Assembly (NCBI GenBank): GCA_964016885.1
Contig: OZ024748.1
Coordinates: forward strand, 26,536,001 to 26,600,000
DNA: 64,000 nt
Origin: Eledone cirrhosa
Taxonomy: Eukaryota
Direction: 5' to 3'
Shown: piece by piece, positions 1-64,000 of the stretch
Numbering within the stretch: the stretch's first letter is position 1
Layout of the letters: each line of letters begins with the position of its first letter
Program-made: the position numbers and the translations under genes
Notes under the pieces: model-generated
Database searches by the model: none
The model's input: the letters and a program-made list of their open reading frames with translations, nothing else
Told to the model about the DNA's origin: nothing

Positions 1-3000
1 AACTGAAACAACAGTTGTTTCTTCTACTGAACAAACCTCTATAACACCTACAGATGAACTCACTAGTATTGAATATACTACTGAGACAGCAACTGAAAAA
101 CCACTACCTATCAAGAGACCTACAAGCACAGCAGAAAAGATCACTGAAACTAGAACAGACACAACAGCAACAACATCACAGCTTCCTTCAACAAGTGAAA
201 TCCATATAGAAACTCCTAAATCTACTTCTGAACTGCCTCATACAACTGACATTGAAACAAGTACAGTGGAAAGAACAACACAAATTACAGATATTGAAAC
301 TGAGCGCTCAACTCGGACAGAAATTACATCACAACTAACAAGTTCTCCTGAAGAAACAACTCTGTCTACTCAGGTAGAGGACATTGAAAAGGTGACACCA
401 ACACCAGTTGCTAGCACAAAGCATACATCACCTGAAACAACAGTAGTTTCATCTCCTGAACACACCTCTATAACACCTACAGATGAACTCACTCGTATTG
501 AATATACTATTGAGACATCAACTAAAAAATCACTACCTATGACAACACCTACCAGCACAGCAGAAAAGATCACTGAAACTATTACAGACACAACAGCAAC
601 AACACCACAGCTTTCTCCAACAAGCGAAATCCATATAGAAACTCCAAAATCTACTTCTCAACTTCCTTATACAACTGACATTGAAACAAGTACAGTGGGA
701 AGAACAACACAAATTACAGATATTGAAACTGAGCGCACAACTGAGACAGAACGTACACCACAACTAACAACATCTCCTGAAGAAACAACTCTGTCTACTG
801 AGGTGGAGGACATCGAAAAGGTGACACCAACACAAGTTGCTAGCACAATGCATACATCACCTAAAACAACAGTTGTTTCATCTACTGAACACACCTCTCT
901 AACATCATCTACAGAGGAACTCACTAGTATAAAATATACTCCTGAGACATCAACTGAAAAGTCACTACCTATCAAGACACCTACAAGCACAGCAGAAAAG
1001 ATCACTGAAACTATAACAGACACAACAGCAACAACATCACAGCTTCCTTCAACAAGTGAAATCCATATAGAAACTCCTAAATCTACTTCTGAACTTCCTT
1101 ATACAACTGACATTGAAACAAGTACAGTGGAAAGAACAACACAAATTACAGATATTGAAACTGAGCACACAACTCAGACAGAAATTACACCACAACTAAC
1201 AACATCTCCTGAAGAAACAACACTGTCTACTCAGGTAGAGGACATCGAAAAGGTGACACCAACACAAGTTGCTAACACAATACATACATCCCCTGAAACA
1301 ACAGTTGTTTCATCTCCTGAACACACCTCTATAACACCTACAGATGAACTTACTAGTATTGAATATACAACTGAGACATCAACTAAAAAACCACTACCTA
1401 TCAAGACACCTACAAGCACAGCTGAAATGATCACTGAAACTATTACAGACACAACAGCAACAACATCACAGCTTCCTTCAACAAGTGAAATCCATATAGA
1501 AACTCCAAAATCTACTTCTCAAATTCCTTATACAACTGACATTGAAACAAGGACAGTGGAAAGAACAACACAAATTACAGATATTGAAACTGAGCACACA
1601 ACTCAGACAGAAATTACACCACAACTAACAACATCTCCTGAAGAAACAACACTGTCTACACAGGTACAGGACATCGAAAAGGTGACACAAACACAAGTTG
1701 CTACCACAAAGCATACGTCACCTGAAATAACAGTAGTTTCATCTCCAGAACACACCTCTATAACACCTACAGATGAACTTACTATTATTGAATATAAAAC
1801 TGAGACATCAACTGAAAAACCACTACCTATCAAGACAGCTACAAGCACAGCAGAAAAGATCACTGAAACTAGAACAGACACAACAGCAACAACATTACAG
1901 CTTCCTTCAACAAGTGAAATCCATATAGAAACTCCTAAATCTACTTCTGAACTGCCTCATATAAGTGACATTGAAACAAGTACAGTGGAAAGAACAACAC
2001 AAATTACAGATATTGAAACTGAGCGCACAACTCACACAGAAATTACACCACAAATAACAACATCTCCTGAAGAAACAACACTGTCTACTCAGATAGAGGA
2101 CATCGAAAAGGTGACACCAACACCAGTTGCTAGCACAAAGCATACATCACCTGAAAGAACAGTTGTTTCATCTCCTGTACAAACCTCTATAACACCTACA
2201 GATGAGCTTACTATTATTGAATATACAACTGAGACATCAACTGAAAAACCACTACCTATGACAACACCTTCAAGCACAGCAGAAAAGATCACTGAAACTA
2301 TTACAGACACAACAGCAACAACATCACAGCTTCCTTCAACAAGTGAAATCCATATAGAAACTCCAAAATCTACTTCTCAGCTTCCTTATACAACTGACAT
2401 TGAAACAAGTACAGTGGAAAGAACAACACAAATTACAGATATTGAAACTGAACGCACAACTCGGACAGAGATTACATCACAACTAACAACATCTCCTGAA
2501 GAAACGACTCTGTCTACTCAGGTAGAGGACATCGAAAAGGTGACAGCAACACAAGTTGCTAGCACAATGCATACATCACCTGAAACAACAGTTGTTTCAT
2601 CTACTGAACACACCTCTCTAACACCATCTACAGAGGAACTCACTAGTATAAAATATACTCCTGAGACATCAACTGAAAAATCACTACCCATGACAACACC
2701 TACAAGCACAGCTGAAAAGATTACTGAAACTAGGACAAACACAACAGCAACAACATCACAGCTTCCTTCAACAAGTGAAATCCATATAGAAACTCCTAAA
2801 TCTACTTCTGAACTGCCTCATATAACTGACATTGAAACAAGTACAGTGGAAAGAACAACACAAATTACAGATATTGAAACTGAGCGCACAACGCAGACAG
2901 AAATTACACCACAACTAACAACATCTCCTGAAGAAACAACACTGTCTACACAGGTACAGGACTTCGAAAAGGTGACACAAACACAAGTTGCTACCACAAA

Positions 3001-6000
3001 GCATACGTCACCTGAAATAACAGTAGTTTCATCTCCTGAACAAACCTCTATAACACCTACAGATGAACTTACTAGTATTGAATATACAACTGAGACATCA
3101 ACTGAAAAACCACTACCTATCAAGACACCTACAAGCACAGCAGAAAAGATCACTGAAACTACAACAGACACAACAGCAACAACATCACAGCTTCCTTCAA
3201 CAAGTGAAATTCATATAGAAACTCCAAAATCTACTTCTCAACTTCCTTATACAACTGACATTGAAACAAGTACAGTGGAAAGAACAACACTAATTACAGA
3301 TATTGAAACTGAGCGCACAACTCAGACAGAAATTACACCACAACAAACAACATCTCCTGAAGAAACAACTCTGTCTACTCAGGTAGAGGACATCGAAAAG
3401 GTGACACCAACACAAGTTGCTAGCACAATGCATACATCACCTGAAACAACAGTTGTTTCATCTACTAAACACACCTCTCTAACACCATCTACAGAGGAAC
3501 TCACTAGTATAAAATATACTCCTGAGACATCAACTGAAAAATCACTACCCATGACAACACCTACAAGCACAGCTGAAAAGATCACTGAAACTATTACAGA
3601 CACAACAGCAACAACATCACAGCTTCCTTCAACAAGTGAAATCCATATAGAAACTCCAAAATCTACTTCTCAACTTCCTTATACAACTGACATTGAAACA
3701 AGTACAGTGGAAAGAACAACACAAATTACAGATATTGAAACTGAGCGCACAACTCAACCACAACTAACATCTCCTGAAGAAACAACTCTTTCTACTGAGG
3801 TAGAGGACATCGAAAAGGTGACACCAACGCCAATTGCTAGCACAAAGCATACATCACCTGAAACAACAGTAGTTTCATCTCCTGAACAAACCTCTATAAC
3901 ACCTACAGATGAACTTACTAGTATTGAATATACAACTGAGACATCAACTGAAAAACCACTAGCTACGACAACACCTACAAGCACAGCAGAAAAGATCACT
4001 GAAACTATTACAGACACAACAGCAACAACATCACAGCTTCCTTCAACAAGTGAAATCCATATAGAAACTCCAAAATCTACTTCTCAACTTCCTTATACAA
4101 CTGACATTGAAACAAGTACAGTGGAAAGAACAACACAGATTACAGATATTGAAACTGAGCGCACAACTCAGACAGAAATTACACCACAACTAACAACATC
4201 TCCTGAAGAAAGAACTCTTTCTACTGAGGTAGAGGACATCGAAAAGGTGACACCAACGCCAATTGCTAGCACAAAGCATACATCACCTGAAACAACAGTA
4301 GTTTCATCTCCTGAACAAACCTCTATAACACCTACAGATGAACTTACTAGTATTGAATATACAACTGAGACATCAACTGAAAAACCACTACCTATCAAGA
4401 CACCTACAAGCACAGCAGAAAAGATCACTGAAACTACAACAGACACAACAGCAACAACATCACAGCTTCCTTCAACAAGTGAAATCCATATAGAAACTCC
4501 TAAATCTACTTCTGAACTGCCTCATATAAGTGACATTGAAACAAGTACAGTGGAAAGAACAACACAAATTACAGATATTGAAACTGAGCGCACAACTCAC
4601 ACAGAAATTACACCACAACTAACAACATCTCCTGAAGAAACAACATTGTCTACTCAGATAGAGGACATCGAAAAGGTGACACCAACACCAGTTGCTAGCA
4701 CAAAGCATACATCACCTGAAAGAACAGTTGTTTCATCTCCTGTACAAACCTCTATAACACCTACAGGTGAACTCACTAGAATAGAATATACATCAGAGAC
4801 ATCAACTGAAAAATCACTACCTATGACAACACCTTCAAGCACAGCAGAAAAGATCACTGAAACTATTACAGACACAACAGCAACAACATCACAGCTTCCT
4901 TCAACAAGTGAAATCCATATAGAAACTCCAAAATCTACTTCTCAACTTCCTTATACATCTGACATTGAAACAAGTACAGTGGAAAGAACAACACAAATTA
5001 CAGATATTGAAACTGAACGCACAACTCAGACAGAAATTACATCACAACTAACAACATCTCCTGAAGAAACGACTCTGTCTACTCAGGTAGAGGACATCGA
5101 AAAGGTGACACCAACACAAGTTGCTAGCACAATGCATACATCACCTGAAACAACAGTTGTTTCATCTACTGAACACACCTCTCTAACACCATCTACAGAG
5201 GAACTCACTAGTATAAAATATACTCCTGAGACATCAACTGAAAAATCACTACCCATGACAACACCTACAAGCACAGCTGAAAAGATCACTGAAACTAGGA
5301 CAAACACAACAGCAACAACATCACAGCTTCCTTCAACAAGTGAAATCCATATAGAAACTCCTAAATCTACTTCTGAACTGCCTCATATAACTGACATTGA
5401 AACAAGTACAGTGGAAAGAACAACACAAATTACAGATATTGAAACTGAGCGCACAACTCAACCACAACTAACATCTCCTGAAGAAACAACTCTTTCTACT
5501 GAGGTAGAGGACATCGAAAAGGTGACACCAACGCCAATTGCTAGCACAAAGCATACATCACCTGAAACAACAGTAGTTTCATCTCCTGAACAAACCTCTA
5601 TAACACCTACAGATGAACTCACTAGAATAGAATATACATCAGAGACATCAACTGAAAAATCACTACCTATGACAACACCTTCAAGCACAGCAGAAAAGAT
5701 CACTGAAACTATTACAGACACAACAGCAACAACATCACAGCTTCCTTCAACAAGTGAAATCCATATAGAAACTCCAAAATCTACTTCTCAACTTCCTTAT
5801 ACAACTGACATTGAAACAAGGACAGTGGAAAGAACAACACAAATTACAGATATTGAAACTGAGCACACAACTCAGACAGAAATTACACCACAACTAACAA
5901 CATCTCCTGAAGAAACAACACTGTCTACACAGGTACAGGACTTCGAAAAGGTGACACAAACACAAGTTGCTACCACAAAGCATACGTCACCTGAAATAAC

Positions 6001-9000
6001 AGTAGTTTCATCTCCTGAACAAACCTCTATAACACCTACAGATGAACTTACTAGTATTGAATATACAACTGAGACATCAACTGAAAAACCACTACCTATC
6101 AAGACACCTACAAGCACAGCAGAAAAGATCACTGAAACTACAACAGACACAACAGCAACAACATCACAGCTTCCTTCAACAAGTGAAATTCATATAGAAA
6201 CTCCAAAATCTACTTCTCAACTTCCTTATACAACTGACATTGAAACAAGTACAGTGGAAAGAACAACACTAATTACAGATATTGAAACTGAGCGCACAAC
6301 TCAGACAGAAATTACACCACAACAAACAACATCTCCTGAAGAAACAACTCTGTCTACTCAGGTAGAGGACATCGAAAAGGTGACACCAACACAAGTTGCT
6401 AGCACAATGCATACATCACCTGAAACAACAGTTGTTTCATTTACTAAACACACCTCTCTAACACTATCTACAGAGGAACTCACTAGTATAAAATATACTC
6501 CTGAGACATCAACTGAAAAATCACTACCCATGACAACACCTACAAGCACAGCTGAAAAGATCACTGAAACTATTACAGACACAACAGCAACAACATCACA
6601 GCTTCCTTCAACAAGTGAAATCCATATAGAAACTCCAAAATCTACTTCTCAACTTCCTTATACAACTGACATTGAAACAAGTACAGTGGAAAGAACAACA
6701 CAAATTACAGATATTGAAACTGAGCGCACAACTCAACCACAACTAACATCTCCTGAAGAAACAACTCTTTCTACTGAGGTAGAGGACATCGAAAAGGTGA
6801 CACCAACGCCAATTGCTAGCACAAAGCATACATCACCTGAAACAACAGTAGTTTCATCTCCTGAACAAACCTCTATAACACCTACAGATGAACTTACTAG
6901 TATTGAATATACAACTGAGACATCAACTGAAAAACCACTAGCTACGACAACACCTACAAGCACAGCAGAAAAGATCACTGAAACTATTACAGACACAACA
7001 GCAACAACATCACAGCTTCCTTCAACAAGTGAAATCCATATAGAAACTCCAAAATCTACTTCTCAACTTCCTTATACAACTGACATTGAAACAAGTACAG
7101 TGGAAAGAACAACACAGATTACATATATTGAAACTGAGCGCACAACTCAGACAGAAATTACACCACAACTAACAACATCTCCTGAAGAAAGAACTCTTTC
7201 TACTGAGGTAGAGGACATCGAAAAGGTGACACCAACGCCAATTGCTAGCACAAAGCATACATCACCTGAAACAACAGTAGTTTCATCTCCTGAACAAACC
7301 TCTATAACACCTACAGATGAACTTACTAGTATTGAATATACAACTGAGACATCAACTGAAAAACCACTACCTATCAAGACACCTACAAGCACAGCAGAAA
7401 AGATCACTGAAACTACAACAGACACAACAGCAACAACATCACAGCTTCCTTCAACAAGTGAAATTCATATAGAAACTCCTAAATCTACTTCTGAACTGCC
7501 TCATATAACTGACATTGAAACAAGTACAGTGGAAAGAACAACACAAATTACAGATATTGAAACTGAGCGCACAACTCAGACAGAACTTACACCACAACAA
7601 ACAACATCTCCTGAAGAAAAAACTCTGTCTACTCAGGTAGAGGACATCGAAAAGGTGACACCAACGCCAATTGCTAGCACAAAGCATACATCACCTGAAA
7701 CAACAGTAGTTTCATCTCCTGAACAAACCTCTATAACACCTACAGATGAACTTACTAGTATTGAATATACAACTGAGACATCAACTGAAAAACCACTACC
7801 TATAAAGACACCTACAAGCACAGCAGAAAAGATCACTGAAACTATTACAGACACAACAGCAACAACATCACAGCTTCCTTCAACAAGTGAAATCCATATA
7901 GAAACTCCAAAATCTACTTCTCAACTTCCTTATACAACTGACATTGAAACAAGTACAGTGGAAAGAACAACACAGATTACAGATATTGAAACTGAGCGCA
8001 CAACTCAGACAGAAATTACACCACAACTAACAACATCTCCTGAAGAAACAACTCTGTCTACTCAGGTAGAGGACATCGAAAAGGTGACACCAACGCCAAT
8101 TGCTAGCACAAAGCATACATCACCTGAAACAACAGTAGTTTCATCTCCTGAACAAACCTCTATAACACCTACAGATGAGCTTACTATTATTGAATATACA
8201 ACTGAGACATCAACTGAAAAACCACTACCTTTCAAGACACCTACAAGCACAGCAGAAAAGATCACTGAAACTACAACAGACACAACAGCAACAACATCAC
8301 AGCTTCCTTCAACAAGTGAAATTCATATAGAAACTCCTAAATCTACTTCTGAACTGCCTCATACAACTGACATTGAAACAAGTACAGTGGAAAGAACAAC
8401 ACAAATTACAGATATTGAAACTGAGCGCACAACTCAGACAGAAATTACATCACAACTAACAACATCTCCTGAAGAAACAACTCTGTCTACTCAGGTAGAG
8501 GACATCGAAAAGGTGACACCAACACAAGTTGCTAGCACAATGCATACATCACCTGAAACAACAGTTCTTTCATCTCCAGAACACACCTCTATAACACCTA
8601 CAGATGAACTTACTAGTATTGAATATAAAACTGAGACATCAACTGAAAAACCACTACCTATGACAACACCTACAAGCACAGCTGAAAAGATCACTGAAAC
8701 TATTACAGACACACCAGCAACAACATCACAGTTTCCTTCAACAAGTGAAATCCATATAGAAACTCCTAAATCTACTTCTGAACTGCCTCATATAACTGAC
8801 ATTGAAACAAGTACAGTGGAAAGAACAACACAAATTACAGATATTGAAACTGAGCGCACAACTCAACCACAACTAACATCTCCTGAAGAAACAACTCTTT
8901 CTACTGAGGTAGAGGACATCGAAAAGGTGACACCAACGCCAATTGCTAGCACAAAGCATACATCACCTGAAACAACAGTAGTTTCATCTCCTGAACAAAC

Positions 9001-12000
9001 CTCTATAACACCTACAGATGAACTTACAAGTATTGAATATACAACTGAGACATCAACTGAAAAACCACTACCTATCAAGACACCTACAAGCACAGCAGAA
9101 AAGATCACTGAAACTATTACAGACACAACAGCAACAACATCACAGCTTCCTTCAACAAGTGAAATCCATATAGAAACTCCAAAATCTACTTCTCAACTTC
9201 CTTATACAACTGACATTGAAATAAGTACAGTGAAAAGAACAACACAAATTACAGATATTGAAACTGAACGCACAACTGAGATAGAACTTACACCACAACA
9301 AACAACATCTCCTGAAGAAACAACTCTTTCTACTGAGGTAGAGGACATTGAAAAGGTGACACCAACGCCAATTGCTAGCACAAAGCATACATCACCTGAA
9401 ACAACAGTAGTTTCATCTCCTGAACAAACCTCTATAACACCTACAGATGAACTTACTAGTATTGAATATACAACTGAGACATCAACTGAAAAACCACTAC
9501 CTATCAAGACACCTACAAGCACAGCAGAAAAGATCACTGAAACTATTACAGACACAACAGCAACAACATCACAGCTTCCTTCAACAAGTGAAATCCATAT
9601 AGAAACTCCAAAATCTACTTCTCAACTTCCTTATACAACTGACATTGAAACAAGTACAGTGGAAAGAACAACACAAATTACAGATATTGAAACTCAGCGC
9701 ACAACTGAGACAGAACTTACACCACAACTAACAACATCTCCTGAAGAAACAACTCTGTCTACTCAGGTAGAGGACATCGAAAAGGTGACACCAACACAAG
9801 TTGCTAGCACAATGCATACATCACCTGAAACAACAGTTGTTTCATCTACTGAACACACCTCTCTAACACCATCTACAGAGGAACTCACTAGTATGAAATA
9901 TACTCCTGAGACATCAACTGAAAAATCACTACCCATGACAACACCTACAAGCACAGCTGAAAAGATCACTGAAACTATTACAGACACAACAGCAACAACA
10001 TCACAGCTTCCTTCAACAAGTGAAATCCATATAGAAACTCCTAAATCTACTTCTGAACTGCCTCATATAAGTGACATTGAAACAAGTACAGTGGAAAGAA
10101 CAACACAAATTACAGATATTGAAACTGAGCGCACAACTCACACAGAAATTACACCACAACTAACAACATCTCCTGAAGAAACAACATTGTCTACTCAGAT
10201 AGAGGACATCGAAAAGGTGACACCAACACCAGTTGCTAGCACAAAGCATACATCACCTGAAAGAACAGTTGTTTCATCTCCTGTACAAACCTCTATAACA
10301 CCTACAGGTGAACTCACTAGAATAGAATATACATCAGAGACATCAACTGAAAAATCACTACCCATGACAACACCTACAAGCACAGCTGAAAAGATCACTG
10401 AAACTAGGACAAACACAACAGCAACAACATCACGGCTTCCTTCAACAAGTGAAATCCATATAGAAACTCCTAAATCTACTTCTGAACTGCCTCATATAAC
10501 TGACATTGAAACAAGTACAGTGGAAAGAACAACACAAATTACAGATATTGAAACTGAGCGCACAACTCAACCACAACTAACATCTCCTGAAGAAACAACT
10601 CTTTCTACTGAAGTAGAGGACATCGAAAAGGTGACACCAACACAAGTTGCTAGCACAATGCATACATCACCTGAAACAACAGTAGTTTCATCTCCTGAAC
10701 AAACCTCTATAACACCTACAGATGAACTTACTAGTATTGAATATACAACTGAGACATCAACTGAAAAACCACTACCTATGACAACACCTACAAGCACAGC
10801 AGAAAAGATCACTGAAACTATTACAGACACAACAGCAACAACATCACAGCTTCCTTCAACAAGTGAAATCCATATAGAAACTCCAAAATCTACTTCTCAA
10901 CTTCCTTATACAACTGACATTGAAACAAGTACAGTGGAAAGAACAACACAGATTACAGATATTGAAACTGAGCGCACAACTCAGACAGAAATTACACCAC
11001 AACTAACAACATCTCCTGAAGAAACAACTCTGTCTACTGAGGTAGAGGACATCGAAAAGGTGACACCAACGCCAATTGCTAGCACAAAGCATACATCACC
11101 TGAAACAACAGTAGTTTCATCTCCTGAACAAACCTCTATAACACCTACAGATGAACTTACTAGTATTGAATATACAACTGAGACATCAACTGAAAAACCA
11201 CTACCTATCAAGACACCTACAAGCACAGCAGAAAAGATCACTGAAACTACAACAGACACAACAGCAACAACATCACAGCTTTCTTCAACAAGTGAAATTC
11301 ATATAGAAACTCCTAAATCTACTTCTGAACTGCCTCATATAACTGACATTGAAACAAGTACAGTGGAAAGAACAACACAAATTACAGATATTGAAACTGA
11401 GCGCACAACTCAGACAGAACTTACACCACAACAAACAACATCTCCTGAAGAAACAACTCTGTCTACTCAGGTAGAGGCCATCGAAAAGGTGACACCAACA
11501 CAAGTTGCTAGCACAATGCATACATCACCTGAAACAACAGTTGTTTCATCTACTGAACACACCTCTCTAACACCATCTACAGAGGAACTCACTAGTATAA
11601 AATATACTCCTGAGACATCAACTGAAAAATCACTACCCATGACAACACCTACAAGCATAGCTGAAAAGATCACTGAAACTATTACAGACACAACAGCAAC
11701 AACATCACAGCTTCCTTCAACAAGTGAAATCCATATAGAAACTCCTAAATCTACTTCTGAACTGCCTCATATAAGTGACATTGAAACAAGTACAGTGGAA
11801 AGAACAACACAAATTACAGATATTGAAACTGAGCGCACAACTCACACAGAAATTACACCACAACTAACAACATCTCCTGAAGAAACAACATTGTCTACTC
11901 AGATAGAGGACATCGAAAAGGTGACACCAACACCAGTTGCTAGCACAAAGCATACATCACCTGAAAGAACAGTTGTTTCATCTCCTGTACAAACCTCTAT

Positions 12001-15000
12001 AACACCTACAGGTGAACTCACTAGAATAGAATATACATCAGAGACATCAACTGAAAAATCACTACCTATGACAACACCTTCAAGCACAGCAGAAAAGATC
12101 ACTGAAACTATTACAGACACAACAGCAACAACATCACAGCTTCCTTCAACAAGTGAAATCCATATAGAAACTCCAAAATCTACTTCTCAACTTCCTTATA
12201 CAACTGACATTGAAACAAGTACAGTGGAAAGAACAACACAAATTACAGATATTGAAACTGAACGCACAACTCAGACAGAAATTACATCACAACTAACAAC
12301 ATCTCCTGAAGAAACGACTCTGTCTACTCAGGTAGAGGACATCGAAAAGGTGACACCAACACAAGTTGCTAGCACAATGCATACATCACCTGAAACAACA
12401 GTTGTTTCATCTACTGAACACACCTCTCTAACACCATCTACAGAGGAACTCACTAGTATAAAATATACTCCTGAGACATCAACTGAAAAATCACTACCCA
12501 TGACAACACCTACAAGCACAGCTGAAAAGATCACTGAAACTAGGACAAACACAACAGCAACAACATCACAGCTTCCTTCAACAAGTGAAATCCATATAGA
12601 AACTCCTAAATCTACTTCTGAACTGCCTCATATAACTGACATTGAAACAAGTACAGTGGAAAGAACAACACAAATGACAGATATTGAAACTGAGCGCACA
12701 ACTCAGACAGAAATTACACCACAACTAACAACATCTCCTGAAGAAACAACTCTGTCTACTCAGGTAGAGGACATCGAAAAGGTGACACCAAAACAAGTTG
12801 CTAGCACAATGGTTACATCACCTGAAACAACAGTTGTTTCATCTCCTGAACACACCTCTATAACACCATCTACACACGAACTTACTAGTATTGAATATAC
12901 AACTGAGACATCAACTGAAAAACCACTACCTATCAAGACACCTACAAGCACAGCAGAAAAGATCACTGAAACTACAACAGACACAACAGCAACAACATCA
13001 CAGCTTCCTTCAACAAGTGAAATCCATATAGAAACTCCTAAATCTACTTCTGAACTGCCTCATATAACTGACATTGAAACAAGTACAGTGGAAAGAACAA
13101 CACAAATTACAGATATTGAAACTGAGCGCACAACTCAGACAGAACTTACACCACAACAAACAACATCTCCTGAAGAAACAACTCTGTCTACTCAGGTAGA
13201 GGACATCGAAAAGGTGACACCAACGCCAATTGCTAGCACAAAGCATACATCACCTGAAACAACAGTAGTTTCATCTCCTGAACAAACCTCTATAACACCT
13301 ACAGATGAACTTACTAGTATTGAATATACAACTGAGACATCAACTGAAAAACCACTACCTATCAAGACACCTACAAGCACAGCAGAAAAGATCACTGAAA
13401 CTATTACAGACACAACAGCAACAACATCACAGCTTCCTTCAACAAGTGAAATCCATATAGAAACTCCAAAATCTACTTCTCAACTTCCTTATACAACTGA
13501 CATTGAAACAAGTACAGTGGAAAGAACAACACAAATTACAGATATTGAAACTGAGCGCACAACTCAGACAGAAATTACACCACAACTAACAACATCTCCT
13601 GAAGAAACAACTCTGTTTACTCAGGTAGAGGACATCGAAAAGGTGACACCAACACAAGTTGCTAGCACTATGCATACATCACCTGAAACAACAGTTGTTT
13701 CATCTACTGAACACACCTCTCTAACACCATCTACAGAGGAACTCACTAGTATAAAATATACTCCTGAGACATCAACTGAAAAATCACTACCCATGACAAC
13801 ACCTACAAGCACAGCTGAAAAGATCACTGAAACTAGGACAGACACAACAGCAACAACATCACAGCTTCCTTCAACAAGTGAAATCCATATAGAAACTCCT
13901 AAATCTACTTCTCAACTTCCTTATACAACTGACATTGAAACAAGTACAGTGGAAAGAACAACACAAATTACAGATATTGAAACTGAGCACACAACTCAGA
14001 CAGAAATTACACCACAACTAACATCTGAAGAAACAACACTGTCTACACAGGTAGAGGACATCGAAAAGGTGACACCAAAACAAGTTGCTAGCACAATGGT
14101 TACATCACCTGAAACAACAGTTGTTTCATCTCCTGAACACACCTCTATAACACCATCTACACACGAACTTACTAGTATTGAATATACAACTGAGACATTA
14201 ACTGAAAAACCACTACCTATCAAGACACCTACAAGCACAGCTGAAAAGATCACTGAAACTATTACAGACACAACAGCAACAACATCACAGTTTCCTTCAA
14301 CAAGTGAAATCCATATAGAAACTCCTAAATCTACTTCTGAACTGCCTCATATAACTGACATTGAAACAAGTGCAGTGGAAAGAACAACACAAATTACAGA
14401 TATTGAAACTGAACGCACAACTGAGACAGAACTTACACCACAACAAACAACATCTCCTGGAGAAACAACTCTGTCTACTGAGGTAGAGGACATCGAAAAG
14501 GTGACACCAACGCCAATTGCTAGCACAAAGCATACATCACCTGAAACAACAGTAGTTTCATCTCCTGAACAAACCTCTATAACACCTACAGATGAACTTA
14601 CTAGTATTGAATATACAACTGAGACATCAACTGAAAAACCACTACCTATCAAGACACCTACAAGCACAGCAGAAAAGATCACTGAAACTACAACAGACAC
14701 AACAGCAACAACATCACAGCTTCCTTCAACAAGTGAAATTCATATAGAACCTCCTAAATCTACTTCTGAACTGCCTCATATAACTGACATTGAAACAAGT
14801 ACAGTGGAAAGAACAACACAAATTACAGATATTGAAACTGAGCGCACAACTCAGACAGAACTTACACCACAACAAACAACATCTCCTGAAGAAACAACTC
14901 TTTCTACTCAGATAGAGGACATCGAAAAGGTGACACCAACACCAGTTGCTAGCACAAAGCATACATCACCTGAAAGAACAGTTGTTTCATCTCCTGTACA

Positions 15001-16560
15001 AACCTCTATAACACCTACAGATGAACTCACTAGAATAGAATATACATCAGAGACATCAACTGAAAAATCACGACCTATGACAACACCTTCAAGCACAGCA
15101 GAAAAGATCACTGAAACTATTACAGACACAACAGCAACAACATCACAGCTTACTTCAACAAGTGAAATCCATATAGAAACTCCAAAATCTACTTCTCAAC
15201 TTCCTTATACAACTGACATTGAAACAAGTACAGTGGAAAGAACAACACAAATTACAGATATTGAAACTGAACGCACAACTCAGACAGAAATTACATCACA
15301 ACTAACAACATCTCCTGAAGAGACAACTCTGTCTACTCAGGTAGAGGACATCGAAAAGGTGACACCAACACAAGTTGCTAGCACAATGCATACATCACCT
15401 GAAACAACAGTTGTTTCATCTACTGAACACACCTCTCTAACACCATCTACAGAGGAACTCACTAGTATAAAATATACTCCTGAGACATCAACTGAAAAAT
15501 CACTACCCATGACAACACCTACAAGCACAGCTGAAAAGATCACTGAAACTAGGACAGACACAACAGCAACAACATCACAGCTTCCTTCAACAAGTGAAAT
15601 CCATATAGAAACTCCTAAATCTACTTCTGAACTGCCTCATACAACTGACATTGAAACAAGTACAGTGGAAAGAACAACACAAATTACAGATATTGAAACT
15701 GAACGCACAACTGAGACAGAAATTACACCACAACAAACAACATCTCCTGAAGAAACAACACTGTCTACTCAGGTAGAGGACATCGAAAAGGTGACACCAA
15801 CGCCAATTGCTAGCACAAAGCATACATCACCTGAAACAACAGTTGTTTCATCTCCTGAACACACCTCTATAACACCATCTACACACGAACTTACTAGTAT
15901 TGAATATACAACTGAGACATCAACTGAAAAACCACTACCTATCAAGACACCTACAAGCACAGCTGAAAAGATCACTGAAACTATAACAGACACAACAGCA
16001 ACAACATCACAGCTGCCTTCAACAAGTGAAATCCATATAGAAACTCATAAATCTACTTCTGAACTGCCTCATATAACAGACATTGAAACAAGTACAGTGG
16101 AAAGAACAACACAAATTACAGATATTGAAACTGAGCGCACAACTCAGACAGAAATTACACCACAACTAACAACATCTCCTGAAGAAACAACAATGTCTAC
16201 TCAGGTAGAGGACATCGAAAAGGTGACACCAACGCCAATTGCTAGCACAAAGCATACATCACCTGAAACAACAGTTGTTTCATCTCCAGAACAAACCTCT
16301 ATAACACCTACAGATGAACTTACTAGTATTGAATATACAACTGAGACATCAACTGAAAAACCACTACCTATAACGACACCTACAAGCACAGCTGAAAAGA
16401 TCACTGAAACTATAACAGACACAACAGCAACAACATCACAGCTTCCTTCAACAAGTGAAATCCATATAGACACTCCTAAATCTACTTCTGAACTGCCTCA
16501 TATAACTGACATTGAAACAAGTACAGTGGAAAGAACAACACCAATTACAGATATTAAAAC
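1..16560 (+). repeat. Coding tandem array, ~38.5 units of 429 bp (variants 432, 426, 414 bp)
   Basis: The motif ...TSEIHIETPKSTS...TDIETSTVERTTQITDIETERTT... recurs. Unit spacing read from equivalent positions (591, 1023, 1452, 1881 ... 15993, 16422) is 429/432/414/426 bp. Confidence 0.98.
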
Positions 16561-17705
16561 CAAACCCACAAGTCAGAGAGAAATTACAGCATCAATAATT
16601 GCTACTTCCAATCAAACTTCTTTTTCACCAGAAATAGTATCTACCGAACAAATCTCTTCATCTACTTACGTGACGGACATACACACTTTGAACACAACAC
16701 ATCCTTTTTCTACAATTTTGTCATCTTCATTTAATCCTAGTAGCATTCTGAATGACAGCAACTTAATACATTCAACTGTTTCACCCACTCAAAGAAAATT
16801 ACCCCATTTATTATCTACTGCAACCTTTTCCCAAAATCTCTCTTCTTCACCTACGAATGCTTCCATTTCTACTTTGAGTTCATTGATTTCTAAATTTTAT
16901 AGGTCTTCTTTCTCAACTTCTCTTGTTACAACGCCATTAAAATATTCAACTTCACCTGTATTTTCTGAGCCTCATTTCATTACAATTAATGAAACAGATA
17001 TATCTGAGACAATAAATTCAACTGTACCATTTTACTCTTCAACTATTACCCAGAATTACTCAGGTTTTCCAAAAACTCTAGAAGGAAAACCACCGACTAT
17101 CTTAACTGTGATAACAAGAAAAGTGAAACAACCTGAATTTTCTCTAAAATCAACTTTAAATCCGTCTCAACAAAGTTCAACACTGTCAGTTTTGAAAACA
17201 CTTTATCCTTTGACTTCTATCAAAAGTACTAATGCATCTGAAAGGTATATTACTAAAGAGCCAACTGATGGTGTTGTGGTAAGTAATACAACTGAAATGA
17301 AACAAAAGTCTTACACAATGATAACAGCTGAGACCAGTGCAAAAGCCATCAAACCCTTACCAGTCACAAAGTTAGTCAATGCAACAGAATTCATTGAAAA
17401 GATACATAGCACTCCTCATAGCCTTCTTCAGACAAAACCAAATATAAGTAGTACATTGTTGGTTATTTCAAGAAGTATCAAACAGCATTCTTCAACACCA
17501 ATAAAAATACATTCAACTGAAAAAACTGTTTTGCCTTCCATTATATCCCCAGAGAAAATTAGTCCCTCAAGTCCAAATACGTCTGTGATCATAATATCTC
17601 GGAGAATTAAACCAGTTACTTCAATAATCCCTCCAACAATAACATCAACAACCATGAATATATCTACAAGTGTACAAAATATTACAGTTTTACCATCAAA
17701 GAAAG
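2..17705 (+). CDS. Giant internal coding exon (5'-truncated by the window) of a mucin-like PTS/Glu-rich tandem-repeat protein
   Basis: The frame is open from base 2 (ACT GAA ACA ACA GTT...); the ORF-track start at 266 is only a GTG inside a repeat. There is no stop in ~5900 codons, and all repeat length variants are multiples of 3. It ends at a strong donor AAG|GTAAGA (17705/17706), phase 1. Confidence 0.9.
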
Positions 17706-17791
17706 GTAAGACAACGAATTGTTAATTATCACAAGGAAAAGTTTAAGATCTATTTTCAATGCTTGTATGGGTTAGACGGGTTGTCACATTA

Positions 17792-18054
17792 TAAATAATA
17801 ATAATAATAATAAAATTATTGTGTAAAGTGCTCAGGTGCACTACAACTCATCAAAGGTGCATGTATAGTACATAGAATAATATTCAAATATACATGTGTG
17901 TATGTGTATGGAGGGGGAATATTAGGTGTAGTGTTGGCGAATCTCAGGAAGCATGGAAGTTTTTAAAGGATGCAGTATTTCAACAGCTAATAACTGATGC
18001 AGGTAGTTTGTTCCATGCTTCAGCAACTCTGAGCATGAAAAAATGTTTCCGAAA
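17792..18054 (-). mobile_element. CR1-clade LINE 3' fragment nested inside a SINE tail
   Basis: The minus strand translates to FRKHFFMLRVAEAWNKLPASVIS..ASFK, the typical CR1 ORF2 C-terminus, followed by a (TTA)n tail. The flanks (17743-17791, 18055-18190) join into one SINE family B tail. Confidence 0.75.
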
Positions 18055-18220
18055 TGAGACAAGTCAGGTCAGCTGACTATGTCTTTCTCATATGGAACTG
18101 TATTTGGTTTGGTTTCTGTGGCTGGATGCCTTTCCTAATCCCAAACATATTACAGTGTGGCGAAGGTGCCTTTTTATCGTGGCACCAGCTCGATAATAAT
18201 TATCATTATTTATAATCAGA

Positions 18221-18440
18221 GGCAGTGGATTGGCAGTATTGGTAAAGGGTCAGACGCCATGCTTTGCAGCATAGGGTTATGGCCCTTTATGATCTGAGTT
18301 CAAATCCTGCCGAGATAAACTTTGCCTTTCATCCTTACGGGGGTCGATAAAATAAAGTACCAGTCACGCACTGGGGTCGATTTAATCGACTTTCCCCTCC
18401 CCCAAAGTTGCTGGCCTTGTGCCTATATAAGAAATGATTA
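18221..18440 (+). mobile_element. tRNA-derived SINE family A (long form)
   Basis: A-box-like TGGCAGTATTGG, B-box GAGTTCAAATCC, and body CTTTGCCTTTCATCCTTACGGGGGTCGATAAAATAAAGTACCAGT shared by more than 12 copies in the window. Confidence 0.9.
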
Positions 18441-18944
18441 TTTATCATCATGTTTTCAACAGTTTTCTGCAGGCTTTTTTAATGTGTTGCCAGGTACACA
18501 TCTTCCGAGGTGCGAGTGTCAGATACACACAATGTTGTATTTCAAAAATATAGATTGTCTTCATATACTACACTAGTTGAGCTTTAAAGTGTGGTTTGGT
18601 TTGTTGTTTTGGATTATATTCTAGTGTTTTGCAATATTTTGTTGGATTCTATTCAGGGTTTGTTATATGTTGCATGATCGATTTTATAGCATTCGTTGTG
18701 TAGGGCTACCTTAGGTTTCAAGGCACTGGTGTGGCAGCAACTGCTGACTGCATACAGTGTTACAGAATACATGAAGCAGCTGTGCAATACATAGTTAATA
18801 TCGGAAGTTGCACGTAGAAAGCCCCCCCCCCCCACACACACACACACACCAAAAAAATGTGTCGGCCTATTTTCTAAGGGAGGCAACTCTTGTTTAATCA
18901 CAGTTAGTTGTGATCATGCATGTGTTTCTATGACTGGTGGTGTT

Positions 18945-19281
18945 CATCATCATTTCATTTTACATCCACTTTTTCCCTGCTTGCAAGGGTGGGACGGGAA
19001 CTGATTCTGGCCTGATTTCTACAGCTGGATGCCCTTCCTAACACCAACCTCATTTACAGTGAGTGCTGGGTGCTTTTTTGCCGTGGCACCTACACAACCA
19101 CTTTGCAGTGGAATGATATGGACCCCAGTCCCTATCATCTCATTTGTACAGCTGAGTAAACTGGAGCAATGTGAAATAAAGTGTCTTGCTCAAGGAAACA
19201 ACATATCACCCGGTCTGAGAATTAAACTCACAACCTTTCGATTGCAAGGCTAATACACTAATCACTAAGCCATGTGCCTCC
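18945..19281 (-). mobile_element. tRNA-derived CORE-like SINE family B, near full length
   Basis: On the minus strand: tRNA-like head GGAGGCACATGGCTTAGTG, CORE-like TCCTTGAGCAAGACACTT, then GGTTGGTGTTAGGAAGGGCATCCAGC and a (GAT)n tail. The same tail recurs at ~28469-28720, 33505-33750, 53975-54345, 55225-55610 and 60380-60660. Confidence 0.75.
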
Positions 19282-19817
19282 ATTAATAATTCAAATCAGT
19301 CAATAGTGTGTGGTGTATGCTTTGGAAAACTGTGACATACTTAGATGTAAACAAGTTTTTTATAAATTATCAGAATGCTCTGGAAATTTTCTTCTCTCAG
19401 TATTAAAACTTCTTTTTTATTGTAGTATTTTTCTGTAACATATATCCATGCTTAGAACAACAACAATTGATTTTACAATAACATTTTTGTCATTGCTAGT
19501 GACTTTTTTTTACTGAACTATTATTAGCTTATGGTTGTGAGTGTATTTGGCTATTCTAGTACCTCAGCTTCACTATCACCTGCAATATTACCATGATTGT
19601 TGGGGATTGCCTCAAAATGTTTTAGGGAGCAATACCAGCATTCTTTATCGTAGTGTGTAATTAGGGATGGGTGTGTGTTTTTTCTTTCTCTTTCTGATTC
19701 ATTTTTATTGATTTGTTTCTTTTGTTATATTCATTATAATTTGTGTTTTTCAATAAAATAGATAATATATTTTTTTATTGATTTTCTATAATATTTCTAT
19801 CTTTTATACTTTTTCAG

Positions 19818-20398
19818 GCTCAATCATTTTTGGATTTGATCTACTATCATTGGGGACACGCCGAGCTACATATATTCACAAATTTATCAATGCCTTCATA
19901 CCATATTCTGGTTACAGTCATTATAGTGTTGTTTCATGGAGTAAAAGACCCTTACATGCAAATTTTCCATTATCCAAACATGATTCTGATCGCAAAAATC
20001 CACACATACCTGACTTGGCAGATATAGTGGAAAAAATTAGACATGACCTATTTCCCTCTCCTTTAAAAGAAAAACATCGTTTGGCTTATGGAGATATAGC
20101 ACCAGTTGTTGTTTTGTTTGTCGACCCCATTGAGACAAAACTTACTCTACAGTTAATCAATGAAGTGGAACAACTGAAAGAATCTGGTGCAAGAGTATTT
20201 ATACTAAATATTGGAGTCAGCAAATGGCCAAGACCAGGAACTCTAAAATTACTTAGCAGTAAACCAAGTCATTTAAACATTGCTCACGCTCCATCATATT
20301 TGCAACTTCTAAACAGGGTTTTGAACACTCCTTACCAGTTTCGATTGTTAGCTAATAATTACCAACCTATTACAGTCAAAAACACCAATGCATATTAA
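19818..20398 (+). CDS. Terminal exon encoding a divergent von Willebrand factor type A (VWA)-like domain
   Basis: The motifs follow VWA order: IIFGFD (beta1), YSVVSWS (beta2), LADIVEKIRHDLF (helix), VVVLFVD (beta4), VEQLKESGARVFILNIG (helix-beta5), LKLLSSKPSHLNIAHAPSYLQL. Stop TAA at 20396-20398. Confidence 0.8.
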
Positions 20399-20493
20399 AA
20401 AAAAATCTTTAAAAACACCTAAACTCTAATATTTAGCTAATAGTCAGATATCAAACATGAAATAGCATTGGTAATTCAATGTTGCAATTATAT

Positions 20494-20499
20494 AATAAA
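20494..20499 (+). promoter_or_regulatory. Candidate polyadenylation signal AATAAA
   Basis: First AATAAA ~100 nt after the stop codon; a second lies at 20576-20581. The region is AT-rich, so a chance match is possible. Confidence 0.4.
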
Positions 20500-20769
20500 G
20501 AATAACCTTTAAGAAAGAACTAGATAAAACATAGGAATATCGATATAGTAGTGGAATAGTTAGGTACTGCAGCTAAATAAACAGGCTATGAGATAACTTA
20601 TTTGTAGATGAAAAACAAAACAAGAAAAACAGTGAATAACCAACAGGTGTTATATGATTATTATTTATACAATTTAAAGTATGGGTTTTACTAATTATAA
20701 AGAAAAAACATCTGACTAATTCCTGCTACTAAAAAATACAATGACAAATATTTTATTATTTACCTCTAT

Positions 20770-20984
20770 GAGGTGGATTGGCCAAATCATTAACTGGTCA
20801 GACAAAATACTTAACAGTATTTAGGTGTAGCTCATTATGTTCTGTGTTCAAATCCTGCTGAGGTCAACTTTGCCTTTTATCCTTCTGAGGTCAATAAAAT
20901 AAAGTGTCAGTCAAATACTGGGGTTGATGGAATCAACTTTCCCCCTTTCCTCTAAAATTGCTTACCTTGTGACTAAATTAGAAA
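20770..20984 (+). mobile_element. SINE family A, diverged copy
   Basis: GGTGGATTGG...GTTCAAATCCTGCTGAGGTCAACTTTGCCTTTTATCC matches family A. Confidence 0.8.
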
Positions 20985-21990
20985 CCATAGTTAACTTCTA
21001 TTAGCATATTGTTTAAACTTCTTTTATGGTGAGCAACTCAAATGTTGATGTTATTAATTTTTTCTTTATGGTAACGGAATATTTGAAATGAGAGATATGT
21101 CTCTCCTTTTAATATTTTGTTTTGAAAAATAATTTTAAAAAAAGCAAGTATAAAAAAATTAGATATCAAATAGATAAGGTGGATTTCTTAAATGTGTTTT
21201 CTATACTGTTACAAATAAAATAAGTATTTAAAATTAGATATAAAACCCTCCAAAAACATAGTATTTAAAATTAGATACAGTATTTTTTTTTTTTTTAATT
21301 AAAAAAAATATATATTTTTCCATTAATCAATATATCTGAAAGAGCATTTATGAATTGTTCGTTTTTCTACACATGCCCACCCAACACTCATATTTACAAA
21401 CATTTGAAGTTATTTAGTTGAATCATATAAAGAGTAAAGCAATTAGAAAAACAACTAATTGGTGATGGATATTAGAGGCTCTGCAAGGAGAATGATGTTA
21501 CTCTACATTTTAGGTTCACGTGAGAGCAGGTTGATATAACATTTCATTACCTCCTTCTCAACTTCAGCTTTACACACCTTAGTGTACCTCCAGTTCATGG
21601 AATCTATTTTATCACTGCAACCAATGTTATGTTTCCCCTCATTTTACTCAACCACTGAGTAAAACGTTTGATGCTTTGAGCAAAAATATTTTAAAATCCA
21701 AAGTTACTGTGCAGCAACATTTTTATCTGTGTTGCACCAATACAGCAGATGTGCAGCCCATGCACCAATGCAGCTTAGAGGGAACAATGACTGAGATTAA
21801 TTGCTATTGTCCAATTTCCACAACTAATTACAAAGGAAACAGAGTTAAAATCATTCTAAATACAAATTACAACCCATCAAATATCAGATCTGCCAACATT
21901 ATAAAAGATAATATTTTTTGCAAAGTTCAAAATTTCAAGTTGCTGAGGGGTTATGAAGTTCATAGAAAAATGTAGGACAGTCAAACACAG

Positions 21991-22277
21991 AAAATAACTG
22001 TAAATACTATTGTTTGCTATAAATAACAGCTTAGAAAATTGAGTAAAATACCCATATAGATGGAAAAAAAGTGGCTAGCAGTTGCTACAAGGAATCAAAT
22101 CTTTTGGCTTTCAGATTCTGATGGGTTGTTTAGCTGAATGGTTTGAGCAGTCAACTGGTATCTGAAAGGGTCCATTGCTCGTATCAACTGCTAGCCACTT
22201 TTTCCCATCAATAGGGGTATTTTACCTGATTTTCTTGGCTATTATTTATAACAACCAGCTTTGTTTACAGTTATTTT
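21991..22277. repeat. ~290-bp imperfect foldback (MITE-like palindrome)
   Basis: AAAATAACTGTAAA/TTTACAGTTATTTT, GTAAAATACCC/GGGTATTTTAC, AAAAAGTGGCTAGCAGTTG/CAACTGCTAGCCACTTTTT and CTTTCAGAT/ATCTGAAAG are nested symmetrically. Confidence 0.85.
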
Positions 22278-22575
22278 TTACATCTGAGTTTACAATATTT
22301 TCTATGAACTCCATATTTTTTTAAAACTTGTTTACAAAAGGAACTCATGTATGTAAGAAAATACATGAATATTGATAGAGTACTTTTGCCTGAGTACACA
22401 GGTATGCATGCAAAAACATACAAACACACATGCATGATTGCATATGCACACACACAAATGAAATACAAACCTCAATACTCCGCAGAAGTTATGTAAACAA
22501 ATATCAAACTTCTTAAAAAATTCAAAACATTTTTGGTTTTTTCAAATTAATTATATATGTTGCATTTTTATGCCA

Positions 22576-22630
<55 letters not shown>

Positions 22631-23417
22631 GCAAAAATGTTCCACTGTGAATGTTTACTCTAACACTTTAATAATTTATTCTGTTTGTATTTTGTTTTCA
22701 ATTACTTCTCTAAACTTTCTTTTTTTTCTTCCCAATATATTTTAACATCTGTTAATTAGATATTCTTAATTAATTCTACTTTTTTAATAAACTTTACATT
22801 CAACTTTCATTAGTATTTCTAATCAAATTAAATAAGTTTCTTCCAAAATAACTATTTTAATATATTCTCAAAATGCAGAAATTAGTTTGAAATCTTAGTA
22901 TATGTCATAGAAAATAAATTTTTTTAAATTATAAAAAGTATTGTACCATATTAATATTTCAAATCTAAAATTACGGTCTGCAATGCAGTTTGATAACATC
23001 TTAAGTGCAAATCAATAAAATTTAGCCATAATTTCTAAAATAACTTTTACTTTATATTCTAAGAAAGAAAACCAAAAAATTCTTCTTTCAATGCATAAAA
23101 TCAATGATTTTGAATGGTTACTTTTAACAAATTTAACATGTTTTTAGTTACCAGTTGCAGAAAAGTGTTGTTTCTTTAAAATATTTGCTTTCCTGAAAGT
23201 TCAAATAATGTTATCATCTTCAAATCTACAATCCACAAACAGATCAATGTTTATAGTTAATACAAGAATCTGCAGTTTCTCTGATATTCATAGTAAAATC
23301 TTATGAACCCATAACATTCATATATACTTACATAAAACCTTCTGAGTTAATCACACACATATATATACATATATGTGTGTTGTGTATGTATGTATGTGTG
23401 TGTATATATATATATAT

Positions 23418-23679
23418 CAGTGGCAAAGGGTAACCTGGAAAGCAGGGCATGCAGTCCAATCGCCATGGCGGAAAGTGGGGCTGTTCAGCCTTACCCCCCC
23501 AATTCCCTCTAAATGACCCTCCCGGTCAAAGCCGCATGTAGTGTTATCTAGTGTGTGTGTGTGTGTGTTATCTTTTTATGTGTCTACGATTTAGTAAGCA
23601 GCCAAAATTCTGCTTGCTTCAACCAACGCAATTGATCAACTCAAGATTCTATAACGCGTGCACGCACCCTTCGCCCCTG
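23418..23679. mobile_element. hAT-like MITE inserted in (TA)n
   Basis: Terminal inverted repeats CAGTGGCAAAGGGT / ACCCTTCGCCCCTG, with (AT)n on both flanks. Confidence 0.7.
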
Positions 23680-23729
<50 letters not shown>

Positions 23730-25136
23730 GCAGAAGATAAGGTGCTTATACATGGTTGTTATGCTGTAACTTTATGAGGATAAGTCCATTCAAGCAATCC
23801 AAAAGTACTTCATGTCAGTAGTTTATCCCAGTTAAAAGTTAGTGATTAAGAGTGACAAAGTATTCATTTATCAAATTAAGAGTAGTTAAGATGGGGTTAC
23901 TTCACCATAATTGCTTTATTGCATGATATACATAACAATATGTGTGTGTGTATCTTATGAGTTCATATGTATATCATAATCTATATATACAATAATTCTT
24001 TGTTTCTAAATAACAATGGAAAGTTAAAAGTAATTAATCAATTTTAATGGTTGTTTTTTTTTGCTGCCAGTTTTAAAATATTTAACCAAATTCCTATACA
24101 GTACTAAAACTAGATTAAAAAAAGTACCAGTCTAGTACTGAGAACAATTCATCCCCTATATCTTTTTCTCTGAAAGAAATCTGCTGTATTCAGGTCTGGA
24201 GAGGAGATTGGTTCTGACAGGTTTTAAAATGCCCTAGAAATATTGTATGTCAATATGGTGCTCCTTCAACCCCTTCGGGAGTTACAGGTCCATACCATAC
24301 TAAAACTCATGAAAATCGTGCTTTACCCGAGTTGCTATGATTCCATTTTACCAAATAACATGCAGATATGTTCAATTATAAATGGATAACCATGATTAAA
24401 AGTAAATGAAAACACAGCCGTCACCATTTATAAAAACAATAAAATGTCACAAAATCAAAAGACATCAAATATAGGTAAAATTCCGTTATAACGAATTGTT
24501 CAGTATAACAAAATGTTTTTCAATCCCTGAAGTAATAACAAACAAATGCTTAATTTGTTTCGGTCGATCTCATTATAAAGAAGTTTACGTTACAACTTTT
24601 TTATACCTCATGAATTTCGTTATAACAGAATTTCATTGTATATGAAGTTATCAGTGAACTAGAGGGGAATTTTGAAACCTGGGAACTTCTGACATTTTAC
24701 TTTCAACTTTTACTTACCAACTATGCTATGAAATTATGCAAGATACTGTAAGCTATAAAAAGTAGGAATTTGATAATTATAAAAACAATATGGATGTATT
24801 TAATGTTGGATAACCAAATAAAAGGAAGAAGCCAATTTTCCAGATTGGAACAAGGTAAAACTACATTTCCATTGGTCTTTCCATTGCTGATACTATCTGT
24901 TAGTCACAACTTCTGGTGAAAATAACCACATAAATGATCTGCCAAAATTTGTATTGTTTGACAATGTAAGAAAAGACTTAAGGAGACTATTGTTACACAG
25001 ATTGCAGCATTAAAGTTCCTGGCAAAAGTAAATTTGTCACACAGCCTCATGGCTTCCATAACAACTGAAGATCCTCTTTGCTACATGAAGACCAGTAAAG
25101 CACAATGTTACATACAGTAGTGACAAATCCAGAGTT

Positions 25137-25310
25137 TTACAATACCACATTCAAATCGCTATCCAGAACACCAAATGAAATGCTCCTAGAAAATAAAAAG
25201 ACAAGAAAATATAAACAACAGAGTTATAGCAGCCCCAACATTCTGTCTTTCTTTTCCTTAATGATATCTCTACCTGTGTGTAGACATTTTTACAGGATCA
25301 AGCAATTCTG
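25137..25310 (-). CDS. Two candidate terminal coding exons (25274-25310 and 25137-25185) of an unidentified minus-strand gene
   Basis: TTTTTTAG acceptor, AG|GTAGAG donor, and an 88-nt intron ending TTTTATTTTCTAG. The spliced frame reads ELLDPVKMSTHR-SISFGVLDSDLNVVL*. No homology recognised. Confidence 0.35.
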
Positions 25311-25380
25311 CTAAAAAAGGAATATTACCAAAAACATTATGGACTAGACATTTCAATAGTAGCTTCATAATTGCTAGGGA

Positions 25381-25743
25381 TGTAACAACAACAACAAGAC
25401 AATTGCCAATGGTGTAACAATAACAAGACAATTGCCAATGGTGTAACAACAACAACAACAACAACAACAAGACAATTGCCAATGATGCAATAACAACAAG
25501 ACAATTGCCAATGGTGTTACAACAACAACAAGACAATTGCCAATGAATGGTGCAACAACAAGACAATTGCCAATGGTGTAACAACAACAAGACAATTGCC
25601 AATGGGGCAACAACAACAAGACAATTGCCAATGGTGCAACAACAACAAGACAATTGCCAATGGTGCAACAACAACAAGACAATTGCCAATGGTGCAACAA
25701 CAACATGACAATTGCCAATGGTGTAACAACAACAACAACAACA
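25381..25743 (+). repeat. Minisatellite, ~11 copies of GACAATTGCCAATGGTG(T/C) + variable (AAC)n
   Basis: Read directly. It produces the spurious HHWQLSCCC ORFs. Confidence 0.95.
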
Positions 25744-26093
25744 TATAATTGCTATGAAACAACAGCCATTAAATAATGTTGATGCAATATTAAGTTATGC
25801 ACAGTACAGGGCCTAAAGTAAAACTATATGAATGGATCATAGTTTTTCAGTATTCAATGCAAATGCTCTCCTACATATGAAGATACCATTATAAGAATCC
25901 TAAATTCTAACTTTTAGCAAATTAACAATTCATTGTGGCAGCATCCAACAACCTGAATTATTAAGAACATATACTTTCGATATTTTTGTAATAATTTCTA
26001 GCATGTTTATATTATTTTCTACTTCATTACATATACTGGTGATAAATAAAATATAGTTATAAACACTGATTAAATATGCAAATTACATTTCTG

Positions 26094-26223
26094 ACAGTGG
26101 ATTGACAGTATTCAGTAGAGCATTGGACGACATGCTCTTATGCTCTGAGTTCAAACCCCGCTGAGGTTAGCTTTACCTTTCCCCTTCCCTTCAAATTGCT
26201 GGCCTTGGGCTTAAATCAGAAAC
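26094..26223 (+). mobile_element. SINE family A, internally deleted copy
   Basis: CAGTGGATTGACAGTATT...GAGTTCAAACCCCGCTGAGGTTAGCTTT...AAATTGCTGGCCTTG. Confidence 0.75.
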
Positions 26224-26409
26224 CACTGTAGTACACAACAAATCTACATAATTTGCATTTAAAACTTAAAAGTTATGTTGATTTATTGTCAAATTGTTTT
26301 AAAAATGTTGAAGTAATTTATAATAATTGAGGTCTATCATAAATAGTTTGTCATTGAATTTGGATTTCAGAATATGTTTCAAAAAAATGAATTCTAATAA
26401 TTTTAATTA

Positions 26410-26523
26410 CCGTATTTCCTGGCATCGAGGACGCACCCTAATTTTGACAACTCCAGGACGCATGGTAGATTTTTGAGACTTATTTTAGGAAAAAAGTAGC
26501 ATCTTCGACGCCGGGAAATACAA
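26410..26523. mobile_element. Tc1/pogo-like MITE
   Basis: TA|CCGTATTTCCTGGCATCGAGGACGC ... GCATCTTCGACGCCGGGAAATACAA|TA: inverted termini with TA flanks. Confidence 0.7.
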
Positions 26524-26998
26524 TATTTAATTATATAATTTAATGTTTATTATTTTAAAAACATTCACGGTGGAATAATATATAAGTTTTTGGTTTCAAC
26601 TATTTCAAATGATATTTTTTAAATGTCTAATAAAACAATTTAATTATTATTTTTTGGTTTTCTGTGAACAACTGTTTTAAAAATATTTAGTCGCTGCATG
26701 TGTGTGTGGGGGTGGGGGGGCAATGGCTGTGGCCCTTTTCATGACCTCTGATGGTGATGATGATGATGATAATGGTAGTGATGATGATGATGATGATAAT
26801 CGTGGCGGTGGTGGTGGTGATAACGATAACTCCCCAAAACGACCACCCCCAAAACGACTACCACCCCAAAACAACCACCCCCAACACTACCCCCCCCCCC
26901 ACACACACACACAAAAAAAACTACCATCCCCAAATATAACAAGATGTGAAACTGCTTCAATCAGAAATAAAAACCGAGACATTTAGATTTTTCTTAAC

Positions 26999-27047
26999 TA
27001 ATGTCTTTGGAAAATACATGAACATCACAACTTCCTATATCCTCTAT
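26999..27047 (-). CDS. Candidate internal exon of the unidentified minus-strand gene
   Basis: TTTCAG acceptor and GTTAAG donor. It reads IEDIGSCDVHVFSKDI + 1 nt, in phase with the exon at 25274-25310. Confidence 0.25.
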
Positions 27048-27458
27048 CTGAAACCCACAGAGCGTTAGTATTTGGTTGTAAAATACCTGTTTGCTGGCGA
27101 AAACTAGCACAACTATTTATTTAAGTAAAAAAAAAAAAGAGACTTTAGGTGTAAGGGAGATAATTCTTGCAAATCTTTATATTTTGATCAGGCTAACCTT
27201 AGACTAAACAAAAATAATGGAGTTAGCTCCCATAGCTACACAGGTTTTTTAACTTTTTGTTACCATATTTCTAATGAAAGGCAGCTTATAATTTTGAAAA
27301 TAATCAGGAATTTAGAAAGATTTAGTAATATAGTAGTGGTAGTAGTAGCAGCAGTGGTAGTAGTAGTGGTGGTGGTGATGGGTGACAAAAGAACTTTGAT
27401 GAGCTAATTAACTAACAATAAAGCTGAGGCAAAAATCAAATAGTGTGTGTGTTTTATT

Positions 27459-27644
27459 GCGGTGGATTGGCAGTATCGGTAGAGGGTCGGAAGCCATGCT
27501 TTGACGCATAGAGTTATTGCCCTTGCCATTCTGAGTTCAAATCCAGCTGAGGTTAACTTTGCCTTTCATCCTTACGGGGTCGATAAAATAAAGTATCAGT
27601 AATGCACTGGGTAATTGCTGGCCTTGTGCCAAAAGTAGAAACAA
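27459..27644 (+). mobile_element. SINE family A (short form)
   Basis: GCGGTGGATTGGCAGTATCGGTAGAGGGTCGG...GAGTTCAAATCC...GGCCTTGTGCCAAAAGTAGAAACA. Confidence 0.9.
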
Positions 27645-27659
27645 ATATATATATATATA

Positions 27660-27819
27660 ACATAATACAAGGACGAATGGTTACTCCTTCATTATGTTTA
27701 TTGGTTGTTGACACACGTTCGATCTGTATCGATCTAGCCCGACTCTGGAATCAAAAGCTCATTGGACCTCTGATGTAGTGATAATAGAACCTACAGGAAC
27801 TCCATGTTAGACTCCCTGG

Positions 27820-27820
<1 letters not shown>
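27660..27820 (-). mobile_element. Penelope-like terminal-repeat fragment, paralog of 61463-61700, hammerhead core destroyed
   Basis: Shares ATAATACAAGGACGA...GTTCGATCTGTATCGATCT...GACTCTGGAATCAAAAGCTC with 61567-61690. It sits in (TA)n. Confidence 0.55.
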
Positions 27821-27863
<43 letters not shown>

Positions 27864-27937
27864 TAGTCTGCAGTGCTGAAACAACCAAGGAGACCACTAA
27901 TCATGGGAGTACTCAATGCATTGAGAGATGCTGAGTG

Positions 27938-27970
<33 letters not shown>

Positions 27971-28115
27971 TAACAAAATTAAAGATGTCATGTCTGAGAA
28001 TATCGGAAACATGTGCCATACCACCTGTAGAAGCTCAAAGATTCTAAGGAATAAATCTGAGCATTTATTAAAAACTAAATTATATATATATATATAAAAT
28101 GAACATATCAAACTA

Positions 28116-28301
28116 TCTCCTTTGTATATATTCCATTAAAGAAATATATTTCACCATTCATAGATGTTAAGTCCTGGATTTGAAACTATCTATGATCACG
28201 CCCTAAGAATAAATCAAGGAATAAGAATCCAGGACTTAATATCTATGATTCACCTATTGATGGTGAAATATATTTCTTTAATGGAATATATGCAAAGGAG
28301 A
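28116..28301. repeat. Inverted repeat, ~65-bp arms
   Basis: TCTCCTTTGTATATATTCCATTAAAGAAATATATTTCACCAT...AAGTCCTGGATT is mirrored by AATCCAGGACTT...ATGGTGAAATATATTTCTTTAATGGAATATATGCAAAGGAGA. Confidence 0.9.
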
Positions 28302-28849
28302 ATAATCATTATTGCAAGGTATCTATATTCAAAATTCTCGTTAAATTTTAATATGTTACCCCCGTAACTATGTGTGTTTATACTCTTTACAAATTATCCC
28401 CTGTCAATGTTTGATATGTTTATTTTAAATATATATGTCAATCAACCATGTATATATACATATATATATCATCATCATCGTTTAACGTCCAGCTTCCACG
28501 CTACCATGGGTAGGATGGGCTGTCCCTTTGTGAGGGATCAGGTCAGGGGACCTTAGTTTCTATGGCTGGATGCCCTTCCTAACACCAACCACATTTACAG
28601 TGTGTGCTGGGGACTTTTTGCCGTGTCGCCTACATGATCTCTTTACAGCGTGGACTGGGTACTTTTTTGTGAGACCTACATGATCACTATGATGGGCTGG
28701 GCTCTTTTGTCATGGTTGCAGGGGGGATTACTTTATAGAGGAGGTTGGGAACTTGGGAGGGGAAGTTGCTTTGGAAAATTGGGGAGGGAGGTTTATGGGA
28801 GGGGAGATAGTAGGGAATGGTGTTGCCTACTAGATATATGCGTCATCCT

Positions 28850-29698
28850 GAGAATAATAAAGAGCGGGTCTTCAGTAATACTTCATAGCCAGAGTTCACA
28901 GTCCTGTGACATCACCAGAAGTGAGGTGTAATTGAGTAAAGTCAGCTCTTATTACCTCAACCCAACTCTTCCTAGGTCTGCCTACTCCATGGCTATCATC
29001 AACTTTGAGCGCTCTGCACCTTTTTATACAGCTGCATCCTTTATACGCATCACATGTCCATACCAACGCAATCTCCTCTCCTGCACATAACATCTGATCC
29101 CTCTTATGCCTAATTTCTTGTGTAGTTCATTTATGCTTTGCCATTCACACATCCATTGAAGCATGGAGGCTTCATTTCTTTCCAATCTACGCAGGTCCTG
29201 TGCACACAGAGCCCAGGTTTCGCTGCTGTGCAACATAGACTGTATGATGCATGTATAAGAACAACTGCCTTTCATTTTGAGGGAAAAACCTTTTGTAGTT
29301 AGCAGAGGTAGTAGATCCCTGGACTGTCTCCAACCCGATCTCACTCTGGCTACTGTACTTTCAGAACACCCTCCCCCACTGCTGATTTGGTCACCCAGGT
29401 AATAGAAGCTATCTAACACTTCTATAGAGCCCTCTAGGCATTTGAAGATGATTGTATCTTGAGAGCTCTTGCTACTTATTGCTCCTGTGCACCGATTGCA
29501 TGTAAAACCTACATTCTTCGTTAGCCTGCCTGGGATCCCACTACATCTCTTGTGTACCCATAGCTTGCACTTGGAACATAGTATGGAATTCCTACTTACT
29601 CCTTTTCTGCACACTGAGCAAGGCCTGAGATCTGAGCCGTTAACCTTTCCACTTACTAGAACTTTAGTTTTTGCTAAATTGACTTTAAGACCTTTAGA
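28850..29698 (-). mobile_element. RTE-type LINE 3' portion with Cys/His finger, degenerate
   Basis: CRKGVSRNSILCSKCKLWVHKRCSG...CNRC, FYYLGDQISSGGG, MLHSSETW, RRLRWYGHVMR, GRPRKSW; frameshifted. Confidence 0.88.
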
Positions 29699-29717
29699 TT
29701 ATATATATATATATATA

Positions 29718-30002
29718 TCAGAATGGAGGCAGTAAAAACCAGTTAGACCATTACTCACCAGAGTAATCAATACTTGGGGTAGTAGAGTGGGTAATATGAA
29801 AATTTCGCGACCCTGATGGCAGAGCTCCAACCGTTCCAAACAGCTAGGTCCGAACAGTTCTGGCCATTTCAACAACTGGATCCGAACTCAGTTCGGATGT
29901 AGCTGTTGAAACGGCTGGAGATCAGCCGTTGGGGCCCAAATTTTTCATATTACCCACTCTACTCCCCCAAGTATTAACTGGTTTTTACCGCTTCCATTCT
30001 GA
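29718..30002. repeat. 285-bp near-complete foldback element in (TA)n
   Basis: Termini TCAGAATGGAGGCAGTAAAAACCAGTTA / TAACTGGTTTTTACCGCTTCCATTCTGA; inner arms GTAGAGTGGGTAATATGAAAA / TTTTCATATTACCCACTCTAC; centre ATCCGAAC-TCA-GTTCGGAT. Confidence 0.9.
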
Positions 30003-30185
30003 TATATATATATATAAGAAAATGTATAAGATACTAAATAAAAAAAAATTTTTCCAGAGATTTCATTTTATCTTTTCAAATCTCATTTTACCATTCCACT
30101 ACTTTACCACCACTAGAATCTTAAACCATTAAGTGTGGGCATCTTAACCTTGGCTTGTAGTGCCACTTCTGACTAACTTCTGTAG

Positions 30186-30364
30186 AAATAATTGTTTCTA
30201 CATTTTGGCACAAGGCCCGCAATTACCCAGTGCATTACTGGTACTTTATTTTATCGACCCCCGTAAGGATGAAAGGCAAAGTTAACCTCAGCGGGATTTG
30301 AACTCAGAATGGCAAGGGCCGTAACTCTATGCGTCAAAGCATGGCGTCCGACCCTGCCAATAAT
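30186..30364 (-). mobile_element. SINE family A, minus strand
   Basis: Reverse complement of the family A body (ACTGGTACTTTATTTTATCGACCCCCGTAAGGATGAAAGGCAAAG). Confidence 0.9.
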
Positions 30365-30626
30365 AGCAAACTAACAGAACTCAGGTTCACACACTCACAC
30401 AGACAAGTATCACCCATACTGAAATCCCAACATACATACTGAATCTCTCTCTCTCACACATACACATACACAGACAAGTATCACCTGCACTACCAGCACC
30501 GATACCAAAATCCCAACACACATACTGAAACTCTCTCTCTCTTGCTCACACACACACATGCTCATCTATACACCGACATACAGAAATGCTCTCTCTCTCA
30601 CACACTCCTGAATCTTATTACATTAC

Positions 30627-30707
30627 CATTCTTCTGTGGCAAGCTGAAGAGAATGCTTGATGCTGTCCCTAAACATTTTCTGTCAAAATCAGCAGTAGCA
30701 ACTTTCT
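30627..30707 (-). CDS. Candidate internal exon of the unidentified minus-strand gene (frame and acceptor ambiguous)
   Basis: Good donor ATG|GTAATG and two possible acceptors (TTTTAG, TTTGACAG). Open readings are KVATADFDRKCLGTASSILFSLPQKN or KMFRDSIKHSLQLATEE. Confidence 0.2.
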
Positions 30708-31052
30708 CTAAAATGTGTCAAATTTCACCCCCACTCCTCCCTTCTTCAGGCCCTATCACATCAACCCTCTGCCCTCACCCTATACATTTCCACCCTCAGG
30801 CCTCATTCTTCCACTGCTACCACACCAACCCACTACCTACCCTCTTCTTTGCCATCTCTCACAGCTTCATCTCTCACTCCATCTTTATACAGTTCCTCTT
30901 ACCCTCATTTTCACCTCTCCCCTCATCCCTCCCTTCTCTTTCCCACTGCACTGGGTTCCCTCTGAAAAGCTGATGTTACCTACCATATGTATATACATAC
31001 ATACACACATACATACATACATACATATACATACACTCATACCACATATACA

Positions 31053-31084
<32 letters not shown>

Positions 31085-31817
31085 CATATACATACATATG
31101 TGTGTGTGTATAAATAAATCTTTCCTCACATAAAGCTGGCTTTTATTTTAAAACATTTCTCAGAGAATGGCCTTCCAACACCAATACCATCACCACCAAC
31201 ACACCCATCATCATTTCATCCATCATCACCACCATCACCATTAACACCACCACCTTCTCCATAACCCCATCACCAACTCCACCACTATAACAACCACCAT
31301 CACACCACTAACACCACCACCACTACCTTCACCTTCTCCACCACCTACACCATCATCATCCTGCCCTATTTTTTTTCATGTCTTGTTTTTATTAAATTCT
31401 TATTTTTTTTGTTTTTGATTTTTTTTGTTTTTATTTATTTTTCATGTAACTGAAGATTTCTGACTTCTTAAAAATTATATTTATTTATTTATCTACAGGT
31501 TTCAGTCATTAGTCTGTGGTCATACTGGAGCACTGACTGGATTTAATCAATCATATTGACCCAAATGTTAACTCTAGACAATATTTTTTATTAAAGATAA
31601 TAGAAAGGATTTTTTAAATTCATCTACTTTTGCATTAAAAAAAAAGAGGAAAAAAAAGAGGGAAATAAAATAAAAACAATAAAAGATTTAAAGTGAAAGT
31701 AAGGGAAAAGAAGAGAGAGCAACAGCCTGTAGACCAGTCCTGGGTAAACTACAGCCTGCCTGCCACATATGGCCGATTTCTGAATGGTATGCATAAACAC
31801 AAATTTCCCTTATGTAG

Positions 31818-32122
31818 CCTGTTAAACAGCCAGTGACATCCACTACATCAGCCAGCTCACCCACTACATCAACCAGCCCACGATATCCACTACATCAGCC
31901 AGCCCACCCTCTGTTAAACAGCCAGTGATATCCACTACATCAGCCAGCCCACCCTCTGTTAAACAGCCAGTGATATCCACTACATCAACCAGCCCACCCC
32001 TCTGTTAAACAGCCAGTGATATCCACTACATCAGCCAGCCCACCCTCTGTTAAACAGCCAGTGATATCCACTACATCAACCAGCCCACGATATCCACTAC
32101 ATCAGCCAGCCCACCCTCTGTT
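31818..32122 (+). repeat. Minisatellite, ~45-bp unit CTGTTAAACAGCCAGTGATATCCACTACATCAGCCAGCCCACCCT with partial units
   Basis: About 5-6 copies read directly. Confidence 0.92.
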
Positions 32123-32159
32123 AAACAGCCAGTGATATCCACTGCATCAAACAGCCAGT

Positions 32160-32530
32160 GATACTTCCGAGGGTCACAAAAATTACAGTCACCCTGACCG
32201 CTAGGGCAAGCACCCTCTTCCAGTTTTCCTCCTACCATACTACAGGCACACGCTCAGAGCAGGCCCATTCACACAGGCTATTCTTGCCTCTCTCACCCAC
32301 CTTTCAGCAAACTGGCTGATTTTCCTTTTCAGGTGAAACCTGAAAAAGTTAATGAGAGCGTCACCAGAGAGGAAAGTGTCCGTCTTCAACCCTTTCAGAC
32401 ATGTCACCATACAATCTCTTTCACCATGGCCACCAGGCAGATAAAAACTGCCTGCCACATGCATTTATACTGCCTATACAGGCTACGTGCATTTATACTG
32501 CCTATCCTGAGAGAAGCCATGTTGGCTAAG
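32160..32530 (-). mobile_element. L1/Tx1-like LINE ORF2 C-terminal remnant
   Basis: LSGDALINFFRFHLKRK...FAERWVREAR resembles the ORF2 end of L1/Tx1-type elements; the downstream minisatellite may be its 3' UTR. Confidence 0.45.
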
Positions 32531-33244
32531 ATAGGAGGAAAACAAATGAGAGGGGAGTAGTAAAAACTTTACCTTTGGCTTTTTTTAGGAAGCGGGTGGG
32601 TGATCCATCCCTCCAATTTCCTGGATTTCTCCACGGGAATGTCAGAATATATTCTTTTAGTGAGGTTCCCTCGATAGTCTCCAATTGCCGCGGGGAACTT
32701 TTTCTTTAATGTTGTGTAATTCTTTTGAGAGATTTCAATTATTTTTATGTGTGTGGGAGGTGCAATTTTGGTGGTTTGTATGTAATTTAAAAGCTTTGTG
32801 TTGTCCTGTGTCTATAGCTGTGTATTGTGTCTGCTTTGGGGATATTGGTGCGTTCTGTGTTTACTGTGGTGTTGCTGGAGGTGACAATGGGGTAGATGAT
32901 AATGATGGTGGTGGTAGTGGTGGTGTAGGTGGTTGTGGGGTGTGGCTGTTGATGTTGATGGCAGTGGGTTCGTTGACTTTTTCAAATTTTTTGTTTTTTT
33001 CCTCCTCTTTCTTTTTCGAGGACGCAGGTAGGGCATTCTTTCTTTTTTTTTCGCTGCGATGGTCTTCCACCCTTCAGTGTCATCACACTTCCTGTCCAAT
33101 TTAGCAATATCGGAAAGGGGCATGCTCTCCATTGGTCTTGTTGGTGTTGGTGGTGGTAGAGATGCTGTTGCTGGAGCTGGTAGTTTTTCTACCACTACGG
33201 CCAAGGGTGGTTTGGCCACTCCAGTCGCGGGGCACGGCCTAGGG

Positions 33245-33440
33245 AAGAGCGCTTTCAAATGGAAAGCTATTACTAAGTCCAAGCCATACACAAGGGGAAA
33301 TCCATCTTGTGGACTGTGTATTGAAGAAAGGATTAATAAACTACACCCTAATTCTAGTCTCGAAATTCCTGTTCGATCGACCATCCTCTTCAGAAGCACT
33401 AAACTGCAACCATCTTTCCAAGGACACATTGAATTCTAAC
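33245..33440 (+). mobile_element. Penelope-like element GIY-YIG C-terminal remnant
   Basis: FKWKAITKSKPYTRGNPSCGLCIEER matches the W.I..KA.PY..G...C.LC.EEK motif at the end of Penelope ORFs. Confidence 0.7.
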
Positions 33441-34551
33441 AACATTATCAGCCCCACCACAACCATGTCAAATACAATATATATATATATATATACATAT
33501 ATATCATCATCATCATCATTTTACATCCATTTTTCCATGCTAGCATGGGTTAGACAAGCTGTCCTGTTGTGGGCAATGTTAGGTCAGGTGACCATGTCTT
33601 GCTCAAACAGAACCGCTTTTAACTTGGTTTCTACAGCTGGATGCACTTCCTTACGCCAACCCCATTTACAGTGAGTATTGGGCGCTATTTGTCGTGATAC
33701 CTCCACAACCACTTTACAGTGTGGACAGGGTGCTTTTTATCTTGTCACCATCATATATGTATATCTATCTACTCTTCTTTTTACTACCGATACCTAAGTC
33801 ATTCTTCCTTCAGTTCCACAGTTTTCTCCTCCCTCTTTAACCTATCCTCTACACTCACACATGTCCCCCCTCATCTCCGCACACATACCGTGCCACCTGC
33901 TGCACCACATATATACCAATCCAATATACCATGGTATACTCCAATATATAGTTTAAATGTCTACACTGACATTGCCAAACACTTCTTAGATTCAATCTCT
34001 TAACATTTTCCCATTAATCATAGGCACCATAAACTTTTTAACAGAAATATGATTAAGTTTAGTTATACATGTAAAATTCTTATAACAACAATAACAATGT
34101 CCTCTTTCCACCCCATACCAATAACTAAATTACATCAAACAATTGCCCCACCTCCTTTGTGGTGGTAATAAAGAAGTACAATAGAAAAACATAGTACAAA
34201 AGAGTGACAGAGAAGAAGTACATCTGTGTGCCAGAAGAGGGAGTATGTTTGTTAGTGACTTCATGTTAATCAGTTTAGACTTTGTTTTCTCTGGATTCAT
34301 ATGTGAGTAGCAGCAACACCACATCCCAGTGGTGGGAGCAGTACTCTATCATTATGGGGTCTCATCAGTCAGAAGATAAAAAAAAAAAGACAGAGGGTGT
34401 TTCAAAGAGAGGAGAAGAAGGAAGATGGATAAGAGTAAAAGACAAACAGGGGGTGGGGGTGTTGATGTTAGTCAACCACATATATATATATATATCTATA
34501 TATATAGTAACGAAACATAAGTCAATTGCATGAACTCATAATCCTTTATTT

Positions 34552-34607
34552 ACTGCTATATATATTTCGATGATAGCCATTGAATGGCTATGACCTCATC
34601 AGGCAGT
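34552..34607 (-). ncRNA. Type I hammerhead ribozyme with intact core
   Basis: Minus strand: ACUGC-CUGAUGA-GGUCAUAGCCAU(UCA)AUGGCUAUCAUC-GAAA-UAUAUA-UA^GCAGU. Stem I is 5 bp, stem II pairs at 11 of 12 positions, and stem III is short and palindromic. AATAAA follows immediately. Confidence 0.8.
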
Positions 34608-34790
34608 TAGTCAGTTCTTAGATATGCCAGCTCTGTGTTTTTGGTGTTGATGGTTTCAGAGCCTTGGGACATATGTATATAGTAATAATAATAAATTTGA
34701 AGGCTAAAATCCAAAGAGGGCTCGATAAGGATAAATATATATCAGATATATAAGAACCGTAGAGCAAATATTTATTAAAATAACAGATTA

Positions 34791-34816
<26 letters not shown>

Positions 34817-34821
<5 letters not shown>

Positions 34822-34980
34822 GGGTATGACATTAAACTACATCCAGTGGCAAGGCTCCAGTTCGGGAGTTCAGGAGCTGTGGGGAATGTGGAGTTACCCT
34901 TTAGTTGTCTTAACTCCCAGGTCTGCTCTGGCCCAGAGTAGTAGTACCTGTTAGGGCCCCATTTATGGGTTAAATAACTA
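34817..34980 (+). mobile_element. Short interspersed repeat fragment (third family) in (TA)n
   Basis: GTCCTGGGTATGACATTAAAC...GGCTCCAG...CTCCCAGGTCTGCTCTGGCCC...TAGGGCCCCATTTATGGGT resembles a repeat I recall from coleoid genomes; single copy here. Confidence 0.4.
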
Positions 34981-35257
34981 CCTTATTTGAGTGGCGCTGG
35001 TAAGGTATTGTCAGCCATTGAAAAGAAAATATATATATATATATATATACCACTCCCTTCCCTCCAAACTGCTATATTATCGCTTGTTGAATGTGGATCT
35101 ATCATTAACAACAACAGCTAGTACTAAAACATGAGAGGTCAGTTGTTCTTAGTACAGCCTTCTACCCCTCAACCCCACCGTACCCCCCAACTGTGCTCCA
35201 TTCTATCACCACTGTTCTGGTGGCTGAACTAGAATCTAAAAGAATACATTAGATAAT

Positions 35258-35474
35258 TGTTTCTTATATAGGCACAAGGCCAGCAATGTTGGGGGAGGGG
35301 AAGTCGATTAAATCGACCCCAGTGCGTGACTGGTACTTTATTTTATCGACCCCTTAAGGATGAAAGGCAAAGTTAACCTCGGCGGGATTTGAACTCAGAA
35401 TGGCAAGGGCCGTAACTCTATGCTGCAAAGCATGGCGTCCGGCCCTCTACCGATACTGCCAATCCACTGCCCTT
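35258..35474 (-). mobile_element. SINE family A, full length with 16-bp target-site duplication
   Basis: Perfect direct repeat GAATACATTAGATAAT at 35242-35257 and 35475-35490. Confidence 0.95.
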
Positions 35475-36399
35475 GAATACATTAGATAATGGAACTTAAT
35501 TCTAGATAGTGACCCAAAGACAAACTGGTCAAAATAGTTCAGGATGTCTTTGATCATAGATCTAGCGTATCTTCCTCTCATCGATCAGTGCATTATCAGT
35601 AGAATTTGGTGGAAGGAAACTGCAGAAACGTGTCAATATATATTACAGGTAGAAGCTTAACCGTAGTGCAAAGAACCCTTATAATAATCGTATCTACATT
35701 TGGCAGAAGTCCAGCAATTTGAAGATAAGTTGTTGGTACTTTATTTCATCGACCCCGTTAACTTTGGGACGAAATCAGATACATAATTGAGATATCTAAC
35801 ATGAAGATCAATAAATTTAGGCATGAAAATAGAAACAAGATTTATTAAACGTGGTATTTCAACGGTTCCTCGCCATTTGATATAGTACTGTTCGTATGAT
35901 ATAGTATTATAACTGTCACTACCACCACTACCAAGACAATCACCACCACCACCACCACCATTACCAACATCACTCTAATCATCATTATCACCATCACCAC
36001 CACCAATGATACGACCATTACCACTATCACCACCACCTACATCATCATTCCACCACCACCACCACCACCACTAACACCTCCATGGTTACGGCCATCACCA
36101 TCACCCTCACCACTAACATCAGCCCTCCCACTACTGACACATCCGCCCACATATCTCTACCCCCTTTCTCTCTTTTCTTATCCCATTCTCACTCCCACCC
36201 CCTCTATTTTTCACCATATTACTGTTATACAAACAAGTACCGCCCACATTATTTTCCTTCCTCTCTCTCTCTCTCTTAATATCTTTCTTATTAGTCCATT
36301 CATGAATTTTACGCCCTCACTCACCAACTCACTTATTCTTTTGCATGGTTTCTTTCACATTCTCACTTTCTCAATCTACCGTTATCCCCCCCCCCCCAC

Positions 36400-36730
36400 T
36401 CGCTCACTTACCTCCCTTAACTCTCACTCAATCTTCCCTTATCTCCCCCCCCTACTCACCTCCCTTAACTCTCACTCAATCTACCCTTATCTCCCCCCTC
36501 CCTCACTCACTCACCTCCCTTAACTCTCACTCAATCTACCCCCCTACCCCACCCCACCACTCACTCACTTACCTCCCTTAACTCTCACTCAATCTACCCT
36601 TATCTCCCCCCTCCCCACCACCCTTAACTCTCACTCAATCTACCCTTATCTCCCCACCCCCACCTCACCCCACCACTCACTCACTCACTCACTTACCTCC
36701 CTTAACTCTCACTCAATCTTCCCTTCACTC
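36400..36730 (+). repeat. Pyrimidine-rich minisatellite, core ACCTCCCTTAACTCTCACTCAATCT, ~6 copies
   Basis: Read directly. Confidence 0.9.
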
Positions 36731-36996
36731 ACTTCTTTCACTCTGCAACAACGGATGTATGGGAAAAAATCTAGGACCACGTGTTTCAATCACATTTCAG
36801 AGCATGTCACTTCATCTTCCCTCACCCATACGGACCTCAACAACAAAAAACACCCCCCCCCCTCCCAAACAAAGCTGGCCATCATTCAATACCAACAATG
36901 TACCCACATATATACACACCCACTCCCCACACTACCTTACCATTACCAACTACAACCACTACCACTCTTCCGATTTGTTTCCTCATATTATTATCA

Positions 36997-37177
36997 TGGA
37001 TCAGTAGAGTGTTTGACAACACCCTTGGGAGCATAGTTATGTCCCTTTACGTTCTGAGTTCAAATCCCGCCAAGGTTAACTTTGCCTTTCATCCTTACGA
37101 GGTCGATAAAATAAAGTACCAGTAACTCACTGGGTCGCTTTAATCGACTTTCCCCTCATCCAAAATTGTTGACCTTG
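36997..37177 (+). mobile_element. SINE family A
   Basis: GAGTTCAAATCCCGCCAAGGTTAACTTTGCCTTTCATCCTTACGAGGTCGATAAAATAAAGTACCAGT. Confidence 0.88.
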
Positions 37178-37255
37178 TGCCAAACGTAAAAATAATTTTT
37201 TTTTTTTTTTTTAATGAAATTTTACAAGGGTACATTTTCGAATGTCTATTGTTAC

Positions 37256-37314
37256 CATTATGTTGAAAGATTTGTTTCTCGCAGTTCACAGTTGACGAAA
37301 TAACAATATTGCTC
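37256..37314 (-). other. Candidate 5' exon ending in ATG (unidentified minus-strand gene)
   Basis: CTTTGTCTGTTTTACAG|GAGCAAT...CAACATAATG|GTAACA: clean acceptor and donor in non-repetitive sequence. Confidence 0.3.
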
Positions 37315-38029
37315 CTGTAAAACAGACAAAGGTTTTCTAATATGTAGAATTAAAGACTGTGGTGGAGAATCTGTCCCCCTCTCCCTTTCCTTCGTTGCTT
37401 TTTCTGTTTCCTTTTTTGTTTCATTTAAATATTATTATTTTTCTAATTTCACAATGGCTATCTCATAACATACACTTTATTATGTTGATGAAATTTAAAA
37501 AACAAAACAGATTAATCAAATGTTTCCGATTTGTATTTGTAGTAGGCTAAACGTGTAAACTCTGGATCTGTTCATCATGCTAAACGCATTTATTTTATTA
37601 TTGATTTTATCGACATATTCGTTATCTACAACGTTATCTTTTAAAATGTATCTGTGCAACATTTCGTTTTAAAATAGAAACTATTTAGAAAGTTATGAGG
37701 GAACAGTCAGAAGTGAGCACCACAAAACACTAATTCAACTTCTTCCAATAGCAGACGACATGTTTGTGTGTGTGTGTGTGTGAATGTGATTCTGTGTGTG
37801 TGTATGAATGTTATTCTGTGTGTGAATGTGATTCCGTGCGAGTATGTATGTGCGTGTGAGAGAATGCGAGTGTGTGTGTGAGAATGCGAGTGTGTGTGTG
37901 TGAGAATGCGAGTGTGTGTGTGTGCGTCCGTACACAGTAGCTGGAAGAAAGGGCGAAGCAAGAAGACCAGTAACAAGAGGTTAGGGGTGAGGAGAGAGAG
38001 AGACAGTTGAACAGTGTATATATACAGAT

Positions 38030-39510
38030 CGTCTTCTTTTCTCCCCCTCCTCCTCTTCTTCCCCCTCTGTCTGTTTCTCCATCTTCTTGCTTGGGATCTA
38101 CTCCTGGTTTCCTGCCGGTTGGTTTTGTCTGTCCAGTGATTCTTTCCTGAGACATTCTAACACACGTCCATTGTATCGGAGCAGTGATCTCTCAATTGGG
38201 AGAAGTAACGGCTCTACCCGGAGTGATTCTCTGATCTCTGAGCTATGCACTTTATCGAGTAACCTTGCTCCAACGACCCTTCGGAGGAACCCCATTTCAG
38301 CCGTTTGTGTTCGCGATCGTATTCTTTCGGTCATTACCCAAGATTCATGACCATAGGTAAGGGTTGGCATGAATAAGAATTGAAGATAACGAGTTTGGTT
38401 TTTCCACCTACCTCCCTTCTTCTAATTACTGAATGCTGAAGCTGGCGCATTATTGCACCAGATTTTGCAATTCTTGTACTTAATCCAGTCTCCTGCCTTC
38501 CATCACTCGAGATCACGGCCCCGGGTGGTAACTGTACACACCCTTGGCGGAGTCCAACTCCCACATTGGATGGTTTTAATTTAGCATCATTTTTCCGAAC
38601 ACAAATACTCGGGAATTCGTATAGAGGCATCAGTGCTACAAGAAACTGACCATCGATCCCATACTCCTGCACAAACTTCCATAGCAGGTAAAGAGGAATG
38701 CGGTCATATGCTTTTCAAGGCCAACAAAACAAGAATATACTCCCATGGCAATACTCCCATGATTTTCCGAAGACTTGCCGCAGTGTGAATATTTGGTCGG
38801 CTGTGCTACGCCCGGGGCAAAAACCGTACTATTCATCAGTTAGCTTGGACTCCACAATTGTCTCTGCATCTTTTTGCCAGACACCTAGCATAGACTTTGC
38901 TGGGGACGCTTAACAAAGAGATATCTCTGTAATTGGAACAATCTCTTTTGTTTCCCTATTTGAAAATTAGGATTATCACCCTGCTTGCCATTGCTTTGGT
39001 GCCTTTCCAGAGATCCAGGTCACTTGGCACACACGAATCAGCCAGACGGGGTTGGATTTAGACATCTTGTAACCTCAGCCTCTGAGAGATTAGTCCCCAC
39101 TGCCAGATGCACCTCGTGAAATACTGTTGTGATCAGGTTTAGGAGATCAACGAAGTATTCTTTCCACCTCGCAAGGATGCACCTCTCTGAAGAGAGGAAA
39201 TCCTCAGACGCCTTCTTGATAGCAGGTGTGGAGGACGGCTTCTTATTACGAAGTCGGCGGGTAGTCTGCTAGAACACTTAACCACAAAGTCCTCCCATTT
39301 CTTAACTTTGGACGCCTTTACTGTCTCTGCAGCGATTGTTCGTGCCTGCTTGTACTGCAAGTGCAAAGAAGGAGGACTTATTTCCAAGTCAAACTTTGTA
39401 AGCCTTCTTCTTTGCTCGGATGGCATCTTTGACCTTTTGATTAAACCAAGGGGCCCTCCTGCCATCTGGCGCCACACTAAGCCCCTTTCGCTCATAGCAT
39501 TCAACAGCTA
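38030..39510 (-). mobile_element. RTE-clade LINE (RT region to 3' end), degenerate
   Basis: VGVGLRQGCV, PTLTYGHESWVMTERIRSRTQTAEMGFLRRV, EIRESLRVEPLLLPIERS; multiple frameshifts; GAA-rich tail. Confidence 0.92.
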
Positions 39511-39809
39511 AAGCAGAAACTGCTGCGCTGAACAATCTCCACTGTCTCGACAGAAATGCGTTAAAATATCAACACAGGAAATGCGTTAAAATATCAACAC
39601 TGCACTGTTTTGGATCATTACAGAGTGCAGTATTTGCAAGTAGTGGATACTTCAATAGCAAATTTGAAAGATTTTTTTTTTTTTTTTTTTCACAAGATTT
39701 AGCAAATTATGAAAATCTGAGTAAAATATTGGAAATTTTTGTGCTGAAGTGATCATGCAATATCCAGAGCTTGAATTTTCTTTAAGGAATGAAATACTTT
39801 TTTTATAGA

Positions 39810-40135
39810 AATCATCATAATGGATCATCTCTCGAGGATCATCGAAAAATATTCGGTGAAATGCAACCAGAAGTCCGTCGTATGTTTCCAAATGCTGAGC
39901 GATTGCTCAGGCTACTTTTAGTGTTTCCGACCAGTTCTTGTGAAGCTGAAAGATCTTTTAGCGCTCTACGGAGACTCAAAACTTGGCTGTGATCGACCAT
40001 GACCCAGTAATGGTTGAACCATATTCTAATATGCCACGTTCATAGAGATGTTTTCAAAAAGATTAGTTGTGAAGAAGTTGCTAAATTATTTATTGACAGC
40101 AATGATGCGAGATATTATACATTTGGAAAGTTCTA
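39810..40135 (+). mobile_element. hAT transposase C-terminal dimerisation domain remnant
   Basis: MFPNAERLLRLLLVFPTSSCEAERSFSALRRLKTWL*STMTQ*WLN with in-frame stops. Confidence 0.9.
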
Positions 40136-40544
40136 AAAGACAATAAATTTACTTTATATTTTTTTATTCAAACGTCTATGTTTTATTTTTTGTTTATTTG
40201 ATATAATAAATTCTTTTTATATCTGAACTTCATTTAAATATATAAAATTTAATTAGCGTAACTAATTTACTTATGTGATAGGGTCCTGGAAAGGCACCAT
40301 AAGCAATACTAACATGCTCCTTTAAGAATCAACAAATGTTGGTTTGCCCCCCTCACATTTTTAAGGCAAACGAGGCCCCTTACCAAAAAACCCGGGCCAC
40401 TCTACTAACCAGAAAGAAATAATACATAGAATCCTTTACCCACACCCACTGTCACTACCATGATTATCATATTCCCCTATAACAAACACTTAGCACAAGA
40501 AACACTACCTCAACAACTTGGAAGGCACCAAATAGTCACTCTAA

Positions 40545-41925
40545 GCCTCTACACCACCACCACCACCACCATCATTAACATCACCACTAAACCAACACCA
40601 CCACCACCACCACACCATCACCACTACACCAGCACCATCCCACTCCACCAGCACCACCACCACCAACACATCACTAACATCACCACTACACCAACACCAC
40701 CACCACTACACCAACACCACCACCACCACACCATCACCACTACACCAACACCACCACCCCACTCCACCAGCACCACCACCACATCACTAACACCACCACC
40801 ATCACTAACATCACCCCTAAACCAACACCACCACCACCACTCCTTCAGCACCACCCCACTCCACCAGCACCACCAACACAACATCACTAACATCACCACT
40901 ACACCAACACTACCACCACTCCACCACCACCACCACACCATCACTAACATCACCACTCCACCACCACCACCACTAACATTACCACTCCACCACCACCACC
41001 ACCACCACCACACCATCACTAACATCACCACAACACCAACACCACCACTACTTCAGCACCACCCCACTCCACCACCACCACCACCACCACCACACCTTCA
41101 CTAATATCACCACTACACCACCACCACCACCACCACTACTTCAGAACACCCCCCCACTCCACATCCACCACCACCATCACCACAACAACAAGGAGGTCAG
41201 CAAAACCTCACTGCAGGCCTCCAACAATCTAATACATTATATCGTTGAAAGGGTCAAGTTAGAAGGAGTGACTAGGGGGTTACTTGTGGCAACACTTCAT
41301 ACCATCACCAACACTACTACCACCACCACCAACACCACTATTATTACTACCATCACCACTACCACCAACACCATTACTACTACCATCACCATCACCAACA
41401 ACACTACTACTACTACCACCACCACCAACACCACTACTACTACTACTACTATCACCAACACCACTACTACCACCACCACCACCACCACCACTACTACTAC
41501 TACCACCATCACTATCTCCATAATCACCACCATCACTGTCACCACAACCACTACCATCAATATCACCACCGACACCCACCAACACCACCACCACTACTAT
41601 TACCACTACCATCACTATCATCACCACTACTACCACTACCACCAACAACACTACCACCATCATTATCACCACAACCACCACCACCATCACCACTGCCACT
41701 ACTACTACTACCACCACCACAACCACCACCGCCACTACTACTACTACCACCACCATCACTATCTCCACAACCACCACCACCACCACTAAACCCACCACTG
41801 CCACTATTCCCACCACTATCACCACCACCACCACCACTATCAGCACCACCACCACCACTAATCCCACCACTACCACCACCACCACCACTTCCACTACCAC
41901 CACTACTACCACTAATACTATTACT
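40545..41925 (+). repeat. Degenerate (CAC/ACC/ACT)n trinucleotide low-complexity tract
   Basis: It gives poly-H/T/P and poly-V/G/W ORFs in all frames. Similar tracts lie at ~31180-31360, 35915-36115 and 56515-56660. Confidence 0.92.
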
Positions 41926-42659
41926 ACTCTTTTATCTTATCATCTGTTTATTTCAGTATGGTGGTGGTGGTGGTGTTATTCCTTAGGGGGTTCTCTACTT
42001 ATGTTACCTTCTACTGGTCCTTGCTTCCTCCTCTGCCCCACTCTGCCAAAACAGGTTGTTGCTACCAAAGGTCACAGGAATTGCCATGTAGAAGGAAGAA
42101 CTCAAGGTCATAAACAAACCACTGAAGAGGTGGGGGGCTGGGGAGAAAAGGAGAAGATGGGATAGGGTGGTAGTGATGGTGTTGTGATGATGATGATGAT
42201 CATCATCATGGTGGTGGTAGTAGTGCTGATGATAGATTGTTAGAATCATGAGGGTGTTTACACTCCCAAATCCTAAGGGGATTTCATTACAACCCTTTAT
42301 GGCCTGAGTTCAAATCCCATACCCATAAAAACTCCATTTTGCTTCTCAGCCTTCTTGGGGTGAGATTTGGTCAAGTTTACATTCCTGTTAACACTTTCAT
42401 TACCATATTTCTAATGAAAGATACTGTCTATGTCATTAACCATTTCCTTAGCATATTTCAAATGAAAGACACTGTCTAAGGTGTTCATATAATGTTGAAA
42501 ATAATCAAGAATTTGGGATTATTAAGCTGTTGTTTACATAACAAATGTTCTTACATAAAATAAGGTTTTTAACCACCTTAAAATGAATACTTTGGTATCA
42601 TTGAATCAGAGGAGGTTTCAGGTAGTTTCGTATGAAAAGGGTTAATACTTTTGATACCA

Positions 42660-43310
42660 AAGCTCCTAGGTGTGTTGACAAAATCGAGAGACTTAACAAG
42701 GAGATCCTTCTGTAATTGGAACAATCACTCTTGTCTCCCTTTTTGAAAATTGAGATTATCACTCCCAATTGCCATTGCTTAGGTAGGTGCCTTTCCAGAG
42801 ATCCCAGCCACCTGGCACCCGGGAGTCAACCAGAGAACACCTTCTCTATTTAAGGCTTTTAACATCTCGAGCCGGATTTCATCTTCCCCAGCAGCCTTGC
42901 CACACTTAAGCTCTTTAACTACTCTTGTGACCTCAGCCCCTGAGAGATTAGTCACTCCTCCCAGATGCACCTCATGTACATCAGAAGATGCTGTTGTGAT
43001 TGGATTTAGGAGATCAGCAAAGTATTCTCTCCCCCTCGCAAGGATGCATCTCTCTGAAGAGAGGAGAACCCCAAACACATTCTTGATAGCAGGTGTGGAG
43101 GAGGGCTTCTTATTACAAAGTCAGGGGATGGTCTACCATAACACTTTATTTGCTGATCTGAAGTCAGATTCCAACTCAATCCCAAACTCCTCCCATGTCT
43201 TAACTTCAGACACCTCAATGTCCTCAGGGAGTTCTTTGAATTTGGATGCAATAGTATCTCCATACCTGGTCCTGACTTCTTTATCCACCAATGCCTTCCA
43301 CTTACAGAGC
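42660..43310 (-). mobile_element. RTE-clade LINE, linker and start of RT
   Basis: WEEFGIELESDFRSANKVLW, EVTRVVKELKCGKAAGEDEIRLEMLKALNREGVLWLT. Confidence 0.88.
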
Positions 43311-43639
43311 TGTTCTGCTAGAGAACAAGTCGCAGGTGGCAGATAGCGATATGGCCACAAGATATGATGGCTAATTGTGATATAAGTGGGCAACTGCCGG
43401 ATGAATAAACAACCAGACCAACAGTGGTAAACTACTAGGGGAAATGGAGCACCTCTAGCTAAAAAAAAACTCTCACAACCCAGTGATGTAGCTGTCTATA
43501 AAAGCCTATTTTTCGCAGGTTTGACAAAGCACCAGATTGGTGTCTGGCATGACTAAGACCACTGAAACTGAACCTGCAATATGATGAGGAAAACAAAGAC
43601 GAGTCATACCACATCATTCTTCATGTGGGTTAACAAGAG

Positions 43640-44690
43640 ACGTGTTCAGGCCTTAGGTAGAGGGGCCTGTTCGAAAAAATATATTGCAGTCTCCAAATCA
43701 TGCCGCAAAAACTGGCGATGGGCATGTGATCTGTCCTGGGAGGCATGGGATGGATGCACAAAGATTGTGTATCCTGAGACATCAAAGAGGATCTGGAAGG
43801 GAGAAAACCTTGACAGTTGGAACCAGGAATCCAAATACAGGTCCTTCCTTGATGAAGTGAGTGCAGTGTATATCCTGATGGGAGACTTCAATGCACATGT
43901 TGGTCCTGACAACCTGACATGGAAAGGAGTGATTGAAAGGAACAATGATCCCAATCTAAATATAAATGGAGAGGCCTAATTAGACTTCTGTTCTAGCAAT
44001 GGATTCTCTATTATGAACACCTTCTTCCAGCCCAGAGACATCCATGGTAAAAGGGGAATCAGGAGCAGAGATCAATAACACTGGTCAATAAAATTTTGCT
44101 TTTTTTTTCTGCTGACCACAGTTTAAGACCTATTCTTCAATAATTTTTTTAAATGGCAATATATTTTTCTATCACATCGGCTGGTCCATATTGGCCCCCA
44201 CCTATAGCTACAAGAGATAGCACACTGGTCAACAAAATTTTGCTTTTTTTTCTGTTGACCAAAATTTGGGACCAGTTCTTGAGTCATTTTGGATCACTGA
44301 GTTTAAAAATGGCAATATTTTTTTTCTATCACATCAAGTTTTCACTTGGTCAACAAGGAGGGTATACAAAATATCTGTGTTTCCTGTGTTTATGGGATAG
44401 CCAAACGAAAGACAAACATGAAAACTTGATGTGTTAGGGGAAAATGGATGCTATATCAGCACCTCAAAATTAGCTAAAAACAACAACAAAACCTAACTCA
44501 GCAAAAAGTGTGTTGACCAGTGTAATTGATTTGGTTATTGTCTCTGATCTGTTTGATTGTGCTGGATGTTTGTGTTAATATAGGGGCTGAACTGTCAATT
44601 GATCACTGTCTAGTTGTCTGCAACTCAAATAAAGCCAAAAAAAGCCCACAAAACTGGCAGGTCCAGGATGACCTACAGGAAATCAAGGAG
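43640..44690 (+). mobile_element. RTE-clade LINE AP-endonuclease region, opposite orientation, interrupted by a DNA element
   Basis: YRSFLDEV, ILMGDFNAHVG, LNINGEA*LDFCSSNGFSIMNTFF, QRSIID (split by the insertion), GAELSIDHCLVVC. Confidence 0.85.
44079..44522. mobile_element. Non-autonomous DNA transposon with CACTG termini and 3-bp TAA TSD
   Basis: TAA|CACTGGTCAA...TTGACCAGTG|TAA. Removing the element and one TAA restores CAG AGA TCA ATA ATT GAT (QRSIID). Confidence 0.8.
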
Positions 44691-45052
44691 ATGTTAGCCA
44701 AAATTCCAAAGGTATTTAGTTTTTAATTTACATCCTATAGAGCTTGTGTTTGTTTAGCTTTCATTCTTCCAGGATGGATAAAATAAATTACCCCAAGTAC
44801 TGCTGTTGAATTAACTGGGTGTTGTACCTAAATTAAAAACAATTATTTTCATAGGCATAACTGCAGTGTAAAAACAATTTTAAAAAAGACCCTAGTCTCA
44901 GATACACTGTTAACAAACAAACAAAACAAAGAAAATGATAGCCTGATCATAACTGTAGCAACTGATTGTTTGATTATATGTCTGTTGGATCATGACTGGT
45001 CTGGAGAATAAGAAATGGCAACCATTTTCTAAGTAGAAACTAGATACACAAG

Positions 45053-45405
45053 GACCCTATTTTTATGTATGCAAGCTCTATTTTATGTTTGTAAGCCCTA
45101 TTTTATGTATGTGAGCGAGCCCTATTTTATGGATGTAAGCCCTATCTTTATGTATGCAAGCCTTATTTTTATGTATCTAAGCCCTATCTAATTTTTATGT
45201 ATCTAAGCCCTATCTAATTTTTATGTATGTAAACCCTGTTTTCTGTATATATATATATTCAATTTTCTATACGGAAATTCTACTTTGTATGTAAACTCTA
45301 TTTTGTGTGTATGTAAACAGTACTTTGTCAATGTAAACTCTATTTTGTGTGTATGTAAACTCTATTTTGTGTGTATGTAAACAGTATTTTGTCAATGTAA
45401 ACATA
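45053..45405 (+). repeat. Degenerate ~20-bp minisatellite (AAGCCCTATTTTATGTATGT)
   Basis: More than 10 degenerate copies read directly. Confidence 0.85.
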
Positions 45406-46342
45406 CTAACTTCCGACGGTGAAAAATGTTTAAGAGATAAACTCTATAAATATGGTTGTAAAATATTTCATTCAACTTTCTAAAGATATCATGAAGTGAT
45501 GTGGCTTAGTGGTTAAAGTGTTGGGTTTAACTCGCTGTAAAATGTTACCTCAAAAGTGTCCCATCCAACCCATACTGGCATGGAAAATTCAACATAAAAT
45601 ACGATGACGATGATGATGAATACTTTAAAATAAAAAGTTTACTATCATAGAATTGGGGTGGTTTCAGGTGGTTTGGTATCAAAAGGGTTAAGACCAAAAC
45701 AATAATTGAAATTTCTCTCTTCGCTGGAGAAAGAAGACAGAAACCTAACAGCAATTGTTAGCAATTCTCAAATAAAAGGGGAGATAATTTCAAGAAATTA
45801 AGAATTAATATTTCGAAGGTGATTTCCATGAGCACATATTACTTAGTAATTTAATATAAACCATATAATTCTGCATCTAACCCATGTAGGCATGGAAAAT
45901 AGGTGTAAACTATGATGATAATTATGAATATGGTTATAATATCTGTGAGGATGAACACACCACATATTATAACATCTCCGTGTATAAACACACCACACAT
46001 TATATTACCTTTATCTCCTCAACACTTTATAAAAGTCAGAGAAATTGACTTCGTATATGTTTGATAAAATAAAAATTCATTGTAGAGAGGTCCCTCTTCT
46101 CTCAGTTATAACAAATAGAGATCAATAGAACATGATTGATATGATCAACTCCACCTTCAAAGGTGATGTCTCAATATGGCCAGAGTATAATAACAAGATT
46201 AGTTAGAGAATGTGTGGAGAATTATAGCGAAGTGAGAAATATGACAGTGAAAAGCTGCAGAGAAAGCTTCTGGTGGCAAAAAAACAGGAACTAGTTATTG
46301 AGAGTAGTTTCATTAATAGCCTGTATATGGTAGTGCACATAC

Positions 46343-46765
46343 TTAAATATGGAATGTTACACGATCCACAGCCCCAGTGGACAGGCTGGAGAAAGCGTTC
46401 CCCCGGAGGACGGCAAGCGAAACGCGCTGGAAAAGCCACTCCAACTCACGGGGCTCACACCTGCGGCTGGCCAGCTCAGCGTCTATGGTGGTGAGTAGGG
46501 AGGTGGCCCTAGGGCCGAGGGCACCAGAAGTCTCCACTGCCAGGGGAACGACTGCAAACCTGTCGGAGAGCGACCGGTATTTGAGGAGTTTGGCCCCCTC
46601 AGCCCGACGTGCAGCAGAACCTGGGTTAGTCGCAGACTGCACCAGGTTGTGGCTGCAGAAAGTGTCGGTGCAAGTAGCATCCCAGACAAGGGGTTTGCCA
46701 CCGCAGAACGGGAAGATGGTCGTCATGCCATCTGGCCTTTGGCCGTCCCCTTGTATAATAACTGG
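46343..46765 (-). mobile_element. CRE-clade non-LTR retrotransposon 3' fragment (restriction-like endonuclease domain)
   Basis: [29 protein letters not shown]...AEGAKLLKY...PLAVETSGALG...FQRVSLAVLRGNA. It is visibly GC-rich compared with its flanks. Confidence 0.8.
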
Positions 46766-46809
46766 AGGCTGGAAAACAATGAAATAAAAAAAAAAGAAAA
46801 GAATTATAT

Positions 46810-47320
46810 TTGTGTATGTCTGTATGTATGTTTCTGTGTTTGTGTTTGTGTTTGTGTGTGTATATGTGTATCTGTGTATGTGTGTGTGTATGCATGTGTC
46901 TAAGTGTGTGTGTGTATGCGTGTGTCTAAGTGTGTGTGTGTGTGTGTATGCGTGTGTCTAAGTGTGTGTGTGTGTCTATATGTGTCTAAGTGTGTGTGTG
47001 TATGTGTGTGTCTAAGTGTGTAAGTGTGTGTCTGTATGTGTGTGTGTATGTGTCTAAGTGTGTAAGTGTGTGTCTGTATGTGTCTGTATGTGTGTGTATG
47101 TGTCTAAGTGTGTAAGTGTGTGTCTATATGTGTGTATGTGTCTAACTGTGTAAGTGTGTGTCTGTATGTGTGTGTCTAAGTGTGTAAGTGTGTGTCTGTA
47201 TGTGTGTGTGTGTGTCTAAGTGTGTAAGTGTGTGTCTATATGTGTGTATGTGTCTAACTGTGTAAGTGTGTGTCTGTATGCGTGTGTGTATATGTCTAAG
47301 TGTGTCTGTATGTGTGTGTG

Positions 47321-47353
<33 letters not shown>

Positions 47354-48445
47354 CAGTGGTGCCACCACTACACAGAACAGTAACAACAGATATCTTCTCA
47401 CCATCTTTTACACTTCCGTTTAATGTAAGAGAGAACATATGCTAAAACTCCCACCACACACACACACATTTACATACACAAACACACACATATATATATA
47501 AAAGAACATATGCTAAAACTACCATCACACACAAACTCACACATAAATACACAAACACACACACATATACACAAACACACACATGTAAAAGAACATATGC
47601 TCAAACTACCATCACACACACATAGATACACAAACACACACACAGATACACAAACACACACACATATGTAAGAGAACATATGCTAAAACTACCATCACAC
47701 ACACATTTATATACACACTCACAGACACATACACATGCACACATTTATATACACGTTTATACACACAAACACACACATATACAGATACATACACACAGAT
47801 ATAAGAGAGCTTATGCTAAAACTACCATCACGCACACACACACACATTTATACACATAAACACACACACACACACAGATAAAGATACACATACACAGGCA
47901 CACATTTATATACACACACACATATATATGTAAGAACATATGCTAAAACTACTGTCTCACACACACATACACAAAGATGCTAAAACTACAATCATACACA
48001 CATACATACACATATATATATACACACAAACATATGCTAAAACTACTATCACACAAACACACACACATATACATACACAAACATATCACACACACTTATA
48101 TACACAAACATATACTGAAACTACCATCACCCAAATATACACATACACACATACATGTGTGTATTTACCAAAGTCATACATAACCCAGACACACTTAGAT
48201 ATTTGTGTATTACTACATACACAAAGGCAGCGATATAAACAAACACATTCATACACAAATATACATTTACATAGATATGTGTATGCCTGCACACACATAC
48301 ACACATGCCTGTATACACAAACACACAGAAAAAGAGACACATACACACATGTATATATGTGTACAGACACATAAACAAGCACATTCCTATACACATACAT
48401 ATACAACACTCCTACAATGCAAACACAGATGAATGTGCACATACA
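46810..48445. repeat. Compound (TG)n then (CA)n microsatellite field with embedded recurring motifs
   Basis: TG-rich with recurring GTCTAAG at 46810-47352; CA-rich with 9 copies of ACATATGCTAAAACTACCATCAC at 47430-48130. Confidence 0.9.
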
Positions 48446-49170
48446 CAGGGTGTAACAGGTAAATTGGGACATGTTTCAAATGGGTATATTTCTGATTTTG
48501 TTGGAGTTTAAATTTTAAATATTACCAGAATCACTTATTCATAATTTGTTCAATCTGAAATAAAAAATAGTATGTTAATAAAGAATGAAACTGTAGAAGT
48601 GTAATTTCTAAATTATTTCACACCACCAAAAGTGCTGGGGAGATTGTTAGAGCCACAAAGTATGTTAAATCTACTGTTTTTAGAGTTGTAGCCAATTTGA
48701 AGAAAAGTCAGGATGTTCAGAGAAAGCCTCACAGTCCTCGCAGTGATCAAAAATGCACACCTCAAACGATTGATTCAGTTGAACCAATCAAAATCGATGA
48801 CGAAGTTAGCTCGCTCAAGATCAAGGAATCAGTAAAATGACCATTTCTAGGGCTGTGAGATAAGACCTCCATATGAAAGCATATGTGAAGAGACACTGTA
48901 ACAGCCTAACTACCTGCTCCAAAGCCATTCAAGCTGAAAGAAGTCCCAAACTTCTTAGTCATCTGAAATATTGAGGTGGAGACGTCCGCATCTTCGTGGA
49001 TGAAAAGAAGTTTGTTGTAGACGAAGTTGAAAACCATAAAAACTCACGAGTGATAGCGTACAACCCTTCCCAAGTTCCTTCAGCAATAATCTGGCAACCA
49101 TTATCGTTTTTGGAGCTGTTGCAAGTGATAGGAAATTGATGCCTCCTCATTTTAATGAAGCAGGTCTTAG
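48446..49170 (+). mobile_element. Tc1/mariner-superfamily transposon 5' remnant (maT/DD37D-like)
   Basis: CAGGGTGT terminus; IFVDEKKFVVDEVENHKNSRVIA, and after a frameshift VFGAVASDRKLMPPHFNEAGL. It is cut off by the satellite. Confidence 0.75.
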
Positions 49171-50382
49171 ACTGTACAACTTCCCTTTAGACAGTCCAAG
49201 TTCCCTTTACATAGTCCAACTTCCCTTTAGACTGTACAACTTCCCTTTAGACGGTACAACTTTCCTTTAGACAGTACAACTTCCCTTTAGACTGTACAAC
49301 TTCCCTTTAGACAGTCCAAGTTCCCTTTACATAGTCCAACTTCCCTTTAGACTGTACAACTTCCCTTTAGACGGTACAACTTCCCTTTAGACTGTACAAC
49401 TTTCCTTTAGACTGTACAACTTTCCTTTAGACTGTACAACTTCCCTTTAGACAGTACAACTCCCTTTAGACAGTCTAACTTCCCTTTAGACAGTCCAACG
49501 TCCCTTTAGACAGCTTAACTTCCCTTTAGATAGTCCAACTTCCCTTTAGACAGTCCAACTTCCCTTTAGACTGTACAACTTCCCTTTAGACAGTCCAACT
49601 TCCCTTTAGACCGTACAACTTCCCTTTAGACAGTCCAACTTCCCTTTAGACAGTCTAACTTCCCTTTAGACAGTCCAACTTCCCTTTAGACTGTACAACT
49701 TCCCTTTAGACAGCCCAACTTCCCTTTAGACAGTACAACTTCCCTTTAGACAGTACAACTTCCCTTTAGACAGTCCAACTTCCCTTTAGACGGTACAACT
49801 TCCCTTTAGACGGTACAACTTCCTTTTAGACAGTACAACTTCCCTTTAGACTGTACAACTTCCCTTTAGACAGTCCAACTTCCCTTTAGACTGTACAACG
49901 TCCCTTTAGACAGTCTAACTTCCCTTTAGACTGTACAACGTCCCTTTAGACAGCTTAACTTCCCTTTAGATAGTCCAACTTCCCTTTAGACAGTCCAACT
50001 TCCCTTTAGACTGTACAACTTCCCTTTAGACAGTCCAACTTCCCTTTAGACTGTACAACTTCCCTTTCGACAGTTTAACTTCCCTTTAGACAGTCCAACT
50101 TCCCTTTAGACTGTACAACTTCCCTTTAGACAGTCCAACTTCCCTTTAGACTGTACAACTTCCCTTTAGACAGTCTAACTTCCCTTTAGACAGTCCAACT
50201 TCCCTTTAGACTGTACAACTTCCCTTTAGACAGCCCACCTTCCCTTTAGACAGTCCAACTTCCCTTTAGACAGTACAACTTCCCTTTAGACAGTCCAACT
50301 TCCCTTTAGACTGTACAACTTCCCTTTAGACAGTCTAACTTCCCTTTAGACAGTCCAACTTCCCTTTAGACTGTACAACTTC
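49167..50382 (+). repeat. 20-bp tandem satellite, ~61 copies, TCCCTTTAGA-C(A/T/G)GT(C/A)C-AACT
   Basis: Exact 20-bp periodicity, with variation confined mostly to a 6-nt block. Confidence 0.98.
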
Positions 50383-50798
50383 ATGTTAGTCTACTTTTCT
50401 CTCTTGAAACAGAAGTGTGTTCTGAACACTGTGTCACCAATCTTCTACATAGAATTTCTTCATTATAGTTTACCTACTGAGTCTTTTTATTCTCCCTATT
50501 TCCTTGACTTTTACCTCTCACATCACCAGCACCATCATCACTGCCACCTCCATCCCCACTGCCACTACCATAGTCACCACTACTACAGACACAACCTCCA
50601 CCCCCGCCACCAGTCACCACCACCACCGAGACCACAATCCCCGCCACCATCCTTCCATTTCAATTTCTCATTCCATAAACATTTCAATTTTTTATCTTCC
50701 CCTTCATTGACTAAAGCATATTTATTCCCCTCCTTCTCAGGATACTCACATGACTGCAGCTATGAAACCACTGAAACCAATGGATTAACAGCAGCAGT

Positions 50799-50865
<67 letters not shown>

Positions 50866-51169
50866 CTCCCTTCTCGTCTTCTCTAGGGAGAGTCAGCATC
50901 ATGGATGGTGATATTTGTTTATGTCTCACGAAAACAACAATCCTCCAGCCCAACAATAGTTATAGGCATATAAGAAAAATACATACCTTAGTAAAAAGCA
51001 GGTGAGTGTTGAAGTTGGTGTAGGAGGTGGAAGTGGTGGGTGGGGCAACCAGTCATAGATTGGTGCATTCAATCAATATCAGCCTGGGAAAATGGACAGA
51101 AAACTGAGGATAAGAATAGTATTGTTTATATTTCATACAAATAAATTTCCTCTCCTTATAAATTTATAT

Positions 51170-51390
51170 ATCGTTTTGCTGAACATTTGAGGGACATACG
51201 TCTCAGTATGGATACTCCCGTCGCCTGTCATTTCCATTCCCGAGGTCACTCTTCCCTACATGTTTCAGTTCTCGGTGTCCTTTTACATCACAGATCACAG
51301 ACCTGGCACACCAGAACAGAGCAGAGTCTGATTTTCTGCCTTGGGTCCTGTTTCTCCCAAAGCACTCAACTCTCCTCCCCAATTTCTTTA
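51170..51390 (+). mobile_element. Penelope-like element GIY-YIG endonuclease C-terminal remnant
   Basis: RFAEHLRDIRLSMDTPVACHFHSRGHS..VSVLGVL...RTEQSLIFCLGS. Confidence 0.82.
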
Positions 51391-51959
51391 ATATTACACA
51401 CATACGTTCGTGCTTACTTCTCTACCCCTTGCCACCGTTATGTTTATCCTGTCCTTTGTCACACACGCAATGCGTAATTTCACCCCCTAGGTTCCTCTGG
51501 CTCTGTTATGGTCAGAAACATATTATTCTCTTACAGTTGATACAGACCAACTAAATACGCACACACACCTCTGATTACACACACGCACAATCCCTTATAT
51601 TAACATACTTTTACTCACTGCTTTCTACTTATAAACACACACATACACTCTTTTACTTACATATACACACACATACCCTCTTAGCTTTGTACGGACATAT
51701 AACACACACACGTATATACATGCGCGAACGTATATGCACACGCTCACATATAGTTCTATATACAAGACGTTTATTTTTTTTTTTTTTTCCCTTTCTGATA
51801 GACGTGCTCCATCATTCACTTTTCTAAAAAAATATATCAAAAAACAAAATTCCAGCATCATCAGTTTTCCAAGAGATGGACTTGTTTTTTTTCCTAAAAA
51901 GATTTTTTCAGATTCCATGTTGCCCATCACCTCAGTCTTTCTAATTTCTTCTCATTCTT

Positions 51960-51995
51960 TCTTCTGATGAAAGACTAGCTTCCGAAACGTCAAGA
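51960..51995 (+). ncRNA. Minimal Penelope-type hammerhead motif
   Basis: UCUU-CUGAUGA-A-AGA(CUAGCU)UCC-GAAAC-GUC^AAGA. Stem I is UCUU/AAGA and stem II has one mismatch. It lies ~600 nt 3' of the GIY-YIG remnant on the same strand. Confidence 0.65.
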
Positions 51996-52109
51996 CCCTC
52001 TTCCTGCTATTTCAAGCATTAAACTAATATATTCCTTCCTTATAATGTACCGTTTCTGTTGTTTATGTTTTACATACATATACATATGATGACGACGATA
52101 TATGTATAT

Positions 52110-53015
52110 ATCTTCTTCTTCATCTTCTTCTTCACCCACTTATTCCTGAGAGGGTTGGTGGTGGTGGTGGTGGTGGTGGTGGTGGTGGATCAGATTCCTC
52201 AAACACTCCTGCCAGCAGCTTCCATTAGAAACAACTGTCTCCAACTGATCCAGCTGGATCTCCAAGCAAGACAAACCAAGGACATGGATGTTATCGAACC
52301 ATCTTGCTCGGGGTCCACCCCTGGGCCTCCTTCCAGTTGGTTTTGTCTGTAAAATCTGTTCAGTGATTCTTTCCTGGGATATTCTCACCACATGTCCTTA
52401 GTATTGGAGCTGTGATCTCTCAATTTAAGGAAATAGCAGCTCTTCCTGGAGTGACTCTCTGATCTCCGAGCTACATGCTCAATCGAGTAACATTACTCCA
52501 AAGACCCTTCGGAGGAATCTCCTTTTGACCGCTTGTATTTGGGATCGTATTCTTTCGGTCATTACCCAAGATTTATGACCATAGGTAAGGGTTGGCACAA
52601 ATACAGAATTGCAGAAAGTGAGTTTGGCTTTTACACCTACCTCCCTTCTTCTGATTACCAAATGCTGAAGCTGGCACATTACTGCACCAGCTCCTGCAAT
52701 TCTTGGACTTAATCCAGCCTCCTGCCTTCCATCACTCATGAACACAGCCCGAGATACTTGAACTTCTCTACCTGCTTCAGTGGAACTCCATTCACATGTA
52801 GAGTGCATTGCACAGGCTTCCTTGAGAGGATGAGTGTCTCAGTTTTCACAGCAGTGATTTTCATTCCAGCCATGTAGCACTCAGCATCAAACCTATGAAG
52901 TCCAAGTAGGGGATCACCTTCTGTCGAGTTAAGTAACACTATGTCGTCTGCAAATTCCAGCTGATTGATTTTACACCTGCAAGTCATAATACCACTTTGA
53001 ACCTGGCTGTGCATG
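52110..53015 (-). mobile_element. RTE-clade LINE 3' portion
   Basis: LEFADDIVLL, LKQVEKFKYLG, PTLTYGHKSWVMTERIRS, KPTGRRPRGGPRARW; (GAA)n tail. Confidence 0.92.
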
Positions 53016-54809
53016 TAAATCCTGTGATAGCAAGCTCACAGCACACAACACAAAAACAAGATGGTGTAGGATACAAAATAAAAATCCAGTCACTGAGGAG
53101 GTCACAGAATGTGTCACGAAAGAGCTTTGACAATATATAAACAACCATCCAGTTATCGAACCAACCAACCAACCGGAAAACCCTCCCAAAGTATAACAAT
53201 ATATATATAAGGAAAAAAGATGAAATCGATAATTAATGATTTCATCTTTTTATAATGCAACTGGAGCCTTTTTTAAAATATTTATTTGGTTCCTTTACTG
53301 GTTTTGCAGTTCTTGTGCTTTTCAAAAGTAGAATTGAGATGGAGGGTTTGTAGTTTTTCTCGCATCTGGTTGGTGTTCGAATATTACTTCTGTTTTATAT
53401 GGAAAAAAGGGGCTCGAAATGGTAGGTTTTTAGAAAAGTAATTTGGTTGGTTGATGACTGTCATGTGGATAAGTATAATAAATTCCGCGCCAGTTCGTGT
53501 TACAAAGTTCTTATTATACTTGCCTTTAAAAAAAAGGGGGGGGGGGACTCAAATTGTTTTTTCATATGTGAGTTGGTTGATGCAGTCACATGAATAAGCA
53601 CATCAACTTTCGCGCCAGTTTGTGTTTGAATTTCTTTTTACTTAACAAAAGTGGCTCAAGAAGGTTTTTTATAAATGTAATTTGATTGGTTATAAATGAA
53701 ATTATGACTGTCACGTGAACAAGTACATTAAATTTTGAGCCCGTAGTTGGGATTTTTTTTTTTTTGTAGCCATTTATATATATATATGTAGCATATATAT
53801 ATATATCAAGATGACTAGGCATAAGAACGCATTTCAGTCTGTGTTTTCATTTTACAAAGCTTTTAATGTTTTGAAGTTAATGTTTTGCGTTAAATATGTT
53901 ATGGAGAGTAGCAGACAATTCTTCATATTTGAATAACTGAATCCTGACCTAGTTTTTCTTGTTTATTAGTTTCATCATCATCATTATCATCATCATGATC
54001 GTCATCATCACTGTTTAACGTCTATCTTTCTATACTTGCATGAGTTAGACAAGTTGTCATGATATGAGACAAGTCAGGTGAAATCATACAGATCTGTATT
54101 TTGGCTTGGTTTCTATGGTTGGAGACCCTCTCTAACACCAACCACATTACAGTGTGGACTGGGTGCTTTTTTTCATGGCACTGAAACAACCATCTAACAG
54201 GGTGGACTGGGTGTTTTCATCATGTCACTGTCATGACCACTTTACAGAGTGGGCTGGGTGCTTTTTCGTCGTATCGCCAGCAAGATCACCTTACAGGATG
54301 GACTGGGTGTTTTTTTTTGTTGTGGCCCCCAGATCACCATACAAGGTGAACTTTTTGATGTGTGAAAATAATTGTTCACATCTGTAGGTTGTTTCTGAAA
54401 TAACAGATGTAACTCTGTTAAATTTTCTAAGTACTGAAAACTGTTCATTAGAAACCATGTCAATGACATTTGAAATTAAGGGAGAAATTCATTAAATTTT
54501 ATTTTCCAAACTTCCATTTGTAAGTTACTAAGCATTTTTTTTTTTTTTTGTTCACTAAATATAAATAAGTTTATAAATATGAACTTGCAGTCACAGTCTT
54601 CTGCAGCAAAATTACAAAACAACTTTCAAATGACTCTTCAAATAACTTGAATTTTTTCAACAGATTAAAAAAACGTGCCATTACCCCCACCACAATACAT
54701 GCACTCTATTCTTTTAAGTGAAGAAACTGGTTCAAGATCCCCATTTTGTAGCTGAGGGAATGAACACATTTAAGTTGATCTTGAATACATTAATATCATC
54801 TACTAAGCT

Positions 54810-55092
54810 ACTTCTTCTTGGGAGGATCATAAGAGCAGTGTCATCAAACACTCCTTCCGGAAGATCTTGTCAGAAGCAACTGTCTCCAATTGATCCAGTT
54901 GGATCTCCAAGTAGGACCAGCTGAGCTCATGGATGTTATCCAACTATCTTGCTTGTAATTTACATCTGGGTCTCTTGTCAGTTAGTTTTGCCTGTAAAAT
55001 CTGTCTAGTGATTCTTTCCTAGGACATTCTAATTATATTCCTGTAGTATCAGAGCTGTGATCTCTCAATTTGGAGAAATAGCAGCTCTACCT
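54810..55092 (-). mobile_element. RTE-clade LINE 3' end fragment
   Basis: Aligns by eye with 52140-52450. Confidence 0.75.
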
Positions 55093-55624
55093 AATTTCAA
55101 ATTTAGACTATTTGAGATGTCTGACTACATCAGCTAAAGATGCTAAATCAAATAGCTTGTTGTTATCACATAAAAAGGCTGTTTCTTCGAACAGCTCATT
55201 TTTCTTTTCTAGAAAATTATGTACAATCATCATCATCATCATCATCATTTAACATCCATTTTACACATGTGTTAGATGAGTTATCAAGTTATGAGACAAA
55301 TCAGGTTTGGAAACCATGTCATGTTCATACAGATCTGTATTTTCGCTTTGTTTCTACAGCTGAATGCTCTTCCTAATACAAACCACTTTACAGTGTGGAC
55401 TGGGTGCTTTTTACCGTGGCACCAAAATGACCGTCTAGCAGGGTGAACTGGGTGCTTTTGGTTGTGACACCAACACAACTACCTTACAGGGTGAACAGAG
55501 TGCTTTTTGTTGTGTCACCAACATAACCACTTTACAGGGTGGATTGGGTGCTTTTTGTTGTGTCACCAACACAACCACTTTACAGGGTGGACTGGGTGGC
55601 TTTTGACATGTCATGAGAACAATA

Positions 55625-55935
55625 TTTTTCTTCTTCTTCTTCACTGACTTATTCCTGAGAGGGCCATTGTGGGCAGAGTCCTCAAACTCTCCCTCCAGTG
55701 GGTCCTTTCAAAAGCAACCATCTCCGACAGCTCTGGTTGTACCAGCCAAGCTCATGGATGTTATCCAACCAACTTGCTCAGAGTCTCCCACTGGGTCTCC
55801 TACCAGTTGGTTTCACCCGTAAAATCTGTCCAGCAATTCTTTCCTGAGACATTCTAACCACATGTCCATAGTATCGGAGCAGTGGTCTCTCAATTTGGAG
55901 AAGTAATGGCTCCACTGAAATGACTCTCAGTTTCC
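55625..55935 (-). mobile_element. RTE-clade LINE 3' end fragment
   Basis: Aligns by eye with 52110-52460, including the tail and TTATTCCTGAGAGGG. Confidence 0.8.
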
Positions 55936-57386
55936 AAAATCGACTCATAACCTTCTCTCCTTCTTCTTCTTCAGGTGGTTATGAAATGTTACACAATCCA
56001 CTATTTTCCAATTCCTTACACATTTTGAAGTCTTGGGTTTAGTTAAAACAACCACAACAACAACAACAACAACAACAACTAAACAAACAACAATTTTATT
56101 GTATAAATAACATTGCAAATATTGATGGAAAAAAGAATAAAAACTGAGGTGGAGGGATAAAGAAGGGCAGATCTGGCTGTATAGGGAAGTAGGGAAAAAG
56201 AATATAAATGCCATAAATGAGAGGAAAAGCAGGGGAAAAACAAAGATTATGAGGCCAAGGAAGAAAGGGAGGGTGGGGAGAGGGTGATAGGCTTTATGCC
56301 TGGGGCGGAGCAGTGTTTAGGCAGTCGCCACTCCCCTACATGGACAAAACTTCAAAGTCAGTACTGTGGACAATGGCCAGTAACACCCACACCCCACCTC
56401 AGGCTGCTGACCATATTGTGGTTTCTCTGCTAATTTTTCTTATTTCTGGTCATTTTTCTTTTATGAACTCATTTACATTTTAACATCTAGGAAATTCTTC
56501 AGATTTGAAAAAATTCCACCACCACCACCACCACCATCACCACTTGACACCACTACCACCCACTACCAACATCACCACTAACACCACAAACACCAACACC
56601 ACCACCAGCACCACCACCACCATGACCACCACACCACCAATACCACCACCACCACCACCGCTTGCTGCCAGTTTGGCAACTTTAGAATCTCTAAAAGAGT
56701 TACAGTTTCTAGTCTCTCTCTCTCTATCTCAGTCTTCCAAAAGTTACCACCTTTCTCAGCAGGCAACTTTCTTTATTCACCACCACCACCACCACTGATA
56801 CCATCTCAACTACCACCATTTCCACTCTATTCTTCCCCTCTCTGTCTCTCACCACCACCACCAGCACCCCCACCATCATAAGCACCAGTACCATTCTATT
56901 CCTCTCTCAGTTCCTCATCACTTCTCTCCTGCAGTGAGGCTAAGCAGCAAAAGTCTTCAAGTCTTCATGAAACATGATAGCCCTTCTCTTTTACTTCTCT
57001 TTCTTTCTCTCTTTCTACCACCAACTCCACCCTCTCTCCAAGTAAGTAAAAAAAATATATAAGCAAACAAAATAAAAACCACCATAAAAAAAAACAGAGA
57101 AAGAGAGAGAGAGAGTATGGAATGAAGAAATGGTTTGTGTCTGTTAGTTGTATGTATGGAAGCTACTCCATACTACAGCAAGAAGTTTTGTGACTTTATA
57201 AATGGTTCTTAACTTAACTTGGAAGCTCCTGTAAAACATTTCTGGGGTAAGTACTGATCATAATTTCTCTTCCCACCCCACCATATGTCTTACTTTCATA
57301 CTTTCTCTCATTCTTCACCTTTCATCTTTAGCCAGGAGTTTAAATATATATATATATGTGTGTGTGTGTATATATATGTGTGTGTA

Positions 57387-57418
<32 letters not shown>

Positions 57419-57555
57419 ACATTAAATGAAGGAAAAGGAAAAAGAGATGCAAAATAAAATTCTTAAACTTCCACATGTTTTCCGTAAATTACTATTATAT
57501 ATTCACACTTTGGATATATATATATATATATATATATAAATATACACATACACAC

Positions 57556-57587
<32 letters not shown>

Positions 57588-57744
57588 ACATATATTCACA
57601 TGTCTGAGTTTGAAAATATTTTGTTTTCTTTCCACTGATTTCAGTTTAATTTCACACCTCCATGCATGCATGTGTGTGCATGTGTATGTGTATATATATA
57701 CACACACATATAACACATACACAAACTCATACATATATATATAT

Positions 57745-57824
<80 letters not shown>

Positions 57825-58279
57825 CAGATCCACATGTTTGAGTTCTTAACATTTTGTTTGTTTTTACTTGTTTTCCTCCAACTTTACACCAACAGATATT
57901 TCATTAAAAGCGGGAAGGAACCACAATTAAGTTATAAAGTACTCAATACATCAAAGATAAGAGTGTATATCAGTTTATTTAAAAAGTAACTCTTATAAGA
58001 CTAAAATATAAATACGCTAATATATAATATATATCAAATGAATATATTTATTTAAGAGAATGATTGTGATTTTTTGCAAAGTTCACTACAATGCAAACTA
58101 ACTAAAATATAATTGAATAAAGCTAGTGATACCACCTCTTGAAACAGAAAGAAAGGAACAGAATTGCTTTATGTATAAAAAAAAAATTATATATATATAC
58201 ATTTCTACATATATATATATATACACTCTGATGAATTCATAATAGAGTTAAACATGTAAGAGCCACATTTTAATAAAAT

Positions 58280-58359
<80 letters not shown>

Positions 58360-58681
58360 TATATGTGCATGTGTGTGTGTGACTATATATATATATACAT
58401 CAAATTAAAAATGCGAGATTTATATACATATATATATGTGTGTGTTGAGGTTTGCATAGAAATCGGATGAGGAAAAATTCATATATATACATTTATACAC
58501 ACACATGTATATATATATATATATATATATATACATTTATACACACACATGTATATATATATATATATACACATTTATACACACACATGTATATATGTAT
58601 GTATGAATTTTTTTTCCTCATCCAATATCTATATAAATCTTTATGTAATTTGTTTTTGTAATGCAGTATCCCCTCATTCAC

Positions 58682-58964
58682 CAGGGCGCGATTTAATGGT
58701 GAGCAAAGGGGGCAATTGCTCCGGGCTCTCTGCAGTGATGGCTGTATCAATTTATTTGTGCCCTCAGTTGGACTCTTTAGTTTTAGGATGGTTAGAAGTT
58801 TTGAATTTAGTACCTGTGTATATAACTTTTCATATCTAATTACTTGCGCCAAGTAAAATTTGGGGGGTTTGCTGTGTATTCTAATTTTTTATATATGACC
58901 CCCCCCCCCCCCCCCCCCAATGCTGAAGTGTCCCCCGGGTCCTCCAAGGTCTAAATCTTCCCTG
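58682..58964. mobile_element. hAT-like MITE
   Basis: Termini CAGGGCGCGATTTA / TAAATCTTCCCTG; imperfect TSD CATTCAC / CATTCAG. Confidence 0.6.
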
Positions 58965-59056
58965 CATTCAGCACCCTTGTGGCAAATAAAAAGAATTATT
59001 ATTACTATTATTATTATTATTATTATCATCATTATCATTATTATTATTATCACGAC

Positions 59057-60133
59057 GGCAGTGGATTGGCAGTATTGGTAGAGCGTCGGACATTGTGCTT
59101 TGTGGCATAGAGTTACGGCCCTTTATGGTCTGAGTTCAAATCCCGCCGAGGTTAACTTTGCCTTTCATCCTTACGGGGGTCGAGAAAATAAAGTACCAGT
59201 AATGCATTGGGGGTCGATTTAATCGACTTCCCCCTTCTCCCACCCCCACTTCAAATTGCTGGCCTTGTGCCTAAAGTAGAAACAATTATAACTATTACTG
59301 TAAGGGCAGTGGATTGAGAGAATCATTAGAGTACCAGTAAAGTCAGGTCGGGTATTTGTTGCAGGACTTTATGTTCTCATTTCAAAATTCTGCTGTTGTT
59401 AGTTTTGCCTTTTGTCCATCCAGGGTTGATAAAATAAAGTACCAGTAATGTACTAGAGTTTTATATAGTCAACTTCTACTTCCCTCCAAAATTACCATTA
59501 TTATTATCATTTTGAGGGCGGTGGATTGGCAGTATCGGTAGAGCGTCAGACTCCATGCGTTACAGCATAGAGTTATGGCCCTTTACGTCCTGGGTTCAAA
59601 TCCCGCCGAGGTTAACTTTGTCTTTCATCCTTACGGGGTCGATAAAATAAAGTACCAGTAATGCTCTGGGATAATTGCGGGCCTTGTGCCAAAAGTAGAA
59701 ACAATTATTATCATTATCATCAAGGGGCGGGGAATTGGCAGTATCGGTAGAGGGTCGGACGCCATGCTTTCCAGCATAGAGTTACGTCCCTTTACGGTCT
59801 GAGTTCAAATCCCGCCGAGGTTAACTTTGCCTTTCATCCTCATCCTTACGGGGGTTGATAAAATAAAGTACCAGTAATGTACTGGGATAATTGTGGACCT
59901 TGTGGTAAAAGTAGAAACAATTATTATCATCAAAGGGCTGTGAATTGACCGTAACCGGTAGAGCATTGGACAGCATGCTTTGTGGCATATAGTTACAACC
60001 CATTACATTCTGAGTTCAAATCCCACCAAGGTTAGCTTTGCCTTTCATCCTTAAGGGTTTGATAAAATAGAGTACCAGTAACACACTAGGGTCAATTCAA
60101 ATTGCTAGACTTGAGTCAAATGTAAAAATAATT
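59057..60133 (+). mobile_element. Five head-to-tail SINE family A copies
   Basis: Heads at ~59057, 59304, 59516, 59724 and 59935, each preceded by a short ATT/ATC tract. Confidence 0.93.
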
Positions 60134-60783
60134 GTTACCATTATTCTCAATGATTATTCTACTGAGTGGCTTTTGTGAATGTGTGAGAAGAGATAGAGTC
60201 AACCCTCCTACAACAATAATGAATAACATTAAATATTGAGGAGAGACAGTCTGTAAATATGTTAGCACCTGAAGAAAGGCCACTATTTTGGTGCGTCTTG
60301 TTTTCTAGAGGGGTGGTCAAATTTTGGCCTTGAAACCTTGGTGCCTTTGTTCTGCGTATGAACATAAATAAATAATATAATATCATCATCATCATCGTTT
60401 AACGTCTATCTTCCATGCTAGCATGGGTTTAGACGGGAATTGTCCCACTTGAGGCAAGATTGGTTGTCTTGCTCGTATAGGACTGTCTGGCAGGTTTTCT
60501 ACGGCTGGATGCCCTTCCTAACACCAACCACGTTTACAGTGTGGACTGAGAGTTTTTACCATATTACCTACACAGCCACATTACAGCGTGGACTGTGTGT
60601 TTTTTTGTCGTGACACCTACCCGACCTCATTTATTTAGGACTGGATGTTGTGGTACCAACATAACTTTTCAGAGAAAGATGTATATATATATATGTATAT
60701 GTATATATGCGCACATATTCGAGTGTGTATATATATAGTAATAACAAATGTGAAGACTAAAATCCAAAGAGGACTCGATAAGG

Positions 60784-60821
<38 letters not shown>

Positions 60822-60845
60822 TATATATATAAACCCGTAGAGCAA

Positions 60846-61355
60846 ATATTTATTATAAGAACAGATTAAAGTTTAAGCAAAGAATCGTTGCTTTCACCCT
60901 TAACGAGATCTTCTGAAGCTAAAAAAATCAATTTAACTATACTTTAATGTTCTCATCATTATTTGATTTTACTATTATTAATAACCTCTGTCATTTTCAT
61001 TTAACAATTTTATTTACATTATTCTTAAAGTCCAGAACTGGAAATCATTTGGTTATTCTAAATAGAATATTGGTCTAACGACTCCTTTTTATACCATAAA
61101 CGTATTTTTGTCTTTGCAAGAAATTCTTCTCATCGCTCCACATAATGGCGTAATTATCTTCGCATTTTTTCGTCCATCACCAAAGAACGTCTTCATGAAC
61201 CAACGTATCGTCTTCCTGTTTTCCTTCAGTTGTAACATTTTTCAAAAAATTTACTTCTGTGTCCACAGATTGATTTTTTTAGTTTTAGAAGATCCCGTTA
61301 AGGGTGAAAACAGCAATTCTTTGCTTAAACTTTTATCTGTTTTTATAATAAATAT
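60846..61355. repeat. Element with ~87-bp inverted arms in (TA)n
   Basis: 60846-60932 is the reverse complement of 61269-61355 (AGAAGATCCCGTTAAGGGTGAAA...ATTCTTTGCTTAAAC). The left flank 60735-60870 also matches 34680-34790. Confidence 0.8.
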
Positions 61356-61612
61356 ACATATATATATATATATACTCAAATATGTGTGTATATATATACA
61401 TATACATAGTTATTTGTATGTATGAGTATATATATATGGGTGAGTGTGTGTGTATATATATATCCAGGCAGTGTAACGTGAAGTTACTGTAGGTTCATCC
61501 AGGTGAACATTCAATGTTTAGATTCACATCTGTAGCAGGGTGTAGAGCTAAAAAGAGTGTCAATATAATAATACAAGGACGATTTGTTTAGCCTTCATTA
61601 CGTTTATTGGTT

Positions 61613-61697
61613 GGTCACGCATGTTTCGCTATTGATCAGCTCAAGGTTCGATCTGTATCGATCTGGCCTGACTCTGGAATCAAAAGCTCGTCAGACT
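61613..61697 (-). ncRNA. Hammerhead-like motif with long stem II, probably inactive
   Basis: Minus strand AGU-CUGACGA-GCUUUUGAU...AUCAAUAGC-GAAA-CAUGCG-UG-ACC, then AAUAAA. The cleavage triplet is GUG here, but GUC in the paralog at 27.7 kb. Confidence 0.55.
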
Positions 61698-61812
61698 TCT
61701 GCTGTTGTAATGACAAAATGAGTCATTCTATCATTACAACAGCAGCTCATTCTACTGACATGGCTTATAAAAAAGGGTGTTTGCAAACGAATCAAGTATT
61801 ATTATTATTATA

Positions 61813-62003
61813 GGCGGTGGATTGGCAGTATTGGTAGAGGGTCGGACGCCATGCTTTGATGCATAGAGTTACGGCCCTTGCCATTCTGAGTTCAAATCCC
61901 GCCAAGGTTAACTTTGCCTTTCATCCTTACGAGGTCAATAAAATAAAGTACCAGTAATGCACTGGGTAATTGCTGGCCTTGTACCAAAAGTAAAAACAAT
62001 TAT
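61813..62003 (+). mobile_element. SINE family A (short form)
   Basis: Full head, B-box and tail. Confidence 0.92.
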
Positions 62004-62025
62004 TAATATGCAAAATACTCAGATT

Positions 62026-62099
<74 letters not shown>

Positions 62100-62103
<4 letters not shown>

Positions 62104-63090
62104 TCCTAGCTAAAAGTAAACCCCTCTACTTAGCTTTTGTTGACTTGGAGAAAGCCTTTGATAGAGTCCACCGCTCCATTATCTGGTGGGCTCTTAGAAA
62201 ACTTGATCTTGATGAATGGCTTGTGAGAACTATACCAGCCATGTATAAAGTAACAGCAAGGTTAGAATTAACAATGAATATAGTGAAGTATTTAGCATAA
62301 AAGTTGATGTTCATCAAGGCTCTGTCCCTCCTATTTATTATTGCCCTTCAGGCTATAACAGAGGAGTTTAAGACCGGCTGCCAATGGGAACTTCTATACG
62401 TAGATGATCTAATTCTCATAGCTGAATCTATGGCTGAACTAGAGAAGAAATTCCAAACATGGAAGCATGGCCTAGAATCAAAAGACCTTAACGTTAACTT
62501 ATCTCAGACTAAAGTTCTAGTATGTAGAAAGGAAAATAGGGCACAGGTGCCCTCTGGGAAATGGCCATGTTCAGTGTGTAGGAAAGGAGTAAGTAGAAAT
62601 TCCATTTTATGTCCCAAATGCAAAGTATGGGTACATAAAAGATGTAGTGGGATCACAGGTAAGTTATCTAAGAACATAGATTTTATATGTGGCCGATGCT
62701 CAGGTGCAATAAGTAGCAAGTGCCCACAGGATACTAGCTCCTTCTATTGCCCAGATGGTTCCATAGAAATAGTGGACACTTTCCGTTACCTGGGTGACAA
62801 AATCAGCAGTGGTGGAGGGTGCTCTGAAAGTACTGTAGCCAGAGTCAGAACGAGATGGAGAGCTTATACCGCTGTTGGCCACAAAAAGTTTCTCTCTAAA
62901 AATGAAAGGCAGATTGTATGATGCCTGTATACGAACAGCAATGTTACATGGCAGTGAGACATGGGAATTGTGTGCAGAGGACTTGCACAGACTGTAAAGG
63001 AACGAAGCATGCATGCTCCATTGGATATGTAATAGTAATATATGTGAACGGCAAAACATAAATGAACTAAGTGAGAAATTAGGAATAATG
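62100..63090 (+). mobile_element. RTE-type LINE RT region with Cys/His finger, same family as 28850-29698
   Basis: AFVDLEKAFDRV, ELLYVDDLIL, WPCSVCRKGVSRNSILCPKCKVWVHKRCSG...CGRC, FRYLGD; frameshifts. Confidence 0.92.
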
Positions 63091-63480
63091 TCTGTTGTGT
63101 TGTTTCGCTTGTGTTGAAGATGTGGGGTTGCATAGCCTTGATATAGTTCAGCATGCTGTCTATTGACATCCTACCAGATTTATCTGTAGGTAGGCACACT
63201 ACCTCACCATCCCTTGTGCGCTGCTTGAGGCTAAGTAGGCCTTCTACAGGTTTCCTTCCAAGTTGTTTGATATCTGGTCTGCTTTGTCTCTTAGTATATT
63301 GGTCTACTACCTGTCTAAGTTTATTTCTAACTATGGTAAACTGTGCCTCTGTTTCGTCATCTATTTGTTGTGGAATACAAACTCTTTTATTAAAAGGTAA
63401 TTTAGTGGGGTAAATTTTGTTCATTTTGTATGTTTTGTCAGCTGGGTTGAAGAACAGGTTCTCTAAGGGGTTGTCATTGA
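63090..63480 (-). mobile_element. Penelope-like element RT N-terminal fragment
   Basis: EGLLSLKQRTRDGEVVCLPTDKSGRMSIDSMLNYIKAMQPH carries the Penelope DKG/DKSG motif. Confidence 0.75.
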
Positions 63481-63554
63481 ATCTATCGCTTTAATTGTGT
63501 GTACTATTATAGCTTATTATTGTTTTCCCTACTGTTAACGTTATTATTATTTCT

Positions 63555-63740
63555 GTTATGGTTGGCGGGAAATTAGCTAAGCAATGTAAAAAGGCTCTAA
63601 GAAAGACCCATCTAAAGATTAAAGTGGTAGAAAAGCCAGGAACTACCATAAAATCCCTCATCAGCAAAACATACTCCTTTAAGAAAATCCAAATATAACA
63701 ATATCTGTTTCAACACATGATTTCATATCAAAAACCTTGC
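63555..63740 (+). mobile_element. Penelope-like element RT-endonuclease linker fragment
   Basis: GKLAKQCKKALRKTHLKIKVVEKPGTTIKSLISKT. Confidence 0.55.
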
Positions 63741-63757
63741 AAAACAAAAATTCATCG

Positions 63758-63789
<32 letters not shown>

Positions 63790-64000
63790 CAAAGAAAGTG
63801 TGGTAAGGAACCAGGTGGACCAACCATAATGCACCATACTGCTGGGTTAGTTCGGATCTAGCTGTCAAAATGGCTGGAGCTCAGCCGTCGGGGTCCTGAC
63901 TTTTTTCCTATGTATATGTGTGTGTGTGTATACATATATAAAAATGTATAAGAACATATATATATATATGTGTAGACACATATATAGTGTAAGTAGTTTA

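Follow-up and report, generated by a model that had tools for sequence, protein, structure and literature searches.

A stop-free 300-kb exon between two VWA domains in Eledone cirrhosa and the giant mucin-like chain it may encode

The stretch of Eledone cirrhosa DNA analysed here, 64,000 nucleotides of contig OZ024748.1 (positions 26,536,001 to 26,600,000; hereafter the window, in which a position equals the contig position minus 26,536,000), begins inside an open PTS-rich frame, and raises the question of how large the gene is and what kind of protein it encodes. The window frame (2-17722) runs for 5,907 codons with no stop and is composed of 29.3% T, 12.9% E, 12.3% S and 8.2% P. A sequence-only reading had proposed a mucin of more than 600 kDa that splices in phase to a C-terminal VWA-like domain and represents a different design, a candidate lineage-specific mucus, egg-cement, sucker-cuticle or matrix protein. 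The size is exceeded and the scale was far too small: the predicted chain is about 10.9 MDa, and the window holds the last 6% of the gene.

Layout of the gene and its terminal domains

The giant PTS exon occupies OZ024748.1:26,254,135-26,553,705 on the forward strand, 299,571 nt or 99,857 codons with phase 1 at either end; it starts 281,865 nt before the window, and the frame is open across 282 kb upstream. The open frame, whose length is given directly by translated search, comprises 99,900 codons without a stop and without N, and across the exon there are 0 stops in the coding frame versus 5,185 and 11,041 in the other plus frames. The lone run of N in the 464 kb examined lies 31 kb upstream of the giant exon. 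Immediately upstream of the giant exon, a 2,068-nt intron (GTGAGT...TATAG) separates it from a 552-nt exon (OZ024748.1:26,251,515-26,252,066, plus strand) that encodes a canonical VWA domain with a complete MIDAS (PF00092, E 4.1e-33). The 5' part of the giant exon (26,254,135-26,275,807) encodes ~7,200 residues, made up of TTTGTTP-type repeats and a unique spacer; it has no stop in the coding frame, whereas the other frames contain 351 and 181. It is followed by the repeat array, which starts at 26,275,808 and whose closing 38.8 units, out of a total of ~637, fall at window 3..16588, and by a unique S/T-rich 3' end of ~370 aa (window 16589..17705) that is kept in Octopus orthologue models. The final 17,705 nt of the exon (window 1..17705) are followed by a phase 1 intron of 2,112 nt (window 17706..19817, GTAAGA...TTTCAG; donor AAAG/GTAAGA after 17705, acceptor TTTTTCAG before 19818) and by the terminal coding exon (window 19818..20398, TAA at 20396-20398), all on the plus strand.

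Both ends of the giant exon are bridged by contigs of run X1, an RNA-like run from a single sample of unrecorded kind. An X1 contig of 2,244 nt matches 16512-17703 and 19816-20867, omitting exactly 2,112 nt (the cut is shifted by a shared AG), unlike the contigs of runs X2-X4, which continue into the terminal intron; its depth over the unique 3' end is 11.3. The reading frame carries across the junction (G+GC = Gly), as the earlier reading had it, and the last exon supplies 193 residues before the TAA. Another X1 contig joins the canonical VWA exon to the 5' end of the giant exon, by GT-AG and in frame. Since the two contigs join the VWA exon and the terminal exon to the array ends in frame, they define one exon of 299,571 nt. 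X1 contigs also cover the 3' untranslated region (window 20399..21500 at least; contigs 19816-20867 and 20862-21500), which contains AATAAA at 20494, 20576, 20893 and 21214. T/H-rich frames at window 40430-42162 are a CAC microsatellite past the stop and were excluded from the gene.

Pfam returns nothing significant for the terminal domain, the sole call being VWA_CoxE (E 0.32). Its structure model (pLDDT 76.9; a single-sequence fold with pLDDT 46 was discarded) nevertheless matches VWA structures (Foldseek 1n3y, E 2.5e-6, TM 0.62; structural alignment Z 13.7, rmsd 3.4, 152 aligned), in agreement with the fold suspected at the outset, and a profile match to the integrin alpha-E I domain has an E-value of 0.004. 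The MIDAS motif DxSxS...T...D is lost, DLLSL standing for DxSxS and the middle Thr being absent; as modelled, the terminal exon is a VWA fold without MIDAS. At the N-terminal end the MIDAS is complete, and D13, S15, S17, T86/T88 and D117 are invariant across 12 sequences. The proposed C-terminal cap is accordingly present, but the canonical, MIDAS-bearing VWA sits at the opposite end, at a VWA-to-VWA distance of 304 kb, and no additional VWA exons were found in the 464 kb examined.

The repeat array, its transcripts and competing readings

The array repeats a 429-nt unit, rich in T, E, S, I and P over its 143 aa, ~637 times across ~277 kb, with a mean pairwise identity of 95.9% and with all 636 unit spacings divisible by 3. 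Among the single-base changes that would make a stop, 0 of 44 are seen (25.5 expected), versus 547 of 1,234 other changes. The control frames show stops at 27/26.4, 38/32.3, 15/21.6, 29/31.5 and 21/25.7 (seen/expected). When the array is divided into sixths, every part shows the deficit (none observed, 4.2-13.6 expected), as do private variants (n=160; no stops versus 7.7 expected). Our preferred account, which we consider probable, is a single octopod gene whose canonical and degenerate VWA exons are both spliced in frame to the 299,571-nt exon, likely giving one mRNA and a likely secreted chain of ~100,000 residues that is capped by VWA domains.

How much of the exon reaches mature mRNA is the point on which the strongest alternative turns. 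No reads or contigs span the whole giant exon, the two X1 junction contigs being separate islands. Relative to the unique 3' depth, array depth is 0-5x in X1 versus 200-1,100x in DNA runs, so X1 contains just a few units' worth. RNA depth within the array is ~100-fold under that of DNA, a pattern compatible with 3' bias: a 4-kb 3' decay model predicts 29/17/41/41 against 29/18/37/54 seen (four points, one free constant). An mRNA without most of the array would also fit these depths. One candidate for RNA from the interior, an X1 contig with a full-span match at least 21 kb from the 3' end, was rejected; all its 31-mers recur in the last 20 kb. Under 3' decay the depth of the 5' junction contig (4.9) needs another origin; it contains two A9 tracts, and capture at these is a guess.

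The alternative is a real gene with shorter, mixed mRNAs, in which cryptic sites excise variable in-frame blocks of units or some transcripts are polyadenylated early, so that any given unit is translated now and then but no 100,000-residue chain is made. It draws on the low RNA depth in the array in a run that covers both junctions. Occasional inclusion of units would likewise purge stops, and, unit lengths being multiples of 3, same-phase internal cuts would preserve the frame. Donor-like AAG/GTAAC motifs repeat at unit spacing across the array, and five AATAAA lie at OZ024748.1:26,274,885-26,275,524. However, no acceptor with a 10-pyrimidine tract exists inside the 299.6-kb exon, and the unit donor motif is in phase 0, so that its use would break the frame of the last exon. 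The near-zero X1 depth in the T-rich part past the 5' contig lends no support to transcripts that stop at the AATAAA cluster. Plain 3' decay accounts for the array depths, and a loss of this kind has a precedent in the PKZILLA transcripts, for which, in the accessible portion of the report, poly(A) libraries lost coverage past ~10 kb (10.1101/2024.01.29.577497). On balance we regard such shortening as unlikely, though deserving of serious attention.

A further possibility, that a far smaller array was enlarged during assembly through merged haplotypes or duplicated units, is in our estimation very improbable. Near-identical runs of units do exist, and those of 12.8, 8.2 and 6.0 kb contain 6, 4 and 3 differences, respectively. 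Whole-unit errors would preserve the frame, and the second copies in such runs, 102 of the 636 units (44 kb), may be assembly duplicates. Even with all 44 kb taken out, some 85,000 codons (~255 kb) would remain. Moreover, 480 of 636 units are distinct, and the longest exact repeat is 5,333 nt, none being as long as 10 kb. Divergence between units grows with distance, from 15.6 to 22.7 differences per unit, and near-identical runs of at least 6 units show no offset greater than 51 units. Single DNA-run contigs reach ~100-390x single-copy depth, compared with ~95-320 expected from the assembly for the most frequent matching copies; as these contigs are read-derived, the upper values of ~355-390x call for hundreds of copies independently of the assembler, although the DNA runs may come from the assembled animal itself. 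In simulation, estimates of array size from summed unitig depth ranged from 12 to 5,000 with the length cut-off and so gave no information, and such sums were not taken as copy numbers. In a protein search with the unit, all 150 candidates scored, out of 750, lie at the giant locus.

Two further readings carry almost no weight. A satellite open by chance in one frame, or a decayed gene, with an untranslated interior, could arise by recent amplification of a stop-free unit, which yields long open frames, and the interior is without direct RNA support; this reading is largely refuted by the absence of stop variants, in every sixth and among private variants alike, against expected rates in the five control frames. 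The VWA exons on either side of the array are spliced, intact and conserved. Equally far-fetched are two transcripts, one running from the VWA exon into the repeat start and another beginning at an array-internal promoter and ending with the terminal exon: public models do contain just the 3' end (862 and 885 aa) or just the VWA, and the RNA contigs form two islands, yet in compact relatives a single protein contains the two VWA domains and, there being no stop between the VWA exon and the terminal exon, the 5' transcript alone would have no stop codon.

A coleoid family with two VWA domains

The design is not a one-off and belongs to a coleoid family with relatives in Octopus, Argonauta and Sepia. 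The E. cirrhosa genome has 11 loci with a degenerate VWA, each preceded on its own strand by a canonical VWA. Ten of these are compact paralogues with a VWA-linker-degenerate-VWA plan, the exon order of the giant gene, domain spacings of 2.4-15.7 kb and, at 7 of the 10, a short PTS frame between the domains; since they share the plan, the design is a family trait and the size is the novelty. The domain order is the same in O. bimaculoides LOC106871944 and LOC106868136, O. vulgaris CAI9721419.1 and Argonauta GAB1598186.1, and Sepia CAE1158264.1 is a relative of the same VWA-PTS-degenerate-VWA type known from a partial model. Relatives share 35-43% identity with the giant protein in the first VWA and 30-39% in the last, and the coleoid proteins form one clade relative to bivalve and limpet proteins (support 100/99). 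The coleoid relatives are uncharacterised proteins of 362-707 aa, compared with 100,233 aa for the giant chain.

Direct orthologues are represented by fragments, O. bimaculoides LOC106879988 (XP_014785251.1) and O. vulgaris CAI9735081.1 (annotated 'Mucin-5AC-like'), which group with the giant gene at 100/100. Identity is 79% and 76% in the terminal domain and, across 631 aa at the PTS end, 50%; the canonical VWA exon is conserved at 86%. The fragments, which are gene models only, start at a Met inside the PTS part and carry no first VWA; their first 360 aa contain no internal self-match, and Pfam finds no family in them, SEA included. None of the three outcomes that the sequence-only reading had named against itself (no spliced join, no VWA fold, a characterised mucin orthologue) has occurred.

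The predicted chain and its relation to known giant proteins

The predicted chain has 100,233 aa and 10.9 MDa, 99.6% of it encoded by one exon, and is composed of 42.4% T+S and ~8% P. It contains 7 scattered Cys, 2 of them in the canonical VWA exon; the sole Cys of the window frame (17720) lies beyond the donor and hence outside the spliced product. The best 19-residue Kyte-Doolittle value is 1.31 and the final 60 residues peak at 0.49, so there is no TM helix and, as judged by hydropathy alone, no GPI tail; the early description of the spliced window part as lacking Cys, TM helix and GPI signal was correct. The exon preceding the PTS exon encodes VWA and no Cys-rich VWD/C8/TIL, relatives carry just a leader before the VWA, and the terminal exon, having no Cys, has no cystine knot. 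The chain is likely secreted, by analogy with the hydrophobic leader (hydropathy only) at the start of 6 of 8 two-VWA relatives, and, as a mucus-type protein, likely O-glycosylated. Up to 115 kb upstream, a region with an assembly gap that lies 28 kb upstream, there is no convincing leader exon; signal-peptide candidates from tblastn with the leaders of relatives and from three ATG-hydrophobic-donor scans were all weak, and none was accepted.

Gel-forming mucins have a Cys-rich VWD/C8/TIL N-terminus and a C-terminal cystine knot. The giant gene shares a very large PTS tandem-repeat exon with MUC2, MUC5AC and MUC5B and with the membrane mucins MUC16 and MUC4, but its mapped exons lack VWD/C8/TIL, cystine knot, TM helix and SEA; it is neither a gel-forming nor a membrane mucin, as had been surmised. 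According to the available part of one survey, human internal exons above 10 kb are nearly all from mucins, with MUC16 exon 3 (more than 21,000 nt) the longest of them (PMC3467050), and the giant exon is ~14x larger. The shell matrix proteins Pif and BMSP likewise have an N-terminal VWA; they carry chitin-binding domains, as stated in the portion consulted of PMC9635652, which are absent from the giant chain with its 7 scattered Cys. Mussel byssus PTMP1, among the top fold matches of the terminal domain (Foldseek E 9.3e-6; Z 12.4), and molluscan 'cartilage matrix protein-like' proteins have two VWA domains, but close together, with ~100,000 residues between them here; after the coleoid family, the next profile matches include VWA proteins of bivalves and limpets. 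No prior description of the gene appears in the literature searched, whose scope leaves aside most subscription papers and includes the accessible parts of PMC9068888 and PMC9635652. In part of one supplement of PMC10138644 no gene or family name matched; its 'mucin-5AC' row is another gene, and the result has no bearing on tissue.

With the single giant mRNA as the preferred reading, the short PTS linker exon of the family would have expanded 400- to 1,000-fold via unequal crossing-over of the 429-nt unit, with selection purging all stops and frameshifts from the growing array. The flanking introns, at just ~2.1 kb, could be recognised across the intron, which would make end-to-end definition of the giant exon unneeded, and the A/C-rich strand would offer splicing no pyrimidine-tract acceptor. 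We lean, a little less firmly, towards the whole exon being kept and translated end to end, which would make it the longest exon and the longest polypeptide on record (~10.9 MDa before glycans), a secreted micrometre-scale bottle-brush that would form mucus or matrix through its length and two VWA end caps, with no disulfide polymerisation. The acidic chain, rich in T and S and up to ~38 micrometres long at full extension, would be hydrated and gel by entanglement. The N-terminal MIDAS-bearing VWA may anchor or cross-link it non-covalently in a metal-dependent way, the MIDAS-less C-terminal VWA may also do so non-covalently, and the two end caps would replace the disulfide polymerisation of vertebrate gel mucins. 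Such a gene would represent a mucin design that dispenses with cysteine cross-links, in a cephalopod family whose other members are ~200x shorter.

At an assumed 5 aa/s, translation of the full chain would take ~5.6 h, which weighs against a full-length product. Ribosomes drop off at about 1e-5 to 1e-4 per codon, so most giant chains could stay unfinished. If the exon is read through, the protein is more than twice the confirmed size limit, PKZILLA-1 (45,212 aa from 17 exons in the accessible portion of 10.1101/2024.01.29.577497), and above the 85,804 aa of the largest predicted bacterial protein as given in the consulted part of the Omnitrophota report. Like these, titin and the spider glue AgSp1 (42,270 nt over two exons), it would be a giant single chain from a repetitive gene missed or split by annotation. 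It would offer a single gene in which to probe the exon-length limit of splicing, ribosome processivity over ~100,000 codons and ER/Golgi passage. Even with shorter mRNAs, a 277-kb coding array free of stops, overlooked by public gene models, is unusual.

Structure of the giant gene

Only the 3' end of the gene lies in the window. There, a frame at positions 2–17722 with 0 stop codons (Thr 29%, Glu 13%, Ser 12%, Pro 8%) is made up of 38.8 copies of a 429-nt unit and a unique end, and a 2,112-nt intron (donor after 17705, acceptor before 19818) joins it in phase to a last exon of 193 residues. X1 is one sample from a single study, taken as RNA because its contigs show splice joins; one of these, of 2,244 nt, omits precisely the intron, and X1 depth in three unique intron bins is zero or nearly zero, whereas contigs of the DNA-like runs X2–X4 enter it. 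The X1 contig bridging both exons over 17705–19818 bears out the in-phase join of a PTS/Glu-rich frame to a VWA-like domain proposed in the sequence-only reading.

On C8, the contig carrying the window, the open frame comprises 99,900 codons (C8:26,254,023–26,553,722); a genome search returns the identical frame by itself, and the single N run within the 464 kb examined lies outside it. A canonical VWA exon, its MIDAS complete (PF00092, E 4.1e-33), lies approximately 2 kb upstream, and a 645-nt X1 contig links this exon in frame, with GT-AG sites, to C8:26,254,135. Since both its ends are joined in X1 contigs, a single exon of 299,571 nt (C8:26,254,135–26,553,705; phase 1 at both ends) is defined, in which a first part of ~7,200 residues, made up of short Thr-Gly-Pro repeats plus a spacer, precedes ~637 units of 143 aa. 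It contains 0 stops in the coding frame versus 5,185 and 11,041 in the other two forward frames. We regard as established how the exons are chained, the two splice joins, the Pfam identity of the first VWA domain and the purge of stops. Together the three exons encode a predicted 100,233 residues (10.9 MDa; Thr+Ser 42%, seven Cys, net acidic). Neither a TM helix nor a GPI tail was seen in this predicted chain, as already noted for its visible end; the earlier figure of >600 kDa was right as to a giant chain but not as to scale, the gene reaching far upstream of the window.

Directly before the window, C8:26,534,117–26,535,763 holds one unit of 1,647 nt that carries an insert of PTT repeats and has diverged flanks; it may be an older portion of the giant exon. 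AATAAA is absent from the A-rich 277-kb array (C8:26,275,808–26,552,453), all seven copies in the giant exon lying outside it by raw count.

Transcripts and the length of the chain

A full-length single chain is the best reading and a reasonably probable one, and the claim of a record-size protein rests on it; the mRNA is the weakest part of the case. X1 depth over the array is 0–5 times its unique 3' depth, ~100-fold below the DNA ratio, and an mRNA without most of the array would give an identical pattern; shorter spliced products from the gene are a minority possibility. Against this, exponential 3' decay with a 4-kb constant by itself reproduces the depths of four array contigs (predicted 29, 17, 41 and 41; seen 29, 18, 37 and 54), and PKZILLA transcripts are likewise lost beyond ~10 kb in poly(A) libraries, according to the available part of 10.1101/2024.01.29.577497. 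Internal splicing is further disfavored by the absence of any 10-pyrimidine acceptor within the giant exon and by the donor-like motif of the units, whose phase is incompatible with the last exon; X1 joins were taken among the matches listed, with which rare internal joins are compatible. If the 3' decay holds, the 5' junction contig requires another source. This contig forms a short island, begins within the first VWA exon and spans two A9 tracts, which suggests, as a guess, internal oligo-dT capture there. A single mRNA is likely because both flanking introns, of ~2.1 kb, can be removed without definition of the giant exon.

That the assembler inflated a shorter array is improbable, and the length probably does not stem from the assembly. 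Exact repeats extend to at most 5,333 nt, with none of 10 kb, 480 of 636 units are distinct, and divergence between units grows with distance. Near-identical unit runs number 12 (the biggest 12.8 kb with 6 differences), and discarding all the second copies in them as false (102 units, 44 kb) would leave ~255 kb, or ~85,000 codons. Single contigs of the DNA-like runs reach ~100 to 390 times the single-copy level where ~95 to 320 is predicted from the assembly for those matching copies that are commonest, a rough comparison, with contig spans estimated in part, that checks the assembler and not the population as the runs may come from the assembled animal. Simulated summed depth gave no usable estimate of array size. 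Seven recombined double units of 870–879 nt at C8:26,378,840–26,492,057 break internally at identical points, a mark left by unequal crossing-over and subsequent re-copying; such recurrent units suggest that the linker exon expanded through unequal crossing-over.

An untranslated satellite or two separate transcripts are, even jointly, very unlikely, the satellite because stops are purged from the coding frame and occur at the predicted rate in the five others (27/26.4, 38/32.3, 15/21.6, 29/31.5 and 21/25.7, seen/predicted). Single-base changes relative to the commonest codon of each column were scored in the 553 of 636 units of exactly 429 nt, leaving out 83 of other length. While 547 of 1,234 possible non-stop changes were seen, none of the 44 stop-making ones was, versus 25.5 predicted from the observed spectrum (P ~4e-18, assuming independent sites). 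Scored separately, each sixth of the array has 0 stops (expected 10.5, 6.0, 6.7, 6.6, 4.2 and 13.6), as do the 160 variants private to one unit (7.7 expected). All 636 unit spacings are divisible by 3, and the 11 gap positions measure 3 to 72 nt. The open frame is maintained by selection. Exact residues are under little constraint, because synonymous (137/321) and non-synonymous (410/913) changes are equally frequent: an unbroken chain is required and its precise residues are of little weight, as a mucin rod would predict.

A cephalopod family with two VWA domains

A Pfam search of the terminal domain did not call VWA. A structure model built from a 9-sequence alignment (pLDDT 76.9) best matches integrin I domains, collagen VI, VWF A domains and mussel PTMP1 (best Foldseek E 2.5e-6; superposition Z 13.7, rmsd 3.4, 152 residues); on this predicted model the domain adopts a VWA fold, in agreement with the sequence-only reading. 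The MIDAS motif is absent from it, and the nearest named relatives are O. bimaculoides (79%) and O. vulgaris (76%) models, both octopod, as the genome itself is accordingly taken to be.

The genome holds 11 matches to the terminal domain and 16 to the first VWA, the top 11 of which sit upstream of terminal-domain matches on the same strand. Seven paralogue pairs are clustered at C1:280,419,779–280,752,308 (one inverted), two lie on C15 at 8.09–8.12 Mb and one on C37, a 77-kb contig, with 2.4–15.7 kb between domains. A PTS frame of 81–236 codons intervenes at 7 of 10 paralogue loci; no true PTS frame of at least 70 codons was found at C1:280,735,579–280,752,308, C15:8,086,700–8,093,604 or, examined in part, C37:53,748–63,145, where the linker may be short, may be split or may lack PTS richness. 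A profile search returned 227 proteins at E <= 0.001; with names checked for 20 of the 150 matches listed, the best full-length matches are VWA-linker-degenerate-VWA proteins of 362–707 aa from Octopus and Argonauta (the Sepia member is partial), and the next include bivalve and limpet proteins with two or three VWA domains. In a tree of 28 terminal domains the cephalopod-type rows form one clade (100/99), and the giant gene groups with the pair of Octopus fragments and a further row that has no name (100/100). The VWA-linker-degenerate-VWA design is a family trait.

Six of eight two-VWA relatives start with a hydrophobic leader. A leader exon of the giant gene was looked for upstream and not found, for which reason we only infer that the chain is secreted; it may lie beyond the 200-N assembly gap at C8:26,223,315. 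About 20 kb of AT-type microsatellite surrounds this gap (C8:26,210,000–26,232,400), upstream of the first VWA exon. The chain would be O-glycosylated and form a bottle-brush with a contour of up to ~38 micrometres (0.38 nm per residue), gelling through entanglement and tethered via a metal-binding N-terminal and a metal-free C-terminal VWA.

The giant chain would be mucin-like in action, yet by their membership criteria it falls outside the gel-forming mucins, the membrane mucins and Pif/BMSP. The distinct design proposed earlier stands in that respect but is common to the cephalopod family. In the parts available of the respective sources, PKZILLA-1 has 45,212 aa, a transcript of 136,071 nt and 17 exons (10.1101/2024.01.29.577497), bacterial proteins are predicted at up to 85,804 aa (10.1101/2023.11.21.568195), MUC16 exon 3 (>21,000 nt) is the largest human internal exon (PMC3467050), spider AgSp1 has two exons and 42,270 coding nt (PMC6553539), and nothing larger is named (PMC11573180). 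Mucins and VWA proteins are listed for octopus skin mucus (PMC11431876, available part; PMC10138644) and VWA proteins for snail mucus (PMC10475054, available part), none attributable, as far as these texts go, to the giant gene. No published description of the gene or family was found, most subscription papers lying outside the search. The giant coding array is real and under selection, and the gene that holds it is a mucin-like member of a cephalopod VWA family that has gone unstudied.

Neighboring elements

In the window, a plus-strand LINE-type fragment at 62301–62918 (206 codons) matches a PHD finger (E 6.6e-7) and, weakly, RVT_1 (E 1e-4), a 20-nt unit is tandemly repeated at 49167–50382 (60.8 copies, 88% matches), and a CAC-rich microsatellite at 40552–41912 gives T-/H-rich open frames of 213–270 codons. 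Open frames at C8:26,161,434–26,164,141 and 26,188,237–26,188,980 resemble DNA-transposon remnants, which we take to be hAT-like and Tc1/mariner-like.
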